Shown here in pieces: positions 1-64,000 of a stretch of DNA of 64,000 nucleotides; the first letter of the stretch is position 1, and each line of letters opens with the position of its first letter. A program made the translations under genes and the position numbers. The DNA is taken from positions 1,744,468-1,808,467 of the forward strand of contig JAHCIY010000002.1 of assembly GCA_026128965.1 (NCBI GenBank). Reading direction: 5' to 3'. The DNA comes from Labilithrix sp. (GTDB taxonomy: Bacteria; Myxococcota_A; Polyangia; Polyangiales; Polyangiaceae). The notes beneath the pieces are model-generated. The model was not told the DNA's origin. It saw only the letters and a program-made list of their open reading frames with translations, and searched no databases.

Positions 1-54
1 GGCCAAAAGAGTCCACTTGACTTTATTTGCGCTGGCCTCATCCTGAGCTGGGTC

Positions 55-903
55 ATGAGCTTCGATTTCACCTACACCCCGTCCCGCGGACCCGATCGAT
101 CGCAGGCGCGCCGCCAAGGCGAGGAGGCGGTCACGATCACGGAGCGCGGCTCGTACGTCGCGCCGTCCGGGCGCGAGGTCTCCGTCGCCGCCGGCGTCGA
201 GCGCGCGGTCCAGGGGACCGTCGACGTCCGGCCGGAGGAGAGCGTCGCGCTCCCGAGCCCCGGCGCGCGTCCCACGCGCACGAGCGTCGTGAACGGCACG
301 AGCCTCGCGTCGGCGCGGGCGCTCGCGCTGCGCGGCGCGCATCCGTACGTCCTGAACTTCGCGTCGGCGAAGAACCCGGGCGGAGGCTTCCTCGGCGGCG
401 CGCGCGCACAAGAGGAGTCGCTCGCGCGATCGAGCGCGCTCTACGCGTGCATCCGCCGCTCGCCGATGTACGCCCATCACCGCGCGCACGGCGACTGCCT
501 CTACACCGACTGGATGATCCACTCGCCGAGCGTCCCGGTGTTCCGCGACGACGACACCGGCGCGCTCCTCGAGGAGCCGTACCTCTGCTCCTTCCTCACC
601 GCCCCCGCTCCGAACGCGGGCGTGGTGCTGGAGCGCGAGCCCGATCGCGCGGCGGAGGTGGAGCGCACGATGCGCGCGCGCGTCCGGCGTTCGCTCGCGA
701 TCGCCGCGCGCGAAGGGCACCGCCACCTCGTCCTCGGGGCGTGGGGCTGCGGCGTCTTCAAGAACGATCCCGCCGTCGTCGCCGGCGCGTACCGCTCCGA
801 GCTCGACGGCGCCTTCGCGGGCGTCTTCGACGAGGTGGTGTTCGCGGTCCTCGATTGGTCGGACGACCGCCGCTTCGTGCGCCCGTTCGCGGAGCGCTTC
901 TAG
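55..903 (+). CDS. Bacterial-type poly(ADP-ribose) glycohydrolase-like macrodomain protein (DUF2263/TIGR02452 family)
   Basis: ORF translation carries the PARG signature GGG-X6-8-QEE (NPGGGFLGGARAQEE) and the LVLGAWGCGVF block typical of the microbial PARG/TIGR02452 family. Protein composition looks natural. Confidence 0.72.
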   Translation: MSFDFTYTPSRGPDRSQARRQGEEAVTITERGSYVAPSGREVSVAAGVERAVQGTVDVRPEESVALPSPGARPTRTSVVNGTSLASARALALRGAHPYVLNFASAKNPGGGFLGGARAQEESLARSSALYACIRRSPMYAHHRAHGDCLYTDWMIHSPSVPVFRDDDTGALLEEPYLCSFLTAPAPNAGVVLEREPDRAAEVERTMRARVRRSLAIAAREGHRHLVLGAWGCGVFKNDPAVVAGAYRSELDGAFAGVFDEVVFAVLDWSDDRRFVRPFAERF

Positions 904-904
904 C

Positions 905-1834
905 TCAGCTCCGGAATCGGTCGAATCTCTCGAGAACGATGCCTGCCGCGTTGAACATCGTTTCGACGTTGTTCGCGAAGCGGCGGGCGTCGCTCGGCGG
1001 GAGGGCCGCGAGCGGGTCGTCGCGCTCGAGCAGGCGCTCGAGGTCGGCGATCGTGAACGTGTCGGGCGCGACGGAGTCGAGCTCCGCCCACGTCAGCGGC
1101 GTCGCGACCGAGGCGCGCGGCTTCGCGCGCAGCGAGTAGGGCGCGATCGCGGTCGCCATCGTGCGGTTCCTGAGCCAGTCGACGAAGACGCGCTCGCCGC
1201 GGAGCGCGGTGCGGAACGCGATCGTCAACGTGTCGGGGTGCGCCTCCGCCAGGATCGCGGCGGCGCGATGCATCGCGAGCGCGAGGTCCTCCGCGTCGAT
1301 GCTCGGGGCGAGGCGCGCGACGAGGTGATAGCCCTTCGAGCCCGTCGCGACCGGCGTGGTCTCGAGGCCGAGCGTGCCGACGACGTCGCGCGCGAGGTGC
1401 GCCGCGCGGCGGACGAGCGCGACGTCGGCGCCCTCCGGCGGATCGAGGTCGATGACGACGCGATCGGGGTGAGTGATGTCCTCGATCCGCGACGTCGTGA
1501 CGTGGAGCTCGATCGCGCCCTGGTTCGCGACGTAGGGGAGGTGCTCCGCCTCCGTGATCACGGGGTAGCTCGTGATGCCGGGCGCCTTCTCGCCCCGCCG
1601 CGGCTGGCGCGGCGCCTCGAAGCGGCCGAACGTCGGCGGGTAGTGCGCGGGCACGTTCTTCTGGAAGAAGCCGGGGCCGGCGAGGCCCTTCGGGAAGCGC
1701 CGGAGCGAGAGCGGGCGCGCGAGCAGGTGCGGCAGCGCGCGCGGCGCGATGCGCTCGTAATACGCGACGACGTCGCCCTTCGTGCGGCCGATGGCGGGGA
1801 ACACGACGCGGTCCGCGTTCGAGACGGCGACCAT
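905..1834 (-). CDS. NHEJ DNA polymerase/primase, LigD polymerase domain (stand-alone)
   Basis: 309-aa ORF with a LigD-Pol-like fold and motifs (GFFQKN..., [20 protein letters not shown]). There is no ligase or nuclease domain in this ORF. It is separated from the PARG-like gene by 1 nt, tail-to-tail. Confidence 0.72.
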
Positions 1835-1884
1835 CCACGGCCGAGCCTACCCCAGCCCGAAACGAGCGTGCTAAGAGCCTCGTC

Positions 1885-2853
1885 ATGGCTGCTGCTGCTG
1901 GTGCTGCTTCTGCTGCGACGCGGCTCGAGGAGCATCGGGTCGCGCTCACCGGTCACTGCTACCGCATGCTCGGCTCCGCGGCCGAGGCCGACGACGCGGT
2001 GCAAGAGACGATGGTGCGCGCGTGGAAGAGCCTCGATCGCTTCGAGGAGCGCGCGGCGGTGAAGACGTGGCTCTACCGCATCGCGACCAACGTGTGCCTC
2101 GACGCGCTCGCGGCGGCGAAGAAGTCGCGTGTGCGGCCGATCGACGGCCCGGCGGGGACGACGGAGGACGAGCTCGTCGCGTACGAGCGCACGCACTGGC
2201 TCGAGCCGATCCCCGACGCGAAGGCGATCCCCTCCGACGCCGATCCCTCCGAGGCGGCGGTGCTGAAGGAGAGCATCCGCCTCGCGTTCGTCGCCGCGCT
2301 TCAGCACCTGCCTCCGCGCCAGCGCGCGGCGCTCTTGCTCACGGAGGTGCTCGGCTGGTCCGCGGCCGAGGTGGCGGACGCGCTCGAGATGACGGTGGCG
2401 GCGGTGAACAGCGGCCTCCAGCGCGCGCGCGCGACGCTCGCGACGAAGGACGTCGCGGCGCACACGCCGCTCACCGCGAAGCAGGAGGAGCTCGTCGATC
2501 GGTACGTCGCCGCGTTCGCGACCTACGACGTCGACGGCCTCGTGTCGCTCCTCCGCGACGACGCGCGCTTCTGCATGCCGCCGTATTCGCTCTGGCTCCA
2601 GGGCCGCGCGCCGGTCCGCGCGTGGCTCCTCGGCCGCGGCAGCGGCTGCCGCGGCTCGAAGGTCGTCCGCACGACCGGCGCCTGCGGCCACCCCGCCTTC
2701 GCGCATTACCGCGTGAACCCCGACGGCGGCTTCAAGGCCTTCTCCCTCACCGTCCTCGAGCTCGACGAATCCTCCATCACCGGCTGGACCTCCTTCCTCG
2801 ACGTCGAGACGCTGTTCCCCCTCTTCGGCCTGCCGCTGACGCTGCCCGAATAA
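1885..2853 (+). CDS. ECF-type RNA polymerase sigma factor with C-terminal SnoaL/NTF2-like extension
   Basis: Sigma-70 regions 2 and 4 are recognisable ([46 protein letters not shown]), followed by a C-terminal extension of about 130 aa. It is divergent from the LigD-Pol gene. Confidence 0.8.
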
Positions 2854-2925
2854 GATCCGAGCGACCGATGATTCCGCGCGGGGAGGGGAGTCCAAGAGAC
2901 GAACCCTCAACGAAAGGACGTCGTC

Positions 2926-3336
2926 ATGGCCGCACGCAGCATCTTCGTGAACCTCCCCGTCAAGGACCTCGAGAAGACCAAGGCCTTCTTCGCCAAGCTC
3001 GGCTTCACGTACAACGCGCAGTTCACGGACCAGAACGCGGCGTGTCTGGTCGTGAGCGAGCTCGGCTATGTCATGTTGCTCCAGGAGGAGTTCTTCAAGA
3101 CGTTCACCAAGCGCCCGATCTCCAACGCGCACGAGCAGACCGAGGCGCTCTTCGCGCTGTCGTGCGAGAGCCGCGCGGAGGTCGACGCGCTCGTGAGGAC
3201 CGCGCTCGAGAACGGCGGCTCCGCCGCGATGCCGCCGCAGGACCACGGCTTCATGTACGGCGCGAGCTTCTACGACCTCGACGGTCACCACTGGGAGGTC
3301 CTCTGGATGGACCCCGCCCACGTGCAGAAGAGCTGA
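2926..3336 (+). CDS. VOC (glyoxalase/bleomycin-resistance-like) family protein
   Basis: 136-aa ORF with a natural composition and a VOC-like beta-alpha-beta-beta-beta pattern. An RBS (gaaaggacg) precedes the ATG. Confidence 0.65.
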   Translation: MAARSIFVNLPVKDLEKTKAFFAKLGFTYNAQFTDQNAACLVVSELGYVMLLQEEFFKTFTKRPISNAHEQTEALFALSCESRAEVDALVRTALENGGSAAMPPQDHGFMYGASFYDLDGHHWEVLWMDPAHVQKS

Positions 3337-3356
3337 GCGCTTGGTCTCGATGCTGC

Positions 3357-3386
3357 TTCCACCTCCTACGAAAGGAGGCTCTAACG
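3357..3386 (+). promoter_or_regulatory. Anti-Shine-Dalgarno hairpin (ROSE-like RNA-thermometer candidate) in the hsp20 leader
   Basis: The leader reads ttcc-aCCTCCt-acgaa-AGGAGG-ctctaacg-ATG. CCTCC can pair with the GGAGG Shine-Dalgarno, giving a 5-bp stem and 7-nt loop that would occlude the RBS of a small heat-shock gene. Confidence 0.3.
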
Positions 3387-3893
3387 ATGGAACGGAAGCA
3401 GAATCAAGGCATCCAGCGCGCGAGCGAAGGCACGCCTCAGCGTGCGATGTCGCCGTTCACCACGGTCCGCCGAATGATGGAGGACATGGACCGCATCTTC
3501 GGCGGATGGGGTGGCGGCCTCTCGAGCTGGGACGAGCGCGAGGACATGGCTCGAGCGTGGCACCCTCAGGTCGAGGTGTTCCAGCGCGGTGAGGACCTCG
3601 TCGTTCGCGCCGACCTGCCCGGGCTCGAGAGCAAGGACGTCGACGTCGAGCTCGACGACGACGGGATCACGATCAAGGGCGAGCGCCGCGCCGAGCACGA
3701 GGAGACCAAGGAAGGGATCTTCCACAGCGAGCGATCGTACGGCTCGTTCCGGCGCCGCATCCCGCTGCCGTCCGGCATCGTCGCGAGCGACTGCGACGCG
3801 CTCTTCCAGAACGGCGTCCTCGAGGTGACGCTCAAGCTCCCGAAGATCGCCTCGCACAAGGTCCAGATCCGCGGCAACGGCGAGCCGCACTAG
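3387..3893 (+). CDS. Hsp20/alpha-crystallin family small heat-shock protein
   Basis: C-terminal 168 codons of ORF 2022..3893. The alpha-crystallin domain is clear (VEVFQRGEDLVVRADLPGLESKDVDVELDDDGITIKGER...GVLEVTLKLPK). A strong SD (aaaggagg) lies 8 nt upstream, and the ATG at 3387 is in frame with the track. Confidence 0.85.
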   Translation: MERKQNQGIQRASEGTPQRAMSPFTTVRRMMEDMDRIFGGWGGGLSSWDEREDMARAWHPQVEVFQRGEDLVVRADLPGLESKDVDVELDDDGITIKGERRAEHEETKEGIFHSERSYGSFRRRIPLPSGIVASDCDALFQNGVLEVTLKLPKIASHKVQIRGNGEPH

Positions 3894-3908
3894 GAGCAGG
3901 AGCTCGCG

Positions 3909-4061
3909 ATGAACGATCCACGCACCAAGGAACAGGCCGCCAAGCAGCAGGCCGAGCACAAGCCGACGAAGGACGACCTCCACGAGCAGCGCGAGCGCGA
4001 GCAGCAGCAAGAGGGCGCCGTCCACCCCAACACCCCGAAGGCCCCGCTCCCGCAGAAATGA
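3909..4061 (+). CDS. Small hydrophilic K/E/Q-rich protein (50 aa), possibly stress-associated
   Basis: Below the ORF-track size cutoff. ATG is preceded by aggagcaggag. GC3 is very high and the composition is non-artefactual. It sits directly downstream of hsp20. Confidence 0.3.
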   Translation: MNDPRTKEQAAKQQAEHKPTKDDLHEQREREQQQEGAVHPNTPKAPLPQK

Positions 4062-4069
4062 GGAACGTG

Positions 4070-4243
4070 ATGAACCAGGACCCGAAGAGGCAGCAGCAAT
4101 GGACGCCGCAAGACGGCGTCAATGAAAAGAACGAAAAAAACGAAAAAGACGGCGCCGGCGTGCGCTTCGTGCCGTCGGAGGCGCCTTCGAAGCTCGAGCC
4201 GACACCGGAGAAGGCGCGCGAGCAAGAGAACGCCCGCCACTGA
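4070..4243 (+). CDS. Small hydrophilic protein (57 aa) with NEKNEKNEK repeat
   Basis: Part of ORF 4058..4243. The internal ATG at 4070 has a gagga RBS 5 nt upstream. Codon usage looks coding-like. Confidence 0.3.
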   Translation: MNQDPKRQQQWTPQDGVNEKNEKNEKDGAGVRFVPSEAPSKLEPTPEKAREQENARH

Positions 4244-4291
4244 GCGGTCCGCGCGGCCGCGGGCTTCGGCCCGCCCCGCGCCGGCGGCTCG

Positions 4292-5323
4292 TCAGTCGAT
4301 CGCGACGTCGTCGAGCCAGACCGTGCCGACGGTGGACGGCACGATGCCGGGGGCGGAGCCGATCTCGATCGCTCGGATCGCGCTCGTGCCCGACGGATCG
4401 CCGGCGAGCCCCTGCGTCCGCGGCGCGGGGAACGCCGAGCCGAGCGGCGCCGCGACGGTGGTGAGCGTCTTCGTGCGGAGGTCCACCGTGAGGACGACGC
4501 GGACCGGAGCGTCCTCCGGCACCGGCCACACGACGTCCCCGACGCCGAGGCCGGTCGCGGCGTCGGAGCGCGTCTCCTCAATGACCGAGAGGCCGCAGCT
4601 CTCGAGCCGGAGGTGGAGCCACGAGCCCGCGCCCGTGACGATCCGCGCGATCGTGAGGCCGCTCGCGAGGAGGCGCGTGCGCAGGGTGAACGCGACGCGG
4701 ATCGCGCACGCGTCGGGCTGCGCGATGGTGAGGTAGTCGTTCTTCTGTCGATACGCGATGCGGAGGCTGGCGCCGCCGGCGAGCGGCTCGGCGCGATCGA
4801 TCTGGAAGGCGCTCGGATCGGTCGCGGTCCACGACGGATCGAGCCCGTCCTCGAACCCCGTCTGCACGGCGCGCGCACCGCACGACGGACCGGGGCCGGG
4901 ATCCGGCGCCGCGCCCGCTCCTCCGTCCGCCGCGTTCGGGCAGACGAGCCCGCCCGCGTCGTGCTCGGGGAGCATCACGCACGTCCCCTCGAAGCAGGCG
5001 GCGCGCTGGGGTGCGCAGGCCATCCCGCAGATGCCGCCCATCGGCGCGCCCGGCTGCGTACATGCTTCGAGCACCGCCGCGTGCGCGCGCTCCGCCTCAC
5101 CGCGCGCGATCGCGCCGTACCCGCAGCACTGCGAGCACTCACGGACGGCGACGACGACCACGCAGTCGGCGTCGCCCGCGCACGTGCGCGTCGCGCCGGC
5201 GGGAGCAAAGGTGTAGCTCGAATCGACGACGTTACCGTTTTCGTCGTTTCCGCCTCCACGAGCACACGCGAGGAGCGCCGCGGCCGACGCCGCTGCGACC
5301 AAAAGAATCGATTTTGCCAACAT
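4292..5323 (-). CDS. Secreted Cys-rich lipoprotein, hypothetical
   Basis: Signal peptide with lipobox (MLAKSILLVAAASAAALLAC), 343 aa, many Cys pairs, natural composition. Confidence 0.5.
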   Translation of the reverse strand: MLAKSILLVAAASAAALLACARGGGNDENGNVVDSSYTFAPAGATRTCAGDADCVVVVAVRECSQCCGYGAIARGEAERAHAAVLEACTQPGAPMGGICGMACAPQRAACFEGTCVMLPEHDAGGLVCPNAADGGAGAAPDPGPGPSCGARAVQTGFEDGLDPSWTATDPSAFQIDRAEPLAGGASLRIAYRQKNDYLTIAQPDACAIRVAFTLRTRLLASGLTIARIVTGAGSWLHLRLESCGLSVIEETRSDAATGLGVGDVVWPVPEDAPVRVVLTVDLRTKTLTTVAAPLGSAFPAPRTQGLAGDPSGTSAIRAIEIGSAPGIVPSTVGTVWLDDVAID

Positions 5324-5363
5324 GCTCGATCCAGTCTAGCGCCTCGCGACGCGTGTCCAGACG

Positions 5364-5875
5364 TCAGTCGAAGAGCTGCGCGACGCGGATCTCTACGTCC
5401 GCAAATGCCTGCGGGCGAAGGATGTCTTGCCCGGTAAATGTCGCGAGGGATGCGTAGCGCTCTCCCTGCGGCGACGAATACACCTCCAATGTGCGCGACG
5501 AGACGTCGACGATCCAATACTCGGGCACACCTGACGAGGCGTAGAGGGGCGCCTTGGTCTCACGGTGGTACGTCAGGGAGGACTCCGCCACCTCGATGAG
5601 CAAGTGCGCGCGATCCGGGTGAGCCTTCTGGTGGGGGCTCCGGCTCGGAGTCGTCGACCGCGACGAAGGGAAGCTGAACACGAACACGCGCACGGGAGAC
5701 GAGCGCGAGCACCAACAGCTCCGTGAGTCGCTCGATGGGATCTGCGTGTGGCGGGTCCATCGGCGCGGGCGGATGACGATGCCGTGGATGAGCTCCACGT
5801 TCTCGCCCGCGAAAAAGCCAAGCTGGACGAGCCGGTCGTACTCCGCTCGCGAGAGACGACGAGGCTCGGGTTGGC
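5364..5875 (-). pseudogene. Uma2-family (DUF820) endonuclease, disrupted by two frameshifts
   Basis: The N-terminal segment (RLSRAEYDRLVQLGFFAGENVELIHGIVI) and C-terminal segment (HPDRAHLLIEVAESSLTYHRETKAPLYASSGVPEYWIVD) lie in the frame of ORF 5364..6440. The middle segment (MDPPHADPIERLTELLVLALVS...RVQLPFVAVDDSEPEPP) lies in the frame of ORF 5560..7110. Frame switches are near 5761-5772 and near the C-run at about 5620-5630. Confidence 0.5.
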
Positions 5876-5988
5876 GGGCTCGCGCGACCACGACAACATA
5901 GCACGCCAACCCGAACGTGTACGGACGTGCGGCGCGACGTCGGGGTGGGGCGATTGGCGGCCTCACGCATCTGCGGTAGAGCACGGCG

Positions 5989-8184
5989 ATGCATTCGGGG
6001 CCGCCGCACCATTCCGGTCCGCCGCGCCCGTACTCGTACCCGAGCGGACCGCCGCGACCGCCGTTCGCGCAGGCTGCTCCGGACGAGGCCGCGAGCTTCG
6101 CGCCGACGATCGTGGTCAACGCCGCGTGCATCGGCCTGGTCGTCATCTCGCTCCTCCTCTTCCTCCTCATGGCGCGCCTTCTCATCGCGACCGTGGGTAC
6201 GACGAGCGGGCTCGTCGCGGTGGGCCACGGCCTCGCTGGTATCGCCGCGCTGTCGGGCGCGATCGGGGTTCGCTCCGGGCGCCTCTCCCTCGCGGTCGTC
6301 GGTCTCCTGTCGTGCCCGCTCGCCGGCGTCGCGTCTCTCTTTGCGCTCCTGACGGGATCGATCGCGGGGATCGCCGGCGGCGCGGCCTCGTTCATCACGC
6401 TCGTCCTCGTCGTGATCTCGCTCGGCGACGTCTCGCGCATGGGCGCGGCGCGGAGGGCGCTCCGGCGCGGGCTGGCGACGGAGGTCGCTCCGCCGAGCGG
6501 CCCGCTCTCGGCCGATCTCCCGCGCGTGCGCCCGCGGCGCTGGCCGGTCGTCGTCGTGCTCCTCGCGATCGTCGTGCTCGGCGGCGGTGGCGCCGCGTTC
6601 GGCGTTCGCTACGCCGCCCGCGCCGAGCGCGAGAAGGAGGTGACGGCGTTCCGCGCGCTCGAGGAGTGTCTCCTCGGCGGAGGGGCGGGACCGGACGTGG
6701 CTCCGAGCCTCGCCTACCGGAGGATGGAGATTCGCCTCGCGGTGGCGCCTCCATCGACGAACCCGTGGCCGGCTCGCTGCGCGACCCACGCGCACGCGCT
6801 GCACGAGGCGAAGCGGCGCGCGGGCACCGACAAGGAGGCGCGGGACGCGGCGTTCTTCGCCGAGCATCTCGGACGCCTCCTCGCCGACCCGCGCGACGGC
6901 TCGGTCTACAAGGCGGTCGATGATCTCTGGGCCGCGGCGGCGCAGGAAGGCTACGCGTCGAGCGGCACGATCGGCACGAGCGCGGAAGCGGGGCCTTCGC
7001 CGCCGCCCTGGCTCGACATCGACGCGCTCGGCCGCGTGACGCCGTTCTCGAAGCCGCGGATGTCGCTCAAGCTCCTGCGGAGCGATCGCATCCCGGCGCC
7101 GGCGCTCCACGTCCTCGTCGACGGCTCACGCCAGCTTCGATCGGGCAGGCTTTGCACCCTCGACGGGGTGACGTTCCGGTGTCAGGCGCTCGCTTCTCCG
7201 CTCGACGAGACCGAGCTCTCGCTGAGCGGCGGGAGCGAGGAGACGGCCGCGCCGCTGCTCTTCGCCAACGGCGGGCAGGCCGGCATCTTCCGGCCGAGCG
7301 GTGAGGTCCTCGCGGAGCTCGCGAGCTATGGTGGTTACGCGCGCGCCGACGGCTCCACCGCGATCGTCGGCTACGACCGCCGCGCATCCAAGTTCGTCGC
7401 TCTCCGCGCGGAGAACGGCGCCGCGCCGAAGCGCACGCTGTTCCCGCTGAAGGGCGTGACGGACGATCGGCACGTCGCGCTCCTCGACGACAACCTCGTC
7501 TGGGCGACGAGCGCGGGCGTCTCCGTCGCGCGCCTCCTCCGCTCCGGCGAGGTGCTCGGAGCCGCGACCGAGCTCGGCGGCGCCGAGCGCCTCGGCTTCG
7601 TGGAGTCGATGGAGGGGTGTCGCAGCAGCGACGCCTTCTTCGTCCTCGTCCACGGCTCGCGCGGATCCGCGCTCGCGATCGACACCGGCGACCGCTGGTC
7701 ACCGCTCGTCCCCGTCGGCGGTGGAACGTTCGACTGCTCCGGCAAGGAGGTGCTCATGCTGGACCAAGAGGTCCGTCTCGGAGGCACCGGCGCGATCTCG
7801 CTCGAACGGTGCACCGCTGCCGGCTGCACGACGGAGAACGTCGACCTCGACGAGGTCTTTCAGCAGAACGTCGAGCTCCTTCCCAAGGTCGCTCCGCTGG
7901 CCGTGCCGCTCGACGGGAAGCTGCTCCTCGTCTGGCGAGCCGGGCTGCGCGGCGGCGTCCGGATGCGCCTCGCGCCGGTGGACCACATCGCCGCGACCGA
8001 GGACGTCATCGTGTTCGACGACCGGATCCAGAACGGCCGGGTGTCGGAGCGGAGCAACCTCCTCGAGCTCCGGGGCTGGTCACGTCAGGGCCGAGCCATC
8101 GTCTTCCTCGGAACGACGTCAGGCGTGTGGCCGCTCGTCATCGACACGAGCGGCAAGGTCACGCCGATCGATACCGTCCCCTGA
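5989..8184 (+). CDS. Hypothetical membrane protein with Pro-rich N-terminus
   Basis: 731-aa ORF with an N-terminal PxxP-rich stretch, about four predicted TM helices (residues roughly 40-150) and a long C-terminal domain of normal composition. No family was recognised. Confidence 0.5.
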   Translation: MHSGPPHHSGPPRPYSYPSGPPRPPFAQAAPDEAASFAPTIVVNAACIGLVVISLLLFLLMARLLIATVGTTSGLVAVGHGLAGIAALSGAIGVRSGRLSLAVVGLLSCPLAGVASLFALLTGSIAGIAGGAASFITLVLVVISLGDVSRMGAARRALRRGLATEVAPPSGPLSADLPRVRPRRWPVVVVLLAIVVLGGGGAAFGVRYAARAEREKEVTAFRALEECLLGGGAGPDVAPSLAYRRMEIRLAVAPPSTNPWPARCATHAHALHEAKRRAGTDKEARDAAFFAEHLGRLLADPRDGSVYKAVDDLWAAAAQEGYASSGTIGTSAEAGPSPPPWLDIDALGRVTPFSKPRMSLKLLRSDRIPAPALHVLVDGSRQLRSGRLCTLDGVTFRCQALASPLDETELSLSGGSEETAAPLLFANGGQAGIFRPSGEVLAELASYGGYARADGSTAIVGYDRRASKFVALRAENGAAPKRTLFPLKGVTDDRHVALLDDNLVWATSAGVSVARLLRSGEVLGAATELGGAERLGFVESMEGCRSSDAFFVLVHGSRGSALAIDTGDRWSPLVPVGGGTFDCSGKEVLMLDQEVRLGGTGAISLERCTAAGCTTENVDLDEVFQQNVELLPKVAPLAVPLDGKLLLVWRAGLRGGVRMRLAPVDHIAATEDVIVFDDRIQNGRVSERSNLLELRGWSRQGRAIVFLGTTSGVWPLVIDTSGKVTPIDTVP

Positions 8185-8239
8185 CCGGATCCCTACAGCG
8201 CGCTCAGCCGAGCGGCGGCGCCGCGCCGACGGTATCGCT

Positions 8240-8450
8240 CGGCCCCTCGCGAGCGCTGCGCCTTGGGGCCGTGACACCAACATCAGAGGCGCGCCGAGGA
8301 GTGTCGTACCCGGTACCACGCGGACCAGGCGCCCGTGTGTCACTTCGGCGGCGACCAAGAATGAGGGCACGAGCGCAACGCCCGCCCCCGACACGGCGAG
8401 CGCCGCGAGAACCTGGAAGTCGGCGCACTCGACCGAGGCGGAGGCGTGGC
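8240..8450 (-). pseudogene. LysR-family regulator C-terminal fragment (remnant)
   Basis: Within ORF 8119..9132 only a stretch of about 70 aa looks like protein. It resembles a LysR substrate-binding-domain C-terminus (DFQVLAALAVSGAGVALVPSFLVAAEVTHGRLVRVVPG...PLMLVSRPQ). The rest of that ORF is Arg-rich artefact. Confidence 0.22.
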
Positions 8451-8584
8451 GCCGAGCCCCATGAAGGCGCGAGTGCCGCGCGGCGGTAGCGGCCAGAGCC
8501 CATCGTGGTGGCGCAGCTCCTCGATGCGCGAAGGCGTGCACCGACGCTCCAGGTACGACATCATCTCGGTCCCGGAGACACCGG

Positions 8585-8826
8585 GACCCGCAGCCCGGCT
8601 GCTCGCCGAGGTCGATTCCAACGGCGCGTGGGATCTCCACCTCACGCCGGCGAGCCTCTACTACCAGTCGGGATGCGACGGCAGCATCTGGCGCGTCGAC
8701 CGCACCACCGGATCGGCTGAAGTCGTCGCGCAGAAGGCGGAGAAGACGCAGCGTGCGAGAATGATCGCGGATGGAGGATTCCTCTACTACCTCGATTCGG
8801 GCAAGCTCTTTCGCCTTGCGATGTGA
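8585..8826 (+). other. Orphan C-terminal coding fragment of unknown protein
   Basis: The last roughly 80 codons of ORF 8446..8826 have high GC3 and a natural sequence (LLAEVDSNGAWDLHLTPASLYYQSGCDGSIWRVDRTTGSAEVVAQKAEK...YYLDSGKLFRLAM). The upstream part of the ORF is artefactual, so this looks like a gene fragment. Confidence 0.22.
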
Positions 8827-8930
8827 GTCGGCGCGGCCGTCCCCTGACCGCGCATCCGTGATCCGCACGTTCTCGAAGGACGCCCTCCCAGGTGACTCCG
8901 CCCGCGACGAAGTCGATGTAGTCTCGCATC

Positions 8931-11900
8931 GTGCTCGAGGTGGGGGCGAAGCTCGCCGGTCGGTTCGTCGTCGAGCGCTGGCTCGGCGAAGGCGGTATGG
9001 GCGTCGTCTTCGAGGCCCTCGACGAGCAACGCGGCGAGCGCGTGGCCTTGAAGACGCTCGGACGGATGGACGGCGAGGCGATTTACCGCCTGAAGAAGGA
9101 GTTTCGCGTCCTCGCCGACCTCGTCCATCCAAACCTGATTCGTCTCCACGAGCTCTTCAGCGATCGAGACCTCTGGTTCTTCTCGATGCAGCGCGTTCAC
9201 GGCGCTCCGTTCGTCGACTACGTGCGCCGTACCAAGGGACCGCTCGAACATGCGGCGACGGAGCCGGCGGACGTCGCGAAGCGCTCGCCGTTCGGAGAAC
9301 CGGAGCCGCTCGGCGGTGCCATCGACGAGATGCGTCTTCGGGCGGCGATGCTCGCGCTGGTCGAAGGCGTGGAGGCGATCCATCGTGCGGGCAAGCTGCA
9401 TCGCGATCTCAAGCCGTCGAACGTCCTGGTCGATCGCGACGGCAAGGTGACGATCCTCGATTTCGGGCTCGTCGAGCCCCATCGTTCCGACGCGACGAAG
9501 AGCCAGGAGGGCGCGGGCACGCCGGGGTACATGGCGCCCGAGCAGCTCGTACGCAACGGCGTCTGCTCGGGGAGCGACTGGTACGCGGTGGGGGCGATGC
9601 TCTTCGAGGCGCTGACGGGCGAGCTCCCGTTTCGCGGCACCGCGTACGAAGTCATCGCGGCGAAGGCGCGGGAGGAGCTCGCGCCCGATCCGCGCGTGCT
9701 CGCGCCGGAGTCGCCGCCCGACCTCGCGGTCCTCGCGCGAAATCTCCTCGCGCCGCTGCCGGAGAACCGCCCGACACCCGCTCAGATCAAGGCGACGCTC
9801 GGGAGCGCGGAGCCGCCGACGCCGAGCGAAGCGGCGTCCTCCCTCACGCCGGTCTTCGTGGGACGTGCCTCCGAGCTCGCGCGTCTCGAAGAGGCGTTCG
9901 ACGCACGCGCGGCAGTGGTCGCGGTGCGCGGACTCTCCGGGATGGGAAAGAGCACGCTCATCGAGCGGTTCCTCGCTCGCGTCGAAGCGCGCATGCCTGA
10001 CGCGGTCGTGCTCTCGGGACGTTGCTACGAGCGCGAGTCGGTTCCGTTCAAGGCGCTCGACCCTATCATCGACGAGCTCAGTCGCCGGCTCGCGCGCATG
10101 GACGCGATCGATGCGGCGCTGCTGACGCCCCGCGACGCGCCGGAGCTCTGTCGTCTCTTCCCGGTGCTCGCGCGCGTCCCGACGTTGAAGAGAGCGAGCG
10201 CCGGTCGCGCGCCGATCATGGATCCCGCCGAGGTGCGCCGCCGCGCGTTCGAGGCGTTGCGCGAGCTCTTCTCGCGCCTCGCCGAGATCCGTCCCGTCAT
10301 CGTCGCAATCGACGATCTGCAGTGGGGCGATCTCGACAGCGGCTGGCTCCTCGCGCGTCTCGTCGCGCCGCCCGACCCGCCGAAGATGCTGGTTCTCCTC
10401 GGCTATCGCTCGGATGAAGAATCGCGCAGCCCGTTCGTCGTTCACCTCGCGGAGAACGCTTCGCCCGAGGTCATCGACCTCGCGCCGATGTCCGCCGACG
10501 AGTCTCGCGAGCTGGTCTCGAAGCTCCTGCCGGCGGCCGACAGCGACGCGGCGCTCGCCATCGCCCGCGAGGCGGGCGGCAGCCCGTTCTTCATCGGTGC
10601 CCTTGCCGCGAACGGTGAAGACGCTTCGCTCGAGAGCGTGCTCACGTCGCGCGTTGCAAAGCTCGAGCCGTCGGCCCGCGCACTCCTCGAGGTCGTGGCG
10701 CTCGCGGGCACTCCGATATCGCGCGAGCGTGCGCTCCGAGCCGCGAGCCTGGGCCGCGCGGAGGACGGGAGCATTCCCGTGCTGCGAGCCGCGTCGCTCC
10801 TGCGGACCACGACCGACGAGTGGCTCGTCACCTATCACGATCGCATCCGCGAAGCGGTCGTCGGTGGTCTCGAGGAGGAGCGACGGCGCACCCTCCATCG
10901 CGCGCTGACGAAGGTGCTCGACGCGTCGGAGGTCGACGCGCTCGCGCTTCACCATCGTGAGGCTGGCGATCGCGAGGAGGCGCTCCGCTTCACGCTCCTC
11001 GCCGCCGAGCGCGCGAGCTCGGCCTTCGCGCCCGAGCGCGCGGCGACGCTATTTCGCCAGGCGTTGTCGCTCTCACCGGCCGACGACGTTCGCCGCACGG
11101 CTCGCCGTCAGCTCGCGGACGCGCTGGCCGACGCGGGCCAGATCGTGGAAGCGGCGGACCTCTACATCGAGCTCGCTCGCGAGGCGGACGACGCCGACCT
11201 GGAGCTACGTGCGGCCGGTGAGCTCACTGCCGCCGGGCAGACGGTTCGAGGCTTCGATGCGGTGAGGCGCGTCAACGAGCGTTTGGGGCTCTGGATGCCG
11301 CGATCCCCGAAGGTCGCCGCCTTCCTCGGCGTGCTCCTCGTCGTGTACTTCCGGTTCTTCGTCGAGAAGCGCCGTCGCCGTCGAAGACTGACTGCGCATC
11401 ATCGCGCGCGGCTCGATGCCATGCAGACCTTCGCCATGGCGCTCTCGCTCACCGAGACGCCGCATGCCTTCTATTTCGGGGCTCGGTCGTGCGTGCTCGG
11501 CTTCGACTCCGACGACGCCGAGATGCGCAGTCTCGCCTTGATGAACGCGGCATGGACGAGCGCGTTCGTTCGTCCCTCCGACTCGGCGGCGGATGGATAC
11601 CTGGCTTCGCTCGCGCGCACCGGAGGCAAAGACTTCGAGGGCATGCACTCGTTCATCACAGGGGTCGTGGCCACTCTTCGTGGTCACTGGCGACGGGCGG
11701 CGGATGCATTCGAGAAAGCGGAGCGGCAGAGGTATCGAGGACGGCTCCGCCAGGGCGCGTTCCACTCGTTCAACCGGACCTGGTACTCATGGGCGCTCTA
11801 CTCTCAGGGACGGATTCGCGATCTCCATCGCGTCGTGACCGAGTCCATCGCCGAGGGAAAGGCGCGACGCAACGTCGTTGGCCATATCGCCACGCTCCAA

Positions 11901-12524
11901 GTCGCTCCGCTCGCCTGGCTGGCCGCGGATGACGAGGCGACCACTCGTCATGAGCTCGAGGACGCGTCCGAGCGATGGAAAGACACCCGAGCCTCGATCG
12001 CTCATTTTCATCCGCTCCACTACTGGGAGGCGGTCGCGCATCTGCTCGCGGAGATGTACGCAGGCGATGCGAGGGTCGGACGTCACATGGAGGCGATCTG
12101 GCCGCTCGCCAAGGAAGCGGGCGTCTTGCGTATTCCCATCTTCGGGCTCTCGATGTGCCTGTGGCGCGGTCTCGGCCTCGCGATGCGTGCCGCGACGCAG
12201 TCGGCGCGCGAACGCGAGGCGTTGCTCGCGCTCGTGGAGCCGCTCGCCGCTTCGCTCGACGACAACCCGATGGCGGGGGCCTTGGGGCATGCCGCTCAGC
12301 TACGCGCCACGATCGCTCGGGTTCGCGGTCAGGAGGAGGCGCGCCGATGGCTCGCCGTTGCCGTCTCTCACTTCGACGCCGCCAAAATGGAGGCCTTCGC
12401 GGCGTGTGCGCGCTACTGGCTCGGCGGAACCGAACGCGAAGCCGCGATGACGTTTATGGAACGCGAAGGCGTGGTCCGCCCGGCGAAGTTCGCGCGGATG
12501 CTCGTCCCGGGCTTCGACGACTAG
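8931..12524 (+). CDS. Ser/Thr protein kinase fused to STAND-type NTPase (AAA16-like) and TPR-like C-terminal region
   Basis: 1197 aa with a GTG start. The kinase subdomains are present (GEGGMGVVF, ALK, HRDLKPSNVLV, DFGL, GTPGYMAPE). They are followed by a P-loop (GLSGMGKST), a Walker-B-like block (VIVAIDDLQWGD) and a long helical C-terminus. Confidence 0.8.
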   Translation: MLEVGAKLAGRFVVERWLGEGGMGVVFEALDEQRGERVALKTLGRMDGEAIYRLKKEFRVLADLVHPNLIRLHELFSDRDLWFFSMQRVHGAPFVDYVRRTKGPLEHAATEPADVAKRSPFGEPEPLGGAIDEMRLRAAMLALVEGVEAIHRAGKLHRDLKPSNVLVDRDGKVTILDFGLVEPHRSDATKSQEGAGTPGYMAPEQLVRNGVCSGSDWYAVGAMLFEALTGELPFRGTAYEVIAAKAREELAPDPRVLAPESPPDLAVLARNLLAPLPENRPTPAQIKATLGSAEPPTPSEAASSLTPVFVGRASELARLEEAFDARAAVVAVRGLSGMGKSTLIERFLARVEARMPDAVVLSGRCYERESVPFKALDPIIDELSRRLARMDAIDAALLTPRDAPELCRLFPVLARVPTLKRASAGRAPIMDPAEVRRRAFEALRELFSRLAEIRPVIVAIDDLQWGDLDSGWLLARLVAPPDPPKMLVLLGYRSDEESRSPFVVHLAENASPEVIDLAPMSADESRELVSKLLPAADSDAALAIAREAGGSPFFIGALAANGEDASLESVLTSRVAKLEPSARALLEVVALAGTPISRERALRAASLGRAEDGSIPVLRAASLLRTTTDEWLVTYHDRIREAVVGGLEEERRRTLHRALTKVLDASEVDALALHHREAGDREEALRFTLLAAERASSAFAPERAATLFRQALSLSPADDVRRTARRQLADALADAGQIVEAADLYIELAREADDADLELRAAGELTAAGQTVRGFDAVRRVNERLGLWMPRSPKVAAFLGVLLVVYFRFFVEKRRRRRRLTAHHRARLDAMQTFAMALSLTETPHAFYFGARSCVLGFDSDDAEMRSLALMNAAWTSAFVRPSDSAADGYLASLARTGGKDFEGMHSFITGVVATLRGHWRRAADAFEKAERQRYRGRLRQGAFHSFNRTWYSWALYSQGRIRDLHRVVTESIAEGKARRNVVGHIATLQVAPLAWLAADDEATTRHELEDASERWKDTRASIAHFHPLHYWEAVAHLLAEMYAGDARVGRHMEAIWPLAKEAGVLRIPIFGLSMCLWRGLGLAMRAATQSAREREALLALVEPLAASLDDNPMAGALGHAAQLRATIARVRGQEEARRWLAVAVSHFDAAKMEAFAACARYWLGGTEREAAMTFMEREGVVRPAKFARMLVPGFDD

Positions 12525-12575
12525 CGCGCTACTTCGGGGTGGGTAAAAGACGCAGGCGCGGCGGTGTCCTGGCTA

Positions 12576-12603
12576 CAGGGCAGATCGCTGGATCCTGCCC
12601 TCG
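12576..12603 (+). terminator. Possible stem-loop terminator after the STAND kinase gene
   Basis: CAGGGCAG-atcgctggat-CTGCCCTCG inverted repeat about 50 nt after the stop at 12524. There is no U-tract. Confidence 0.2.
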
Positions 12604-12663
12604 TAAGTCATTGTCGCCATTGGATCATCCTGCCCGGCTCGGGCGTTGCAGAGATGCGCCGCG

Positions 12664-13377
12664 ATGCCGAATCGCTCCTGGTCGAGGCTCGTGGGCGCAG
12701 TGATCGTGGGAGGCATGGTGGCGGCGGGGACGGGGTGCTCGTCGGAGCCCGTCGTGGAGGAGCCGAAGGGCGAGACGACCTCGGAGCTCTCGACGTGCGA
12801 GGTGCTCGCGAGCGCCGCGGGCGCGACGGTCGCGGTCACGGTGTACTCGGCGACGGCGACGGGGACGTGCGCGGTGGGCGCCGCGGCGGTGACGGTCGCG
12901 AGCGGCGGCGTCGCGGCGGCAGGCTCCGTCGTGTGCCTCGCGCCGGCGGCGGCCGCGACCCTCTCCGGCCTCGCGGCGCTCCTCACCGCCGGCGCGACCT
13001 ACCTCGTGTGCGGCGAGGTCGAGTCGCAGATCGAGAGCGCCGCGGAAGAGGAGGCCGCGCCCGCCGCCGAGAGCGAGCTCACGTGCACGCCCGCCGAGCA
13101 CCGCGACCTCGCGCGCAGGAAGGGCATCGCCTGCGACAACCTCCCGAACAGCTGCGAGTCCCTCGTGCGCTCGAGCGGCGGCGGCGCGGCGATCTGCATT
13201 GGCCTGACCGGGCGACGCAACGAATACGCGAAGTGCCGCGCCGCCCGGCAGGAGGTGATCGATCGCTGCTTCGGCGGCACCGCCACCGACCGAGGTCACC
13301 AGCAGCAGCTCGACGACATGGACCGCCTCACGGAGGAGTGCGACGCCTATATCGCCGAGATCTGCCCGACCGGGTGA
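12664..13377 (+). CDS. Cys-rich lipoprotein, hypothetical
   Basis: Internal Met of ORF 12646..13377. The signal peptide MPNRSWSRLVGAVIVGGMVAAGTGC carries a lipobox. The Ala/Val-rich N-terminal half is followed by a Cys-rich C-terminal domain of about 100 aa. Confidence 0.45.
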   Translation: MPNRSWSRLVGAVIVGGMVAAGTGCSSEPVVEEPKGETTSELSTCEVLASAAGATVAVTVYSATATGTCAVGAAAVTVASGGVAAAGSVVCLAPAAAATLSGLAALLTAGATYLVCGEVESQIESAAEEEAAPAAESELTCTPAEHRDLARRKGIACDNLPNSCESLVRSSGGGAAICIGLTGRRNEYAKCRAARQEVIDRCFGGTATDRGHQQQLDDMDRLTEECDAYIAEICPTG

Positions 13378-13389
13378 GCGGAAGACCCG

Positions 13390-13619
13390 TCACCGAGCCG
13401 TCAGCGCAGGCGCGGGCTTCGGTGCGCCCCGCGCGGGCGGCTTCTTCGTCGTCGCGACTGCCCAGACGAATATCGCAATTGTGACGAAAAAGGCGATACG
13501 AACGAGCGCGGTGAAGGCCGGGCGCGGGCGGCCGCGGACGGGCCGCCCGCCCGTGACCGCGGCCTCCACGCGCGCGGCGAGGGCGGGGTGCATCTTGCGG
13601 TTGACGAGGAGCGTCGGCA
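13390..13619 (-). CDS. Small membrane protein (76 aa), translationally coupled to the MutS-like gene
   Basis: MPTLLVNRKMHPALAARVEAAVTGG...FTALVRIAFFVTIAIFVWAVATTKK has one TM helix. Its ATG overlaps the TGA of the upstream MutS-like gene (cTGATGcc). Confidence 0.35.
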
Positions 13620-15293
13620 TCAGCCGCGCCCCTTGTTGCGGTCGACGAGCGCGAGGAGCTCCTCGCGCGTGACGCCGAGGCGCGCGGCGGCGTGGCCCGC
13701 GAGCGAGGTCGTCGCGACGCCGGGGACGAACTGATACGTGGGGCGCTGCCCCTCGCCGAGCTCGACCTGGAGGAAGCGGAGATCCGGGATCGCCTTCTCG
13801 CGCTCGAGGCGCGCCGCGAACGCGAGGAAATGGGTCGTGATGAACGCCTGCGGCTCGAGGCGGCCCAGGATCTCGACGACGAGCTCGAAGATCTCCTCCC
13901 CCTCGGACGGGTTCGTGCCGGAGCAGAGCTCGTCGAGGATGACCATCGCGCCGGGCGGGAGGCGCTCGAAGAGGTCGCGGATCCGCACGAGCTCGGTGCC
14001 GAGGCGGCCCTCGGACTGATCGGCGCGCGCCTCCTCGATGAGCGACATCACGAGGCCGGGGACGATCGCGCACGTGCCCGCGCGCGCCGGCACGAAGAGG
14101 CCCGACTGCGCGAGGAGCTGCGAGAGGCCGAGCGACTGGAGGAGCCGCGTCTTGCCGCCCGAGTTCGGGCCGGTCACGAGCACCGTCGACGCGTGGTGAT
14201 CGCCGCGCACGTCGCACGGCACCGGCTGGACGCCGTGCGCGAGGAGGAGCGGGTTGAAGAGGCCCTCGAGCCGCCGCGGCTCGCCCGCGCTCACGAGCTC
14301 GGGGAGCGACATCTCGAGGCCGGCCGCGCGCGCGGCGTCGGCGAGGCCGAGCGCGCCGAGGTAAAACTCGATCTCGCCGAGGAGCTGCACGAGCGGGACG
14401 AGGTCCTCCTGCAAGCCGTCGAACACCGCGTCGATGAGGCGCGCCATCACCTCCTGATCGGAGAGCTTGTAGCCGCGCGCGAAGAGCTCCAGCTTCGCGA
14501 GCCAGCGCCGCCACGGCGACTGCACGAACGGGTTCTTGTCGTCCTCCTGCACTGCGACGACCTCGAAGCCGCGCACCTTGCCGTCGGCGCCGACCTGGAT
14601 CTTGAGGCTCATCGTCGCGAGGCGCTCGTCGTAGCGAAGGAGGTCGGCGAGCGAGCGGTACGGCTCCGCCTCCTGGACGCGACGGCCGAAAGCGGCGAGG
14701 CGACTGAGCCCCGACTTCGCGCCGAGGAAGCCCTCCGCCGCGCAGTCGAAGACCTCCTTCACCACCCCGAGGATGTCGAGGTGGCGGCGGTTCGGGTCCC
14801 ACTTCCCCGCGTCGCTCGCGGCGTCGAGGAGCGAGCGGAGGCGGCAGAGCAGGACGTAGAGCCGCTCGAGCTCCGACCGCAGCGCCGGCTGCGCCGCGAG
14901 CTCCGCGAGGACCGCGCGCCGATGTTTCACCGCCGCGACGTCCTTCGGCGGATGCGCGAGGAGGCGGACGAGGTGCTTCTTCGCGACCGGATGCGGCCGC
15001 CCGTCGATCGTGATCTTGAAGCAGAGCGCCACCAGCTCGGCGAGGAAGAGGTCCTTCGCGAACGACGCCGGCTCCCACGTCGACTCCGCGACGCTCGCGT
15101 TCTCGAGCGCCTCGGAGAAGACGCCGCCGGTGACGCCGGAGGCGAACGCGAGGGCGAGCGAGAGGCGCGTCTGCTCGACGTCGATCCGCCCGATCGGCTC
15201 GGGGTGCAGCAGATCGGGGACGTGCGGCTTCGGCTCCGGCGCCCGGACGCTCACGGAGGGGCGGGCGCGCGTGAGCTCTTGTTCGGCGAGCAT
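13620..15293 (-). CDS. MutS-domain ATPase (MutS domain V, MutS2-related, no mismatch-binding or Smr domain)
   Basis: Walker A GPNSGGKT, MutS signature ILDELCSGTNPSEGE and TTHF are present. The start is placed at Met45 of ORF 13620..15425 because the first 44 codons are Arg-rich with low GC3. Confidence 0.72.
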   Translation of the reverse strand: MLAEQELTRARPSVSVRAPEPKPHVPDLLHPEPIGRIDVEQTRLSLALAFASGVTGGVFSEALENASVAESTWEPASFAKDLFLAELVALCFKITIDGRPHPVAKKHLVRLLAHPPKDVAAVKHRRAVLAELAAQPALRSELERLYVLLCRLRSLLDAASDAGKWDPNRRHLDILGVVKEVFDCAAEGFLGAKSGLSRLAAFGRRVQEAEPYRSLADLLRYDERLATMSLKIQVGADGKVRGFEVVAVQEDDKNPFVQSPWRRWLAKLELFARGYKLSDQEVMARLIDAVFDGLQEDLVPLVQLLGEIEFYLGALGLADAARAAGLEMSLPELVSAGEPRRLEGLFNPLLLAHGVQPVPCDVRGDHHASTVLVTGPNSGGKTRLLQSLGLSQLLAQSGLFVPARAGTCAIVPGLVMSLIEEARADQSEGRLGTELVRIRDLFERLPPGAMVILDELCSGTNPSEGEEIFELVVEILGRLEPQAFITTHFLAFAARLEREKAIPDLRFLQVELGEGQRPTYQFVPGVATTSLAGHAAARLGVTREELLALVDRNKGRG

Positions 15294-15351
15294 GTCCTCC
15301 GCGGACAGCCCCTCCGCCGGGATGTTCCCGCCCGCGTCACGACCGCTCGAA

Positions 15352-16650
15352 TCACGACCGCGACGCTCGTTGACCCGCCGCCACCGAAGTCCGCGTGCTC
15401 GTTCGTTCCGTTTTCCCGAGCTCATCGGGCTGTAGCTCCGTGGTGTGGACGCGGACCTGGGCCGGCGGCCCGGCGTCGACGCGGTGGTGGACCGGGGGAA
15501 CGCTCGGATGCTGCAGCATCGCCGGCGGTGGCGCCGCCTGGGCGGCCGGGCTCCACCCCATCTTCCGCAGGAGCGCGCGGATCGCGGCGCCCTTGTGCCA
15601 CGTCAGGATGAACACGAGCGCGAGCCCGCCGAACATGACGATCGGCACGCTGCGCTGGAGGCGGAGCTGGCTGAGCATGACGGGGACGATGATCCAGCCG
15701 AGGCCCCAGAGCACCCAGAGCAGGCGCCGGAGCGACTTCACGAGGTCGTCCTCGCGCGGGTCGCGCTGCGGCGGGTAGTAGATCGCGGCCGGATGAGGCA
15801 TCGGCGGCGGCGGCGCGGACGGCACGCGCTCGACGCGGTGGATCGGCGCCGGCTGATGCGAGATCGAGGTGCGGACCTGATCGATCGCGGCGCCGAGGTT
15901 CTGCGCGCGGCGATCGGGATCGGGCTCGAGCATCTGCTCGAGCGAGGTGAGCATCGTGGGGCTGACGCGGCTCCCGAGCGCGGCGCGCACGTCGACCTTG
16001 AGGCCTTGATGCGGGAGCGTGTCGGGATCGGCGCCGGCGAGGCACGCGAGCGCGGTCGCGCCCACCGCGTACACGTCGGTCGCCGGCATCGCGCGGCCCT
16101 GGAACTGCTCCGGCGCCATGAACCCCATCGTCCCCACCACCGTGCTGTTGCCGCCGCGGCGCTGGAGCAGCTCGCTCACCGCGCCGAAGTCGACGAGCAC
16201 GTACGAGCCGTTCGGCCGGCGCACGACGTTGCGGGGCTTGATGTCACGATGGACGATCGGCGACGCGCGGCCGTGGAGGTACGTGAGCGCGCGGTCCGCG
16301 TCGGCGAGGAAGCGGCGGACCTCGTCCTCGGAGAGCGCGCCCTCGCGCTTGCGGATCGCCTCGAGGGTCTCGCCCTCCACCTTCTCCATGACGAGGAAGA
16401 GCGCGCCGTCCTCTTCGAAGTGCTCGATGTAGCGCGGGACGAGCGGGTGATCGATCGTGGAGAGGACGCGCGTCTCGCGCTCGGCGAGCTCGACGTCCTT
16501 CCAGCCCTTCGCGCCGCGGACGTCGAAGCGCTTGATCGCGACGGGGCGGCCCTGCTCGTCGGCCGCGTCGAACGTCATGCCCTGCGCGCCCTCGCCGAGG
16601 ACGCCGCGGACGACGTAGCGACCGTTGCCGAGGGTCCCGCCCGGTTCCAT
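15352..16650 (-). CDS. Membrane-anchored Ser/Thr protein kinase
   Basis: Real start MEPGGTLGNGRYVVRGVLGEGAQGMTF. Kinase motifs present: AIK, HRDIKPRNVV, DFG, GTMGFMAPE. Two C-terminal TM segments. The start lies 20 nt downstream of the ABC permease stop. Confidence 0.8.
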   Translation of the reverse strand: MEPGGTLGNGRYVVRGVLGEGAQGMTFDAADEQGRPVAIKRFDVRGAKGWKDVELAERETRVLSTIDHPLVPRYIEHFEEDGALFLVMEKVEGETLEAIRKREGALSEDEVRRFLADADRALTYLHGRASPIVHRDIKPRNVVRRPNGSYVLVDFGAVSELLQRRGGNSTVVGTMGFMAPEQFQGRAMPATDVYAVGATALACLAGADPDTLPHQGLKVDVRAALGSRVSPTMLTSLEQMLEPDPDRRAQNLGAAIDQVRTSISHQPAPIHRVERVPSAPPPPMPHPAAIYYPPQRDPREDDLVKSLRRLLWVLWGLGWIIVPVMLSQLRLQRSVPIVMFGGLALVFILTWHKGAAIRALLRKMGWSPAAQAAPPPAMLQHPSVPPVHHRVDAGPPAQVRVHTTELQPDELGKTERTSTRTSVAAGQRASRS

Positions 16651-16670
16651 GTCGAGGTGCTTAGCACATC

Positions 16671-17432
16671 TCAGGACTTGAGCCGGTAGCCGCTGGTCAC
16701 GAGCGCGCGTGCGGCGACGAGGCAACCCACGAGAAACACGGCGGTCAGCGCCAGGCTGATGCTCACGCTGACGTCGGAGGTGTCGTAGAAGCTCCAACGG
16801 AAGCCGCTCACGAGGTAGACGACCGGGTTCACGAGCGTGACCTTCTGCCAGAAGGGCGGGAGCATCTTCAGCGAGTAGAAGCTGCCGCCGAGGAAGGTGA
16901 GCGGCGTCACGATCAGCATCGGCACGATCATCAGCTTCTCGAAGCCGTCGGCCCAGAGCCCGATGATGAACCCGAAGAGGCTGAACGTGACCGACGTGAG
17001 GACGAGGAACGCGATCATCCACCCCGGGTGCGCGACGGAGTAGGGGACGAAGAGGCGCGCGGTGAGGAGGATGATCGTGCCGAGCAGGATCGACTTCGAC
17101 GCGGCGGCGCCGACGTAGCCGATGACGATCTCGAGCCACGAGATCGGCGCGGAGAGCACCTCGTAGATCGTGCCCGAGAAGCGCGGCATGTAGATGCCGA
17201 ACGACGCGTTCGAGATGCTCTCGTTCAGGATCGACAGCATCGTCAGGCCGGGGACGATGAACGCGGCGTACTGCACGCCCTCGACGTCGGTCATGCGCGA
17301 CCCGATCGCGGAGCCGAACACGACGAAGTAGAGCGACGTCGAGATGACGGGCGCGAGGATGCTCTGCATGAGCGTGCGGAACGTGCGCGCCATCTCGAAG
17401 AGGTAGATCGCGCGGATCGCGTAGACGTTCAC
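16671..17432 (-). CDS. ABC-2 type transporter permease
   Basis: 253 aa with six predicted TM helices and an ABC-2 family pattern. Overlaps the ATPase gene by 4 nt. Confidence 0.8.
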
Positions 17433-18355
17433 GACGCCGCCTTCTCTTCGACGAGGTCGACGAAGATCTCCTCGAGCGAGCTCTCCTTCGTCTGGAGGTC
17501 CTTGAGCTCGATGCCCGCGCTCGGCAGCGCGGCGACGAGCTCGGTGATGCCCGATCCCTGCGCGTCGAACGTGAAGACGAGGGCGTCCTTGTCCTTCGTC
17601 AGCTCGAGGCCGAAGCGCTCGAGCGGCGGCGGCACGGCCTCGATCGGGCCGCGGAGGAAGAGCGTGAGCTGCTTCTTCCCGAGCTTCTTCATCAGGACGT
17701 TCTTGTCCTCGACGAGGACGAGCTCACCTTTGCGGATGACGCCGATGCGGTCGGCCATCTGCTCGGCCTCTTCGATGTAGTGCGTCGTCAAGATGATGGT
17801 GACCCCGCTCTCGCGGAGCTTCCGGACCATCGTCCACATGTCGCGGCGGAGCTCGACGTCGACGCCGGCGGTGGGCTCGTCGAGGAAGAGGATGCTCGGC
17901 TCGTGCGAGAGCGCCTTCGCGATGAGGACGCGCCGCTTCATGCCGCCAGAGAGGGTCATGATCTTGTCGTTCCGCTTCTCCCAGAGCGAGAGGTCGCGGA
18001 GCACCTTCTCGACGTGCGCCGGATCCTTCGGCTTGCCGAAGAGGCCGCGGCTGAACGTCACCGTCGCGAGGACGGTCTCGAACATGTCGGTCGAGAGCTC
18101 CTGCGGCACGAGGCCGATCTTCGAGCGCGCGGCGCGGTAGTCCTTCACGATGTCGTGCCCGTCGGCGAGCACGGTGCCGCCGGTCGCCTTCACGGTGCCG
18201 CAGGTGATGCCGATCAGGGTCGTCTTGCCGGCCCCGTTCGGCCCGAGGAGGGCGAAGATCTCCCCTCGCCGGATGTCCAGGGAGACGCCCCTCAAGGCGC
18301 GGAATCCTGACGCATACGTCTTGTCGATGTTCTTGATCGAGATGATTGGATCCAT
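17429..18355 (-). CDS. ABC transporter ATP-binding protein
   Basis: Walker [13 protein letters not shown] signature LSGGMKRR, Walker [13 protein letters not shown] and an H-loop are present. Confidence 0.85.
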
Positions 18356-18451
18356 TGGTTTCAGTCACTTACGAGGGTGAGACCCACGCGAGACAGGGTG
18401 GGGCACACATTCACCTGGCACGTGGGTACATCAGGGCGTAAGGCGTCGCCC

Positions 18452-19558
18452 ATGCTCACGCTCAAGCGCCTCGGTGCGTCCTCGGCCGCGATTGGCCTTC
18501 TCCTTCTTGGCTGCTCCACCGGCGTCGCCGACGATACCGCGGCGAGCGCGGATCAGGTGAAGCAAGGCACGCCGGGCGGCGAGCCGGGGACGGGCGAGGG
18601 CGAGCCGGTCGTTCCGGTCGTCGAGGAGGACGCGGAGCTCCCGGTCCAGTGGCCGAACCGCGGCTCGGCGGACTGCCAGAACTTCCAGAACTCCGATCCG
18701 AGCATCTACAAGTTCAAGCTGAACGCGAACACGTTCATCCTGCGCGAGAACAAGTGCCTCAACTTCGAGGGCAATTTCATCTACGTGCTCTTCGGTCAGA
18801 AGAAGGTCCTCATCCAGGACACGGGCTCGATCGCGCAAGGGATGTCGAGGGCGCTGTTCACGCAGCTCTTCCCGATCCGGAACACCATCGAGGCGATGAT
18901 CGGCGAGTGGCTCGCGGCGCACCCGAACGAGGACGGCTCGCCGCGCACGCGCGACTCGATCGAGCTCCTCGTCTCGCACACGCACTCGCACGGCGATCAC
19001 GTCTCGGGCGACTACCAGTTCAAGAACGCGGATGGCACGCCGCTCCCGTACACGAAGGTCGCGGGCCTCCGCCCCGCCGACGTGGCGAGCTTCTTCGGCC
19101 TCACGAACTGGCCGAACAACGCGGGCTCGATCGACCTCGGCGATCGCGTCGTCGACGTGCTCCCGATCCCGGGCCACGAGGCGTCGCACGTCGCGCTCTA
19201 CGACCACGGCTCGCAGCTCCTCCTCACGGGCGACACGCTCTACCCGGGCCACATCTTCATCCAGGACTGGGGCACGTTCCGCAAGAGCACCGCCAAGCTC
19301 GCGGCGTGGATCAAGGAGACGGACGCGCAGGGCAAGCCGGTCCGCCCGGTCAAGCACGTGTTCGGCACGCACATCGAGAAGAAGCCGGGCACCGGCGCCG
19401 CGTCGTTCTACCGCTACGGCACCCGCTTCCACCCGACGGAGCGCCACCTCGAGCTGACCGGCGCGCACGTCGAGCTCGAGGCCCAGCAGGCCCAGTCCCT
19501 CGGCCCCGTAGCGCCGTCGACCGAGCAGTTCTTCGACGACTTCTCGATTGACCCCTGA
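18452..19558 (+). CDS. MBL-fold metallo-hydrolase lipoprotein
   Basis: Internal Met of ORF 18377..19558 gives a signal peptide MLTLKRLGASSAAIGLLLLGCSTG. The HxHxDH motif is present (HTHSHGDH). Confidence 0.72.
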   Translation: MLTLKRLGASSAAIGLLLLGCSTGVADDTAASADQVKQGTPGGEPGTGEGEPVVPVVEEDAELPVQWPNRGSADCQNFQNSDPSIYKFKLNANTFILRENKCLNFEGNFIYVLFGQKKVLIQDTGSIAQGMSRALFTQLFPIRNTIEAMIGEWLAAHPNEDGSPRTRDSIELLVSHTHSHGDHVSGDYQFKNADGTPLPYTKVAGLRPADVASFFGLTNWPNNAGSIDLGDRVVDVLPIPGHEASHVALYDHGSQLLLTGDTLYPGHIFIQDWGTFRKSTAKLAAWIKETDAQGKPVRPVKHVFGTHIEKKPGTGAASFYRYGTRFHPTERHLELTGAHVELEAQQAQSLGPVAPSTEQFFDDFSIDP

Positions 19559-19573
19559 TCGGGGTCTCTTACC

Positions 19574-19680
19574 CAACGTCGGGGGCTCCGCCCCCGACAC
19601 CCCCGCCCCAGACACGGCCCGGCGAAGACGCCGGGGCGCTTCGCGCCCGCTTTCGCGGCCGCTTCTGGGGCCCCGGTCGG
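19574..19680. repeat. REP-like palindromic intergenic element (copy 1)
   Basis: aacGTCGGGGGCTCCGCCCCCGACacccccgccccagacacg...cgcttcgcgcccgctttcgcggccgcttctggggcccc. The core is a perfect 8-bp stem. The same element recurs at 37868 and, inverted, at 38346-38421. Confidence 0.5.
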
Positions 19681-19689
19681 CGCGGCAGC

Positions 19690-20100
19690 TGCGTGCGAAC
19701 GCGACGCGGCAGACGCCTGCGTGCGCGACGCGGTAGACGCGTGCGAGCACGGCGCGCGGCAACGCGTGCGAGCGCGACGCGGCAGACGTCTGCGAGCGCG
19801 ACGCGGCAGACGTCTGCGAGCGCGACGCGGCAGACGTCTGCGAGCGCGACGCGGCAGATGCGTGCGTGGCGTCTTGCGGGCGCGGTCTGCGTGCGCGACG
19901 CGGCGGCTGCGTGCGCGGCGCGACGTCTGTGTGCGTGGCGGCGTGCGCGACGCGTCTGCGGACTGCGCCTGCGACGCGGCGCCTGCGTGCGCGGCGCGAC
20001 GTCTCGTGGCGGTGTCTGCGTGTGCGAAACGTGACGTGGGGTCTGCGTGCGCGGCGCGTCTGTGTGCGATGCGGTGTCTGCGTGCGTTTTTCTTAGCGCG
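19690..20100. repeat. Degenerate tandem repeat, 24-bp unit (agcgcgacgcggcagacgtctgcg)
   Basis: Four near-perfect copies at 19771-19866, flanked by diverged copies (gcgtgcgcgacgcggc..., gtctgcgtgcgcggcgcg...). The array lies in the 790-bp gap between convergent genes. Confidence 0.55.
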
Positions 20101-20348
20101 CACGACTCTCCAGTTCGCTGTGATGTCTTCGGTATGCGGCGTCGCGAGGATCTGCCGTTCCGCTACGCATCGCGGCCGCGTCCCAGGTACGGCTCCATCG
20201 CCGAGTCCACAACCCAGCCCCCAGCGGCCCACAACCAGCCCCAGCGGCCGCGTCCATCGCGAGCCGAGTCCACAACCCAGCCAGCCCGGCCCACCCCAGC
20301 ATCACGGCCAACCCAGCATCGTCGCCGGCGGCTGGCTGCGTGAGCGCC

Positions 20349-21167
20349 TTACTGCTTCGTGAGCTCGAAGCCGCCGGTGCAGTTGGGGCAGGTCCAGGTG
20401 CCGGTCAGCTTGTTGCCGGTGAGCTTTGCGGTGAACGGGAACGGGAGCGTGCCGCCGATGCCGGCGACCTGCACGTTCCACACGCCCGTGACGGTGTCGC
20501 CGTCGATCGTCGCCGACTGAGCGGGCGCGGTGCCGGTGCGCGAATCGACGAGGCCGCAGCCGTTGAGGTTGCGGATCTCGAGGCCGTTCATCGCCGTCAC
20601 CGCGGCGGTGTACGCGCCGGGCGCGCCGCCGATCGCCTGCGTGACGTTGCCGGAGTTCTGGAAGTTGCAGCCGCCGTTCGGACGGTTGTTCTGGTAGGTG
20701 CCGACCCAGTCGCCCGTGAACGTCTCGAACTTCGCGCTCGGCGCCGCGCCGCCGACCGTGAACGAGCACGGCCCGCTGCCGGTGCAGCCGCCGCCGGTCC
20801 AGCCGGAGAAGAAGGAGCCGGGCTTCGGCGCCGCCGCGAGCGTCACCGTGGAGCCCGCCGCGAACGTGGCCGTGCACGGACCGCCGTTGCACGTGACGTC
20901 GCCCTGACCGCCGCCGGTCGACGCGATCGTGAGCGCCTGACCCGTCTCCGCCGGCGTGGTCGGCCCCGTCGCCGCCGAGCTCGTCGAGCCCTTGCCCGGC
21001 GTATCGTCGCCTTCGTCGTCTTCGTCGTCTTCCGCGTCGACGTCCGTCGCCTTCTGCGAGCGCTTCGGAGCCTTGCGGTCGGCGCTCGGATACTCGCCGA
21101 TGGAGGGCGCGGTGCACCCCACCACCGCCACGACCATCATGAGCGCCAGGGCCAGAAGCGACCGCAT
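20349..21167 (-). CDS. Lipoprotein with divergent InlB B-repeat-like domains
   Basis: Signal peptide MRSLLALALMMVVAVVGC. An acidic linker is followed by two repeats of the pattern GSTVTLAAAPKPGSFFSGWTGGGCTGSGPCSFTV. Confidence 0.55.
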   Translation of the reverse strand: MRSLLALALMMVVAVVGCTAPSIGEYPSADRKAPKRSQKATDVDAEDDEDDEGDDTPGKGSTSSAATGPTTPAETGQALTIASTGGGQGDVTCNGGPCTATFAAGSTVTLAAAPKPGSFFSGWTGGGCTGSGPCSFTVGGAAPSAKFETFTGDWVGTYQNNRPNGGCNFQNSGNVTQAIGGAPGAYTAAVTAMNGLEIRNLNGCGLVDSRTGTAPAQSATIDGDTVTGVWNVQVAGIGGTLPFPFTAKLTGNKLTGTWTCPNCTGGFELTKQ

Positions 21168-21342
21168 GGTGAGACTGCAAAGCAACCGTCATGCCGTAAT
21201 TCGCGTGCCGCCAACGGCTACGAAGTCCGCTAGTTCTGGATTATTCCGTCTGTAGGCGAATGCGGGACGGACGATCTCGGATCGATCGCTGTCCATCAGG
21301 GCGCGTGTAGGCGGCGTGACGGCGTACTAGCCTTCATCGCCC

Positions 21343-23148
21343 ATGCGTCACGTCCTCGCTCGCGGGCTGCTCCTCTCGTTGTTCCTCGGCTGCGCCGGGA
21401 GCCCGCCGGCACCGCCGCCTCCGCCGCCTCCGCCGACGACCGCGGTCGCGCCGCCCGTCGTGCTCGCCGACGCCGGCGCCGACGACGCCGCGGCGGCGAA
21501 GGTCGCGAAGCCCTGGCCGTACGCGACGCCCGTCGTCGTGCGCAGCGCGAAGGGGATGGTCGTGACCGACAACGCGGTCGCGTCGAACGTCGGGCGGGAC
21601 GTGCTCGCGGCCGGCGGCAACGCGGTCGACGCCGCCGTCGCGACCGCGTTCGCGCTCGCGGTCTCGTACCCCACCGCGGGCAACATCGGCGGCGGCGGCT
21701 TCGCGGTCACGCGCATCAAAGGCGACGTGAAGGCGCTCGACTTCCGCGAGACCGCGCCCGCGGCCGCGACGCGCGACATGTACCTCTCGCCCGACGGCAA
21801 GCCGAAGCCCGAGGCGCGCGAGGGCATCAAGTCGGTCGGCGTGCCCGGCAGCGTCGCGGGGCTGTGGGAGCTCTATCAGAAGCTCGGATCGAAGAAGAAG
21901 ACGTGGGCCGAGCTGCTCGCGCCCGCGATCAAGCTCGCGGAGGAGGGGTTCCCGATCGACGAAGGGTTCGCGGGGACGTTCGAGCAGCAGGCCGGCAAGC
22001 GGCTCATGAAGCACCCCGTCTCCGCGGCGCTGTTCTTCCCGAACGGGCAGGCGCTCGCGAAGGGGACCCTCTTCAAGAACCCCGACCTCGCGGTGGTGCT
22101 CAAGAGAATCGTGAAGGGGCCGAGCGGCTTCTACGAGGGGCCGACCGCGGACGCGATCGTGAAGCAGATGAAGGAGGAGGGCGGGCTCATCACCGCCGCC
22201 GACCTCAAGGGCTACAAGGCGAAGTGGCGGAAGCCGATCGAGCTCACCTACCGCGGCCACAAGATCGTCTCGATGCCGCCGCCGTCGTCGGGCGGCGTGA
22301 CGATCGCGATGATCGCGCACATCCTCGAGGGCTACGAGCTCGGGAAGATGGGCGCCCAGTCGCCGGAGGCGCTCCACTACCTCTTCGAGGCGATGCGCCG
22401 CGCGTACGCCGCGCGCAACGCGAAGCTCGGCGATCCCGACTTCGTGAAGATGCCGCTCGACGAGCTGCTCTCCGAGAAATGGGCACAGGAGCAGCGCGCG
22501 ACGATCAAGCCGGACAAGGCGACGCCGTCGTCCGAGATCGCGACCGGGCCCGCGAGCGGGACGGGGCCGCACACGACGCACTTCTCGGTCGTCGACGCGA
22601 ACGGCGACGCGGTCGCGCTCACGACGACGGTCAACTGGTGGTACGGCTCCGGCGTCACGGTGAAGGGCGGCGGCTTCCTCCTCAACAACGAGATGGACGA
22701 CTTCGCCGCGGTGCCGGGGACCGCGAACGGGTTCGGGCTCGTGCAAGGCGAGGCGAACGCGATCCAAGGCGGCAAGCGCATGCTCTCGTCGATGTCGCCC
22801 ACGATCGTGAGCGGCGCCGACGGGAAGATCGAGATGGTGCTCGGCGCCGCGGGCGGGCCCACCATCATCACGTCGGTCTTCCAGGAGCTCTCGAACGTCG
22901 TCGACTTCGGGCTCGACATCGGGAAGGCGGTGAGCGTGCCGCGCTTCCACATGCAGCACCTCCCCGACGAGGTCATCTTCGAGGCCAACGGCCTCGCGCC
23001 GGACACGCGCACATCGCTCGAAGCGATGGGCTACACGTTGAAGGAGCGCGGCCACCTCGCCGACGCGCCCGGCATCGGACGCGAAGGAGCGGAGTGGGTG
23101 GGCGTCGCCGAGCCGCGGCGCGTCGGAGGACTCGCGTCCGCACCGTGA
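21343..23148 (+). CDS. ggt: Gamma-glutamyltransferase
   Basis: 601 aa with a lipoprotein signal. GGT family blocks are present (GGNAVDAAVA, catalytic Thr region TTHFSVVDANGDAVALTTTVN, GGGFLLNNEMDDF). Confidence 0.9.
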   Translation: MRHVLARGLLLSLFLGCAGSPPAPPPPPPPPTTAVAPPVVLADAGADDAAAAKVAKPWPYATPVVVRSAKGMVVTDNAVASNVGRDVLAAGGNAVDAAVATAFALAVSYPTAGNIGGGGFAVTRIKGDVKALDFRETAPAAATRDMYLSPDGKPKPEAREGIKSVGVPGSVAGLWELYQKLGSKKKTWAELLAPAIKLAEEGFPIDEGFAGTFEQQAGKRLMKHPVSAALFFPNGQALAKGTLFKNPDLAVVLKRIVKGPSGFYEGPTADAIVKQMKEEGGLITAADLKGYKAKWRKPIELTYRGHKIVSMPPPSSGGVTIAMIAHILEGYELGKMGAQSPEALHYLFEAMRRAYAARNAKLGDPDFVKMPLDELLSEKWAQEQRATIKPDKATPSSEIATGPASGTGPHTTHFSVVDANGDAVALTTTVNWWYGSGVTVKGGGFLLNNEMDDFAAVPGTANGFGLVQGEANAIQGGKRMLSSMSPTIVSGADGKIEMVLGAAGGPTIITSVFQELSNVVDFGLDIGKAVSVPRFHMQHLPDEVIFEANGLAPDTRTSLEAMGYTLKERGHLADAPGIGREGAEWVGVAEPRRVGGLASAP

Positions 23149-23213
23149 TCTGTCGGATCACCGACAGAAACGGGGAGAGGCGAGCAGCATCGGAACGAAG
23201 AAGAGGTCCACCG

Positions 23214-23414
23214 ATGATGTCCATGGCGCCGATCCTGATGCACTCCGATCACGTCTCGCCGAGCGCGCGGCAAGCGCTGCGCGCGGCGTCTTCCGCGCGT
23301 CCCGAGCACCGCGACGCGCTCCTCGTGACCGCGGCGCGCATCCTCCACGCGGAGACGGGGCTCCCGTGCGAGGACGTGAAGGAGCTCGTCGGGCTCCCGA
23401 CCGGCGACTGCTGA
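23214..23414 (+). CDS. Small hypothetical protein (66 aa)
   Basis: C-terminal segment of ORF 21864..23414 starting at ATGATG. GC3 is above 90% and the sequence is non-repetitive. Confidence 0.33.
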   Translation: MMSMAPILMHSDHVSPSARQALRAASSARPEHRDALLVTAARILHAETGLPCEDVKELVGLPTGDC

Positions 23415-23513
23415 CGATCGGCATCAACACAGCGCGCGCATTCTGAAATCCAATTTGGACGATGGAAGAGATGATCGCGTTCGCGCGATCCGATCGACAC
23501 TTCGCGCGCCGAG

Positions 23514-24266
23514 ATGCGCGCCCGTCGTTCCATCGTCATCGCTTTCGTCGTCGCCGGGATCGCTGCCGCGACGGCGGTGACCGTCGTCGCGCGCTCGCGC
23601 TCGATGCGCGCGACCGCGACGCTCGTGAGCGCGCCGAACGTCGGCCAGCGTGAAGAGGGAGCGAGCGCGATCGCGCCGGCGGTGGTGAAGACGGCGGAGC
23701 GCGTCGCGGTGGGGACGACGACGCTCAGCGCGGTGACGCTCGACGCGGACATCGTCGCGCGGCTCGACGGGATCGAGACCGCGGTGCGAGAAGGGGACCT
23801 CGCCGCGCTGCCGGTGCTCGCGCGCGCGGACCTCGCGAGCGAGCCCGAGGCGGCGCCGGCGATCATCCATGCGGTCGCGAGCCTCGCGGCGCAGGGCGGT
23901 CCCGCGGAGCACGCGCTCGCGGGCAAGACGCTCGCGCGCTGGCTCGGCGAGGAGGCGAAGCGGGACACGCGCGACGCGAGCGGCAACGTCGTGAACCTCG
24001 TCGAGGCGCTCGGCGATCTCGGCGGCGACGCGGCGGTCGACGCCCTCGTCGACGCGCTCGATCGCGACGGCATGCTCGACCTCCCGCTCCAGACCACGGC
24101 CGCGCAGCGCCTCGCCGCGATCGGCGACAAGCGCGCGCTGCCCGCGGTGGAGCGGTTCGCGGCGCGCGTCGCGAAGCTCGAGCCGAGCGCCGACGCGTTC
24201 GAGCGCGAGCTCCAAGAAGAGGCGAGGGCCGCCGCGGCCGACGCGCGCGGCGACCTCGGACGATGA
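23514..24266 (+). CDS. HEAT-repeat-like hypothetical protein with N-terminal membrane anchor
   Basis: 250 aa with an N-terminal TM helix (IVIAFVVAGIAAATAVTVVA) and HEAT/PBS-like repeats (LVEALGDLGGDAAVDALVDALD). Confidence 0.5.
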   Translation: MRARRSIVIAFVVAGIAAATAVTVVARSRSMRATATLVSAPNVGQREEGASAIAPAVVKTAERVAVGTTTLSAVTLDADIVARLDGIETAVREGDLAALPVLARADLASEPEAAPAIIHAVASLAAQGGPAEHALAGKTLARWLGEEAKRDTRDASGNVVNLVEALGDLGGDAAVDALVDALDRDGMLDLPLQTTAAQRLAAIGDKRALPAVERFAARVAKLEPSADAFERELQEEARAAAADARGDLGR

Positions 24267-24298
24267 ACGAAGACGAAGAAGAAGGAAGGCGAAAGAGC

Positions 24299-24889
24299 AT
24301 GATGACCAAGACCCTGTTCAGCCTCGGCTTGACGTCCGCGCTGTTCCTCGCGGGCTGCACCATCCCGGCGGAGGAGGTCGAGGAAGACGTCGACTCGACC
24401 GAAGCAGAGCTCTCCGCGCCGACGTGCGCGCCGTCGATCGCCGCCGGCGCCGTAGCCGCGAAGCACAAGGCGATGCTCAACACGATCGCCTTCACGGAGG
24501 GCACCGCCGGCACGTGCGGGCAGGACGGGTACAACACGATGTACACGCACCGCTGCTTCTCGAGCTGCAACCGCCACCCCAACATCGCGATCACCGGCGG
24601 CGGATGGACGTCGACGGCGGCGGGCCGTTACCAGTTCCTCAACCGGACCTGGAACACGCTCGGCTACTCGACCTTCAACCCGAAGAACCAGGACCTCGGC
24701 GCGATGAAGCTCATCTCGCGCCGCGGCGTGACGCTCCCGACGACGCGCGCCCTCACCGCGACCGAGTTCTCCAACACGATGAAGAAGATCTCGTACGAGT
24801 GGGCGTCGCTGCCCTTCTCACCGTACGGTCAGCCGACGGTGAGCCTCTCCCGGACGCGCGCGAAGTACTGCTCGTTCGCCGGCTGCTAG
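24299..24889 (+). CDS. Lambda-R-type lytic transglycosylase (GH104 lysozyme) lipoprotein
   Basis: Internal Met gives the signal MMTKTLFSLGLTSALFLAGC. The mature part aligns with phage lambda R endolysin blocks: AFTEGT...GYN; AGRYQFLNRTW; FNPKNQD; WASLPFSPYGQ. Confidence 0.68.
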   Translation: MMTKTLFSLGLTSALFLAGCTIPAEEVEEDVDSTEAELSAPTCAPSIAAGAVAAKHKAMLNTIAFTEGTAGTCGQDGYNTMYTHRCFSSCNRHPNIAITGGGWTSTAAGRYQFLNRTWNTLGYSTFNPKNQDLGAMKLISRRGVTLPTTRALTATEFSNTMKKISYEWASLPFSPYGQPTVSLSRTRAKYCSFAGC

Positions 24890-24890
24890 A

Positions 24891-25328
24891 TCACTCGCAG
24901 GGGAACCAGCCGCTCTTCGACTCGCCGAGGCGCATGTACGTGCGGCCCTTGTGGTCGCGGACCTGCGCGGCGTGGACGGCGAGGTCCTGCGAGTGGACGT
25001 CGTCAGCGATGATGCTGCCCTTCACGCGCTCGGCGTTGACCTTCTGCTCGGTGACGACGCCGCTCGGCGCGGTGCGACGAAGCAGACCCGTCGCGCTGCC
25101 CTTCTTCCAATCGAGGAAGAGCTCCGTCGTGCCGTCGTGGATGTTCGTCGTCCGGCAGACGCGCTGGCCGGTCGGCTCCTCGGCGCGCGGCGAAGACTCG
25201 CGCGACTCGGGCTCCGCCACCTCGCTCGAGGTCACCGTCGTCGTTCCGACCGCGTTCGTCGTCGACGAGGCGCAGGCCACAGCCATCGAACCAAAGGCGA
25301 GGATCGCGAGGAGGCGCATTTGTGGCAC
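24891..25328 (-). CDS. Small lipoprotein, hypothetical
   Basis: Signal peptide with lipobox MPQMRLLAILAFGSMAVAC, 145 aa. Confidence 0.42.
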   Translation of the reverse strand: MPQMRLLAILAFGSMAVACASSTTNAVGTTTVTSSEVAEPESRESSPRAEEPTGQRVCRTTNIHDGTTELFLDWKKGSATGLLRRTAPSGVVTEQKVNAERVKGSIIADDVHSQDLAVHAAQVRDHKGRTYMRLGESKSGWFPCE

Positions 25329-25388
25329 GTGTAGCAGAAAGTGCGCCGTCGTCCAGGAACCCGCGGACGATTTCCTGATTTCCGTGGC

Positions 25389-26123
25389 TCAGGGCGCGGC
25401 GGCGCCCGCGTCGGGCAGGAGGAAGAACTGGCCCTCGCCCTCCTTGTAGAACTTCCAGAAGTCGTCGGCCCAGACCTCGCCGCCCTTCTCGTTCGGATGG
25501 ATCTTGTCCTCGCGGCGCGCGATCTCGAGGTGCCGCTCCTCGCTCGTCGCGTCGTAGAACTTGCAGGGCGCGACGTGGTCCTTGAGCCAGTCGTTGAACT
25601 TCTGCTGGTGCGGCTTCCAGATCGGGGGGGCGACCCAGATGCAGTCGATCTTCTCGACGCGCTTGATGAGCTTCGGCACGTACGGCCCGATTTCCTTTTC
25701 GATGTCGATGAAATGCGGGACGTGGTTCGCGCCGAGGCTGATGACGATGAGGTCCGGCTTCGTGCTCGCGAGGAGCTTCGGCAGGTGATCGTTCTGCGAG
25801 AAATCGTGGATCGTCCCGCTCTCGATGACGTCGCGGAAGTACTTCGCGCCGTCGGCGACGAACTTCGGTCCGAGCGCGCGCGAGAGCCCGCCGCCGACCA
25901 TCGAGTCGCCGGTGTGGAGCACGCGGAGGTGCTTCTTCGCGATCTTCGGCGGCTCCGGCGGCTCCGGCGACGGAGGCGGTGCGGCATCGACGACGGGCGG
26001 GACCGCAACAAGAGGAGAAGCCGACGCCGACGCCGCCGTCCCGTCGGGCGCCTCCTTCTTCGACGAGCAGCCCGCGATCAGAAACACGAGCAAAAACAAG
26101 ATGTAGGTGTTGGAAGGATACAC
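25389..26123 (-). CDS. SGNH/GDSL hydrolase family lipoprotein
   Basis: Lipoprotein signal (LLVFLIAGCSS), GDS motif (LHTGDSMVGGG), and DxxH near the C-terminus. Confidence 0.68.
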   Translation of the reverse strand: MYPSNTYILFLLVFLIAGCSSKKEAPDGTAASASASPLVAVPPVVDAAPPPSPEPPEPPKIAKKHLRVLHTGDSMVGGGLSRALGPKFVADGAKYFRDVIESGTIHDFSQNDHLPKLLASTKPDLIVISLGANHVPHFIDIEKEIGPYVPKLIKRVEKIDCIWVAPPIWKPHQQKFNDWLKDHVAPCKFYDATSEERHLEIARREDKIHPNEKGGEVWADDFWKFYKEGEGQFFLLPDAGAAAP

Positions 26124-26183
26124 GCCGACACGAACGTACCTCGAGAGGCCTGCCGTGTCTCCTTTTTGCTGCTTTTCGCTGCT

Positions 26184-27695
26184 CTAGCGAGGCCACGTCT
26201 CGGGGCAGGTCTCGAGCGCGGCGGCGAGCTTCTGGCCGCGGAAGATGCGCCAGCACGTTCCGTGGTGCACGTCGATGAAGCCGCCGTAAGCCGGCGTCAC
26301 GTCGCGCGCGAGCTTCTCGTTGCAGTCGGCGGCGTACTCGGCGTCCTCGGTCGAGAGCAGCTTCGTCGCGAGCGCGCCCGGATCGATCGCGAGGATCTTC
26401 CCGATGCGCACCGCGGCGGAGTCGGCGTCGTCCTCCGCGGTGAACACGCGGATGCGGCTCACCTCGGGGTTCGCGAGGTCGACGCGCAGCTGCCCCTGCG
26501 CCGCCACGCCGAGGGCGGCGACCTTCTCCGCGATGTTCCGATCGGGCGCGGTCGCGTCGGCGGCGGCCTCGGCGGGGGAGATCTCGAGGTACGCGTCGAG
26601 CGCGGCGGCGTCGGCGCCGATCGCGGCGAGGCGCGTCGCGGCGTTCGGATCCTCGCCCGCGTCGCGCTTCGCGTAGAGGACGAGGTCGCGGTAGCTCATC
26701 GTCACGTGCGCGAGGCAGCTCGCCTCGAGCTGCCAGTATTGCGTCGTGAGCCCGTCGAGCCTCGCCGCGTCGGTCCCGAGATCGAACGTCGACTGATCGC
26801 GCGAGAGGTGACCCGAGCGGAACACGAGCGCGCCGATCTGCTGCGCGACGTCGCGCGCGGCATCGCAGTCGTCGGCCTTCGGACCGGTGCGGCCCTCCGC
26901 GTCGTGAACGTAGCGGAGGTAGCGGCCGTAGCGCGGCCCCGCGAGCCCGTCGGTCTTCGCGGTGCCGACGTCGGTGGGGTAGCCGTTGAACTCCCGCTCC
27001 GTGAGCTGCCCGACGCGGTCGCCGAGGAGGCCGATCTCCTGCGCGATCTCCGCGACCTCGGGATCGTTCGTCTCGTACTCGCCGAACAGGTTCGTGCCTT
27101 CGCGGTAGTGGATCGGCGTGAAGTACTCCCGGTCGCCGTTGCGGAGGAGGAGGTGCCCCATCTCGTGCGCGGCGATGAGCTGGAGCTCCGCGTCGTTCGC
27201 GCCCTCGACGTAGCCGCTCGTGAAGACGAGGACGTAGAGGGCGGTCTGGTGGCCGCCGACCTCGCGGTAGACACGACCCGCGATCACGAACGCGTTCGGC
27301 GAAGGCGTCTCCTGGATGATCGCGATCGGCGCGACGTCGAGGCCCTTCGTCGCGTCGGGGTACAGCGTCTGGTACGCGCCGAACACCGCGTTCGCCGCCG
27401 CCTGCGCGCGCCGATGCGCGACGCTGCCCGGCGCGCGCCAGCGCCGTTGCGGGAGGTAGCGCTCGAACGTGCGGATCGCCGCCGTCTCGGTCGGGAACAC
27501 GTGGAAGTACGCGTCGGCGCGCTGCGCGAACGTGCGCGGCAGCGTCGTGCACGCCTCTGCGACGGCGGGCGCGGCGTCGGGCTCGATCGGCGCGGGCTCG
27601 CCGGCGGCGGCCGGCGGCGCGGGGGCGGGCGCCGGATCGTCGCCGCACGCGAGGAGCAACGCGAGCGCGGCAGCTCCGACCTTCGCCCGCGACAT
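26184..27695 (-). CDS. Secreted zinc metalloprotease (HExxH) lipoprotein
   Basis: Signal/lipobox (LALLLACGDD) and zinc-binding motif IAAHEMGHLL in a 503-aa ORF. Confidence 0.62.
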   Translation of the reverse strand: MSRAKVGAAALALLLACGDDPAPAPAPPAAAGEPAPIEPDAAPAVAEACTTLPRTFAQRADAYFHVFPTETAAIRTFERYLPQRRWRAPGSVAHRRAQAAANAVFGAYQTLYPDATKGLDVAPIAIIQETPSPNAFVIAGRVYREVGGHQTALYVLVFTSGYVEGANDAELQLIAAHEMGHLLLRNGDREYFTPIHYREGTNLFGEYETNDPEVAEIAQEIGLLGDRVGQLTEREFNGYPTDVGTAKTDGLAGPRYGRYLRYVHDAEGRTGPKADDCDAARDVAQQIGALVFRSGHLSRDQSTFDLGTDAARLDGLTTQYWQLEASCLAHVTMSYRDLVLYAKRDAGEDPNAATRLAAIGADAAALDAYLEISPAEAAADATAPDRNIAEKVAALGVAAQGQLRVDLANPEVSRIRVFTAEDDADSAAVRIGKILAIDPGALATKLLSTEDAEYAADCNEKLARDVTPAYGGFIDVHHGTCWRIFRGQKLAAALETCPETWPR

Positions 27696-27785
27696 CCCTC
27701 GAAGTATCGCGCGCCTCCGGGACCTCGGCCAGCGCGGATCAAATATGACATAAAGCTGTCATCGTCGATCGGTAGGGTGTCTCTC

Positions 27786-28190
27786 ATGGAAACCAAGACG
27801 AAGCACACGGGCGGTTGTCACTGCGGCGCGGTTCGGTACGAGGCGCTCCTCGAGGCATCACACGCCAGCCGCTGCAACTGCACCGTCTGCATGAAGACGG
27901 GCGTGCTCGGCGGCATCATCAGGCCGCACGAGCTGGTGGTCCTCCGGGGCGAGGACGCGCTCGCGACCTACGAGTGGGGCGCGAAGACCTCGAAGCGCTA
28001 CTTCTGCAAGCACTGCGGCGTTCACTGCTTCGGCCGCGGTCACCTCGCCGAGCTCGGCGGCGACTTCGCGTCGGTGAACTACCTCACCCTCGACGAGGTC
28101 GACCCGATCGACGTGCGCGTCACGTACTGGGACGGCCGTCACGACAACTGGGCGGCGGGTCCGCGCGATCAGCCGTGGGCGCTCGCGTGA
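27786..28190 (+). CDS. GFA (glutathione-dependent formaldehyde-activating / CENP-V-like) family protein
   Basis: C-terminal 134 codons of ORF 25341..28190 starting METKTKH. The zinc-binding Cys pattern is present (GGCHCGAVRY...CNCTVCMKTG...CKHCG). Confidence 0.72.
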   Translation: METKTKHTGGCHCGAVRYEALLEASHASRCNCTVCMKTGVLGGIIRPHELVVLRGEDALATYEWGAKTSKRYFCKHCGVHCFGRGHLAELGGDFASVNYLTLDEVDPIDVRVTYWDGRHDNWAAGPRDQPWALA

Positions 28191-28947
28191 GCAGCGCCGC
28201 GGGGTCCTGCTGGTAGAAGTCGGCGAACGTCGCGTAGAGCTCCGGGTGCCTCGCCCGGAGCTGTCGCGGCTTCTCGAAGAACATCTCCGTGACGACGGCG
28301 AAGAACTCGGGCGGGCTCGTCGCGCCGTAGTCGTCGATGTCGGAGCCGCGGCCGGCGTGCACCTTCGCGACGAGGTCCTCGTACTCGGCGCCGAGGACCG
28401 CCGCCCACGTCGCGTAGCGCGCGCGCGTGTGGAGGGCGGGCGCGCCGTCCATGTCGCCGTCCTCGGCGTCGAGCTGGTGCGCGAACTCGTGGAGGACCAC
28501 GTTGTGGCCGTCGCTCGTGTTCGTCGTGCCGCTCTGGACGGAGTCCCACGCGAGGACGACGACGCCGCGGTCCCACGACTCGCCGAGGCGATCGACGCGC
28601 TCCTCGATCACGACGTAGCCCTCGCGCCGCGTCGACTTGGCGGTGTACGCGCTCGGGTAGACGAGGATCGTCTCGAGGTCCGGGTACACGTCGGTGTCGC
28701 GACGGATGAGGAGGAGGCACGCCTGCGCGGCGATCGTGACCTTCACCTCGTCCGTGATCTCGAAGCCGCCCGCGCCCTCGAAGTGCTTCTCGTCGAGGAA
28801 CGTCATCACGAGCTTGTCGAGCTCGGCGCGGTCCTCCTCCGGCAGCGCGGCGACGAGCGGCACGTTCCGCTCGACGATCGCGTTCCACTCCGGCGGGAAC
28901 GGCTTCGGGTTTCGCTCCCGCAGCCAGCGCTTGAAGCGGCGGAACAC
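28120..28947 (-). CDS. mtfA: MtfA-like zinc-dependent peptidase (M90 family)
   Basis: HEFAHQLD zinc motif and overall MtfA/DUF980 architecture. The 3' end overlaps the convergent GFA gene by about 70 nt. Confidence 0.72.
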   Translation of the reverse strand: MFRRFKRWLRERNPKPFPPEWNAIVERNVPLVAALPEEDRAELDKLVMTFLDEKHFEGAGGFEITDEVKVTIAAQACLLLIRRDTDVYPDLETILVYPSAYTAKSTRREGYVVIEERVDRLGESWDRGVVVLAWDSVQSGTTNTSDGHNVVLHEFAHQLDAEDGDMDGAPALHTRARYATWAAVLGAEYEDLVAKVHAGRGSDIDDYGATSPPEFFAVVTEMFFEKPRQLRARHPELYATFADFYQQDPAALLTRAPTADRADPPPSCRDGRPST

Positions 28948-29005
28948 GCGGCGAGCCTACTACGGGGCTCCCTCCGCGGCGCCGCGATGTGATATCTCGC
29001 GGCCC

Positions 29006-30256
29006 ATGACGCACGTGGTGTTCATCGCGCCGCTCTTCCTCGAGACGACGAACCGTTACGTCGAAGGCTTCTGCAACATCGAAGACATCACGTTCAGCGT
29101 GATCAGCCAGGACCCGGCGAGCTCGATCCCGCGCGCGCTCAGGTCGCGGGTGACGGGCCACTACCGCGTCAGCGACCCGCTCGATCCGGAGCAGCTCCTC
29201 GTCGCGACGCGCGCGCTCGGCAAGGGGATCGGCAAGGTCGACCGCCTCGTCGGCGTCCTCGAGCAGCTGCAGATCCCGATGGCCCACGTCCGCGACGAGC
29301 TCGGGATCGAGGGCATCAACGGCGAGGTCGCGCGGAACTTCCGCGACAAGGACCGGATGAAGGACGTCTTCCGCGAGCACGGCGTGCCGACCGCGAAGAG
29401 CGGCCTCGCGACGTCGCCCGAGGCGCTGCGGAAGTTCATCGACCAGGTCGGCTACCCCGTCATCGTGAAGCCGCAGGCCGGGCTCGGCACGCGCGGGACC
29501 TACCGCATCACGTCGGCGGAGGACCTCGCCGCGCTCGAGGAGCAGGGCGTGACGCCGACGCAAGAGCGGCCGCTCCAGTGCGAGCAGTTCGTCGTCGGCG
29601 CGCGCGAGCACACGTGCGAGACCGTCACCGTGCGCGGCAAGCCGGTGTGGCGCTCCGGGACGCGCTACTTCCCGACGCCGCTCGAGGTCCTCGAGAACGC
29701 GTGGATGCAGTACTGCGTGATGCTCCCGCGCGAGGAGGACCTCCCCGAGTTCGAGAAGTTCGCGCCGATCAACGCCGCCGCCCTCGACGCGCTCTTCGGG
29801 CGCTGGGCAAAGACCGCGGCCGGCACGTCGCTCACGCACATGGAGTGGTTCCTCCGCGAGGACGGCACCGCGCTCGTGAACGAGGTCGGCGCGCGTCCGC
29901 CCGGCGTCATGATCATGCCGCTCATGAGCATCGCGCACGAGACCGACTTCTTCCACGACTGGGCGCGCCTCATGGCGGTCGAGGAGTTCACGCCGAAGAA
30001 GCGGAAGTGGTCCGCCGGCGCCGCGTTCTTCCGCGGTCAGGGTCGCGGCGACCGCATCGTCAGCGTCGAGGGGATCGACAAGGCGATCGCCGACGCGGGC
30101 GACGCGCTCGTCGAGTTCCGCACGCCGAAGGTCGGCATGGCGCGAGCGGCCGGCTACGAGGGCGAGGGCCGCGCGACGGTGCGCGGCGCGACGACCGAGG
30201 ACGTGAAGAACGCGCTCATCTCGCTCGTCGAGAACGTCCAGATCCGTTACGGCTGA
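29006..30256 (+). CDS. ATP-grasp domain protein
   Basis: Internal ATG of ORF 28694..30256 (MTHVVFIAPLF). ATP-grasp-like segments follow (GYPVIVKPQAGLGTRGTYRI, LTHMEWFLREDGTALVNEVGARPPG). Confidence 0.65.
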   Translation: MTHVVFIAPLFLETTNRYVEGFCNIEDITFSVISQDPASSIPRALRSRVTGHYRVSDPLDPEQLLVATRALGKGIGKVDRLVGVLEQLQIPMAHVRDELGIEGINGEVARNFRDKDRMKDVFREHGVPTAKSGLATSPEALRKFIDQVGYPVIVKPQAGLGTRGTYRITSAEDLAALEEQGVTPTQERPLQCEQFVVGAREHTCETVTVRGKPVWRSGTRYFPTPLEVLENAWMQYCVMLPREEDLPEFEKFAPINAAALDALFGRWAKTAAGTSLTHMEWFLREDGTALVNEVGARPPGVMIMPLMSIAHETDFFHDWARLMAVEEFTPKKRKWSAGAAFFRGQGRGDRIVSVEGIDKAIADAGDALVEFRTPKVGMARAAGYEGEGRATVRGATTEDVKNALISLVENVQIRYG

Positions 30257-30274
30257 GCGCGGTAGACTGAGGCG

Positions 30275-30871
30275 ATGACACGGCTCGGGGGAGTTCTCGC
30301 GCTCGCAGCGCTGGTCGTGACGGCCGGCTCCGCGTGCGCGTGGTGGGACCTCGACGACTACGCCGCGGGCTCCGGCGCGGAGGCCGACTCCGAAGACGAG
30401 AAGGAGGAGGACGGCGGGAAGCGCGAGGACGGCGGCGGGAGCTCCTCGACGAGCTCCACGTCGTCCAGCGGCGGGAGCAGCACGTCGTCGTCGACGTCGT
30501 CGAGCGGCGGCGGCAGCTGCAAGAAGCCGCTCCCGCCGCTTCCGGGCTGCCCTCCGGCGTGCAGCGGAGGCTGCGACGACGGCGTGTGCCACATCCTGTG
30601 CGGCGGGGGCTCGTGCAACGGCTCGGCGTTCGCCTGCCCGTTCGGCAAGCCGTGCGCGCTCACGTGCGAGGACGACTCCTGCAACGGCGCGAAGCTCCAG
30701 TGCCCGGCGGAGCAGCCTTGCACGGTGACCTGCAGCGGGGACTCGTGCACCGGCCTCACGATGAACTGCGGGCTCCAGGAGTGCAAGGCGACGTGCTCGA
30801 GCGGGAGCGGCACCGGAGCGACGGTGAGCTGCGGCGCGTCGTGCAGCTGCTCCGTCAGCTCGTGCCGGTAG
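30275..30871 (+). CDS. Secreted Cys-rich protein with Ser-rich linker
   Basis: Signal peptide, an S/T/G-rich linker of about 40 aa, then repeated CxGxxC/CxxxC modules (CSGGCDDGVCHILCGGGSCNGSAFACP...). Confidence 0.45.
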   Translation: MTRLGGVLALAALVVTAGSACAWWDLDDYAAGSGAEADSEDEKEEDGGKREDGGGSSSTSSTSSSGGSSTSSSTSSSGGGSCKKPLPPLPGCPPACSGGCDDGVCHILCGGGSCNGSAFACPFGKPCALTCEDDSCNGAKLQCPAEQPCTVTCSGDSCTGLTMNCGLQECKATCSSGSGTGATVSCGASCSCSVSSCR

Positions 30872-31733
30872 CTTCGACGCGGCGGCGGTGGACGAGGCTC
30901 GGGACGACGGCCGCGGTGAGGATCGCGACCGTGGTCGCGAGCGACGCCCAGTTCGGGACGTGCACCCAGTGCCCCGCGATCATCTTCGCGCCGACGAAGA
31001 CGAGGAGCGTCCCGAGCCCGTAGTGGAGGTACTTCAGGTTCGCGACGACGTCGGCGAGGACGAGGTAGAGCGCGCGGAGCCCGAGGATCGCGAACACGTT
31101 CGACGTGAAGACGATGAACGGATCGCGTGAGATCGCGAACACGGCGGGGATCGAGTCGATCGCGAACATGATGTCGGAGAGCTCGATCGCGACGATGGGG
31201 ACGAGGAGCGGCGCCGAGACGTAGCGCTGCGCGAAGGTGACGACCTTGCTCTCCTTCTCGTCCCGCGCCTCCCGACCGTGCCCCAGCGTCTTCAGGCCGG
31301 TGAAGACGAGGAAGGCGCCGAGGACGTAGGTCGCGGCGTGCCATCGCTCGAGCACGGCGGAGCCTGCGGCGATGAAGAGGCCGCGCGTCACGAACGCGCC
31401 GATGATGCCCCAGAAGAGGACCTTGTGCTGCTGCTCGCGCGGGACGCGGAGGCGGCGGAAGATGACGAGGAAGACGAAGAGGTTGTCGACGCTGAGGCTC
31501 TTTTCCACGAGCCACGCGGTGACGAACTCCTGCGCCGCAGGCGCGCCGAGCTGGAGCGCGACGAAGCCCGCGAAGAGGAGCGAGACGCCGATCCAGATCC
31601 CGCTCCAGATCAGGGCGCGGCGCCGGCTGTCGGCGTGGTCGCCGCGATGTTGGATGAGGTCGATCGCGAGGCTGGCGACGACGACGGCCGCAAAAAGGCC
31701 CCAGGCCCAGAGCGGAACGGCGAACGACGACAT
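30855..31733 (-). CDS. TerC family integral membrane protein
   Basis: Real start MSSFAVPLWAWGLF inside ORF 30855..33101. TerC hallmarks are present (LSVDNLFVFLVIF, FAIDSIPAVFAI). 292 aa. Confidence 0.8.
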   Translation of the reverse strand: MSSFAVPLWAWGLFAAVVVASLAIDLIQHRGDHADSRRRALIWSGIWIGVSLLFAGFVALQLGAPAAQEFVTAWLVEKSLSVDNLFVFLVIFRRLRVPREQQHKVLFWGIIGAFVTRGLFIAAGSAVLERWHAATYVLGAFLVFTGLKTLGHGREARDEKESKVVTFAQRYVSAPLLVPIVAIELSDIMFAIDSIPAVFAISRDPFIVFTSNVFAILGLRALYLVLADVVANLKYLHYGLGTLLVFVGAKMIAGHWVHVPNWASLATTVAILTAAVVPSLVHRRRVEATGTS

Positions 31734-31781
31734 CGACGCCGGAAAGATGCATGAAATGCTCCACGCCGATATGCTCGAGTC

Positions 31782-33233
31782 GTGACGCGTGAAGAGGTGT
31801 GGCGAACGGTCTCGAACGCGCTGCGTCCGACCTTCGGGCGTATGCTCGACGTGCGCGACGTGCGGCGCGTTCGACGGGTGGTGGGCGACGCGTGGGTCGT
31901 GACGGTGGTGCTGGCCGCGCCGAGCGGCGTCCTCCACGTCGCCGACCTGACGGTGGAGGACAACGGCACGATGACGCCGAAGCTCACCGCCGATCACGTC
32001 GTCGAGGCGGCGCGCAACGCGAAGAAGTTCGTGCTCGCGGCGGTGCCCGACGAGCTCGCCGACTTCGGCGACGCGCCGAGCAGCGAGAGCGCGCTCTCGA
32101 TGCTCGAGGAGCTCGACGCGCCGATCGAGGCGCAGATCGAGTCCGCGCTCGAGAAGGGCGACGAGGCCTCGCTCCATACCGCGCGCGAGCTCCTGCCGCG
32201 GCTGCTCTCCGATCACGATCAGCAGGGCGCGACGCTCTTCAAGATGGCGGAGGTCGAGGTGAAGCTCGGCGAGCCCGCCCTCGCGCGCGGCTACCTCGAG
32301 GCGTCGGCGCGCGAGTTCGCGGACCGCTTCGATCTCCCGGCGCTGGAGAAGGCGGCGGCGATGGAGCTCGAGCTCATCGGCCGCGAGGAGTTCGCGACGT
32401 CGCCGGTGCACACGCTGCTCGACCAGAGCCGCGCGCGCCTGCGCCCGCTCGACTCGGTGTTCGACGCGCGCAGCTTCGCCGGCCTGCCGGAGGAGGTCCG
32501 CACGAAGCTCGCCGCCGCGATGACGCTGCGCACGCTCGCGCCGGGCGAGACGCTGGTGGCGGAGGGCGAGCCCTCGAAGAACGTGTTCGTCGTGAAGAGC
32601 GGCCTCCTCGGCGTGTGGCTCGAGAAGCCGGAGGGCGGGTCGTGGCTCGTCCGCTGCTGCTTCCCGGGCTGGCTCCTCGGCGAGTCGTCGGTCATGGGCA
32701 CCGCCGAGTCCCCCCGGCGCTGCACCGCGACGCTGAAGGCGGAGCGCGTGAGCGAGGTGTGGACGCTCCCGGCCGCCGCGGTCCGCGCCGCGATGGACGA
32801 GGACCTGCCGTTCGGCCTCCGCATCGCGCAGACGAAGCAGATGCACCGCATCGACTCGTTCTTCTCGATGCACGAGACGATGGGCCAGCTCGACGTGCAG
32901 GTGCGGGACGAGATGCTCTCCTGCATCCAGCGCCTCGCGACCTTCAACGAGGACACCGTCATCCTGACCGCGAACGAGATCCCGGACGTGGCTTGCCTGG
33001 TCGCGCGCGGCTCGATCGGCCTCTACGAGGGCGAGCATCAGGAGACGCCGTCGAACGTGATCGAGCCGGACACGTTCTACGGCGTCCGCGACGCGATCCA
33101 CCGCATCGCGCCCCCCTTCGACGCGGTCGCGCGCGCGGGCTCCACGATCGCGTTCTTCGACGCCGCGCGCCTGCAGAAGCTGTGCGAGCGGAGCCCCGAG
33201 CAGGTGGTGGCCGTGCTAGAGCGGCTGGGATGA
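31782..33233 (+). CDS. Protein with two cyclic-nucleotide-binding (CAP_ED-like) domains
   Basis: 483 aa with two cNMP-binding-like segments (GETLVAEGEPSKNVFVVKSGLLGV... and DTVILTANEIPDVACLVARGSIGLYEG). Confidence 0.55.
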   Translation: MTREEVWRTVSNALRPTFGRMLDVRDVRRVRRVVGDAWVVTVVLAAPSGVLHVADLTVEDNGTMTPKLTADHVVEAARNAKKFVLAAVPDELADFGDAPSSESALSMLEELDAPIEAQIESALEKGDEASLHTARELLPRLLSDHDQQGATLFKMAEVEVKLGEPALARGYLEASAREFADRFDLPALEKAAAMELELIGREEFATSPVHTLLDQSRARLRPLDSVFDARSFAGLPEEVRTKLAAAMTLRTLAPGETLVAEGEPSKNVFVVKSGLLGVWLEKPEGGSWLVRCCFPGWLLGESSVMGTAESPRRCTATLKAERVSEVWTLPAAAVRAAMDEDLPFGLRIAQTKQMHRIDSFFSMHETMGQLDVQVRDEMLSCIQRLATFNEDTVILTANEIPDVACLVARGSIGLYEGEHQETPSNVIEPDTFYGVRDAIHRIAPPFDAVARAGSTIAFFDAARLQKLCERSPEQVVAVLERLG

Positions 33234-33562
33234 AGCTCGTCTCGTCTCTCACCGTCGTCGGTGTCCTGGTCGCTGCTCTCGTTGCATGTTCGTCGGACGA
33301 CGACGACAAGCCGGCGGGCGACGCCGCCGGCTCGTGCACGGACCTGTGCACGAAGTCGGGCTTCGCGAGCGGCCGCGCGAACGTGTACCCGCACGAGATC
33401 AACTGCTTCTGCGAGGGCGGCGGGGGCGCGGGCGGGGACGCGGGCACGGGCACGGTCGCGGCGGCGGACTGCAGCGGGATGTGCACGGCGCTGGGGAAGG
33501 CGAAGGGCGCCGTCTTCGGCTCCGGCGCGGGCCAGACCGCGAACGCGTGCCAGTGCGATTGA
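33230..33562 (+). CDS. Small Cys-rich lipoprotein
   Basis: MKLVSSLTVVGVLVAALVACSS signal. The ATG overlaps the TGA of the upstream gene (ATGA). Confidence 0.42.
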   Translation: MKLVSSLTVVGVLVAALVACSSDDDDKPAGDAAGSCTDLCTKSGFASGRANVYPHEINCFCEGGGGAGGDAGTGTVAAADCSGMCTALGKAKGAVFGSGAGQTANACQCD

Positions 33563-33569
33563 GGGCTCG

Positions 33570-34094
33570 ATGAACGCCGCCCAGTTCCGCAAGCTGGCCC
33601 TCTCGCTCCCGAACACGGAGGAGGGTTCGCACATGGGCCACGCGGACTTCCGCGTGGGCGGGAAGATCTTCGCAAGCCTGACCGAGGACGAGACGAAGGC
33701 GTCCTTCAAGCTCCCCCTCGAGCTCCAGCTGACGCTCATCGACGACGAGTCTTTCGCCGGCCAATTCGCCCCCGCCGCCGGCGCCTGGGGCCGCAGCGGC
33801 TGGACCTACGCCCACCTCGCAAAGGTCACGGCGACGGTGATGAGGGCCCTCCTCGAGGACGCATACACCCTCGTATCGAAGGTCACGGCGAAGGGGAAGG
33901 TCGCGGCGAAGGCGAAGGTCGCGGCGAGGGGGAAGGGCTCGGCGAAGGGGAAGGGGAAGGGCGTGGCGAAGGGGAGGGTCGCGGCGAAATCGAAGGTCGC
34001 GACGCCAGCGAAGGTCGCGGCGAAGAGTGCAGCACCGGCGAAGGGCGCGGCGCCGGCGAAGCCGAAGGTCGCGGCGCCGCGAAGGTCGCGGTGA
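33570..34094 (+). CDS. YjbR/MmcQ-family (DUF419-like) DNA-binding protein with histone-H1-like Ala/Lys-rich C-terminal tail, truncated by a frameshift
   Basis: N-terminus MNAAQFRKLALSLPNTEEGSHMGHADFRVGGKIFASL followed by AKxK repeats. The repeat continues in the +2 frame to a TAG at 34241-34243 (KVAVTAKPKGVAKATVAAKAKG...), so a 1-nt indel near 34078 interrupts the tail. Confidence 0.5.
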   Translation: MNAAQFRKLALSLPNTEEGSHMGHADFRVGGKIFASLTEDETKASFKLPLELQLTLIDDESFAGQFAPAAGAWGRSGWTYAHLAKVTATVMRALLEDAYTLVSKVTAKGKVAAKAKVAARGKGSAKGKGKGVAKGRVAAKSKVATPAKVAAKSAAPAKGAAPAKPKVAAPRRSR

Positions 34095-34325
34095 CGGCGA
34101 AGCCGAAGGGCGTGGCGAAGGCGACGGTCGCGGCGAAGGCGAAGGGTGCGGTGACGGCGATGGCGAAGGTCGCGTCTCCGGCGAAGGGTGCGGCGATGGC
34201 GAAGGTCGCGGCGAAGACGGCGAACGTGAAGCGGGGTCGCTAGACTCCGGGCTCCGCCGCGCCGAGCGGCGAGGAGGGCGCCTGCTCGCGATCGTGAGTC
34301 TCCGAATGCCGTGCTCCTCGGGCGT

Positions 34326-34850
34326 TTGTACAACCCAGGTTGTGTAATCGATATGCGCAACCGAGGTTGTGCAATCCGCTCGTGGGCACGAGCTTCGGTG
34401 CGTCGGGGGGTGCGCGTGCTGGAGTCGTTGCACAACCTGGGGGTGAATTGGGATGCGCAACCGAGGATGTGCAGTCCTCGCTTACGGGCGTGAGCTTTCG
34501 GCGTGTCGGGCGTTGCGCGCGCTGGAGTCGTTGCACAACCTGGGTTGTGGAGTTGGGTGCGCAACCGAGGTTGTGCAGTCCTCGCTTGCGAGCGCGAGCT
34601 TCGGCGTGTCGAGCGTTGCGCGAGCGGGGTCGTTGCACAACTGGGTTGTGGAGTTGGGGTGCGCAACCGAGGTTGTACAGTTCTCGCTCGCCGGAGCGAG
34701 CTGTTGGTGTGTCGAGCGTCGCGCGAGTTGGAGCTGTTGTACAACCTGGGTTGCGAAACGAGATGCACAACCGAGGTTGTGCAATTCTCGCTCGCGGGCG
34801 CGAGCTTCGGCGTGTCGGGCGTTGCGCGAGCGGGGCCGCTACTGCGCGAT
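34326..34850. repeat. Tandem array, five units of about 103 bp, each with two CAACC-N2-GGTTG palindromes
   Basis: Units start at 34326, 34428, 34531, 34633 and 34737. Each unit holds TTGCACAACCtgGGTTGTGGA and TGCGCAACCgaGGTTGTGCAG dyads plus a ctcgcttgcgagcgcgag hairpin. The array lies between convergent genes. Confidence 0.7.
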
Positions 34851-36026
34851 GAGGTCGTTGCAGTCGACGCCGCCGGTCATGACGCGGACTTGGCCTTTCC
34901 ACTTCGAGCCGACCTTGAAGGTGGACCATTTTGCTTGTGGGAGGTCGCATGAGGCGGCGTCCTTCGACTTGGCGTCGGTGAAGAGGACTGTGTACTTCTC
35001 GGTCTTCGAGCCTTCGCGCTCGCAGCCGAGGCACGTGCCTCCCGTCACCTTCGTTACGGGCCAGCGTGGGGTGTCGCTGACGCTCGCGCCCTTCTCGGTC
35101 GCGGTGCGGGCGGTGCGCCACTCCGTTACGTCGATATCGCATTTGTCGTCGTAAACGGGAGTCTCCTTGTACTTGTCGGTGCACTCCCTCACCTCCTTGT
35201 ACGAGCCGTTGCCCAGGTCCTTCTTGCGCGTCGAGCAGGTCTGGCCGTCCTTCTCCCTCTTCGTGCCACGTTGCTCGCGGCGGCGTGAGACGACGCGCGC
35301 GCCGGCCGGGATCTCGTCGCACCACGTGCTCTTGCGGACGTTCTCGAAGCGCTCGATCCGGATGCTCCGCTCCCACGAATGGCCCGTCACCGCGAGCGCG
35401 GCCTCACGCTTCCAGAAGACCGCGACTAGGACGAGCACGAGGAGTAGCGCGAAGACGCCGCCGACGATGCCGAGGATCAGTCCCGCGCTGCTCTTCTTCG
35501 GCGGTGCGGGCTGGAAGCCCTGCGCCGCGCTCCTGAAGGGCTGCTGCGGATAGGCGCCGGGTGCGTGAGCACCGGGCGGATAGGCGCCGTGAGGATAGGC
35601 ACCGGGTGCGTGAGCACCGGGCGGATAGGCACCGGGTGCGTGAGCGCCGGGTGCGTGAGCACCGGCCGGATAGGCACCCGGCGGATAGCCGCCGGGTGGG
35701 GGGACGACGACGTCGGCTTGGCGCGCGACCTCGGCGCCCTTGTCGATGGGGCCGCCGCAGTTCGTGCAGCACTTGGCGGCGCGGGACATCGGCTGCCGGC
35801 ACGACGGGCACACCACGTCGGCGCCGACGTACGGGTGGTTCTTGACCGCGACCTTCTCGTGGTCGGGCGGGAAGTAGCGCGCGTTCGGATCCTGCGGCGC
35901 GCCGCAGCCGGCGCAGAAGCGATGCGTGACGCCGAGGAGCTTCTTCTGACCGCAGTACTTGCAGTCCCAGAGCATCTCGTAGACGGCTTCTTCTCCGTTC
36001 ATGCATCGCGAGTATCTCCGAGGCAC
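34839..36026 (-). CDS. Membrane protein with N-terminal zinc-ribbon, Pro/Gly/Ala/Tyr repeat region and C-terminal extracytoplasmic domain
   Basis: Zinc-ribbon cysteines (CKYCG...CAGCG; CPSC...CTNCG), a GAYPPGAHAP repeat about nine times, one TM helix and a Cys-containing C-terminal domain. The start could be Met1 (36026) or Met9 (36002). Confidence 0.5.
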   Translation of the reverse strand: MPRRYSRCMNGEEAVYEMLWDCKYCGQKKLLGVTHRFCAGCGAPQDPNARYFPPDHEKVAVKNHPYVGADVVCPSCRQPMSRAAKCCTNCGGPIDKGAEVARQADVVVPPPGGYPPGAYPAGAHAPGAHAPGAYPPGAHAPGAYPHGAYPPGAHAPGAYPQQPFRSAAQGFQPAPPKKSSAGLILGIVGGVFALLLVLVLVAVFWKREAALAVTGHSWERSIRIERFENVRKSTWCDEIPAGARVVSRRREQRGTKREKDGQTCSTRKKDLGNGSYKEVRECTDKYKETPVYDDKCDIDVTEWRTARTATEKGASVSDTPRWPVTKVTGGTCLGCEREGSKTEKYTVLFTDAKSKDAASCDLPQAKWSTFKVGSKWKGQVRVMTGGVDCNDLIAQ

Positions 36027-36380
36027 TCACGGCGCGCCACAGGCGAGCCACTCTCCGAGCTTCCGGCGCTCCGCCTCCGCGACGTCGGAGTCCTCCGGCA
36101 TCTCCGTGTTCGTCGCCTTCGGTCCCGCCGCGGCGGCGGAGTCGATGCTCGTCGCGTTCGCGCGCACGTTGGCGACGGAGTCGAGCGCCGGCGACTCTCC
36201 GCGGCCCGCGGCCGAGTGGCACTTCGTGCAATGCGTCTCGAGGAACGATCGCCCGAACGTCTCATACGTGAGCGTCGATCCCTCCGGGCACGTGCTTCCG
36301 GTCGGCTCTCCGCCGCTGGAGCACGCGGCGATCACCGCCGCTCCGAGAGCGAACATGCTCGATAGCCTCGATCCAATCAT
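36027..36380 (-). CDS. Small mono-haem c-type cytochrome-like lipoprotein
   Basis: Signal/lipobox (FALGAAVIAACSSG) and a single CxxCH motif (CTKCHS). It abuts the downstream gene start. Confidence 0.5.
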   Translation of the reverse strand: MIGSRLSSMFALGAAVIAACSSGGEPTGSTCPEGSTLTYETFGRSFLETHCTKCHSAAGRGESPALDSVANVRANATSIDSAAAAGPKATNTEMPEDSDVAEAERRKLGEWLACGAP

Positions 36381-36441
36381 CGCCCCTCCAGTGTTCCCGA
36401 CGCCGCCGAAGCGATCACGAGGCTGGAGCGAACGCGAACGA

Positions 36442-37743
36442 TCAAGAACCGCGCGGGACGAGCTCGAGGATCTGGCCGTTCGTCTCGTCGCTCACGAAGA
36501 TCGTGCCGGCCGGGCCGACGCGCACGTCGCGGATGCGGGCGCGGCGGGCGGTGAGGAGGCGCTCCTCGCCGACGACGCGATCCTCGGAGATCGTGAGGCG
36601 AACGAGGTGCTCTCCGGCGAGCCCGCCGACGAAGAGGCTGCCGCGCCACGCCGGGAACGCCGCCGCGTCGTAGAACGCAGCGCCCGCCGGCGCGATGACG
36701 GGATCCCAGTAGTAGACCGGCTGCTCGATGCCGGCGGCGGCCGTGACGCCGGAACCGATCGTCGCGCCGGAGTAGTCGATGCCGTACGTCACCGTCGGCC
36801 AGCCGTAGTCCTTGCCGGGGCGGATGATGTTGACCTCGTCGCCGCCCCGCGCCCCGTGCTCGACCGTCCAGAGCTGGCCTGTCTTCGGGTGGAGCGCGGC
36901 CGACTGCGGGTTGCGGTGACCGCTCGAGAACACCTCCGGGAGCGCGCCCGGACGATTCACGTACGGGTTGTCGAGCGGGATGCTGCCGTCGAGGTTGAGG
37001 CGGATCACCTTGCCGTAGGAGCTTCCGAGATCGCGCGCGTTGCCGGCGCCGTTGCTCACGCCGCGCTCGCCGACGGTGACGAAGACGTGGCCGTCGCGAT
37101 CGAACACGATGCGCGAGCCGAAGTGGACGCTCGAGCTGCTCGTCTGCGTCATGCGCCAGATCGACTCGACGTTCGTGAGCGACGGGGTCGCGCCGCGCAC
37201 CAGCTTCGCGCGGGCGAGGACGAGGCCGTTGCCGCCGGTCCGCGGCTCGGAGTACGTGAAGTAGATCTGCGAGGTCTCTGCGAACGACGGCGCGAGCACG
37301 ACGTCGAGCAAACCTCCCTGGCCGCGCGCCGCGATCGCGGGGAGCCCGGCGAGCGGCTCGGAGAGGGCGCCGTTCTCCGCGATGATGCGCATCCGGCCCG
37401 GCCGCTCGGTCACGAGCTTCGCGCCGTCGGGGAGGAACGCGATCGCCCACGGCCGCGAGAGGCCGCTCGCCGTGACGCGCACGTCGAAGGCGACGTTCGT
37501 GCGATCGCCGGGGGAGCGCGTCTGCCCGCGAAATGCCGGTCGCTGACTCGAAGCGTTCGGCGGACGGTTCTCCACCGGTGTGCCGCTCGGCAGCACGGAG
37601 CGCGGCCCCCACGGATCGTCGTTCGCCGTCGCGTTCAGCTCGGAGGCCGACTCCTCCGTCGCATCGCTCGGTGCACAAGCGGCTCCCGCCACGATCAACA
37701 GCCAAATGCCCGCACGGGCCGCCCCACCAAGCACGTTCGCCAT
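36442..37743 (-). CDS. PQQ-dependent sugar dehydrogenase (soluble glucose/sorbosone dehydrogenase family)
   Basis: 433 aa with a signal peptide and beta-propeller SGDH blocks (LSRPWAIAFLPDG, GQGGLLDVVL, GHRNPQSAALHP, GGDEVNII, YGWP). Confidence 0.8.
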   Translation of the reverse strand: MANVLGGAARAGIWLLIVAGAACAPSDATEESASELNATANDDPWGPRSVLPSGTPVENRPPNASSQRPAFRGQTRSPGDRTNVAFDVRVTASGLSRPWAIAFLPDGAKLVTERPGRMRIIAENGALSEPLAGLPAIAARGQGGLLDVVLAPSFAETSQIYFTYSEPRTGGNGLVLARAKLVRGATPSLTNVESIWRMTQTSSSSVHFGSRIVFDRDGHVFVTVGERGVSNGAGNARDLGSSYGKVIRLNLDGSIPLDNPYVNRPGALPEVFSSGHRNPQSAALHPKTGQLWTVEHGARGGDEVNIIRPGKDYGWPTVTYGIDYSGATIGSGVTAAAGIEQPVYYWDPVIAPAGAAFYDAAAFPAWRGSLFVGGLAGEHLVRLTISEDRVVGEERLLTARRARIRDVRVGPAGTIFVSDETNGQILELVPRGS

Positions 37744-37865
37744 GGGCGCCGTCCTTAGCGCACACTCGCCGATTGTCGACGTCCGACGCGCAAATCGACG
37801 ACCCGCCCTGCAGACAGGTGCAAGATCCTGCCGAGATCACAGGAGAAAATTTCCTGAAACTTGGT

Positions 37866-37990
37866 TACTCAACGTCGGGGGCTTCGCCCCCGACACCCCC
37901 ACCCCAGACACGACCCTCGCGCTTCGCGCTCGGGGCGCTGCGCGCCCGCTTGCGCGGCCGCTTCTGGGGCCCCTCGCGCGCGCCGCGGGT
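37866..37990. repeat. REP-like palindromic element (copy 2)
   Basis: aacGTCGGGGGCTTCGCCCCCGACacccccaccccagacacg...gcggccgcttctggggcccc. Near-identical to the element at 19574. Confidence 0.5.
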
Positions 37991-38129
37991 GAGCGTGAGG
38001 GCCATGCGAGCGGGCCCGCTGCTGGGGGCCGCTGCCAATCGCCGCGCTCATGGGGCCGGATTTGGCGCTCGCATGCGCAGGCGAGCGTGACGGCCGTGCG
38101 CGATGCGGCGGCGAGATCGCTTCTGGGGC

Positions 38130-38430
38130 CTTCGCGTGAGTGCGAGGGTCGGGCGCGACGCAGCGGGGAAAGCGGGGGCCCCGCGACCGCGGCCGCCCCA
38201 GCGGTTGCGAAGCGCCCCGAGCGCAGCGACGTCCGTGCGCGACGCAGCGGGGGAAGCGGGGGCCCCGCGACCGCGGCCGCCCCAGCGGTTGCGAAGCAAC
38301 CCGAGCGCGAAAGCGCGAGGGCCGTGGTCGCGGGGCGGGGGTGTCGGGGGCAGAGCCCCCGACCATGAAGAGAGGGCCGTGGTCGCGGGGCGGGGGTGTC
38401 GGGGGCAGAGCCCCCGACCATGAAGAGACT
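38130..38430. repeat. Composite repeat nest: 2 x about 70-bp direct repeats plus 2 x about 52-bp inverted REP copies
   Basis: Direct repeats at 38146-38215 and 38221-38290 (cgcgacgcagcgggg.aagcgggggccccgcgaccgcggccgccccagcggttgcgaagc). Two tandem copies of gagggccgtggtcgcggggcgggggtgtcgggggcagagcccccgaccatgaaga are the reverse complement of the REP core. Confidence 0.5.
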
Positions 38431-38804
38431 CAGGCGCCCGGTTTGCCCTTGTCGCAATGGCCGCCGCCGGCGTGGCCGCCGCGGTGCGGGGAGGCGGCGC
38501 GGACGGCGGCGGCTTCGTCCTTCGTGACGGTGCCGTCGGCGATCGCCTTTGCGACCTCGGCGTTGACCTTCGCGATGTTCGCCTCGAACTTCGCGCGGAG
38601 CTCCTTCGCTTGCTCCGCCGTGAGCTTGCTCGCCCGCTTCTCCATGTGCTCGCGCGCCTTCGCCTGGCGCGCGTCGACACGCTGCTTGAACGTCGCGGCC
38701 GGCATCGGAAAGCTCGGCTTGTCGTCCGCGAAGGCGGGGACCGCCGCGAGGACACCAAACGCCACGACCACCAGACCGATCATCTTCGAACGCATGTTCA
38801 TCAT
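38430..38804 (-). CDS. Small secreted helical protein, hypothetical
   Basis: Signal peptide (MIGLVVVAFGVLAAVPAFA) followed by a K/A/E-rich helical region. The 3' end runs into the repeat nest. Confidence 0.42.
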   Translation of the reverse strand: MMNMRSKMIGLVVVAFGVLAAVPAFADDKPSFPMPAATFKQRVDARQAKAREHMEKRASKLTAEQAKELRAKFEANIAKVNAEVAKAIADGTVTKDEAAAVRAASPHRGGHAGGGHCDKGKPGA

Positions 38805-39107
38805 CTCCTTGTGAGGGACAGACGGGCGGGCCGCGCGAGGAATGCCGGGGTTTACGGTGCTTTACGGCCGCCCAGTCATGAGCGCCCCTCGTTCCAGGAT
38901 AGATGCATAATATCAAGTAGTTAACGTCCGTCAAAACGCGATATGGGCTGGCATTCCACTTACCCCTACAGTCGTCATGACTCGGGCGATCGCGTTGCTG
39001 CTCCTCTCTGCTGTCGCGGCGTGCGGCGACGACGGAACCAGGACAAGGAACGCCAACGGCGGCAACCTCCGCTTCACCGCGAACGTGAAGCCCTGAGGCG
39101 GAGCGGA

Positions 39108-39938
39108 TCAGGACGACGCGCCCGACCGCCGCGCGCGGACGTCGGCGATCCACGCGTCGATGAGCTGGCGCGCGATGCTGAGAGGAGGCGGGATCATCGG
39201 CAGATCGTCGATCGCGAACCACTTCGCGTCGGACAGCTCGGTCGGATCGATCGCGATCTCTCCCGCGCGCCACTCCGCGGTGAAGGCGATCATGAGCGAG
39301 TTCGGGAACGGCCACGGCTGGCTCCCGAAGTAGCGGACGTCTCCGACCGTGACGCCGGACTCCTCCCGCACCTCGCGCACGAGCGTCTCTTCGAGCGACT
39401 CGCCGATCTCCGCGAAGCCCGCGAGCGTGCTGTAAAAGACGCCGGGGAACTTCGCGTTCGACGCGAGCAACGCGAGGTCGCCTTTGCGGACGAGCGTGAT
39501 GATCGCGGGAGAGATGCGCGGGTAGAGATGGAGCCTGCAGGTCGGACACGCCATCGCGCGCTCGCTGTCGTGCGGCGCCGTCTTCGTCCCGCAGCGCCCG
39601 CAGAAGCGGCTCGTCGTGAGCCAGTCGGCGGTGTGCATCGCGCGGCCCGCCACGCCGAAGAGCGACGCGTCGAGCATCGCCGCGAGCGCGCGGAGCGCGA
39701 AGAGCTCGAACGGCGCCTCGATGCGGCCGGCGATGGGGACGACGAGCGCGTCGGTGTCGTCGAGCGAGCCGAGGCGATGCGCGTCCTTCGCGTCGAGGCC
39801 GAGCGCCGCGACGTCCTCGTCGGACGGGAAGACGATGCGCTCGCCGTCGCGCCGCGCGACGAGGCCTTTGGGATGGACCACGAACCACGTCCGTCGCGCG
39901 TGCGCGTGCGTCGGGTCCACCTGCGGGACGAAATTCAT
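39108..39938 (-). CDS. nudC: NADH pyrophosphatase (NUDIX hydrolase with zinc ribbon)
   Basis: Zinc-ribbon cysteines CGRCG...CPTC. NUDIX box (GFAEIGESLEETLVREVREESGV). 276 aa. Confidence 0.72.
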   Translation of the reverse strand: MNFVPQVDPTHAHARRTWFVVHPKGLVARRDGERIVFPSDEDVAALGLDAKDAHRLGSLDDTDALVVPIAGRIEAPFELFALRALAAMLDASLFGVAGRAMHTADWLTTSRFCGRCGTKTAPHDSERAMACPTCRLHLYPRISPAIITLVRKGDLALLASNAKFPGVFYSTLAGFAEIGESLEETLVREVREESGVTVGDVRYFGSQPWPFPNSLMIAFTAEWRAGEIAIDPTELSDAKWFAIDDLPMIPPPLSIARQLIDAWIADVRARRSGASS

Positions 39939-40486
39939 GCGTGGCCGATTCTATCCTCCGTCCGGCCCTCCGCTCGCCAGTAGCTCACCGTCGCGAGCAC
40001 GCCCGCGATCGCGGTCGCGCCGGCGAGGACGTGGAGGCCGGGCCAGCGCACGACCGCCGCGATGACCGCGCCGAACTGGAGCAACGTCGTCAGCTTGCCG
40101 AACGGCGCGTGCGGGTGCGGCCGGAAGAGCGTGTGCCAGTCCTTCGCCGCGAGGCGGAGCGCGATCGCGAGCTCGCCCACGTCGCGCACCCCGAGCAAAA
40201 GGGCCTCAGTGAGCGTGAGCGCGCCGGAGACGACGAGCGCGACGGCGACGACGCCGACGAACAGCTTGTCCGTGACCGCGTCGAGCACCGCGCCGGCGGG
40301 GGTCTCCTGGTGGAAGCGGCGCGCGACCCAGCCGTCGAGCACGTCGGAGAGGCCCGCGAGCGCGAGGGCGCCGAGCGCGATCGGCGCGTTCCGGACGTGG
40401 GCGGCGAAGACGACGGCGAGCGGCAGGCGCGTGAAGCTGATGAGCCCGGGCACCCGGACGAGATCGCGCGCGGCATAGACGGACAT
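39935..40486 (-). CDS. CDP-alcohol phosphatidyltransferase family protein
   Basis: Motif D-x2-DG-x2-AR...G...D-x3-D (SDVLDGWVARRF...LDAVTDKL) with multiple TM helices. Overlaps nudC by 4 nt. Confidence 0.7.
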   Translation of the reverse strand: MSVYAARDLVRVPGLISFTRLPLAVVFAAHVRNAPIALGALALAGLSDVLDGWVARRFHQETPAGAVLDAVTDKLFVGVVAVALVVSGALTLTEALLLGVRDVGELAIALRLAAKDWHTLFRPHPHAPFGKLTTLLQFGAVIAAVVRWPGLHVLAGATAIAGVLATVSYWRAEGRTEDRIGHA

Positions 40487-40533
40487 CGACGGAGGTCGAC
40501 GATGCAGGACGAGTGCCAGTAAGGTGCGCGGCG

Positions 40534-41088
40534 ATGCCCTGGAAGATCGTGAACCTGGATTACCAAGCGTCGCGGCCGCACCTCCACCTCAAGGACCCGA
40601 ACGCGCCCATCCACCTCCGCTCGTATTTCGCCGAGTCGCGCGTCGAGATCGGGCTCGGCGCCGACGATCCGGAGGACTGCTTCGTCCGCGCGCTCGTCAC
40701 GCCGGACGACGTGCTCGTGAAGGCGACGAAGTTCGAGCCGCTCCACGTCCAGATCCTCGGCTCGATCCTGAGCTCCCTCGACGTCGAGCCGGGCGAGCGC
40801 GACGCCGCGCTCGGCTGGATGCAAGACTTGCTGCGCGACCGGCAAGCCGTGCGCGAGCCAGGCGGCATGTTGCGCGGCAACGTCGAGTCGTTTCCCGCGC
40901 CGACCGGGTGGCCTTACGACCTCACCGACGAGGCGCTCCTCGAGTCGCTCGACGATCGCGAGGGCACGCCGCACACCCGCCGCAACGCGCTCCTCCGTGA
41001 GGCGCAGCGTCGGGGCCTCGGGCTGCCGCCGCGCCCTCAGGGCCGCGGCGGCAGCCCGGAGGTCATCGTGCAGCGTCCGCGTCGTTGA
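40534..41088 (+). CDS. Hypothetical protein
   Basis: Natural composition and high GC3. Start chosen at ATG 40534 (MPWKIVNL), though GTG 40513 is also possible. Confidence 0.42.
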   Translation: MPWKIVNLDYQASRPHLHLKDPNAPIHLRSYFAESRVEIGLGADDPEDCFVRALVTPDDVLVKATKFEPLHVQILGSILSSLDVEPGERDAALGWMQDLLRDRQAVREPGGMLRGNVESFPAPTGWPYDLTDEALLESLDDREGTPHTRRNALLREAQRRGLGLPPRPQGRGGSPEVIVQRPRR

Positions 41089-41323
41089 CGCCGACGGGCT
41101 CCTCCTCTTCTTCCTCCTCGACCTCTTCGACCCACACGCGCGGCCGCTGCATCATGAGCTTCCGCTCCTCGTCGTGGAGGCGGTACCGATCCATCAGCGC
41201 GAGTCGCCCCGCGACGCCCGGGCTCACGTGGATGATCGGCGTGACCCCCTCGGCCGTGCGCGGCGCCGCGCACCCGGCGGCGAGGGCGACGGCGACGAGG
41301 GCAAGGAGGCGCGGCATGAGCAT
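41063..41323 (-). CDS. Small lipoprotein with poly-Glu stretch
   Basis: MPRLLALVAVALAAGCAAP lipobox; 86 aa with high GC3. Confidence 0.33.
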   Translation of the reverse strand: MLMPRLLALVAVALAAGCAAPRTAEGVTPIIHVSPGVAGRLALMDRYRLHDEERKLMMQRPRVWVEEVEEEEEEEPVGVNDADAAR

Positions 41324-41407
41324 GGAACACGGACCCGCGGCCGGGCTTGGATCATCATCGCTCGGCCGCCGGCGCGGTCAAGCGCGGCCGCCGAAAGAGG
41401 CGGACGC

Positions 41408-42088
41408 GTGATCGCTTCAAGCGAGCTCCTGGCGACGTTCGTGAAAGGTGTCGTCGTCTTCGCGAGCACTAACGTCGACGACGTCGTGCTCCTCACGGTC
41501 CTCTTCGCGGATCCGACGCTGCGGCCGCGCGCGGTCGTCGGCGGGCAGGTCCTCGGGATCGCCGTCCTCGTCGGCGCGAGCGTGGCGGTGGCCGCCTTCG
41601 CCGTCGCGGTCCCCGCGCGATGGATCTCGCTCGTCGGGATCGTTCCGCTCGCGCTCGGGCTGTACAAAGGCGTCGAGGTCCTTCGCGCGCGCGGCGTGGA
41701 CGAGGGCGGGCCGCCGAAGGAGCGGCTCGCCGGTGCGTCGCAGGTCCTCGCCGTCGCGGCGGTGACGATCGCGAACGGCGGCGACAACCTCGGCGTGTAC
41801 GTCCCGCTCTTCGCGGTCGAGCGACGGCACCTCTTCGTCTACGTCCCCGTCTTCGCGGTGATGACCGCGCTCTGGTGCGCGCTCGCGTTCCGCCTCGTCG
41901 ACAACCAAGCGGTGAGGAGCAAGGTCCGGCGCTACGGGCGCGTCGTCCTGCCGATCGTCCTCGTCCTCCTCGGGCTCCAGATCCTGGCGGGAGGTCAGGG
42001 CGGCGGGAGGATCCCGCTCTTCGGACGTGGATCCACCTTCGGTCCGCCGAACGTCGTCGCGAGCGCGAGGTTCACGATCGCGGGGTAG
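41408..42088 (+). CDS. CadD-family cadmium-resistance transporter
   Basis: GTG start in frame with ORF 40997..42088. N-terminus LLATFVKGVVVFASTNVDDVVLLTVLFA and five to six TM helices match the CadD family. Confidence 0.68.
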   Translation: MIASSELLATFVKGVVVFASTNVDDVVLLTVLFADPTLRPRAVVGGQVLGIAVLVGASVAVAAFAVAVPARWISLVGIVPLALGLYKGVEVLRARGVDEGGPPKERLAGASQVLAVAAVTIANGGDNLGVYVPLFAVERRHLFVYVPVFAVMTALWCALAFRLVDNQAVRSKVRRYGRVVLPIVLVLLGLQILAGGQGGGRIPLFGRGSTFGPPNVVASARFTIAG

Positions 42089-43074
42089 GTGAGCTGGCCC
42101 GGGTCCTGGTCGTGGGTGTGACCCGGATCGATGAAGTGCTGGTAGACCGGCACGCGGATCGAAGCGGAGAGCACGAGCGTGTCGAGGGCGTAGCTCACCA
42201 TGCCGCCGGCGAGCACGTCGGTGCGGCCGACGTTGCCGTCTTGCTGGATGACGCGGCGCCACCGCTCGGGCTGCTCGTTCAGCACGTCCGCGCCGAGGCC
42301 GACGCGGAGCCGCTTCACGACCTCGACGTCGCCGGCGACGCCCGCCGTGTAGCGGTTGCCCGCGAGGTAGCGCCGGGCGTTCTCGTAGACGAAGAGCATC
42401 GCCTGCGCGTAGCCGCCGGCGCGCACGCTCCCGAACGAACGACCGGCGTCGAGCGCGAAGACCGGGGCGAACGTGCCGGTGCCGAACTGGATGTGCTGGT
42501 GCTCGAGGCCGGCGCGTCCGCGCGCGAAGGGGTCCTCCTCCGTGCTCCCGACCGGCAGCGCGACCCCCGCGCGCGCCGTGACCGCGAGCGCGCCGACCGC
42601 GCCCGTCATCCGGCCGAAGAGCCACGGATCGCCGAGGCCGTAGAGCGTCTCGTCGCGGTGATGGATGTTCTGGTAGTCCGGCGCGAACGCGGTGCCGTCG
42701 AGCCGGCGGAACGTGATCGTGGTGCTCACGACGCGGAGCGGCACCTGCGCCTCGAGCGCGAAGCGATCGGTAATGCCCAATGCGAGAATGGGGCGGAGCT
42801 CGGCGACGTAGAAGCGCTGATCGTGAATCTGCGCGGGCTCGTCGCGCTGATTGCATATCGGGCCGATGTCGGGACAGTGCTCCGAGTGCGTGACGTGCAT
42901 CGTCGTCGCGGTGAGGTTGAATGCGAGCGAGAGCTCGCCCGGATGCAAATAGGCAATCGCGGTGCGCGCGGTCGGCAAATTGGGATTGCTGCACCCCGCG
43001 CACGCGGCGGCGGTGCGCTCGGCGAGCGAGGCCCCGAGAAAGGCGACGAGCGCGAGCGCTGTCAGGCGCTTCAT
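41995..43074 (-). CDS. Secreted hypothetical protein (possible beta-barrel)
   Basis: Real start MKRLTALALVAFLGASLA inside ORF 41995..43992. 359 aa, Cys cluster after the signal, alternating beta-strand-like composition. Its ATG overlaps the TGA of the upstream gene. Confidence 0.5.
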   Translation of the reverse strand: MKRLTALALVAFLGASLAERTAAACAGCSNPNLPTARTAIAYLHPGELSLAFNLTATTMHVTHSEHCPDIGPICNQRDEPAQIHDQRFYVAELRPILALGITDRFALEAQVPLRVVSTTITFRRLDGTAFAPDYQNIHHRDETLYGLGDPWLFGRMTGAVGALAVTARAGVALPVGSTEEDPFARGRAGLEHQHIQFGTGTFAPVFALDAGRSFGSVRAGGYAQAMLFVYENARRYLAGNRYTAGVAGDVEVVKRLRVGLGADVLNEQPERWRRVIQQDGNVGRTDVLAGGMVSYALDTLVLSASIRVPVYQHFIDPGHTHDQDPGQLTYPAIVNLALATTFGGPKVDPRPKSGILPPP

Positions 43075-43724
43075 TGCGCGCGGGCTTCGGCGATCGTGCG
43101 GTCGATGAGCGCGAGGTCGGCGCCGTAGAGCGCGCGGAAGCGCTTGCCCTTCGGTCCGTACACGATGATGAGCGGCAACGTCGGGACGTCCTTCACGTAG
43201 CGCTGCCCGAGCGCGGACTCCCACTCCACGATGTTGAGCTTGCGGTACGCGAGCTCCGTCTCGCCGCCGGCGAGCCGCTTGTAGACGTGGCCGTCGACCT
43301 TGCGGCAGACCGCGCACCACTCCGCGTAGAACTCGAAGACGGTGACCTTGCCGGGAGCGGCGTGCGCGTCGAGGTCGGGCACGTCCTCGCCTTCCTTCGA
43401 GAGCCACGCGACGTCGGCGCCCTCGGGCAGCTTCGGGAGCGGCTCGAAGGTGAGGTCGGGGTGGCACTCGAGGCACTGCGACTCTGGCACGCCGTGCGGC
43501 TTGCACCAGTCGCCCGCGCGCTGGAATTGCGCGACGAGCTCGGGGTGGTGCTTCGTGCAGACCTGCGCCGGCACCTTGTGCTCGCAGAGCACGATGTCGC
43601 CCTCGACGCGCGAGAGCTCCGACAGCTTGCCGTGGGGCGTGCCCGCGGTCCCGGCCGGCGGCGGGGAAGACGCGCACGCCGCGAGCACGAGCGCGGCGGC
43701 GCAGAAGTGAAAGACGTTCCTCAT
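43071..43724 (-). CDS. Thioredoxin-like lipoprotein with Cys/His-rich N-terminal region
   Basis: Signal MRNVFHFCAAALVLAAC; CxxC active site WCAVC. The N-terminus carries CEHKVPAQVCTKHHPE...WCKPHG...CLECHPD, suggesting metal binding. Confidence 0.58.
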   Translation of the reverse strand: MRNVFHFCAAALVLAACASSPPPAGTAGTPHGKLSELSRVEGDIVLCEHKVPAQVCTKHHPELVAQFQRAGDWCKPHGVPESQCLECHPDLTFEPLPKLPEGADVAWLSKEGEDVPDLDAHAAPGKVTVFEFYAEWCAVCRKVDGHVYKRLAGGETELAYRKLNIVEWESALGQRYVKDVPTLPLIIVYGPKGKRFRALYGADLALIDRTIAEARAQ

Positions 43725-43766
43725 CGGCGGGGCAGACAGAGGAAACGCGCGGAACATTACACGCGA

Positions 43767-44285
43767 TTACACACAATCGCACTCGAGGCACGAGCCGAGC
43801 GAGGTCGTCCCGCACGTCGAGGCGAGGCGGTCGCGCAGGCTCTTCCGCGCGCGGTGGAGGCGCACGGTGACGTTGTTCGTCGTCGTCCCGAGCGCGGCCG
43901 CGACGTCGGCGATGGGCTCGTCGCCGAGGTCGACGCGGCGGACCACCTCCGCGTACGCGGGGGCGAGCGTGTCGAGGAGGCCGAGGCTGCACGCGCAGAG
44001 CGCGGGGTCCTCCGGCGCGACGTCCTCAGCGGCTTCGAGCAGCGGGCGCTTCTCGTCCCACGCGCGGGCGCGGGCGCGCTCGTCGGCGAGGCGGCGGCGG
44101 AGGATGCGGTAGAACCACGCCACCGCGCGCTCTTCGTCGCGGAGCTGCGCGACCTTCGCCGTCGCGGTCAGGAGGGCGTGCTGGAGGACATCCTCCACGT
44201 CGGTGCCGGGGCGCACGCGGCGGCGCAGAAACGCGAGGAGCTCCGGGCGTCGTTCGAGGACGCGGTCGAGCGCGGAGACGGCCAT
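43767..44285 (-). CDS. ECF sigma factor with C-terminal Cys cluster
   Basis: Regions 2 and 4 present (DVLQHALLTATAKV, DLGDEPIADVAAALGTTTNNVTVRLHRARKSL). The C-terminal tail ends CGTTSLGSCLECDCV. Confidence 0.72.
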   Translation of the reverse strand: MAVSALDRVLERRPELLAFLRRRVRPGTDVEDVLQHALLTATAKVAQLRDEERAVAWFYRILRRRLADERARARAWDEKRPLLEAAEDVAPEDPALCACSLGLLDTLAPAYAEVVRRVDLGDEPIADVAAALGTTTNNVTVRLHRARKSLRDRLASTCGTTSLGSCLECDCV

Positions 44286-44331
44286 GGCGAGAGCATGGAT
44301 CGGCCGCGCGCGGAGGGGAAGCGGGTCGCGA

Positions 44332-45321
44332 CTACTTGATCGCGTAGTCGATGTTCATGTCCTTGCCGCCGCGCGAGAGCGAGATCGTGAGCTTGTCGGC
44401 GGTGCGGAGGCGCGCGTATGCCTCGAGCGCCTTCTCGGGGCTGCCCATGTCGAAGCCGTTGATCGTCTTCAGCGTGTCGCCGTTCTGCATCCCGAGCACG
44501 CCGAGGAGGGCGTCGGACTTGATGCCGTTCAGCCGGACGCCGACGACCTTGCCGTTCTCCTGCACCGGCACGACGCGCGCCTGACGCATGAGCTCGGCCT
44601 GGTTCTCCAGGATCTTGTCGAGGATGCCGCGATCGATCTGGAACTCGGTCGGGCTCACCTGCTTGATGCCGCTCTTCATGTCGGCGGAGAGCGGCGGCGC
44701 TCCTCGGCGGGCGCCGGTGGACGGGGCGGCGGAGGACGACGCCGCGGGCGCGGGGGCCGGCGCGGCGGGGGGCGGCGCCTTCTTGGCGTCGAAGAGCGAG
44801 GCCTGGCAGAGCTGGCCGCTGCTCGTGAGCCACACGCGGTCCCAGCCGATGAAGTGCACCGTCTTGCCGCCGACGTCGCTGCCGCGACGCGCGAGCTGCG
44901 GCTTGCCGCCTTCGCCCGCGAACGACGCGAACGACCACGCCTCGTCGTCGCTCGCCGCGATCGCCTTCACGACGACGCCTTCGCACGCCGGCGCGCTCCA
45001 CGGATCGCTCGTGTCGATCGGTCCGGTGGGCTCGCCGTCGCCGCTCTCCTCTACCGGCTTCGTGTCGAGCGGGCCCGCGACGTGATCGAACGCGTTGCGA
45101 TGGATGATCGGCGAGCCGTCCGTGCTGCGCGCCGACGCGGACCCGGCCGCGCCCGCGCCGCGGAGCGACACGTTGGGGGCGCGCGCGAGGTCCTTCTCGT
45201 CGACCGCCATCGTCGCCCCCACGAGCTGGGTCACCGCCTGCGCGTTGAGGAGCGCCGCCGTCGCCAGGAGCGGCAGCGGGACGACCCAGAAGTGCTTGCG
45301 GAGGAGCTGTGCGAACGCCAT
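44332..45321 (-). CDS. PDZ-domain protein (GspC-like), possible anti-sigma or periplasmic sensor
   Basis: N-terminal TM helix, Pro/Ala linker and C-terminal PDZ-like segment (VPVQENGKVVGVRLNGIKSDALLGVLGMQNGDTLKTING). Confidence 0.5.
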   Translation of the reverse strand: MAFAQLLRKHFWVVPLPLLATAALLNAQAVTQLVGATMAVDEKDLARAPNVSLRGAGAAGSASARSTDGSPIIHRNAFDHVAGPLDTKPVEESGDGEPTGPIDTSDPWSAPACEGVVVKAIAASDDEAWSFASFAGEGGKPQLARRGSDVGGKTVHFIGWDRVWLTSSGQLCQASLFDAKKAPPPAAPAPAPAASSSAAPSTGARRGAPPLSADMKSGIKQVSPTEFQIDRGILDKILENQAELMRQARVVPVQENGKVVGVRLNGIKSDALLGVLGMQNGDTLKTINGFDMGSPEKALEAYARLRTADKLTISLSRGGKDMNIDYAIK

Positions 45322-45397
45322 CGACGAGACCGTTGATGCTTTGAGGTCAAAGTACCAACGATCCCATCCCAGCGCGAGCGTCGAGTACGGTCCCGCT

Positions 45398-46039
45398 CTA
45401 CGCGTTCTCTGCGTCGCGGATGAGCGGGCCCACCGCGAAGATCTCCTGCAGCGTGCGGAGGAGCGAGCTGTGCGTGAACGCGGTGCCGGAGACGTGTCCG
45501 GCGCGGGCGTGCGGCGAGAACACCATCATCCCGATCGGCCACTCGCCGTCCTCGCTCTCGTCCCAGGTGACGAAGACCGCGCCGCCGTCCGCGTACGCCT
45601 TCGAGCCGAGGAGCTTCGGCATGAGGCCGCGCAGGAAGTCGTCGCCGTTCTTGACCTGATCGCCGGACTCGCAGTCGTCGTGCATGTTGTGACACCGGTC
45701 CGGCGTGACGAACACGAAGCCGGAGACGCGATCGGCGGCGAGGTCGCGCTCGAGCTCGCCGAGCGGGCGGACGTGCTCGATGCAGTTCTTCGAGGCGATG
45801 TTGTTGCCGTCGGGTGGCGATGGTTCTCGTCCGGCTCGTGGTTGTTCAAGATGCCGAGGTTCGAGCCCGACTCAATGGTTCTCCATCAAGACGACGAAGG
45901 CGGTCTTGATCGCGTGCGTCGCCATGTACTGGACGCCGCCGACGTCGTTCGGATCGCTCGCGGGGCCGCAGGCGAAGCCGAGCGCCGCAGCGGCAAGAGG
46001 GAGGCTGGCGATACAGAGTGTGGCGCGCATGCTCGGCAT
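45398..46039 (-). pseudogene. Phosphoesterase (acid phosphatase / phospholipase C, PF04185-like) remnant with large internal deletion and in-frame stop
   Basis: N-terminal signal plus IKTAFVVLMENH, then TGA (about 45872). The same frame continues into the family C-terminus (FVTPDRCHNMHDDCESGD...AVFVTWDESEDGEW...SPHARAGHVSGTAFTHSSLLRTLQEIF). About 300 aa of the middle are missing. Confidence 0.5.
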
Positions 46040-46132
46040 AGGGGAGGTGCTATCCAAGTCGCCGCAGATGGGAAGGCGGGCGTGCCGCGTTCGTGCTCGA
46101 GGTACGGCCATTGCTCGCGCCAACGAGGAGTC

Positions 46133-47626
46133 ATGATCGGCCGCCGTGACGCATTGAAGGGGATCGCCGTCGCGGCCGCGCTCGCCGCGTGCGGCACCGA
46201 GGACGAGGTCCCGCCGCCGGTCGATCCCGTCTTCGGCCACGGCGTCGCGAGCGGCGATCCGCTCTCGAACGCCGTCATCCTCTGGACGCGCATCTCGTCG
46301 ACCGCGACCGCGCCCGTCACCGGCCGCTGGCAGATCGCCGAGGACGCCACCTTCGCGCGCGTCGTCGCGAGCGGCACCTTCGAGACGAACGCGGACCGCG
46401 ACTACACGGTCAAGGTCGACGCGATCGGCCTCGCGCCGGCGACGACCTACTACTACCGCTTCCTCGTCCGCGAGCGCGCCTCGATGACGGGGCGCACGCG
46501 GACGGCGCCGATCGACGCGCGGCCGGTGCGCTTCGCGGTCGTGTCGTGCGCGAGCCTCCCGCACGGGTACTTCCACGCCTACCGCGCGCTCGCGCGGCGC
46601 CCCGACATCGACGCGGTGCTCCACCTCGGCGACTACCTCTACGAATACGCCGACGGCGCCTACGGCTCGGTCCGCCGCTCCGAGCCGCGCCACGCGCTGC
46701 AGACGCTCGCCGATTACCGCGCGCGTTATGCGCAATACCGGCGCGATCGCGACCTCCAGGAGGTGCACCGGCAGCATCCGTTCGTCTGCATTTGGGACGA
46801 TCACGAGCACATCGACAACGCGTATCGAGACGGGACGACGGGCGACAACCCCGCGCTCGGCGACTGGCCCGCGCGCCGGAGCGCGGCCGCGCGGGCGTAT
46901 TCGGAGTGGATCCCGATTCGCGATCAGCCGGACGGGCGGATATGGCGATCATTGCGCTACGGGGAGCTGGTCGACCTCGTCCTCCTCGATACCCGAATAT
47001 GGGGACGCGATATCCAATTGGGGCCGGACGATCCGGGCCTCGCCGACCCCGCGCGCCAGCTCCTCGGCGCCGATCAGGAGGTGTGGCTCGCCGCGGCGCT
47101 GCGCACGTCCCGCGCGCGGTGGAAGCTCGTCGCGCAGCAGGTGATGATGACGGCGGTGCCGTCCTGGTTCCGCGACGACGGCTGGGACGACTACCCCGCG
47201 GCGCGCTCGCGCTTCTACGACGTGCTCGAGGAGACGCCGGTCCGCGACGTCGTCGTGCTCTCCGGCGACGTGCACTCGTCGTGGGCGAGCGAGCTCTCGC
47301 GCGGCCCCGGCGCGCCGCCGCTCGCGGTGGAGCTCATCACGCCGGCGGTGACGTCGCCCGGCGCCTCGCGCCGCTCCGCGCCCGCGCTCCTCGCCGACGC
47401 GCCGTGGATCAAATACGTCGAGCTCGTGCGGCGCGGCTTCATGCTCGTCGACGTGACCGCGCGGCGCGTGCACGCCGCCTGGTTCCACGTCGACGACGTC
47501 GAGGACGAGCAGGGCGCCGCGACGAGCTTCGCCGCGGGCTACGCGACGTACGCCGGCGATCCGCGCCTCGTGAGCGAGCCGGAGGAGCCGGCGGTGCTCG
47601 TCACCGCGCCGCTCGCGCCCGCCTGA
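46133..47626 (+). CDS. phoD: Alkaline phosphatase D family (PhoD-like) with Tat signal
   Basis: Start MIGRRDALKGIAVAAALAAC (twin-arginine) with an aggag RBS. PhoD-like metallophosphatase blocks are present (LHLGDYLYEY, IWDDHE, VLSGDVHSSWA). Confidence 0.78.
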   Translation: MIGRRDALKGIAVAAALAACGTEDEVPPPVDPVFGHGVASGDPLSNAVILWTRISSTATAPVTGRWQIAEDATFARVVASGTFETNADRDYTVKVDAIGLAPATTYYYRFLVRERASMTGRTRTAPIDARPVRFAVVSCASLPHGYFHAYRALARRPDIDAVLHLGDYLYEYADGAYGSVRRSEPRHALQTLADYRARYAQYRRDRDLQEVHRQHPFVCIWDDHEHIDNAYRDGTTGDNPALGDWPARRSAAARAYSEWIPIRDQPDGRIWRSLRYGELVDLVLLDTRIWGRDIQLGPDDPGLADPARQLLGADQEVWLAAALRTSRARWKLVAQQVMMTAVPSWFRDDGWDDYPAARSRFYDVLEETPVRDVVVLSGDVHSSWASELSRGPGAPPLAVELITPAVTSPGASRRSAPALLADAPWIKYVELVRRGFMLVDVTARRVHAAWFHVDDVEDEQGAATSFAAGYATYAGDPRLVSEPEEPAVLVTAPLAPA

Positions 47627-47635
47627 GCGTGTATC

Positions 47636-48733
47636 GTGGCTCGCATGACGGAAGCGGTCCAGCGGCCTCCCGCCGAGGTCACGTACGCCGCCGAGCTCGC
47701 GCGGCTCGCGAAGAGCGACGACGCCCCCGCGCCGCCGGGCTGGAGGCTCTCCGCGCGCGCAGTGCGCACGTTCATCCTCGGCGACGAGAAGCGGCAGGTC
47801 CGCCGCAAGTTCGTCGGGCAGCCCTCGCTCGTCGACCGCGCGATGGTAGCCCTCGCGACCGGGCGCGGGCTCATGCTGGTAGGAGAGCCCGGGACCGCGA
47901 AGTCGCTCCTGAGCGAGCTGCTCGCGGCGGCGGTGAGCGGCGACTCCACGCGCACGATCCAGGGGAGCGCGGCGACGACGGAGGACCAGATCAAGTATTC
48001 GTGGAACTACGCGCTGCTCCTCGCGGAGGGCCCCACGCCGCGCGCGCTCGTGCCGGCGCCGCTCTACCGCGCGATGGAAGCGGGCGCGATCGTGCGCTTC
48101 GAGGAGGTGACGCGCTGCCCGCTCGAGGTCCAGGACTCGCTCCTCGCCGTGCTCTCGGACCGCGTGCTCGCGGTGCCGGAGCTCACCGGTCCCGACGCGA
48201 TGCTCTTCGCGAAGGACGGCTTCAACGTGATCGCGACCGCGAACACGCGTGACCTCGGCGTGAACGAGATGAGCGCCGCGCTGAAGCGACGCTTCAACTT
48301 CGAGACGGTGTTCCCGATCGCGGACCTCGCGACCGAGATCGCGCTCGTGCGCGCCGAGGCGGCGCGGCTCCTCGCGCGCTCGGGCGTCACCGCGCCGCTG
48401 CCGGAGGAGGTGCTCGAGCTCCTCGTGACGACGTTCCGCGAGCTCCGCGCGGGGGAGACGACCGACGGCCAGGCGACCGATCGCCTCTCGACCGCGATGA
48501 GCACCGCGGAGGCGGTGAGCGTCGCGCACGCGGTCGGGGTGCGCGGCCACTACCTCGCCGCCGGCGCGCCGACGCCGGGCGATCTCGTCGAGTGCCTCGT
48601 CGGCGCGGCGGTGAAGAGCAACAACGACGACCTCGCGCGCCTGCGGCGGTACTTCGAGCAGCGGGTGGGCCGCAAGAACGGCGCGCACTGGAAGGCGTTC
48701 TACGAGGCCCGTCACAAGATCCCGGGGTCGTGA
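47636..48733 (+). CDS. MoxR-like AAA+ ATPase (AAA_5, YehL-like)
   Basis: Walker A GEPGTAKS, sensor/Walker B region, ATANTRDLG...RRF. 365 aa. First gene of the five-gene cassette. Confidence 0.8.
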   Translation: MARMTEAVQRPPAEVTYAAELARLAKSDDAPAPPGWRLSARAVRTFILGDEKRQVRRKFVGQPSLVDRAMVALATGRGLMLVGEPGTAKSLLSELLAAAVSGDSTRTIQGSAATTEDQIKYSWNYALLLAEGPTPRALVPAPLYRAMEAGAIVRFEEVTRCPLEVQDSLLAVLSDRVLAVPELTGPDAMLFAKDGFNVIATANTRDLGVNEMSAALKRRFNFETVFPIADLATEIALVRAEAARLLARSGVTAPLPEEVLELLVTTFRELRAGETTDGQATDRLSTAMSTAEAVSVAHAVGVRGHYLAAGAPTPGDLVECLVGAAVKSNNDDLARLRRYFEQRVGRKNGAHWKAFYEARHKIPGS

Positions 48734-50991
48734 GCGCGCCGCTCCACGTCGTCGGCGTCCGCCATCACAGCCCGGCGTGCGCGCGGCTCGTCGCGGAGAC
48801 GATCGCGGAGGTCGATCCCGACGTCGTCCTCGTCGAAGGTCCCGCTGACTTCAACGACCGCATCGACGAGCTCCGCCTCGCGCACCGCCCGCCGATCGCG
48901 CTCTTCAGCTTCGCGCACGGGGACGGGATCCGGCACGCGAGCTGGTCGCCCTTCTGCGCGTACTCGCCGGAGTGGGTCGCGCTCCGGAGCGGCGGCGAGC
49001 GGCGCGCGACGTTCTTCATCGACCTCCCCGCTTGGAGCGACGCGTTCGCGGCGGTGGAGAACCGGTACTCCGATCGAACGGCGAAGAGCCTCGACGCGCT
49101 CGCGGCGCGGTTCGGGGTGGAGACGACGGACGCGCTGTGGGACCACCTCTTCGAGCAGCCGCTCGCGGCGGGCGCGCTGCGGGAGCGGCTCGGCGCGTAC
49201 TTCGCGGAGCTCCGCGCGAGCGACGAGCCGGCGAGCGAGAGCGATCTCGCGCGCGAGGCGTACATGGCGCGGTGGATCGCGTGGGCGCGGGCGCGGGCGG
49301 AGCGCGCGGTGATGGTGGTGTGCGGCGGCTACCACGCGCCGGCGCTGGAGCGCGTGGGGGGCGACGCGAGCGCGGAGCGGCCCGCGGCGCCGGAGCGCGC
49401 GGGGATCGCGCGCGCGGGGACGTACCTCGTGCCGTACTCCTTCCATCGCCTCGACGCGTTCGTCGGCTACGAAGCGGGGATGCCGTCGCCCGCGTTCTAC
49501 CAGCGCGTGTGGGAGCGCGGCGCGGACGCGGCCGGCGAGGACATGTTGTTCGCGGCGGTCGCGCATCTGCGAAAGCGAAAGCAGCGCGTCTCGCCCGCCG
49601 ACGCGATCGCGGCGCTCACGCTCGCGCGTGGCCTCCGTACGCTGCGCGGACGCGAGGCGCTCGCGCGCGAGGACGTGCTCGACGGGCTCGCGGCGTCGCT
49701 CGTGAAGGACGCGCTCGACGCGCCGCTGCCGTGGAGCAGGCGCGGGACGATCCAGCGAGGGACCGCGCCGCTGCTCGTCGAGATCGTCGCCGCGTTCTCC
49801 GGCGACGCGGTGGGCGAGCTCGCGAAGGGCACGCCGCATCCGCCGCTCGTCGCGGACGCGTTCGCCGAGCTCGTGCGCGTCGGCGTCGTGCTCGAGCGCG
49901 CGGGGCGCACGCTCGCGGTCGATCTCTCGGCGCCGGAGGAGCGCGAGCGGAGCCGCGTCCTCCATCGCCTTCGTGTGCTCGCGATCCCCGGCGTCGCGCT
50001 CGCGCGCAGGCGCTCCGTCCTCGTCGAGGAGTGGAGCGTCGCGCGTTCCCTCGACGCGGAGGCGGCGCTGATCGAGGCCGCGGCGTGGGGAGCGTCGCTC
50101 GAGTCGGCGGCGGCGGCGCGGCTCGAAGACCACGCCGCCGGGGCGCGCGGGATGGCGGCGCTCGTGCGCGTGCTCGAGGCCGCGGCGCGGATCGGGATCG
50201 ACGCGCTCGCGCTCCGCGTCGCGGCGGAGGTCCGCGCCGCGATCGACGTCGAGCGATCGTTCGCCGATCTCGGGGCGGGGCTCGCGGCGCTGGTCGCGCT
50301 CCACGCGCACGACGTCCTCTTCGGCGCCGAGGGCGCGCCGCTGATCGGGGCGGCGATCGCGGCGGCGTACGAGCGCGGGCTCTGGCTGTGCGAAGGCGTC
50401 GCGGGCGCGGCGGGGGAAGGGGAGATCCGCGCCGTCCTCGCGCTCCGCGACGCGCTCGCGCGGCGCGGCGCCTCGCTCGGTCTCGATCCCGCGCTCGCGG
50501 AGGCGGTGATGGCGCGACGCGCGGTGGATCCGGACGCCCCGGCGGCGCTGCGCGGCGCGGCGTTCGGGTTCGGCGCGCGGAGCGAGAGCGTCGTCGCGGC
50601 GGTCGGGAGGATGGGGCGGCCGGAGACGCTCGGCGATTTCCTCGCCGGGTTGTTCGCCCTCGCGCGCGAGGAGATGGGGCGATCGGAGGAGCTCCTCCGC
50701 GTCGTCGACGACCTCGTCGGGCGGATGGATCGCGCGGACTTCTTGCGCGCGATCCCGTCGCTGCGGATGGCGTTCGAGTGGTTCCCGCCGCGCGAGAAGG
50801 AGGCGATCGCGCGCGCGGTGCTCTCGCTCCATTCGCTTCGTTCGCCTCTCTCTCTCTCTCTCGAGACGCCGGCGCGGAGCCTCACGCGGCTCGACGTCTC
50901 TGCCGCCGTGGTCGTGCGCGGGCTCGAGGTCGACGCCGCGGTCACCGCGCTCGCGCGGCGCTATGGCCTCGGCGACGGAGCGGAGTCGTGA
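48730..50991 (+). CDS. Large hypothetical protein, YehM/DUF5682-like
   Basis: GTG start overlapping the MoxR stop (GTGA). About 750 aa, Ala/Leu/Arg-rich helical protein. The N-terminal block VVGVRHHSPACARLV...VLVEGP is reminiscent of the DUF5682 family that accompanies MoxR/VWA/SWIM genes. Confidence 0.6.
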   Translation: MSAPLHVVGVRHHSPACARLVAETIAEVDPDVVLVEGPADFNDRIDELRLAHRPPIALFSFAHGDGIRHASWSPFCAYSPEWVALRSGGERRATFFIDLPAWSDAFAAVENRYSDRTAKSLDALAARFGVETTDALWDHLFEQPLAAGALRERLGAYFAELRASDEPASESDLAREAYMARWIAWARARAERAVMVVCGGYHAPALERVGGDASAERPAAPERAGIARAGTYLVPYSFHRLDAFVGYEAGMPSPAFYQRVWERGADAAGEDMLFAAVAHLRKRKQRVSPADAIAALTLARGLRTLRGREALAREDVLDGLAASLVKDALDAPLPWSRRGTIQRGTAPLLVEIVAAFSGDAVGELAKGTPHPPLVADAFAELVRVGVVLERAGRTLAVDLSAPEERERSRVLHRLRVLAIPGVALARRRSVLVEEWSVARSLDAEAALIEAAAWGASLESAAAARLEDHAAGARGMAALVRVLEAAARIGIDALALRVAAEVRAAIDVERSFADLGAGLAALVALHAHDVLFGAEGAPLIGAAIAAAYERGLWLCEGVAGAAGEGEIRAVLALRDALARRGASLGLDPALAEAVMARRAVDPDAPAALRGAAFGFGARSESVVAAVGRMGRPETLGDFLAGLFALAREEMGRSEELLRVVDDLVGRMDRADFLRAIPSLRMAFEWFPPREKEAIARAVLSLHSLRSPLSLSLETPARSLTRLDVSAAVVVRGLEVDAAVTALARRYGLGDGAES

Positions 50992-52112
50992 GCGAGGCGC
51001 TCGTACGCTGGCGGCTCATGCTCGGCGCGGCGGCGGGCGACGGGCTCGGCGCGGGCGGCGAGCTCGGCGGCGACGACGCGGCCTGCGACGCCGCGCTCGC
51101 GTGGCTCTACGAGCGCGATCGCGATCGGGCGGAGCGGGACGTCCGGAGCCGCGCGGGCGGCGACGGGGCTTCGCAGCTCACGGTGCCGGAGTGGCTCGAC
51201 GAGGTGCACCGGCTCTTCCCGCGCGAGACGATCGAGCGGCTCGAGCGCGACGCGGTGGAGCGCTACCAGATCCACGAGATCGTCACGAACGCGGAGGTGC
51301 TCCAGCGCGTGGAGCCGAGCACGACGCTCTTGAAGGCGGTGCTCCGCACGAAGCACCTGATGAACGCGGAGCTGCTCGGGCTCGCGCGCGACCTCGCGGC
51401 GAAGGTCATCGCGCGCCTCATGGAGAAGCTCGCGCGGAAGGTGCGCTCCGCCTTCACCGGGGCGCGCGCGCGCCGGCCTTCCCGCGTCAAGCTCGCGCGC
51501 GCGTTCGACGCGAAGCGGACGATCAAGAGCAACCTCCGGCGCTGGGACCGCGCGCGGAGGCGCCTCGGCATCGACGCGCCGCTCTTCCACTCGCACACGC
51601 GGCGGAGCTGCGAGAGGTGGCAGGTGATCCTCCTCGTCGACGAGAGCGGCAGCATGCTCGGCTCGGTGATCCACGCCGCCGTCACCGCGGCGTGCCTCTG
51701 GGGGCTGCCCGGCGTGAAGACGCACCTCTGCATCTTCGACACGAAGGTCGTCGACCTGACCGAGTCGGTCACCGATCCGGTCGAGGTCCTGATGCGCGTG
51801 CAGCTCGGCGGCGGCACGGACATCGGCAAGGCGGTCGCGTACGCCGCGTCGCTCGTGGAGTCGCCGCGGCGCGCGATCGTCGCGGTCGTCAGCGACTTCT
51901 ACGAAGGTGGAGACGCGGAGGTCCTCGTCGCGCGGGTGCGGGCGCTCGCGGAGCAGGGCGTCACCGTGCTCGGTCTCGCCGCGCTCGACGAGGAGGCGCG
52001 GCCTGCCTACGACAAGGACCTCGCGCAGCGCCTCGTGAACGCGGGCGCGCACGTCGGCGCGATGACGCCGGGAGAGCTCGTCGACTTCGTCGCGAGGGCG
52101 ATCCAACCATGA
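50988..52112 (+). CDS. VWA (von Willebrand factor A) domain protein
   Basis: GTG start overlapping the upstream stop (GTGA). MIDAS motif DESGS in ILLVDESGSMLGS; VWA fold at the C-terminus. Confidence 0.68.
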   Translation: MSEALVRWRLMLGAAAGDGLGAGGELGGDDAACDAALAWLYERDRDRAERDVRSRAGGDGASQLTVPEWLDEVHRLFPRETIERLERDAVERYQIHEIVTNAEVLQRVEPSTTLLKAVLRTKHLMNAELLGLARDLAAKVIARLMEKLARKVRSAFTGARARRPSRVKLARAFDAKRTIKSNLRRWDRARRRLGIDAPLFHSHTRRSCERWQVILLVDESGSMLGSVIHAAVTAACLWGLPGVKTHLCIFDTKVVDLTESVTDPVEVLMRVQLGGGTDIGKAVAYAASLVESPRRAIVAVVSDFYEGGDAEVLVARVRALAEQGVTVLGLAALDEEARPAYDKDLAQRLVNAGAHVGAMTPGELVDFVARAIQP

Positions 52113-54106
52113 GCCGCGGCGACCTTCGCGCGCTGACGCCGGAGGCGATCGCGGCGCTCGCGAACCTCGGCCTCGTGAAGCGGGCGCAGCGCGAGATCGA
52201 GGCGGGCAAGGGTCCCGTGCTCGCCGAGAGCGGCGGGGCGGTCACCGCGACGTTCGCCGACGGCGTCGTGACGACGCTCCCGCCGGACAAGCCGTTCACT
52301 GGCGCAGAGTGCACCTGCGGCGCGAGCGCGGTCTGCCGCCACCGCGTCGCGCTCGCGCTGGCCTACGCCGCGAGCGCGCCGGCGAGCGCGCGCGCGTGGT
52401 CACCGGCGTCGTTCGACGACGCCGCGTTCTCGCCGGCCGTTCGCAAGCGCGCGGACACGCTCGCGAAGAAGGGCATCGTCATCGAGCTCGAGCCGAGCGC
52501 GGCGCGCCTCCCGACGACGACGGTCCGCTTCCTGGTCCCGGAGCGCCTCGACTACGCGCAATGCGACTGCACCGCCGCGAAGCCATGCGCGCACATGCTC
52601 CTCGCGGTGCGCGCCTTCCGCGAAGCCGCACACCTCGGCCGCGAGCCGCCATGCACCATCGACCTCGACGCGCCCCGACCAATGCCGACTTCACGAACCT
52701 CGAAACACGGCGCCACTCACGCGGACGCCGCGTCGGGAGACGCGCGGCCGCTTCCGCCCGGCGAGGCGGCGCGGCCGCTTCCGCCCGGCGAGGCGGCGTC
52801 GGGGGCGCTTCACGTCGGCGAGGCGCTTGCGTTGGTCGAGCGGGTTCTTGTCGGTGGGGTGGTGGGCGTGCCGGAGGAGGAGGCGTGGTTCGTGCGTGTG
52901 AGCGAGGCGCTCGCGCGGGAGCGGCTCGTGTGGCTGCGTGTGATCGTGGAGCGGGTCGCGGCGTTGCTCGCGGCGTACCGCGCCCGGAGCGCGCGGTATC
53001 GGACCGGCGATCTCGTCTTCCTCCTCGCGAGCCTCGCGGCGCGGTCGCGCGCGGCGGCGGAGCGAGGCGAGCTCCCGGCGCGGCGCTTGTTCGGGAGCGA
53101 CGAAGCGGAGGAGACGCCGCTCGATCGCGTGCGGCTCGTCTCGCTCGGCGCGCGCGTCGTCGCGGACGGGGAGCGCCGCGTCGCTTCGGTGTACCTCGCG
53201 GAGGCGTCGACCGGCGCGGTCTCCGCGCTCGAGCGAACGTTCGAAGCGCCGCGCGAGGGACCGGCGCTCGCGGGCCCCGCGCTCGCGAGCCGGAGCGTCG
53301 CGACGGGCGTGAAGCTCGGCGCGCTCGCGGCGGGCCAGCTCGTCACGCGCGCGGCGACGCGTCACGCGAGCCACGCGCTCACGCTGCGCGAACGACGCGG
53401 CGTGCAGTCTTCGGTCGCCCCGTCGACCGGCGATTGGGAGACGCTCCCGTCGTCGTTGCTCGTGCGTGGCCGCGACACGCTGGCGGAGCGCCTCGCTCGG
53501 CGACCGCCGCGGCTCTTGCGGCCGCCGGTGCTCGCGGAAGGCCTCGTCGTCCTCGCGGACGTGGAGGTGACCGCGGTCGCGTACCGCCCCGGCGACGAGG
53601 AGCTGATCGCGATCGCGAGCGGCATTCCGATCGTGCGCCGTCACTCGCGCGCGGCGCCCGCCGCGCTCGACGTCCTCGCGCGCGCGCTCGAAGCCGGGCC
53701 ACGCTTCATCGCGGGCGAAGCATCGTTCGGTCCGCACGGACTGATGCTCGATCCGACCGCGGTCGTCACCGATCGCGTCGTCGTACCCGATCTGGAAGAG
53801 GCGCCCGCGCTGCTCGAGCGTCTCCCACGCGCGGCGGCGGCGACGCGCACGGAGCTCGAGATCGCGGTGGAGCGCGCAGGCGCGGTGCTCGAGGAGTCGC
53901 TCCACGACGGGCTCGCGCATCTCGGACGTGGCTTCGCCGATCGGACGGAGGAGGCCGCGCGCACGGCGGCGGGTCGCGGCCTCGTCGGCCTCGAGCACCG
54001 GCTCCTCGCGCTGCGGTCCGCGCTCGCAGACCCCGCCGCCGCCGCGCGCGCATGGCTCGATCTCGCGATCCGGACGGAGCTGACGCGTGAAGCCATCACG
54101 GCATAG
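52109..54106 (+). CDS. SWIM zinc-finger protein (YehQ-like)
   Basis: ATG overlaps the VWA stop (ATGA). Two CxCx(n)CxH SWIM motifs (CTCGASAVCRH, CDCTAAKPCAHM). A long helical C-terminus. Contains a 30-bp tandem duplication (ARPLPPGEAA x2). Confidence 0.68.
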   Translation: MSRGDLRALTPEAIAALANLGLVKRAQREIEAGKGPVLAESGGAVTATFADGVVTTLPPDKPFTGAECTCGASAVCRHRVALALAYAASAPASARAWSPASFDDAAFSPAVRKRADTLAKKGIVIELEPSAARLPTTTVRFLVPERLDYAQCDCTAAKPCAHMLLAVRAFREAAHLGREPPCTIDLDAPRPMPTSRTSKHGATHADAASGDARPLPPGEAARPLPPGEAASGALHVGEALALVERVLVGGVVGVPEEEAWFVRVSEALARERLVWLRVIVERVAALLAAYRARSARYRTGDLVFLLASLAARSRAAAERGELPARRLFGSDEAEETPLDRVRLVSLGARVVADGERRVASVYLAEASTGAVSALERTFEAPREGPALAGPALASRSVATGVKLGALAAGQLVTRAATRHASHALTLRERRGVQSSVAPSTGDWETLPSSLLVRGRDTLAERLARRPPRLLRPPVLAEGLVVLADVEVTAVAYRPGDEELIAIASGIPIVRRHSRAAPAALDVLARALEAGPRFIAGEASFGPHGLMLDPTAVVTDRVVVPDLEEAPALLERLPRAAAATRTELEIAVERAGAVLEESLHDGLAHLGRGFADRTEEAARTAAGRGLVGLEHRLLALRSALADPAAAARAWLDLAIRTELTREAITA

Positions 54107-54115
54107 CCTGGGCGG

Positions 54116-57100
54116 ATGCGGCGCTTCGAGCTGAGCGAGGGCACGTCGAACAAGTTCTGGCAGGTCGCCATCGAAGACGGCAAGACCCTGCACGTCTCGT
54201 TCGGCAAGATCGGCACGAAGGGCCAGACGCAGCGAAAGGACTTCGCCGCACCCCCCGCCGCAACCGCGGAGATGGAGAAGCTGATCCGCGAAAAGACGAA
54301 GAAGGGCTACAAGGAGGTCGCGCCACCGCCCGCATCACCCGCGCCCGCGCCGTCCGCGCCCGCTCCGCCGCTCGGCGCGCCCCTGTCGTCGAAGGGGGAA
54401 GCTGCGGGCGATCGCGTCTTCTGGACTCCCGCGGCGAAGGCGATCCTCGAGAAGCAGCGTGGCGAGGCGGCGAAGGCGATCGTCCCTTCCGCGACCGGGG
54501 CGGGGGTCGTCATCGCGGAGCGGGTGCGGGCGGCGATGCCGCTCTGGGAGAAGGCGAAGCTGAAGTGGGAGGCGAGCGAGACGGCCGACGTCCGCGCGAA
54601 GCTCGAGGCCGGGTACGCCGAAGAGCCGCTGCCGGCGACGATCGATCCCGACGTCGAAGCGGCGGGCTGCACGCTCGCGGGGTACGACGACGACCATCGC
54701 GCGGCGTGGGTCGAACGCTGGCTCGCGCTCGGCGGGCCCGCGGTCGCGCTCGACGTCCTGTCGCGCATGTGGAGCTACTATCGCCACTACGACTCGTCGG
54801 GGGCGCGCGACGCGATGCCGACCTGGGTGACGCGCGTGGCGCCGGAGCGGAGCTGGGACTCGAGCGTGTGCGGCGCGAAGACGGACGTCGCGGAGGTGCT
54901 CGCGCGTCACTGCCGCGCGCTCGAGCCCGCCGAGCGCGCGGCGATGCGCGCGGCGGCGGTGAAGCTCCGCGCCGGCGCGCCGCTCACGGTGCGGATCGGG
55001 CTCGCGACCGCGGTCGACGACGCCGCGCTCGCGAACGAGGACGCGGCGGAGGTGCTCGCGCTCCCGCGCGATCAGGTCGGATACGACGCGAAGGTCCTCT
55101 TCCGCCTCGTCGACGATCCGAAGACCCTCGAAGGGCTCGCCGCGCGCTTCGGGCTCGACTGGACCTTCAAGAACGCCCTCGCCGTCGAGCGGATCGGGCT
55201 CGCCGCGACGCCGCTCCTCGTGAAGCAGCTCGAAGAGGCCGGGAGCCGCGACGCCGAGGTCGCGGTCGCGACCGTGCTCGCGACGCTCGAGCACGCCGAG
55301 ACGGCGCGCGTCTTCGGCGGCTGGCTCCACAAGAAGGGCGTCGACGCCGTCGCGCGCGACTTCTTCACGCGCCGCCCCGACCTCGCGCTGCCGGTGCTGA
55401 AAGGCATCGTCGCTTCAAGAGGTAAAAACATTATTTTCGCTGAATCGCTTTTGAAGGTCCTCGGCGCCGCGCCCGCCCCGGCGACCGAGGCGATGCCCGC
55501 GGCGGACGCGGCCGAGCTCCCGCGCGTGCTGGTCGAGCCGCCGTGGCTCGCGACCCCGCCGAAGCCGCCGCCGATCATCGAGGGCATCACGCTGCCGTTC
55601 GGGCCGGAGCGCATCGACGAAGAGATGGCGAAGGCGAGCCGGACGCCCGTCGTCGCCGGCGCGTCGGTGAAGTCGTGGTTCGCCGCCACCGCGAAGCTCG
55701 AGCCCAAGAGCGCCGCGATGGACCTCGCCGCGCGCTCGATGCTCGACGGGCTCTCGCGCCGCCACATCGGATCGTGGCTCGAGCTGATGAGCGACGCCGC
55801 CGCGCGGCAGGTCGTCATCGACGCGGCGAGCTTCGACGAGATGAGCCTCGCCACGGTGGAGGTCGCCGATCTCCGCTACGCGCTCGCGCGCTTCGGCCTC
55901 GACGCGCTCCCGCTCGTCTTGAACGTCGCGAAGGCGAACGGCCCCGGCGCGGCCGAGGCGCTCTCGATGGTCGAGTCCCCTCGCGCCGCCGTCGCCGTCG
56001 CCGCCGCGGCCGCGCGCTCGAAGAAGGCGCGCCCGAAGGCGGTCGCGTACTTCGCGAAGTACCCCGCCGCCTCCGCGCACGGCCTCTTGCCCGCTGCGCT
56101 CTCGAAGCGGACGCAGAAGACCCACGCGCCCGCGGTGAAGGTGCTCGCCGCCGTCGACGAGGCGGCCGTGCGCGCGGCGGCGGCGAAGGAGCCGCGCGTG
56201 CTCGCTGCGCTCGACGCGATCCTCGCCTGGGACGGACCGCCGCCGAAGATCGCGCCGCTCCCCGCCTGGCTCGATCCGAAGGCGCTCCCGCCCGTCGTGC
56301 TGCGCGCGGCCTCCCGCCGGCTCCCCGAGACCGCGGTCCGGCACCTCCTCACCCTCCTCGCGCTGAGCGAGCCGCGCGACGCGCATCCGCTCCTCGCCGA
56401 CGTGATCGCCGCGTGCACCGGCGCGTCGCTCGCGCGCTTCGCGTGGGCGCTCTTCGAGACGTGGCTCACGAACGGCGCCCCGGCGCCGGAGGACTGGATG
56501 ATGACCGCGCTCGGACACCTCGGCGGCGACGAGGCCGCGCGGCGCCTCACGCCGTTCGTCCGCGCGTGGCCCGGCGAGTCGGCGCACGCGCGCGCGGTGA
56601 AGGGGCTCGACGTCCTCGCCGAGATCGGGACCGACGTCGCGCTGATGCACCTCGACGCGATCGCGGAGAAGCTCAAGTTCAAGGGGCTGCAGGAGAAGGC
56701 GCGCGAGAAGATCGAGGACATCGCCGACGCGCGCGGCCTCACCCGCGACGAGCTCGCGGACCGCATCGCGCCGGCGCTCGATCTCGATCCCGACGGCTCG
56801 CGCGTGCTGTCGTTCGGCGCGCGCAGCTTCCGCGTGGGCTGGGGCGAGGACCTCGTCCCGTTCGTCGTCGACGAGACGAAGAGGAAGAGCGCCGACCTGC
56901 CGAAGCCGAAGGCGAGCGACGACAAGGCCGCCGCCGCGGAGGCGACCGCGACGTGGAAGGCGCTCAAGAAGGACGCGAAGGCGGTCGCGAGCAGCCAGAT
57001 CCTGCGCCTCGAGCGCGCGATGTGCACGGAGCGACGGTGGTCGGGCGCCGACTTCGAGCGCCTCCTCGTCGCGCATCCGCTCGTGTTCCACCTCGTGCGC

Positions 57101-57679
57101 CGGCTCGTGTGGGCGATCTACGAGGAGGACGCCGTCACGAAGACGTTCCGCGTCGCGGAGGACCGCACGCTCGCCGACGTGAACGACGATCCGTTCTCGC
57201 TCGCCGGCGACGCGGTGGTCGGCCTCCCGCACCGGCTCGTCCTCGCCGACGCCGACCTGCGCGCGTGGGGCGAGGTGTTCGGCAACTACGAGATCATCCA
57301 GCCGTTCGCGCAGCTCGATCGCGAGGTCTTCGCCGTGACCGAGCCGGAGCGCGCGGCGAAGGAGCTCGCGCGCGTGAAGGGCGTGGAGGTCCCGACCGGG
57401 AAGGTGCTCGGGCTCGAGCAACGCGGCTGGAAGAAGGGCGTGCCGCAAGACGCGGGCTGGATCTGGGACGTCGAGAAGGAGCTGCCCCGCGGCCTCCGCG
57501 CGACGCTCCCGCTCGAAGGCGACGGCGGGCTCCTCGCCGGCGCGATGGCGGAGTCGCCGCCGGAGCAGAAGCTCGGCGCCGTCGTCGTGCGCGGCCGCGA
57601 CGGCGTCGTCGCCCTCGGCGACCTCCCGCGCATCGTCTTCAGCGAGCTCGTCCGCGACCTCGAGGGCCTCCGCGCGTAG
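54116..57679 (+). CDS. WGR-domain + DUF4132 protein (MolR/YehI-like)
   Basis: N-terminal WGR domain (FELSEGTSNKFWQVAIEDGKTLHVSFGKIGTKGQTQRK...KLIREKTKKGYKEV) followed by about 1100 aa of helical repeats characteristic of DUF4132 proteins. Starts 9 nt after the SWIM gene. Confidence 0.68.
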   Translation: MRRFELSEGTSNKFWQVAIEDGKTLHVSFGKIGTKGQTQRKDFAAPPAATAEMEKLIREKTKKGYKEVAPPPASPAPAPSAPAPPLGAPLSSKGEAAGDRVFWTPAAKAILEKQRGEAAKAIVPSATGAGVVIAERVRAAMPLWEKAKLKWEASETADVRAKLEAGYAEEPLPATIDPDVEAAGCTLAGYDDDHRAAWVERWLALGGPAVALDVLSRMWSYYRHYDSSGARDAMPTWVTRVAPERSWDSSVCGAKTDVAEVLARHCRALEPAERAAMRAAAVKLRAGAPLTVRIGLATAVDDAALANEDAAEVLALPRDQVGYDAKVLFRLVDDPKTLEGLAARFGLDWTFKNALAVERIGLAATPLLVKQLEEAGSRDAEVAVATVLATLEHAETARVFGGWLHKKGVDAVARDFFTRRPDLALPVLKGIVASRGKNIIFAESLLKVLGAAPAPATEAMPAADAAELPRVLVEPPWLATPPKPPPIIEGITLPFGPERIDEEMAKASRTPVVAGASVKSWFAATAKLEPKSAAMDLAARSMLDGLSRRHIGSWLELMSDAAARQVVIDAASFDEMSLATVEVADLRYALARFGLDALPLVLNVAKANGPGAAEALSMVESPRAAVAVAAAAARSKKARPKAVAYFAKYPAASAHGLLPAALSKRTQKTHAPAVKVLAAVDEAAVRAAAAKEPRVLAALDAILAWDGPPPKIAPLPAWLDPKALPPVVLRAASRRLPETAVRHLLTLLALSEPRDAHPLLADVIAACTGASLARFAWALFETWLTNGAPAPEDWMMTALGHLGGDEAARRLTPFVRAWPGESAHARAVKGLDVLAEIGTDVALMHLDAIAEKLKFKGLQEKAREKIEDIADARGLTRDELADRIAPALDLDPDGSRVLSFGARSFRVGWGEDLVPFVVDETKRKSADLPKPKASDDKAAAAEATATWKALKKDAKAVASSQILRLERAMCTERRWSGADFERLLVAHPLVFHLVRRLVWAIYEEDAVTKTFRVAEDRTLADVNDDPFSLAGDAVVGLPHRLVLADADLRAWGEVFGNYEIIQPFAQLDREVFAVTEPERAAKELARVKGVEVPTGKVLGLEQRGWKKGVPQDAGWIWDVEKELPRGLRATLPLEGDGGLLAGAMAESPPEQKLGAVVVRGRDGVVALGDLPRIVFSELVRDLEGLRA

Positions 57680-57704
57680 CGCGCAGCGCTATCATCGCGC
57701 CGTC

Positions 57705-58529
57705 GTGCGCGCCTTCCTGCCTCTGCTCTTGCTCGCGGCGTGCTCGAAGCCCGCGCCCTCGAGCACGCAAGCGCCCGTCGAGAGCGTCACGGCGGAGGAC
57801 CTCGACCTCCCGATCCCCGAGCCGGCGCCGCCGCTCGCGACGTCGAGCGGGCCCCTCACGCCGTGGATCGCGGAGTCGGCGACGTGGAAGCGCCGCGGGC
57901 CGCCGCCGACGACGTACTCGCTGTTCTCGCTCCCGGAGGGCTCGTCCGTCCTCGTGTACGCCACGATGACGCGTGACGCGTGCGAGGCGGAGCTCGACAA
58001 GCGTAAGATCGCGTTCCGCCGCGCGGCCGATCTCCCCGGCGTGCGCGCGCCGGTCCAGCTCGACGGTCCGCTCCACGGCGTGACGTACCGCTCGCGCGCG
58101 CCGCACACCGAGATCGACTGCCGGCTCGTCCTCGCGCTCGACGACTTCTCCGTCGCCCTCGCCGCGCGCGACGTGATCGGCGCGCAGGTCTATTCGTCCT
58201 ACCGCTCGCCGTCGGAGAACGGGTGCACGGACAAGTACGCCGGCGAGCAGCACTGCGCCGCGCTCGCGGTCGACATCGGCCAGTTCGACAAGCGCGACAA
58301 GACGAAGCTCGTCGTCGAGAAGGACTTCCACGGCCGCATCGGCTCGCTCACGTGCAAGTCGGGCGTCGGACCGAAGCCGGTGACGCCGGCCGCGACCGAG
58401 CTCTGGGACCTCGTCTGCGGCGCGGCCGGGCGGCAGTTCTCCGTCATCCTGACGCCGAACTGGAACCAGCAGCACAAGAACCACTTCCACCTCGAGCTGA
58501 CGACGCACGACTGGGTCCTGGTTCGTTGA
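57705..58529 (+). CDS. Extensin-like C-terminal-domain lipoprotein
   Basis: Lipoprotein signal (LPLLLLAACSKP). C-terminal region with conserved Cys and NHFHLEL-type motif. Confidence 0.45.
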   Translation: MRAFLPLLLLAACSKPAPSSTQAPVESVTAEDLDLPIPEPAPPLATSSGPLTPWIAESATWKRRGPPPTTYSLFSLPEGSSVLVYATMTRDACEAELDKRKIAFRRAADLPGVRAPVQLDGPLHGVTYRSRAPHTEIDCRLVLALDDFSVALAARDVIGAQVYSSYRSPSENGCTDKYAGEQHCAALAVDIGQFDKRDKTKLVVEKDFHGRIGSLTCKSGVGPKPVTPAATELWDLVCGAAGRQFSVILTPNWNQQHKNHFHLELTTHDWVLVR

Positions 58530-58580
58530 CGCCGAATAAAAGTCCTTGCGACTCTTTCTGATTCCGTCACACTGAACCCG

Positions 58581-59456
58581 ATGACGGAGCGTATGCGCGC
58601 GGCGCTGGAGGGCCTCTCGGTGGGCGACGCCTTCGGTGAGCAGTTCTTCGGGCCGCCTGGGATCGTGCTCGAGCGGATCGCGGAGCGGACGGCGCCGGCG
58701 GCGGCGGTATGGCAGTGGACCGACGACACCGCGATGGCGCTCGCGATCGCCCTCGTGCTGGACGCGCACGGCAAGGTCGACCGCGACGCGCTCGCGACGG
58801 CGTTCGCGGATCGCTACCGCGCGGACCCGATGCGCGGCTACGGCGGCACCGCGCACGGGATCCTGCAGGCGATCGGCGCCGGCGTGCCGTGGGCGGTCGC
58901 GGCGGGCCGCGTGTTCGACGGCCAGGGCTCGATGGGCAACGGCGGCGCGATGCGCGCGGCGCCGATCGGCGCGTACTTCGCCGGCGATCTCGAGCGCACG
59001 ATCGCGGAGGCGCGCGCGTCCGCCGAGCCGACCCACGCGCACCCCGACGGTCAGGCCGGCGCGATCGCGGTCGCGGTCGCGGCGGCGATCGCGTGCCGGC
59101 GTCCGCTCGTCGCCGGCGCCGCGCTCCTCGAGGAGGTCGTGTTTCACACGCCGCCGGGCGCCACGCGCGACGGACTCGCGAAGGCGCTCGCGCTGCCGCT
59201 CACCTACGATCCGCGGACCGCCGCCGCCGCGCTCGGCACCGGCGCTCGCGTCATCTCGTCCGACACCGTTCCGTTCGCGCTGTGGTGCGCCGCTCGTCAC
59301 CTCGACTCGTACGAAGAGGCGATGTGGACGACGGTCTCCGGCCTCGGCGATCGCGACACGACGTGCGCGATCGCGGGCGGCGTCGTCGCCTGCGCCGTCG
59401 GCGTGGAGGGGATCCCCGCGACGTGGCGCGCGCGCCGCGAGCCGCTTCCGCGTTAG
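58581..59456 (+). CDS. ADP-ribosylglycohydrolase family protein (DraG/ARH-like)
   Basis: N-terminal LEGLSVGDAFGEQFF and D-rich metal-binding blocks (WQWTDDTAMALA, GSMGNGGAMRAAPIG, GDRDTTCAIAGG). Confidence 0.75.
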   Translation: MTERMRAALEGLSVGDAFGEQFFGPPGIVLERIAERTAPAAAVWQWTDDTAMALAIALVLDAHGKVDRDALATAFADRYRADPMRGYGGTAHGILQAIGAGVPWAVAAGRVFDGQGSMGNGGAMRAAPIGAYFAGDLERTIAEARASAEPTHAHPDGQAGAIAVAVAAAIACRRPLVAGAALLEEVVFHTPPGATRDGLAKALALPLTYDPRTAAAALGTGARVISSDTVPFALWCAARHLDSYEEAMWTTVSGLGDRDTTCAIAGGVVACAVGVEGIPATWRARREPLPR

Positions 59457-59479
59457 AGCGCCGGCCTACGTGCGCCGCG

Positions 59480-60895
59480 CTACGAGCGCGCGCGGACGGC
59501 GGCGACGAGCGCCTTGGCGCGCGCGTAGCTCGGGGAGAGCTTGATCGCCGCGTCGGCCTCGTCCTTCGCGCGTTGAACGAGGCCGGACGCGAGGTAGACC
59601 TCTCCGAGCGTGACGCGGTAGTCCGCGTTCTTCGCGTCGTGCGCCACCGCTTGCTCGGCGAGGGCGGTGGCCTGACGGAGGTCGCCGTTGCCGAGGCGGA
59701 GCGCGTTCGCCGCGCGCTCGGCGACGGAGGCCTCGCGCCGTACCTCGTTCGCGCGCGTGTAGTGATCGGCCGCCTCGGCCCAGCGCAGGGCGCGCTCGGC
59801 GGCGCGCCCTTTCAGGAGGTACTTCTCGTGCCGGAGGTCCCGCGAGTGGGCGTCGATCGCGTCGAGCTTCTGCCGGATGACGGGATCGTCGTGCATCTGG
59901 AGCGCGAGCCGGTAGTTGTTCGCGGCGCCGACGATGTCGCCCGCGCGGACCGCCTCCTCCGCGGCGCGGACCCACGTCATCGCGCGCTCCGCGCCGGCGA
60001 CGTTGCGCGCCGCGGCTTGCAGCTTCTTGAAGCGCTCCGGATCGTTCGTCGTGCTCGAAGACGGAGGCGGCTCGGGCGGCTTCTCGACCGCGACGGCGGG
60101 GGTGAGCTGAGACCTCCGCATGCGCTTGCTCGGGCGCCGTGCGCTCGACGGCTTCTTCGGCGGCGGGAGCGTCGCGTCGTACGTGGCGCGGCGCGCGCTG
60201 GTGGCGAGCTCGTCGTTCGCCGCCGTGAGCCGCGTGAAGACGCGATCGATCGCGGCGCGGAGCGGTCCCAGCTTCTTGCCGAAGAAGCGGTCGGGGTGGA
60301 GCTGCGCCGCGAGCGCGAAGTACGCGCGCGTGATCTCCTTCTTGTCGGCGGTGCGCTCGACCCCGAGCGCGGCGTAGTGATCGACGCCCGCGGCGAGCTT
60401 CGTGTCGAGCGCGCGGATCATCTCCTGCACGCCGGCGTCGAGCTCGCATACCTCGGGCATCGACCCCGTCGAACGCCGCCGCTCCTTGCGCATCCCCGGC
60501 GGCGAGTCCTTGCGAACCTGCGCCGCGAGCCGCCGCGACGTCGTCTTGCGCGGAGCCTCCTCCACGTCGGCGCGCGGAGGACGCTCGGACGCGACCTCGG
60601 CGCGCGGATCGAGGCTTCGTGGCGGGCGCGATCTCTTCTCGGTGGTCGAGCGGCCGGCGCCGCGCGGGCCAGACGGCGTGGAGCCCGTGCATGCCTTCGC
60701 GTCCCTCACGGCGCCGAGGATCGACAAGCGTCCGGCGAGCTTCATGCCCTCGTCGAGCGCGAGCCCTGCGATCTCGCTCGCCTCCTCGAGCGTGATGCGC
60801 CCGTCGAGCTGCGAGACGAAGAACGCCTCCTTGGCGTTGATCGGCAGGCGCCGCAGATCGCAGTCGATGCGAACGAGGACGGTGTCGCGGTTCAT
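59480..60895 (-). CDS. DnaJ (J-domain) and TPR-repeat protein
   Basis: Real start MNRDTVLVRI inside ORF 59480..62149. J-domain (DHYAALGVERTADKKEITRAYFALAAQLHPDR) and C-terminal TPR repeats. Confidence 0.68.
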   Translation of the reverse strand: MNRDTVLVRIDCDLRRLPINAKEAFFVSQLDGRITLEEASEIAGLALDEGMKLAGRLSILGAVRDAKACTGSTPSGPRGAGRSTTEKRSRPPRSLDPRAEVASERPPRADVEEAPRKTTSRRLAAQVRKDSPPGMRKERRRSTGSMPEVCELDAGVQEMIRALDTKLAAGVDHYAALGVERTADKKEITRAYFALAAQLHPDRFFGKKLGPLRAAIDRVFTRLTAANDELATSARRATYDATLPPPKKPSSARRPSKRMRRSQLTPAVAVEKPPEPPPSSSTTNDPERFKKLQAAARNVAGAERAMTWVRAAEEAVRAGDIVGAANNYRLALQMHDDPVIRQKLDAIDAHSRDLRHEKYLLKGRAAERALRWAEAADHYTRANEVRREASVAERAANALRLGNGDLRQATALAEQAVAHDAKNADYRVTLGEVYLASGLVQRAKDEADAAIKLSPSYARAKALVAAVRARS

Positions 60896-61137
60896 CGGGC
60901 TCGGCGCGCAGGGCGCCATTTCGAAGATTACTCCCCATCCGTTGCCCACGGATCGCTCGTGGCCCCTTTGCCGATCACCGTCGAAAGCGTGGATTTCAGA
61001 GCGATTTCTGACGAGGTGACCTGTGGGGTGATGTGGTCCAGCGCTTGCTGAAGACGGGGCATGAGCCCGCGAGCCTTCCTTGGTCTTCTCTTCGTTTCGG
61101 CGACGGCGGTGGCGGCGTGCAGCGCCCCGCTGATTCC

Positions 61138-62202
61138 CTACTTCGCCGCGCGCGCGCAGCGGACGCCGACGTCGTAGTCGCGATCGGTCGGGACGTCGTA
61201 AATGCGCGCGCCGGTGGTGAGCAGGTAATCCTCGTTGGGAAAGCCGCCGCCGCGGAACATGCGATTGTCGCCGAATTGGACGTCCGCGCAGTCCTTGCAG
61301 TCCTTGATTCGATAAGGCTCGACGCCGTCGTCGAGCACCCACTCCCAGACGCTGCCGGCGAGATCGACGTGGCCGTATTTGCCGTCTCCTGCCGGCGACT
61401 TCGAGCCGACCGCGAGCATGTCGCTGAACTTGCAATCCCCGGCGCCGGAGCCGTCGGCGCGGCAGTCGTACGCGGCTTGCGCGAGGGTGATGCCGTCGCC
61501 CCACGGATATTCGCGTTGATCCGCGCCGCCGGCGGCGGCGGAGTTCCACTCGGCCTCGGTCGGGAGGCGCCCGCCGTCCCACGCGCAGAACGCGAGCGCG
61601 TCGTACCAGGTAATGCAGTTCATCGGCTTGTTCTCGTTCTCGCCGGGCGTATCCGTCCACGCGGGATAACTGGGATTGCACTTCAGCGCTTCTTTCAGCG
61701 CGGCGGTGTCGGCGGCGAGCTCGCCGTTCCACGCCGCCTTCCATCCGCTGTTCGCGATCAGCGGGTGCGCGCCCGCGTCGGCGGCCGGCGGGCTCGCCTG
61801 CGTGCCGGCGCCGGCGTCGACGAACCTGCGGAAGCGTCCCACCGTGACCTCGTAGACGTCGAGCGCGAACGCGCTCACGGTCGCGGGGAACTCGGGATCG
61901 TTGCCGCGGTTGAACGTCGCGGCGGGGACGTCTTGCGCCGCGCAGCAGTCCTTGGCGCCGCCGCACGTCGCGGGGAGGTCCTTGCAGCTCGCGCTGTCGC
62001 CGCCGCCGACGTTGCCGCTCGAGGTCGTGCTGCTGCCGCCGCTCGAGGTCGTGCTGCTCCCGCCGCTGCTCGTCGTGCCGCCGTTGCTCGACGAGCCTCC
62101 GCTGCTGCTGTTTCCGCTGCTGCTCCCCGCGTCGCCGCCGGACGAGCACGCGCTGGCGATGGATAGAGAGAGGAGGGCGGCGAAAGGAAGGAGCGTTTTC
62201 AC
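61138..62202 (-). CDS. Formylglycine-generating-enzyme (FGE-sulfatase/SUMF1) family lipoprotein
   Basis: GTG start with lipoprotein signal VKTLLPFAALLSLSIASAC. A Ser/Gly linker precedes the FGE domain (CITWYDALAFCAWDGGRLPTEAEWN...GGGFPN...GVRCA). Confidence 0.72.
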   Translation of the reverse strand: MKTLLPFAALLSLSIASACSSGGDAGSSSGNSSSGGSSSNGGTTSSGGSSTTSSGGSSTTSSGNVGGGDSASCKDLPATCGGAKDCCAAQDVPAATFNRGNDPEFPATVSAFALDVYEVTVGRFRRFVDAGAGTQASPPAADAGAHPLIANSGWKAAWNGELAADTAALKEALKCNPSYPAWTDTPGENENKPMNCITWYDALAFCAWDGGRLPTEAEWNSAAAGGADQREYPWGDGITLAQAAYDCRADGSGAGDCKFSDMLAVGSKSPAGDGKYGHVDLAGSVWEWVLDDGVEPYRIKDCKDCADVQFGDNRMFRGGGFPNEDYLLTTGARIYDVPTDRDYDVGVRCARAAK

Positions 62203-62222
62203 GCCCCGGATCCTAGCGCGTC

Positions 62223-63224
62223 TCAGGGAATTCTCCGGCGCAGGATCGGCGGGCGCGGCGCCCGCAGCGGTGGCGGCTCCAAGGGCGCGGGCTCCAAGGG
62301 CGCGGGAGGGTGCGCGGTGGCGCAGGTCGACGCGCCGGCGCCGACGATCTCGATCCCCGCGTTCGGGATCACGTGCTCGAGCGTGCCGTCTTCGCGGAGG
62401 CGCGTCACGGTGGAGGGCCCGCCGTTGTCCGCCCAGAAGAAGAAGAACTCGGCGCCGACGGCGGCGAAGGCCCACGAGCCGCTGCCGCTGCGCCGGAAGC
62501 GCATGCCCTCGAGCGGCTTCTGCCAGCGGACGCCGGCGGTGGCGGGATCGATCTCCGCGAGCGAGAACGGCTCGCCGGTGAAGAACGCGAACAGCTTGCC
62601 GTCGGAGCGGCTCGAGAGCTCGCCGGTGAGGCCGCGCAGCTCGGAGGGGAACGCGCCGGCGAGCCGGATGTGCGCGCCGTCGTCGATGCGGACGAGGAGG
62701 CTGTTGCCGCGCGCGACGCGGCCGTCGGGGAGGCGACCGAAGGCCGGCTCGGTCGAGAGGAACAGCGTCTCGCCGCCGATGCCGCCCTCGGCCGTGGGCG
62801 CGAACCCCATGCCGAAGCGCGTGCCGATACGTGCATAATGCACGTTGACGCGCGACGCGATGCAGTCGCCATTCGCGATGCTCGCGAGCGCGAGGACGCC
62901 GTTGTCGTAGCCGACCCACGCCTGGCCGGAGCGATCGACCGCCATCGACTGGGGGAGCGATCGCGTCGCGCCCGGGCACTCGAGCCGCCCGATGCGGCGG
63001 AAGCGCAGCTCGCTCGGATCGAAGGAGTGGAGCGCGCCGTCGCGCGACACGACGTAGACGAGGTCGGTGCCCTCCGCGCAGGCGACGCGCTCGCTCCGCC
63101 GGAACTCGCCGATCGTGTCGTGGACGGGATCGGCCTCCGCGAGGGGCGCGGCCGCCGGCGGCGCCTTCGATCGCGCGCAACCGGCGAGCGCGAGGAGCGC
63201 CGCGATCCCGAAGGCGCGCTTCAT
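62223..63224 (-). CDS. Lipoprotein, hypothetical
   Basis: Signal/lipobox MKRAFGIAALLALAGC. Its ATG overlaps the TGA of the upstream gene. 333 aa. Confidence 0.45.
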   Translation of the reverse strand: MKRAFGIAALLALAGCARSKAPPAAAPLAEADPVHDTIGEFRRSERVACAEGTDLVYVVSRDGALHSFDPSELRFRRIGRLECPGATRSLPQSMAVDRSGQAWVGYDNGVLALASIANGDCIASRVNVHYARIGTRFGMGFAPTAEGGIGGETLFLSTEPAFGRLPDGRVARGNSLLVRIDDGAHIRLAGAFPSELRGLTGELSSRSDGKLFAFFTGEPFSLAEIDPATAGVRWQKPLEGMRFRRSGSGSWAFAAVGAEFFFFWADNGGPSTVTRLREDGTLEHVIPNAGIEIVGAGASTCATAHPPAPLEPAPLEPPPLRAPRPPILRRRIP

Positions 63225-64000
63225 TCGCTCTTCTCCGTGGTCGTCGCGCGCAGCGAAGCGAGCTTCACCTTCGTCCCCGTCGATCCGAGCGCCGTCTGCG
63301 GCTCCGCTTCGCGATCGCAGTGGAGCGGCGACGACCAGCGCGCGGTCGTGAAGAGGACGTGCTCGCGCCCCGCGCTCCCGTCCGCGCGCACGGTGGGCAC
63401 CGCGCCGTGGACCCAGACGTCACGCGCCGTCGCCTGCACCTCGAGGAGGCGCACCGACGTCGGCACCGGCTCGACGAATCGCAGCGGCGGCAGCGCGATC
63501 GGCGCGGGCTCCCACGCGCCGCCGGCGTCGCGGCGGTGGAGCTCCTGGAAGCCGGCGACGGTCCAGAGCGCTCCGTCCGCGGCGCGCGCGAGCGACACGA
63601 TCGATCGCTCGAACGGGACCGCGACCGGCGTCGCCGTGGTCCCCGCGACGCGCACGAGATAAGCATGCTCGCGCCCCGTCTCCTGGAAGGGCCGGTACGC
63701 GTGGACCCACGCTTCGTCGGGCGAGACGACGACGATGCCGGCGTTGACGATCGCGTCCGGTCCCTCGAAGAGCGCGGACGACGGCGCGTCGACGCGCTGC
63801 CATCGATGCGCGCGCGCGTCATAGCGGGCGAGGAGGAGCGGGCCCTTGGGGCGGTGGAGCTCGTCCTCGCATCGACCCGCGACGAAGGTCGTGCCGTCGC
63901 TCGCGCGCTCCGACGCGAGGAGCGAGAACGCGTGTCCGTCGCGCTCGCAGAAGAGCGTCGCGACCGGCAGCGCGACGTGCGGTCCGCGCAGGAACGCGTC
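63221..64000 (-). CDS. Hypothetical protein, 5'-partial (continues beyond window edge)
   Basis: The reading frame is open from the window edge to the TGA at 63221-63223, with high GC3 and natural composition. The ORF track shows only the part after the first GTG (63655). Confidence 0.42.
   Translation of the reverse strand, partial: DAFLRGPHVALPVATLFCERDGHAFSLLASERASDGTTFVAGRCEDELHRPKGPLLLARYDARAHRWQRVDAPSSALFEGPDAIVNAGIVVVSPDEAWVHAYRPFQETGREHAYLVRVAGTTATPVAVPFERSIVSLARAADGALWTVAGFQELHRRDAGGAWEPAPIALPPLRFVEPVPTSVRLLEVQATARDVWVHGAVPTVRADGSAGREHVLFTTARWSSPLHCDREAEPQTALGSTGTKVKLASLRATTTEKSE

Follow-up and report, generated by a model that had tools for sequence, protein, structure and literature searches.

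Within a 64-kb stretch of a Labilithrix sp. genome (64,000 nucleotides, the whole of which we refer to as the window) lies a short region in which palindromes are repeated in tandem, raising the question of what such an array is and what, if anything, it does. The initial annotation of this DNA described five units of about 103 bp carrying ten CAACC-NN-GGTTG palindromes, next to a frameshifted gene for a putative DNA-binding protein, and likened their organisation to iterated operators or to centromere-like arrays of the sopC/parS type.

Anatomy, predicted folds and setting of the array

Tandem Repeats Finder (TRF), alignments and a covariance model were used to delimit the array, which spans 34326-34838 on the plus strand and consists of five units of 102-104 bp (34326-34427, 34428-34530, 34531-34632, 34633-34736 and 34737-34838), with the unit starts that the initial annotation had proposed. 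TRF reported a period of 103 and 4.9 head-to-tail copies over 34326-34831 (81% matches, 4% indels, score 609). The covariance model, R1, was derived from these five units and gave them scores of 101-116 bits, with the next best match in the window reaching 18 bits. In each unit the same order of elements is found: dyad A, a short linker, dyad B, a GC hairpin, a small G-U-rich hairpin and a junction segment.

Every unit carries two dyads of the general pattern TGYRCAACC-NN-GGTTGYRCA, with dyad A following TTGYACAACC-NN-GGTTGYG.. and dyad B TGCRCAACC-GA-GGTTGTRCA, and their centres lie 26-27 bp apart. In unit 1, site A (TTGTACAACC-CA-GGTTGTGTAA) occupies 34326-34347 and site B (TGCGCAACC-GA-GGTTGTGCA) 34354-34373. 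The other A sites were located at 34428-34447, 34531-34552, 34633-34653 and 34737-34758, those of units 2 and 4 being disrupted by indels (CAACCTGGGGGTG at 34433 in unit 2; CAACTGGGTTG at 34638, with a 1-nt core deletion, in unit 4). The other B sites lie at 34454-34473, 34558-34577, 34660-34679 and 34764-34783, the first with a core mismatch (GGATG, located at 34458-34469) and the last forming a perfect 9+9 dyad. A count of ten palindromes is therefore slightly generous: seven of the ten cores are exact, one carries a single mismatch and two are broken by indels. Conservation is uneven along the unit, with site B the best conserved segment at 91% pairwise identity, compared with 45-84% elsewhere (hairpin 3, 84%; site A and hairpin 2, 79% each; junction, 67%; linker, 45% over an aligned 6-column segment).

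The GC hairpin (hairpin 2) has a 6-bp stem and a 4-nt loop, lies on the plus strand at 34378-34393 in unit 1 and recurs at 34480-34495, 34584-34599, 34686-34701 and 34790-34805 in units 2-5, in agreement with the earlier statement that every unit has one. The G-U-rich hairpin (hairpin 3; 5 bp, GCGUG...UGCGC) lies at 34604-34621 on the plus strand in unit 3 and at the same place in each of the other units. In addition, sites A and B are mutually complementary and are predicted to pair as an 18-bp A:B hairpin. An RNAalifold consensus of the five units combines these three elements (the 18-bp A:B hairpin, the 6-bp GC hairpin and the 5-bp hairpin) into 29 pairs, with 96.5% of cells paired. Across the region 34244-34860, the plus-strand RNA folds at -344.9 kcal/mol (z -10.9) and the minus-strand RNA at -250.6 kcal/mol (z -3.9).

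Several kinds of repeat are excluded by this anatomy. Entire 103-bp units repeat, with no unique spacers between them, so that the array is not a CRISPR, as had been concluded at the outset. Similarly, unit lengths of 102, 103, 102 and 104 bp would shift the frame of a coding repeat, an integron attC array would contain cassettes, of which there are none, and a type III toxin-antitoxin (ToxI-like) array is excluded as both flanking genes point into the repeats. Head-to-tail, non-coding repetition with a period of 103 is the form taken by minisatellite or VNTR loci.

Two genes, YjbR on the plus strand and a zinc-ribbon gene on the minus strand, converge on the array, which takes up the space between their 3' ends. 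This convergent setting had gone unmentioned in the initial annotation. The first gene (33573-34094, plus strand) belongs to the YjbR/MmcQ family, as had been supposed (Pfam YjbR, E 2.2e-11), and has a lineage-specific AK-rich tail encoded by 18/36-bp repeats that TRF places at 33878-34216. To call this gene frameshifted was fair, since its frame is interrupted at 34094, with AK-rich coding sequence continuing in another frame (ORF 34091-34243); the gene thus ends at 34094, or at 34243 if the shifted ORF is included. From there a unique 82-bp spacer, read from the sequence, leads to the first unit (34244-34325); its similarity to the unit is not significant, with 125 of 300 shuffles scoring equally.

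On the other side, the minus-strand gene at 34839-36026, identified by its ORF and by Pfam, ends at 34839 and encodes a double-zinc-ribbon protein with a single transmembrane segment, 100% identical to KIT84_19740, an NCBI protein of a Labilithrix sp. metagenome-assembled genome. The deposited protein starts 8 residues later than the 395-aa ORF. This gene has a lineage-specific repeat expansion of its own, encoding PGAHA/PGAY repeats, at 35546-35698. Its last codons (34842-34862, TGCGCGATGAGGTCGTTGCA) resemble the unit-to-unit junction (TGCGCGAGCTGGAGTCGTTGCA) at 84%, with a local alignment score of 23 that was matched by 5 of 300 shuffles, which hints that the amplified segment may originally have included the 3' end of the zinc-ribbon gene.

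Since both neighbours point into the array, it can serve neither as promoter nor as operator for them, and the idea of an operator acting on the neighbouring genes is not supported: the array lies at the 3' ends of both and not at a promoter. Genes with Pfam matches within about 15 kb on either side encode, among others, TerC, cNMP-binding, glucose/sorbosone dehydrogenase (GSDH), NUDIX, CDP-alcohol phosphatidyltransferase, gamma-glutamyltranspeptidase, peptidase M90 and ECF sigma factor proteins, all ordinary chromosomal functions. No ParAB, transposase, RAYT, reverse transcriptase or MarR genes were found among the Pfam-annotated genes of these flanks.

Distribution of the repeat and origin of the gap

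We then measured how far the dyad and the unit extend beyond the array. With up to one mismatch, the core CAACC-NN-GGTTG occurs eight times in the 64-kb window, always within the array (0.5 expected; a count reached by 0 of 100 shuffles), and the 20-mer TGCRCAACCNNGGTTGTRCA, with up to three mismatches, matches in the window at eight array positions only (0.01 expected). Neither pattern searches nor covariance model R1 identified the unit anywhere else in the window, and on 32 other loci R1 gave palindrome-level matches only, at no more than 33 bits. BLAST of the whole gap against 72,556 plasmids and against a phage collection returned no match, and a viral scan yielded three unrelated matches only. 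In the data at hand the repeat is confined to this one locus. By contrast, a dispersed element of about 105 bp (core GTCGGGGGCTNCGCCCCCGACACCCCC) is present four times in the same 64 kb.

The absence of any extra copy in 64 kb excludes a high-copy family, of roughly at least 500 copies per genome, but not a low-copy one. The initial annotation had named a high-copy dispersed repeat as the finding that would overturn its reading; the evidence from the window, from the relatives' loci and from the genome, plasmid and phage collections points the other way. When the dyad was sought as an exact 20-mer in one genome per species across 185,579 species, it was found in 47 stretches, with a single dyad position in each, against about 35 expected by chance on our own rough estimate. 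Neither a Labilithrix genome nor a second array is among these 47, in a collection that excludes the source genome.

A metagenome scan with the double core gave at least 120 matches. Among the matches listed, the CAACC-NN-GGTTG core proved generic, being shared by at least four classes of palindrome, including GTAG-type REP pairs (a Xanthomonadales-like class), tGTCAACCTAGGTTGACa double sites and attaCAACCTAGGTTGtaat sites. One metagenome match, L109, is a 4 x 102-bp array in which a REP pair and a GC hairpin are repeated between convergent genes. It scores 16.5 bits against R1 and is an architectural analogue of our array, not a homolog.

Homologs of the zinc-ribbon protein led to two loci in synteny with ours, L179 (zinc-ribbon ortholog 74-76% identical) and L052 (60-71%), the second of which has also kept the genes for the cNMP-binding protein and TerC. 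At these loci the zinc-ribbon gene and YjbR run into each other at their tails, with an overlap of about 45-50 bp; intergenic DNA, array and AK tail are all missing, and the YjbR orthologs (122 aa in L179, 103 aa in L052) have a short basic tail only. The dyad is likewise absent from all relatives' loci examined. About 960 bp of our locus is therefore lineage-specific, and nearly all of it is tandem repeat, comprising the AK-tail repeats and the 595-bp gap with the array. Like a minisatellite, the array varies among related genomes, being absent at the syntenic L179 and L052 loci. The sole second assembly, L058 (GCA_019637155.1), matches the window exactly over the entire gap. Because two syntenic relatives keep YjbR and zinc-ribbon genes with no array, the link once proposed between the array and the adjacent YjbR protein is not sustained.

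The lack of both array and gap DNA in syntenic relatives implies a recent origin. Other tandem expansions are present in the window, including ten copies of a 24-bp unit between another pair of convergent genes (19681-19925), as well as 84-bp x2 and 55-bp x2 duplications (38142-38426); together, the expansions at the locus and in the genome mark this as a repeat-prone region. Absence from the closest relatives found, combined with the lack of partner genes, makes the array look like a minisatellite and not like a centromere or a site that regulates its neighbour.

We tentatively favour the reading, to which we would give not quite an even chance, that the array is a lineage-specific, locally amplified intergenic hairpin minisatellite which, if active at all, acts in a REP/BIME-like manner at the 3' ends of transcripts. 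A palindromic intergenic minisatellite is an already known kind of element. New DNA would have arisen between two genes that ancestrally overlapped tail to tail, and a segment of about 100 bp with dyad A, dyad B, the GC hairpin and the small G-U hairpin would then have been amplified head to tail, presumably by slippage or unequal recombination. The array would belong to no gene system. Transcripts leaving either convergent gene, above all the plus-strand YjbR gene, would fold into a row of stem-loops, which may protect their 3' ends and hinder read-through into the opposing gene. Any such barrier or stabilising role, like the mechanism of amplification, is a proposal. The convergent position, the recent origin, the possible local source, the repeat-prone surroundings, the hairpins with the compensatory changes in hairpin 2 (see below), the lack of associated genes and the analogous array of L109 all speak for this reading. 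Against it, there is no canonical intrinsic terminator, the hairpins being without U tracts, and one weak terminator-like site (minus strand, 34783-34764) was found in 2.8 kb, compared with 1.4 in shuffles; the caveats on covariation and strand asymmetry given below for independent RNAs count against it as well.

Two further features sit less easily with this minisatellite reading. Neither the extra conservation of site B nor its identity to a MarR-type operator is predicted for a purely structural or neutral repeat.

The dyad as a possible operator, and further alternatives

In 13 of the 47 genome matches the dyad is 10-80 bp away from the start codon of a gene of one MarR subfamily, characterised by Pfam MarR_2 matches and a conserved C-terminal RRVRPP tail; as a rule, a SnoaL-like or PNPOx-like gene runs in the opposite direction from it. 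Five of the 13 sites are from Myxococcota (two in Archangium, and one each in Hyalangium, a Polyangiaceae genome and Sorangium) and eight from Actinobacteria. Three further matches lie upstream of IclR genes in Microbacteriaceae. Natural sites of this type are often paired, 14-28 bp apart, a range that includes the 26-27 bp between the two dyads of our unit. From these positions we infer that the 20-bp dyad TGCACAACC-NN-GGTTGTGCA is probably the auto-operator of the RRVRPP-tail MarR subfamily. The earlier suggestion that the dyads are of a kind used by dimeric regulators thus gains substance, since the same 20-bp palindrome recurs near MarR starts. The dyad was not found as a published MarR operator in the literature searched, which also held nothing relevant on Labilithrix repeats; the operator of SCO3205, TTnAAnnnTCAA, is different (PMC3737563).

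These observations raise the main alternative, unlikely on balance but worth weighing, that the array is a set of eight to ten operators that bind a dimer of this MarR subfamily, or of another regulator with the same specificity, and so serve as a sponge, a roadblock or an insulator. The match to sites in the promoters of the regulators' own genes, the operator-like spacing of the dyads and the strong conservation of site B would all be expected if so. Against it, the array lies at gene 3' ends and not at a promoter or 5' end, three of its ten dyads have damaged cores, it is absent from relatives and its CAACC-NN-GGTTG core is generic, occurring also in GTAG-type REPs and several other palindrome classes. 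A regulator was not forthcoming either. Searches with MarR proteins by tblastn detected no homolog in the 64-kb window, and no Labilithrix-named MarR appeared in 86 matches or in the best 120 of 338 (Myxococcota profile), in an index-limited search of a protein database that includes the proteins of the source genome, itself metagenome-assembled. In a more specific version, which strikes us as rather doubtful, eight to ten high-affinity operators, amplified in tandem in a transcriptionally neutral, tail-to-tail gap, would act as a chromosomal 'regulator sponge', buffering a MarR-type or winged-helix dimer or insulating the genes on either side.

It is improbable that the locus is one cluster of a true REP/BIME or MITE family, mobilised by a RAYT and dispersed through the genome, even though its palindromes lie in a convergent intergenic gap, its architecture resembles the REP-pair array of L109 and the genome carries another dispersed hairpin element. 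That genuine dispersed element has four copies in the window, where pattern and covariance searches detect no further copy of our unit; moreover, GTAG/CTAC is missing from the foot of the dyads, the flanks of about 15 kb on either side yielded no Y1-transposase gene, and Labilithrix is missing from the 47 matches of a genome scan that did not cover the source genome.

It is quite improbable, too, that each unit of about 100 nt is an independent plus-strand sRNA or 3'-UTR-derived RNA with three stem-loops. The plus strand does fold far better than the minus strand, and hairpin 2, paired in 30 of 30 cells across the five units, shows compensatory changes at two stem positions (G-C to A-U in unit 2 and C-G to U-A in unit 1), together with one further wobble change (C-G to U-G). 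At least two compensatory pairs also arose in 73 of 500 shuffles, so that covariation over five related copies is suggestive only. Hairpin 3 is 100% paired in the RNAalifold consensus, with one-sided (wobble) changes only. Over the plus strand as a whole, G-U pairs occur at seven paired positions, against C-A mismatches at three. This G-U excess may reflect the G+T-rich composition of the region, in which the strand asymmetry could stem from strand-biased C-to-T mutation.

Other evidence tells against independent RNAs. As no homolog exists outside the locus, covariation across species is lacking; the relatives do not have the array, and a search within and upstream of the units revealed no sigma-70-like promoter. 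Rfam 15 gave no match across the whole window at gathering scores, and between 34100 and 35000 at E up to 10 it gave noise only (E 1.8-6). Known RNA families, including curated myxobacterial small RNAs and retron RNAs, are excluded by this result.

Finally, it is very improbable that the array is a centromere-like site or one that organises the nucleoid, to which a partition protein or the AK-tailed YjbR protein would bind: the iterated dyads share a sopC/parC-type layout and YjbR is annotated as putatively DNA-binding, with an AK tail that would bind DNA non-specifically, but there is no ParA, ParB or SopAB in the annotated neighbourhood of chromosomal housekeeping genes, the dyad bears no relation to the parS consensus, nothing similar exists in the 72,556 plasmids, the relatives' YjbR orthologs exist without any array and the AK tail, which is frameshifted, arose as a repeat expansion specific to this lineage. 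The sopC/parS-type analogy drawn at the outset is accordingly set aside, given the chromosomal context and the lack of partition genes for about 15 kb on each side.

Significance and comparison with known systems

On the most likely reading, the array is one more intergenic minisatellite made of palindromes, in a myxobacterial genome that is GC-rich and prone to repeats. As such it matters little, although it could serve for strain typing, as a VNTR marker, and would illustrate how intergenic DNA can arise between genes that once overlapped. Were a regulator to occupy the dyads, it would provide a clean test case for decoy or titration arrays; to our knowledge, there is hardly any record in bacteria of natural tandem arrays that act on transcription factors in this way. 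A by-product of the analysis is the computational assignment of a putative operator, TGCACAACC-NN-GGTTGTGCA, to the widespread and uncharacterised RRVRPP-tail MarR subfamily.

Compared with known systems, the array shares iterated tandem repeats with sopC of plasmid F, parC of R1 and chromosomal parS clusters, but differs from all three in its unrelated sequence, its chromosomal housekeeping context and its lack of partition genes and of any plasmid match. Operators of the MarR family are pseudo-palindromes of 16-20 bp, often two per promoter, and the array has a dyad of identical sequence to that of the subfamily in Myxococcota and Actinobacteria, as well as two dyads per unit at operator-like spacing. 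Unlike those operators, it does not lie at a promoter and has ten sites in tandem, and no cognate regulator was found for it, either in the window or for Labilithrix.

VNTR loci, such as the mycobacterial MIRUs, resemble the array in their 50-100-bp head-to-tail intergenic units abutting gene ends. The array is, in addition, lineage-specific and shares its part of the genome with several other tandem expansions. MIRUs differ in being a family dispersed among many loci, where the array is known from one, and in not having long dyads as their building blocks.

REP/BIME elements are short imperfect palindromes (20-40 nt), extragenic, typically between convergent genes and present in many dispersed copies; REPs have in addition a conserved GTAG/CTAC at the foot of the palindrome and an associated RAYT (Y1 transposase) gene. 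Our array differs in having no GTAG/CTAC foot, no RAYT nearby and no dispersal within the 64-kb window, and in being absent from relatives. Yet with its 20-22-bp dyads in a convergent gap, it has much in common with the REP/BIMEs of Enterobacteria, Pseudomonas and Xanthomonadales: both consist of tandem imperfect palindromes and linkers at convergent 3' ends, with a period of about 100 bp and strong hairpin potential, and the 4 x 102-bp array of L109 is directly comparable.

Repeat families in other intergenic gaps

The 103-bp palindromic array (34326-34838) is one of several repeats in the window, which also carries a dispersed element of ~105 bp that is unrelated to it. Two long copies of this element, at 19569-19674 and 37865-37973, share 92-95% identity, and further copies lie on the minus strand at 38337-38363 and 38392-38418. 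The 64 kb hold 4 instances of its hairpin core, GTCGGGGGCTNCGCCCCCGACACCCCC, against an expectation of 0. Because other tandem repeats adjoin the element at all of its copies, these data suggest a MITE/REP-like family that seeds minisatellites.

A second tandem array, made up of ten copies of the 24-bp unit CGCGGCAGACGCCTGCGAGCGCGA, occupies another convergent intergenic gap (19681-19925), and extends in degenerate form as far as ~20086; beyond it, CCACAACCCAGCC-type repeats span 20207-20320. Two tandem duplications were found together within a single gap: one of 84 bp x2 (38142-38308; 92-95% identity) and one of 55 bp x2 (38317-38426; 100% identity), the latter containing the hairpin core of the dispersed element in inverted orientation. 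Both duplications are very recent.

Repeat expansions within the genes flanking the array

The AK-rich, 'histone H1-like' tail of the YjbR protein (33878-34243) consists of lineage-specific, expanded 18/36-bp repeats, with the frame broken at ~34080-34094; the YjbR orthologues in two syntenic relatives (loci L179 and L052) end in no more than a short basic stretch (AAKARRSPRRRS). Instead of a conserved domain, the AK-rich tail may represent a recent addition to YjbR, one that is possibly in decay. The zinc-ribbon membrane protein gene harbours a lineage-specific 15/30/45-bp repeat expansion (35546-35698) encoding PGAHAPGAY-type motifs; both zinc-ribbon orthologues lack these repeats.

The dyad at regulator promoters

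In Myxococcota and Actinobacteria, TGCACAACC-NN-GGTTGTGCA is found 10-80 bp from the start of genes encoding an uncharacterised MarR subfamily with a conserved C-terminal RRVRPP tail, usually with a divergent SnoaL_2 or PNPOx gene (genome-collection loci L002, L007, L012, L014, L016, L020, L021, L022, L028, L032, L034, L041 and L043). We computationally infer that this palindrome is the operator of the RRVRPP-tailed subfamily. The 20-bp dyad also lies directly 5' of IclR-family genes with an adjoining ABC permease in Cryobacterium and Herbiconiux (L031 4968-4987; L042 2603-2622; L035 1711-1730), and thus at least two regulator families, MarR and IclR, have it at their promoters.

Arrays in other genomes

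An Alloprevotella metagenome-assembled genome with a GC content of 59% carries a 22-bp tandem repeat in which CAACCTAGGTTG is present six times (L018 1408-1555). Metagenome contig PJUE01000608.1 (locus L109) possesses an array of 4 x 102 bp at 2297-2704, with 96% matches. A small ORF flanks it on one side and an outer-membrane efflux gene on the other, and the two converge. Each unit combines a GTAG-type REP pair (gtagacGCCAACCTTGGTTGGC ... GCCAACCAAGGTTGGCcactac) with a GC hairpin, making this a BIME-like array and an analogue of the 103-bp array in the window.

Follow-up and report, generated by a model that had tools for sequence, protein, structure and literature searches.

Gene content and organization

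The window, i.e. the whole 64,000-nucleotide stretch of Labilithrix sp. DNA analysed here (contig JAHCIY010000002.1), contains a cassette of five co-directional genes that spans positions 47636–57679 in the order L-M-P-Q-I (g1–g5). The features discussed below are as follows:

55–903: PARG-like gene (microbial PARG; PF10021, 2e-45; signature GGGFLGGARAQEE)
47636–48733, + strand: g1 (L), MoxR-family AAA+ ATPase, YehL subfamily, 365 aa
47882–47905, + strand: g1 Walker A, GEPGTAKS
48089–48106, + strand: g1 Walker B, IVRFEE
48730–50991, + strand: g2 (M), DUF5682 protein, YehM-type, 753 aa
48730–49479, + strand: g2 N-domain, TIKI/TraB/ChaN-like alpha/beta, ∼250 aa
48754–48771, + strand: g2 motif GVRHHS
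48826–48843, + strand: g2 motif VLVEGP
49321–49335, + strand: g2 motif CGGYH
50988–52112, + strand: g3 (P), CoxE-type VWA protein, 374 aa
51639–51653, + strand: g3 MIDAS motif DESGS, intact (aa 218)
52109–54106, + strand: g4 (Q), YehQ-type double-SWIM protein, 665 aa
52310–52342, + strand: g4 SWIM motif 1, CTCGASAVCRH, CxCx5CxH form (aa 68)
52562–52594, + strand: g4 SWIM motif 2, CDCTAAKPCAH, CxCx5CxH form (aa 152)
54116–57679, + strand: g5 (I), MolR/YehI-type WGR-DUF4132 protein, 1187 aa
54116–54325, + strand: g5 WGR domain, N-terminal, PARP-like
56888–57430, + strand: g5 DUF4132 domain, C-terminal
58581–59456: g7, ADP-ribosylglycohydrolase (ARH) gene (PF03747, 3e-53)

All five cassette ORFs lie at these coordinates, and the same genes were recovered independently with a GC-frame log-odds gene caller. 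Three junctions are 4-nt overlaps (GTGA at 48730 for g1/g2, GTGA at 50988 for g2/g3 and ATGA at 52109 for g3/g4), and a 9-nt gap before 54116 separates g4 from g5. This packing had been reported in a preliminary description of the DNA, and every junction was found at the position given there; translational coupling of all five genes in this order is near certain. A phoD gene abuts the cassette, with the g1 start 9–18 nt past the phoD stop; g1 has an alternative ATG start at 47645.

Conservation of the gene set

We clustered all genes of 80 related loci from at least six phyla together with those of the window. Only five families are conserved (L in 79, M in 77, P in 75, Q in 65 and I in 64), which confirms the earlier suggestion that the five genes are kept as a unit, and no sixth conserved family was found around the cassette in the 80 loci. 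The commonest order is I-L-M-P-Q with one to four copies of I, and in roughly one locus in five no I gene lies closer than 10 kb. Junction overlaps are conserved as well, with median gaps of −1 (L-M), −4 (M-P), −4 (P-Q) and +2.5 nt (I-L).

BLASTP comparison with E. coli proteins gives full-length identities of 64.6% (g1 with YehL), 38% (g2 with YehM) and 53% (g3 with YehP), 31% over 600 aa for g4 with YehQ and 32–35% for g5 with YehI/YehH, and the WGR domain of g5 is 49% identical to YehF. The range of 31–65% bears out the proposal that this is a yehI/yehLMPQ-type locus, and with near certainty the Labilithrix cassette corresponds by orthology to the E. coli yehL-yehM-yehP-yehQ operon plus a molR/yehI-type WGR-DUF4132 gene. 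The YehL subfamily of MoxR ATPases derives from the classification of Snider and Houry, as cited in PMC3893208. These comparisons establish gene content, orthology and conservation of the cassette.

The E. coli set (yehLMPQ, molR, i.e. the yehF/yehH pseudogene, and yehI) shares with Labilithrix the same five families, the L-M-P-Q order, overlapping junctions and the same lack of a known function. By contrast, WGR-DUF4132 genes lie upstream and often in tandem in E. coli and most loci, whereas Labilithrix has a single copy downstream of Q. A yehK-like small gene is present in the E. coli locus but not in the cassette, and phoD adjoins the first gene in Labilithrix, unlike in E. coli. Within E. 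coli, the cassette is core-like, present as a single chromosomal copy in 5353 of 5426 complete genomes (98.7%). The gene set is widespread and uncharacterised: it had been described as functionally unassigned, and our literature and structure searches returned neither a functional study nor a solved structure of the core, nor did the searched literature report an experiment on any member.

Domain composition of the five proteins

The domain set named in the preliminary description (MoxR, YehM-like, VWA, SWIM and WGR-DUF4132) was recovered by Pfam search, with SWIM marginal. The g1 protein matches AAA_5 (1e-35); its best solved-structure match is to the AAA modules (AAA_5) of Midasin (6.8e-09). 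The g3 protein matches VWA_CoxE (2e-53) and presumably serves the MoxR ring as adaptor. Orthologues retain the Walker A/B and MIDAS motifs: Walker A is invariant in 78 L proteins, and 74 P orthologues preserve VDxSGS, GGGTD and DF.EG. Motif integrity and folds are established.

The g2 protein belongs to DUF5682 (1.5e-95) and consists of the N-domain followed by a HEAT-like helical solenoid. The fold of the N-domain, alpha/beta with a parallel sheet, matches those of a TraB protein and ChaN, and motifs with His or Glu after a strand, which would hold the candidate catalytic residues, are invariant throughout the family. In fold and in these motifs it resembles the TIKI/TraB/ChaN/erythromycin-esterase superfamily of 2His/2Glu hydrolases (PMC6254334). 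However, sequence similarity to the superfamily lies at the noise limit, with one weak Pfam match and no PDB match in a profile search, and the likeness is drawn from fold and motifs. DUF5682-VWA_CoxE fusion proteins account for five of eight long representatives.

Both SWIM motifs expected in g4 are present in CxCx5CxH form, and the Pfam SWIM match (9.5e-4; 19.1 bits) falls just under the gathering score of 19.6. The linker is of low complexity with a duplicated ARPLPPGEA, and Pfam search assigned no family to the C-terminal region. At least one CxCx5CxH motif occurs in 52 of 58 Q orthologues, and E. coli YehQ has two.

The g5 protein matches WGR (4e-17) and DUF4132 (5e-52), with a long HEAT-like solenoid between them. 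Its WGR fold matches those of PARP1 and PARP3, but the eponymous W-G-R, which is the family consensus, is F-G-K in g5. The closest known counterparts are the WGR domains of the DNA-break sensors PARP1/2/3 and of bacterial WGR-repeat proteins (PDB 2ra8); Pfam search found no PARP catalytic domain in g5, a putative DNA-binding protein. Divergence among I paralogues is greatest in the N-terminal helical region and smallest at the DUF4132 end. One DUF4132 variant (P0200), encoded directly upstream of AAA_5-DUF5682-VWA-SWIM, lacks WGR and has a zf-PARP-like C-terminus, a partial match below threshold (36.5 versus a gathering score of 39.3 bits).

Promoters of the DNA-damage type

Damage-type promoters are seen in relatives of the cassette, not in this myxobacterial window. 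The published in vivo motif of PafBC is tGTCgg(N10)tA(N3)T (PMC8635444). In 1.56 Mb, read on both strands, a strict form, TGTCRGTS-N8-TAnnnT, was found 10 times, each time on the coding strand ahead of an I or L gene. A relaxed form has 40 matches, of which 29 fall upstream of I or L, a region that makes up 2.3% of the sequence searched. Across 42 actinobacterial loci the motif precedes 27 of 118 I or L genes, 3 of 310 other genes and none of 122 M, P or Q genes (I or L versus other genes: odds ratio 30, p = 1.4e-13). It was found upstream of I or L in 24 loci and 8 of 16 genera, counts that are inflated by relatedness because 10 of the 24 loci are from Lentzea, and the exact motif is missing from the other 18. 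The actinobacterial loci show no enrichment of LexA boxes, except that one of them (L030) has, besides the PafBC finding, a perfect box TCGAACATATGTTCGA 6 nt before its I gene.

In E. coli, molR is a canonical LexA/SOS gene and is listed with those whose SOS box is known (PMC6590174); we located the box AACTGGATAAAATTACAGGG 25 nt upstream of yehF. Documented SOS control there concerns molR, not yehLMPQ, and yehLM is transcribed from a separate promoter that H-NS silences (PMC3686432). In Deinococcus, a WGR gene (DR2173) and a DUF4132 gene (DRA0166) are de-repressed upon DdrO depletion (PMC8533742). Neither a damage-type promoter nor a LexA-like box, such as a counterpart of the molR SOS box, was found in the Labilithrix window. 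Damage-inducibility would also fit a phage- or prophage-sensing role. Myxococcota are not known to have PafBC.

Possible functions of the cassette

WGR domains are best known from PARPs, the ARH gene starts 900 nt downstream of g5 and the window contains a PARG-like gene, which together raise the idea of a circuit in which the WGR protein reads or recruits ADP-ribosylation, and ARH and the distal PARG reverse it. The preliminary description had pointed to both genes; they are real and correctly placed, but the functional link is not supported. Neither ARH nor g6, the intervening gene that encodes an exported lipoprotein, has a homologue in any of the 80 related loci, PARG lies 47 kb from the cassette beside a LigD primase-polymerase gene, and Pfam search found no PARP or ART catalytic domain in the cassette. 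Neighbourhood analysis thus largely refutes such a circuit, which we regard as very improbable. A second reading likens the cassette to the dedicated MoxR-VWA chaperones CoxD/CoxE, NorQ/NorD, CbbQ/CbbO and RavA/ViaA: it would mature or reactivate a specific enzyme complex encoded elsewhere in the genome, and DUF5682, SWIM and DUF4132 would be assembly scaffolds without particular ties to DNA. Maturases of this kind that have been characterised are encoded beside their client (nor, cbb and cox clusters); unlike them, the cassette has no conserved client enzyme gene or sixth family in the 80 loci, and it has three more large conserved partners (DUF5682, SWIM and WGR-DUF4132). The MoxR hexamer and the MIDAS-bearing adaptor of the CoxE Pfam family are shared with these systems, and the same mechanical principle is likely, with an acidic residue gripped by MIDAS and the client remodelled by the ATPase. 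The intact CoxE-type MIDAS, the behaviour of the cassette as an E. coli core gene set and the fact that MoxR proteins characterised to date are maturation factors (PMC3893208, PMC7159879) all speak for a maturase, but the WGR, SWIM and zf-PARP-like modules and the damage-type promoters would be left unexplained, and we consider it unlikely.

An anti-phage or anti-mobile-element conflict system is a possible but doubtful reading. Ends of foreign DNA would be detected by WGR and SWIM, with MoxR-VWA as the threshold switch and either the DUF5682 TIKI-like domain or an unlinked factor as effector; the tandem, diverging WGR-DUF4132 paralogues would be arms-race sensors. MoxR-vWA pairs are switches in predicted conflict systems (PMC7159879) and in the experimentally studied Esr pathway (PMC13622651); one to four tandem I genes with divergent N-terminal regions, a PLD-like gene directly downstream in one locus and damage-type regulation, compatible with sensing prophage induction, agree with this. 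So does horizontal spread, suggested by H-NS silencing of the E. coli locus and by the 64.6% identity of its MoxR to that of a myxobacterium. However, PADLOC gave no match for any of the five proteins; the flanks are heterogeneous and housekeeping in nature (114 flanking genes in the 80 loci represent 162 Pfam families, none with more than three members), with only generic kinase-type PADLOC matches. Phages yielded one weak match in 50,697 records and plasmids 37 in 72,556, mostly megaplasmids. The distribution is core-like rather than patchy, because a single chromosomal copy occurs in nearly all complete E. coli genomes. These results do not support the earlier defence-island idea. Membership of the ternary systems of Kaur, Burroughs, Iyer and Aravind (2020; VMAP, iSTAND, FtsH and beta-propeller types; PMC7159879), also proposed earlier, is not supported either: MoxR AAA+, a CoxE-derived vWA and extra large components are shared, and both are predicted NTP-dependent switches, but the cassette lacks the defining third components and vWA-fused effector domains, has a marginal Pfam match to bpMoxR (27.4 versus 27 bits) over just 52 residues, is not confined to multicellular bacteria, and SWIM, WGR, YehL and DUF4132 are unmentioned in that work.

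Genome comparison points to a putative role in the DNA-damage response over ADP-ribosylation or a classical phage-defence island. Our preferred reading, held tentatively at a probability of about 0.45, is that the cassette encodes a cytoplasmic, DNA-damage-induced AAA+/MIDAS remodelling machine that is targeted to DNA by WGR. Midasin/Rea1 of eukaryotic ribosome assembly offers a parallel in its AAA_5 motor, MIDAS logic and nucleoprotein target (a predicted one for the cassette); it joins six AAA modules and a C-terminal MIDAS in a single giant polypeptide, whereas the cassette has its motor, MIDAS protein and scaffolds on separate genes.

For this remodelling machine we infer complex formation, DNA binding, a client and catalytic activity. 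The five proteins would form an ATP-driven complex belonging to the DNA-damage response, in which WGR-DUF4132 would do the targeting: recognition of DNA breaks or ends would fall to its PARP-type WGR and the choice of a partner to its variable HEAT solenoid, and the conserved DUF4132 end would attach it to the core. Through its MIDAS site, the CoxE-type VWA would hold a client or the adaptor by an acidic residue and couple it to the hexameric MoxR ATPase, which is the working mode of NorQD, CbbQO, RavA-ViaA and Midasin. DUF5682, taken to be physically tied to the VWA protein because fusions of the two exist, would supply a HEAT scaffold, and its TIKI/TraB-type His/Glu hydrolase domain may cut or de-esterify the client; the SWIM zinc fingers may add DNA or protein contacts. 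The likely overall result would be that a protein or nucleoprotein complex at damaged DNA is remodelled at the expense of ATP, and possibly removed by proteolysis.

Gene content and domain organization of the cassette

The window (G+C ~70–75%) was matched exactly to a Labilithrix sp. MAG of the phylum Myxococcota (proteins P0001 and P0121). The cassette consists of g1–g5, which represent families L, M, P, Q and I, respectively:

55–903, + strand: microbial-type PARG gene (PF10021, 2e-45; signature GGGFLGGARAQEE)
905–1834, − strand: LigD primase-polymerase domain gene (PF21686, 1e-77)
46133–47626, + strand: PhoD-like phosphatase gene, ending 9 nt before g1
47636–48733, + strand: g1 (L), YehL-type MoxR AAA+ ATPase (Pfam AAA_5, 1e-35)
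48730–50991, + strand: g2 (M), DUF5682 protein (Pfam DUF5682, 1.5e-95)
50988–52112, + strand: g3 (P), CoxE-type VWA protein (Pfam VWA_CoxE, 2e-53)
52109–54106, + strand: g4 (Q), SWIM protein (Pfam SWIM, marginal at 19.1 bits vs a gathering score of 19.6 bits)
54116–57679, + strand: g5 (I), WGR-DUF4132 protein (Pfam WGR, 4e-17, and DUF4132, 5e-52)
57705–58529, downstream of g5: g6, lipoprotein with an Extensin-like_C domain
58581–59456, downstream of g6: g7, ADP-ribosylglycohydrolase (ARH)

The five-gene order, coordinates and overlapping stop and start codons of the preliminary description were reproduced by exact open reading frame matches and by an independent caller based on codon-position GC log-odds, which recovered all five genes and preferred the ATG at 47645 as the start of g1. 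Three junctions are overlaps (i.e. GTGA at g1–g2 and g2–g3, and ATGA at g3–g4), while g4 and g5 are separated by a 9-nt gap. The phoD stop lies only 9 nt from g1, which leaves the cassette in this genome without a separate intergenic promoter region; scans of 45.5–60 kb for sigma-70 promoters and intrinsic terminators were uninformative. Pfam searches on the five proteins bore out the proposed domains (AAA_5, DUF5682, VWA_CoxE, WGR and DUF4132), with SWIM marginal. The Walker A (GEPGTAKS) and Walker B (IVRFEE) motifs of g1 and the MIDAS motif of g3 (DESGS) are intact; the g3 VWA domain spans aa 148–365 of 374, i.e. the protein ends with it. The g4 protein contains two CxCx5CxH SWIM motifs. In the low-complexity stretch that links the SWIM region to the C-terminal part, RPLPPGEAA is repeated in tandem and in frame (two copies; aa 213–230, window 52745–52798).

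Identity and conservation across genomes

The cassette had been described as a yehI/yehLMPQ-type locus, and this identification is right. In E. coli K-12 the locus order is yehF (WGR), yehH (molR pseudogene), yehI (DUF4132), yehK, yehL, yehM, yehP and yehQ. BLASTP gave full-length matches of g1 to YehL (64.6% identity over 364 aa, E=2e-170), g2 to YehM (38%), g3 to YehP (53%) and g4 to YehQ (31%); g5 shares 32% identity with YehI and 35% with YehH, and its WGR domain 49% with that of YehF. As in the yehLMPQ/molR-yehI type, a YehL-orthologous MoxR ATPase (g1) is followed, in the same order and equally tightly packed, by DUF5682, CoxE-type VWA and SWIM genes, and a DUF4132 protein, which may or may not carry WGR, is linked (g5). 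The Labilithrix locus is orthologous to a system that is annotated but has no assigned function: full-text literature searches found no functional study on DUF4132, DUF5682 or the yeh genes, and apart from the AAA and WGR modules no cassette component has sequence relatives in the PDB. The yehLMPQ/molR genes are among the larger conserved E. coli gene blocks still without a function. YehL is the name of one of seven MoxR subfamilies (PMC3893208), and it is the sole one without a characterised client reported in the literature searched.

A survey of one genome per species with DUF5682 as probe found relatives in at least 553 species, and a full scan of 1.84 billion cluster representatives returned 2,426, of which 659 were at E<=1e-30. 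Every predicted protein of the window and of 80 loci, drawn from Myxococcota, Actinomycetota, Acidobacteriota, Planctomycetota, Vulcanimicrobiota and Proteobacteria, was then clustered (81 gene sets). Exactly five families are common to the gene sets: L (79/81), M (77/81), P (75/81), Q (65/81) and I (64/81, 116 proteins). The next commonest family occurs in only 13 loci and follows lineage-specific synteny; clusters 5, 6, 8, 9 and 11 recur almost only in Lentzea loci. The five genes are therefore a conserved unit in relatives, as had been supposed. The canonical layout is I (one to four tandem copies) followed by L, M, P and Q, and the L-M-P-Q order is kept in nearly all of the 80 loci; the window order, L-M-P-Q-I, is a minority form also found in L011, L014 and L033, and in Labilithrix luteola I is divergent from L. 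Median intergenic distances are short or negative (L-M −1, M-P −4, P-Q −4, I-L +2.5 and I-I +84 nt), which indicates that translational coupling is a family trait. The L Walker motifs and the P MIDAS motif are conserved across the family, and SWIM motifs are present in 52 of 58 Q proteins. Of eight exceptionally long DUF5682 representatives, five are DUF5682-VWA_CoxE fusions, which argues that M and P act as one physical unit, with the caveat that, across a 4-nt overlap, two gene calls could also be joined by one indel or an error in the assembly.

Some loci depart from this layout. L082 (Deinococcus taeanensis plasmid p_TS293_3, 4774–12820) is a distant subtype with the order SWIM, DUF5691, AAA, small ORF, DUF5682 and VWA, and without DUF4132; a relationship between the YehQ C-terminus and this DUF5691 was rejected, as BLASTP found no similarity between g4 and the DUF5691 protein. 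L083 (MAG GCA_964485035.1, 10001–21449) is a variant cassette whose DUF4132 protein lacks WGR and carries a C-terminal zf-PARP-like segment below the Pfam cut-off; directly downstream of its SWIM gene lies an 856-aa PLD-like protein (PLDc_2 twice), a possible effector in this lineage. In two Dactylosporangium loci (L031, 15991–19530; L040, 16218–19754) a gene of ~1178 aa directly follows Q. Two proteins of the flank set match DNA Pol III alpha families (DNA_pol3_alpha, PHP and HHH_6) and are presumed to be these post-Q genes, DnaE2-like; if so assigned, they would be another damage-response neighbour.

Damage-type regulation of related loci

Relatives of the cassette components are under three unrelated damage regulators, i.e. 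LexA in E. coli, DdrO in Deinococcus and PafBC in Actinomycetota, and damage-type promoters or operators occur in all three lineages. For E. coli, a published list of SOS genes whose SOS box is known includes molR (PMC6590174), and we located an SOS box, AACTGGATAAAATTACAGGG, upstream of yehF at a distance of 25 nt. Depletion of DdrO in D. radiodurans strongly de-represses DR2173 (WGR) and DRA0165-DRA0166 (DUF4132) (PMC8533742). For Actinomycetota, the in vivo PafBC consensus is tGTCgg(N10)tA(N3)T (PMC8635444). A strict RecA-NDp-like pattern (TGTC[AG]GT[GC]-N7-9-TAnnnT, both strands) has 10 matches in 1.56 Mb of loci, all on the coding strand, at positions between 226 nt before and 4 nt past a predicted start; eight precede I and two precede L, in the I-less loci L048 and L075. 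The published consensus, written as the more relaxed TGTC[AG]G-N10-TA-N3-T, has 40 matches, and the zones of 400 nt that precede I or L, which make up 2.3% of the search space, contain 29 of these. When the 300 nt upstream of genes in 42 actinobacterial loci were searched for the exact motif, it preceded 27/118 I or L genes, compared with 3/310 other genes and 0/122 M, P or Q genes (Fisher odds ratio 30, p=1.4e-13; 24/42 loci, 8/16 genera), counts that are inflated by relatedness, since Lentzea contributes 10 of the 24 motif-bearing loci. Within tandem arrays, single I paralogues have their own copy of the motif (e.g. L050, L058 and L077).

In Dactylosporangium fulvum (L030), the PafBC motif is accompanied by a perfect LexA box, TCGAACATATGTTCGA, at 6 nt from the I start, an arrangement we liken to that of mycobacterial recA, where a RecA-NDp motif and an SOS box are combined (PMC8223512). 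This is the single perfect box in a scan that allowed up to two mismatches to TCGAAC-N4-GTTCGA; a general LexA-box enrichment in actinobacterial loci was rejected (5 matches in the 23 kb that precede I or L, compared with 174 in 1.54 Mb). Clusters of GAAC-N4-GTTC at the 3' end of Lentzea I genes (e.g. L050 5325, L058 5154 and L067 5045) are a trap for operator searches: they were discarded as operators because they encode a conserved C-terminal SELWF motif. MoxR1/2 and a VWA protein listed by M. smegmatis PafBC proteomics were likewise set aside, as no tie to this cassette family could be established. Two Sandaracinaceae-like MAGs share a near-palindrome ~60 nt upstream of the MoxR start (L017, ~8770, CGAAACCGATCGTTTC, GAAAC-N5-GTTTC; L020, ~7630, the imperfect CGAAACCGGTCGTTCC), which may be a lineage-specific operator.

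Near the window cassette, searches for the Myxococcus-type LexA box (CTRHAMRYBYGTTCAGS), the E. coli-type box and the Cheo box found none. To our knowledge, Myxococcota lack PafBC. A damage-type promoter or operator like those of the relatives was not found in the window.

Structure of the DUF4132 and DUF5682 proteins

In the predicted g5 model (pLDDT 90.3), the N-terminal WGR domain is followed by a HEAT/ARM-like solenoid of ~800 residues and a C-terminal alpha/beta DUF4132 region, for which no characterised structural relative was found. Among tandem I paralogues, identity is lowest in the N-terminal helical region (32–59%) and usually highest at the DUF4132 end (41–78%), a pattern that would fit a constant docking end combined with a variable recognition part. 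Besides WGR, a second PARP-type module occurs on I: P0200 and P0201 are DUF4132 proteins without WGR that end in a zf-PARP-like segment (a partial match, E=9e-9, 36.5 bits vs a gathering score of 39.3). The P0200 gene is directly upstream of AAA_5, DUF5682 and VWA_CoxE genes and a gene for a SWIM-motif protein, and its C-terminal end and position suggest that a second PARP-type DNA-lesion module was recruited to the same place in the system.

The predicted g2 model (pLDDT 90.2) comprises an N-terminal alpha/beta domain of ~250 residues, a small mixed domain and a HEAT-like solenoid. The N-terminal domain of DUF5682 qualifies as a TIKI alpha/beta fold. Its sequence profile retrieved only noise from PDB sequences, so the TIKI assignment is based on three things: fold, motifs and a single weak Pfam match (ChaN/Tiki in 1 of 13 N-domains, E=0.002). 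Active TIKI enzymes have a 2His/2Glu set plus a basic residue (PMC6254334). The DUF5682 motifs GVRHH (after strand 1), VL(I/V)EGP (strand 2) and CGGxH (a later strand) show little or no variation between phyla, E. coli and Deinococcus included, and the same applies to a number of Glu and Arg residues; the set, defined by sequence conservation, comprises H12/H13, E36, H202, E81/E142/E176 and R11/R19/R44. This conservation suggests that the N-domain is probably an active hydrolase.

Comparison with known systems

The preliminary description connected the cassette to ADP-ribosylation through the ARH and PARG genes, a link that is not supported. A tblastn search found no homologues of g6 or g7 in the 80 loci, the PARG gene is 47 kb from the cassette and abuts the LigD gene, and Pfam detected no PARP catalytic or ADP-ribosyltransferase domain in g5. 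PARP/ADP-ribosylation circuits combine a transferase catalytic domain with a conserved hydrolase partner, whereas the cassette lacks both, and the adjacency of ARH is best read as coincidence. The PARG and LigD genes are arranged tail-to-tail, with the PARG stop 1 nt from the end of the LigD gene, and represent a possible NHEJ/ADP-ribose pairing unrelated to the cassette. Elsewhere in the window, a 1197-aa Ser/Thr kinase fused to AAA_16/nSTAND1, a STAND-type NTPase (8931–12524, + strand), lies near a gene for a 557-aa protein with MutS domain V (13620–15293, − strand).

Two points still speak for a conflict role, the tandem, diverging I paralogues and signs of horizontal spread, i.e. high L identity across phyla and the silencing of E. 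coli yehLM by H-NS (PMC3686432), and the cassette may share the switch logic of the ternary MoxR-vWA conflict systems. In the four such systems of Kaur et al., the defining partner is of the VMAP, iSTAND, FtsH or beta-propeller type (PMC7159879); none of these third components is found in the five cassette proteins, and the 2020 paper mentions neither SWIM, WGR, YehL nor DUF4132, so the window cassette is not a member of that set. Their effector domains, on the vWA C-terminus or adjacent, are also missing from g3, and no effector family is conserved in the flanks. The idea of a defence island, raised earlier, is not supported either. PADLOC-DB 2.0 profiles gave zero matches to g1–g7 at E<=0.01. 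The flanks contain housekeeping genes: for the 114 genes that flank or interrupt the cassette in the 80 loci, matches were spread over 162 Pfam families, each seen in three members at most, and their PADLOC matches are only of generic kinase or ATPase type (2–3 members). By tblastn, relatives are nearly absent from phages (1 weak match in 50,697 records), and the 37 matches in 72,556 plasmid records are mostly to megaplasmids or mislabelled chromosomes. In E. coli the genes are core-like, with yehLMPQ in 5,353 of 5,426 complete genomes (median one copy, highest two) and 5,371 of 5,374 places on the chromosome. The cassette also shares a MoxR and MIDAS-VWA pair (AAA_5 plus VWA_CoxE, DESGS) with the client-linked maturases CoxDE, NorQD and CbbQO; in contrast to these, which have the client enzyme in the cluster, it has no sixth conserved gene family in the 80 loci.

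Proposed function and implications

We propose that the cassette has a remodelling role in the DNA-damage response, a reading to which we assign a probability of roughly 0.45; naming any specific client would be far more speculative. In this proposal, I would recruit the complex to damaged DNA or a protein located on it; P would couple the client to the L hexamer via its MIDAS site, by analogy with NorQD, CbbQO, RavA-ViaA and Midasin, where MIDAS sites mediate client coupling (background in PMC7159879); M would scaffold the complex and may hydrolyse the client; and Q could supply zinc-finger contacts. The core of the cassette includes a probable TIKI-type hydrolase fused or coupled to the MIDAS adaptor, with I as a putative targeting subunit whose PARP-type DNA-break-sensor modules are predicted to bind DNA.

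In eukaryotes, p97/Cdc48 with SPRTN/Wss1 combines an AAA+ unfoldase and a DNA-targeted protease for proteins stuck on DNA. That the cassette is a bacterial counterpart working on the Midasin principle is an analogy that we consider improbable. In such a damage-induced complex, lesions would be located by the WGR, SWIM or zf-PARP modules; once gripped by the MIDAS protein, the trapped protein would be pulled by the MoxR ring and then cleaved by the TIKI-type domain of DUF5682. If true, E. coli, actinomycetes and myxobacteria would share a pathway dedicated to the repair of DNA-protein cross-links or trapped topoisomerases that has been overlooked for decades.

Three features are of wider interest: the convergent damage regulation, the TIKI-like domain and the swap of sensor modules, none of which was found described for this system in the literature searched. 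Taken together, convergent damage regulation, sensor modules and a probable TIKI-type hydrolase turn an operon of 'function unknown' into a directly testable hypothesis. If the DNA-damage hypothesis holds, the cassette would represent a new ATP-driven module in bacterial DNA-damage tolerance.
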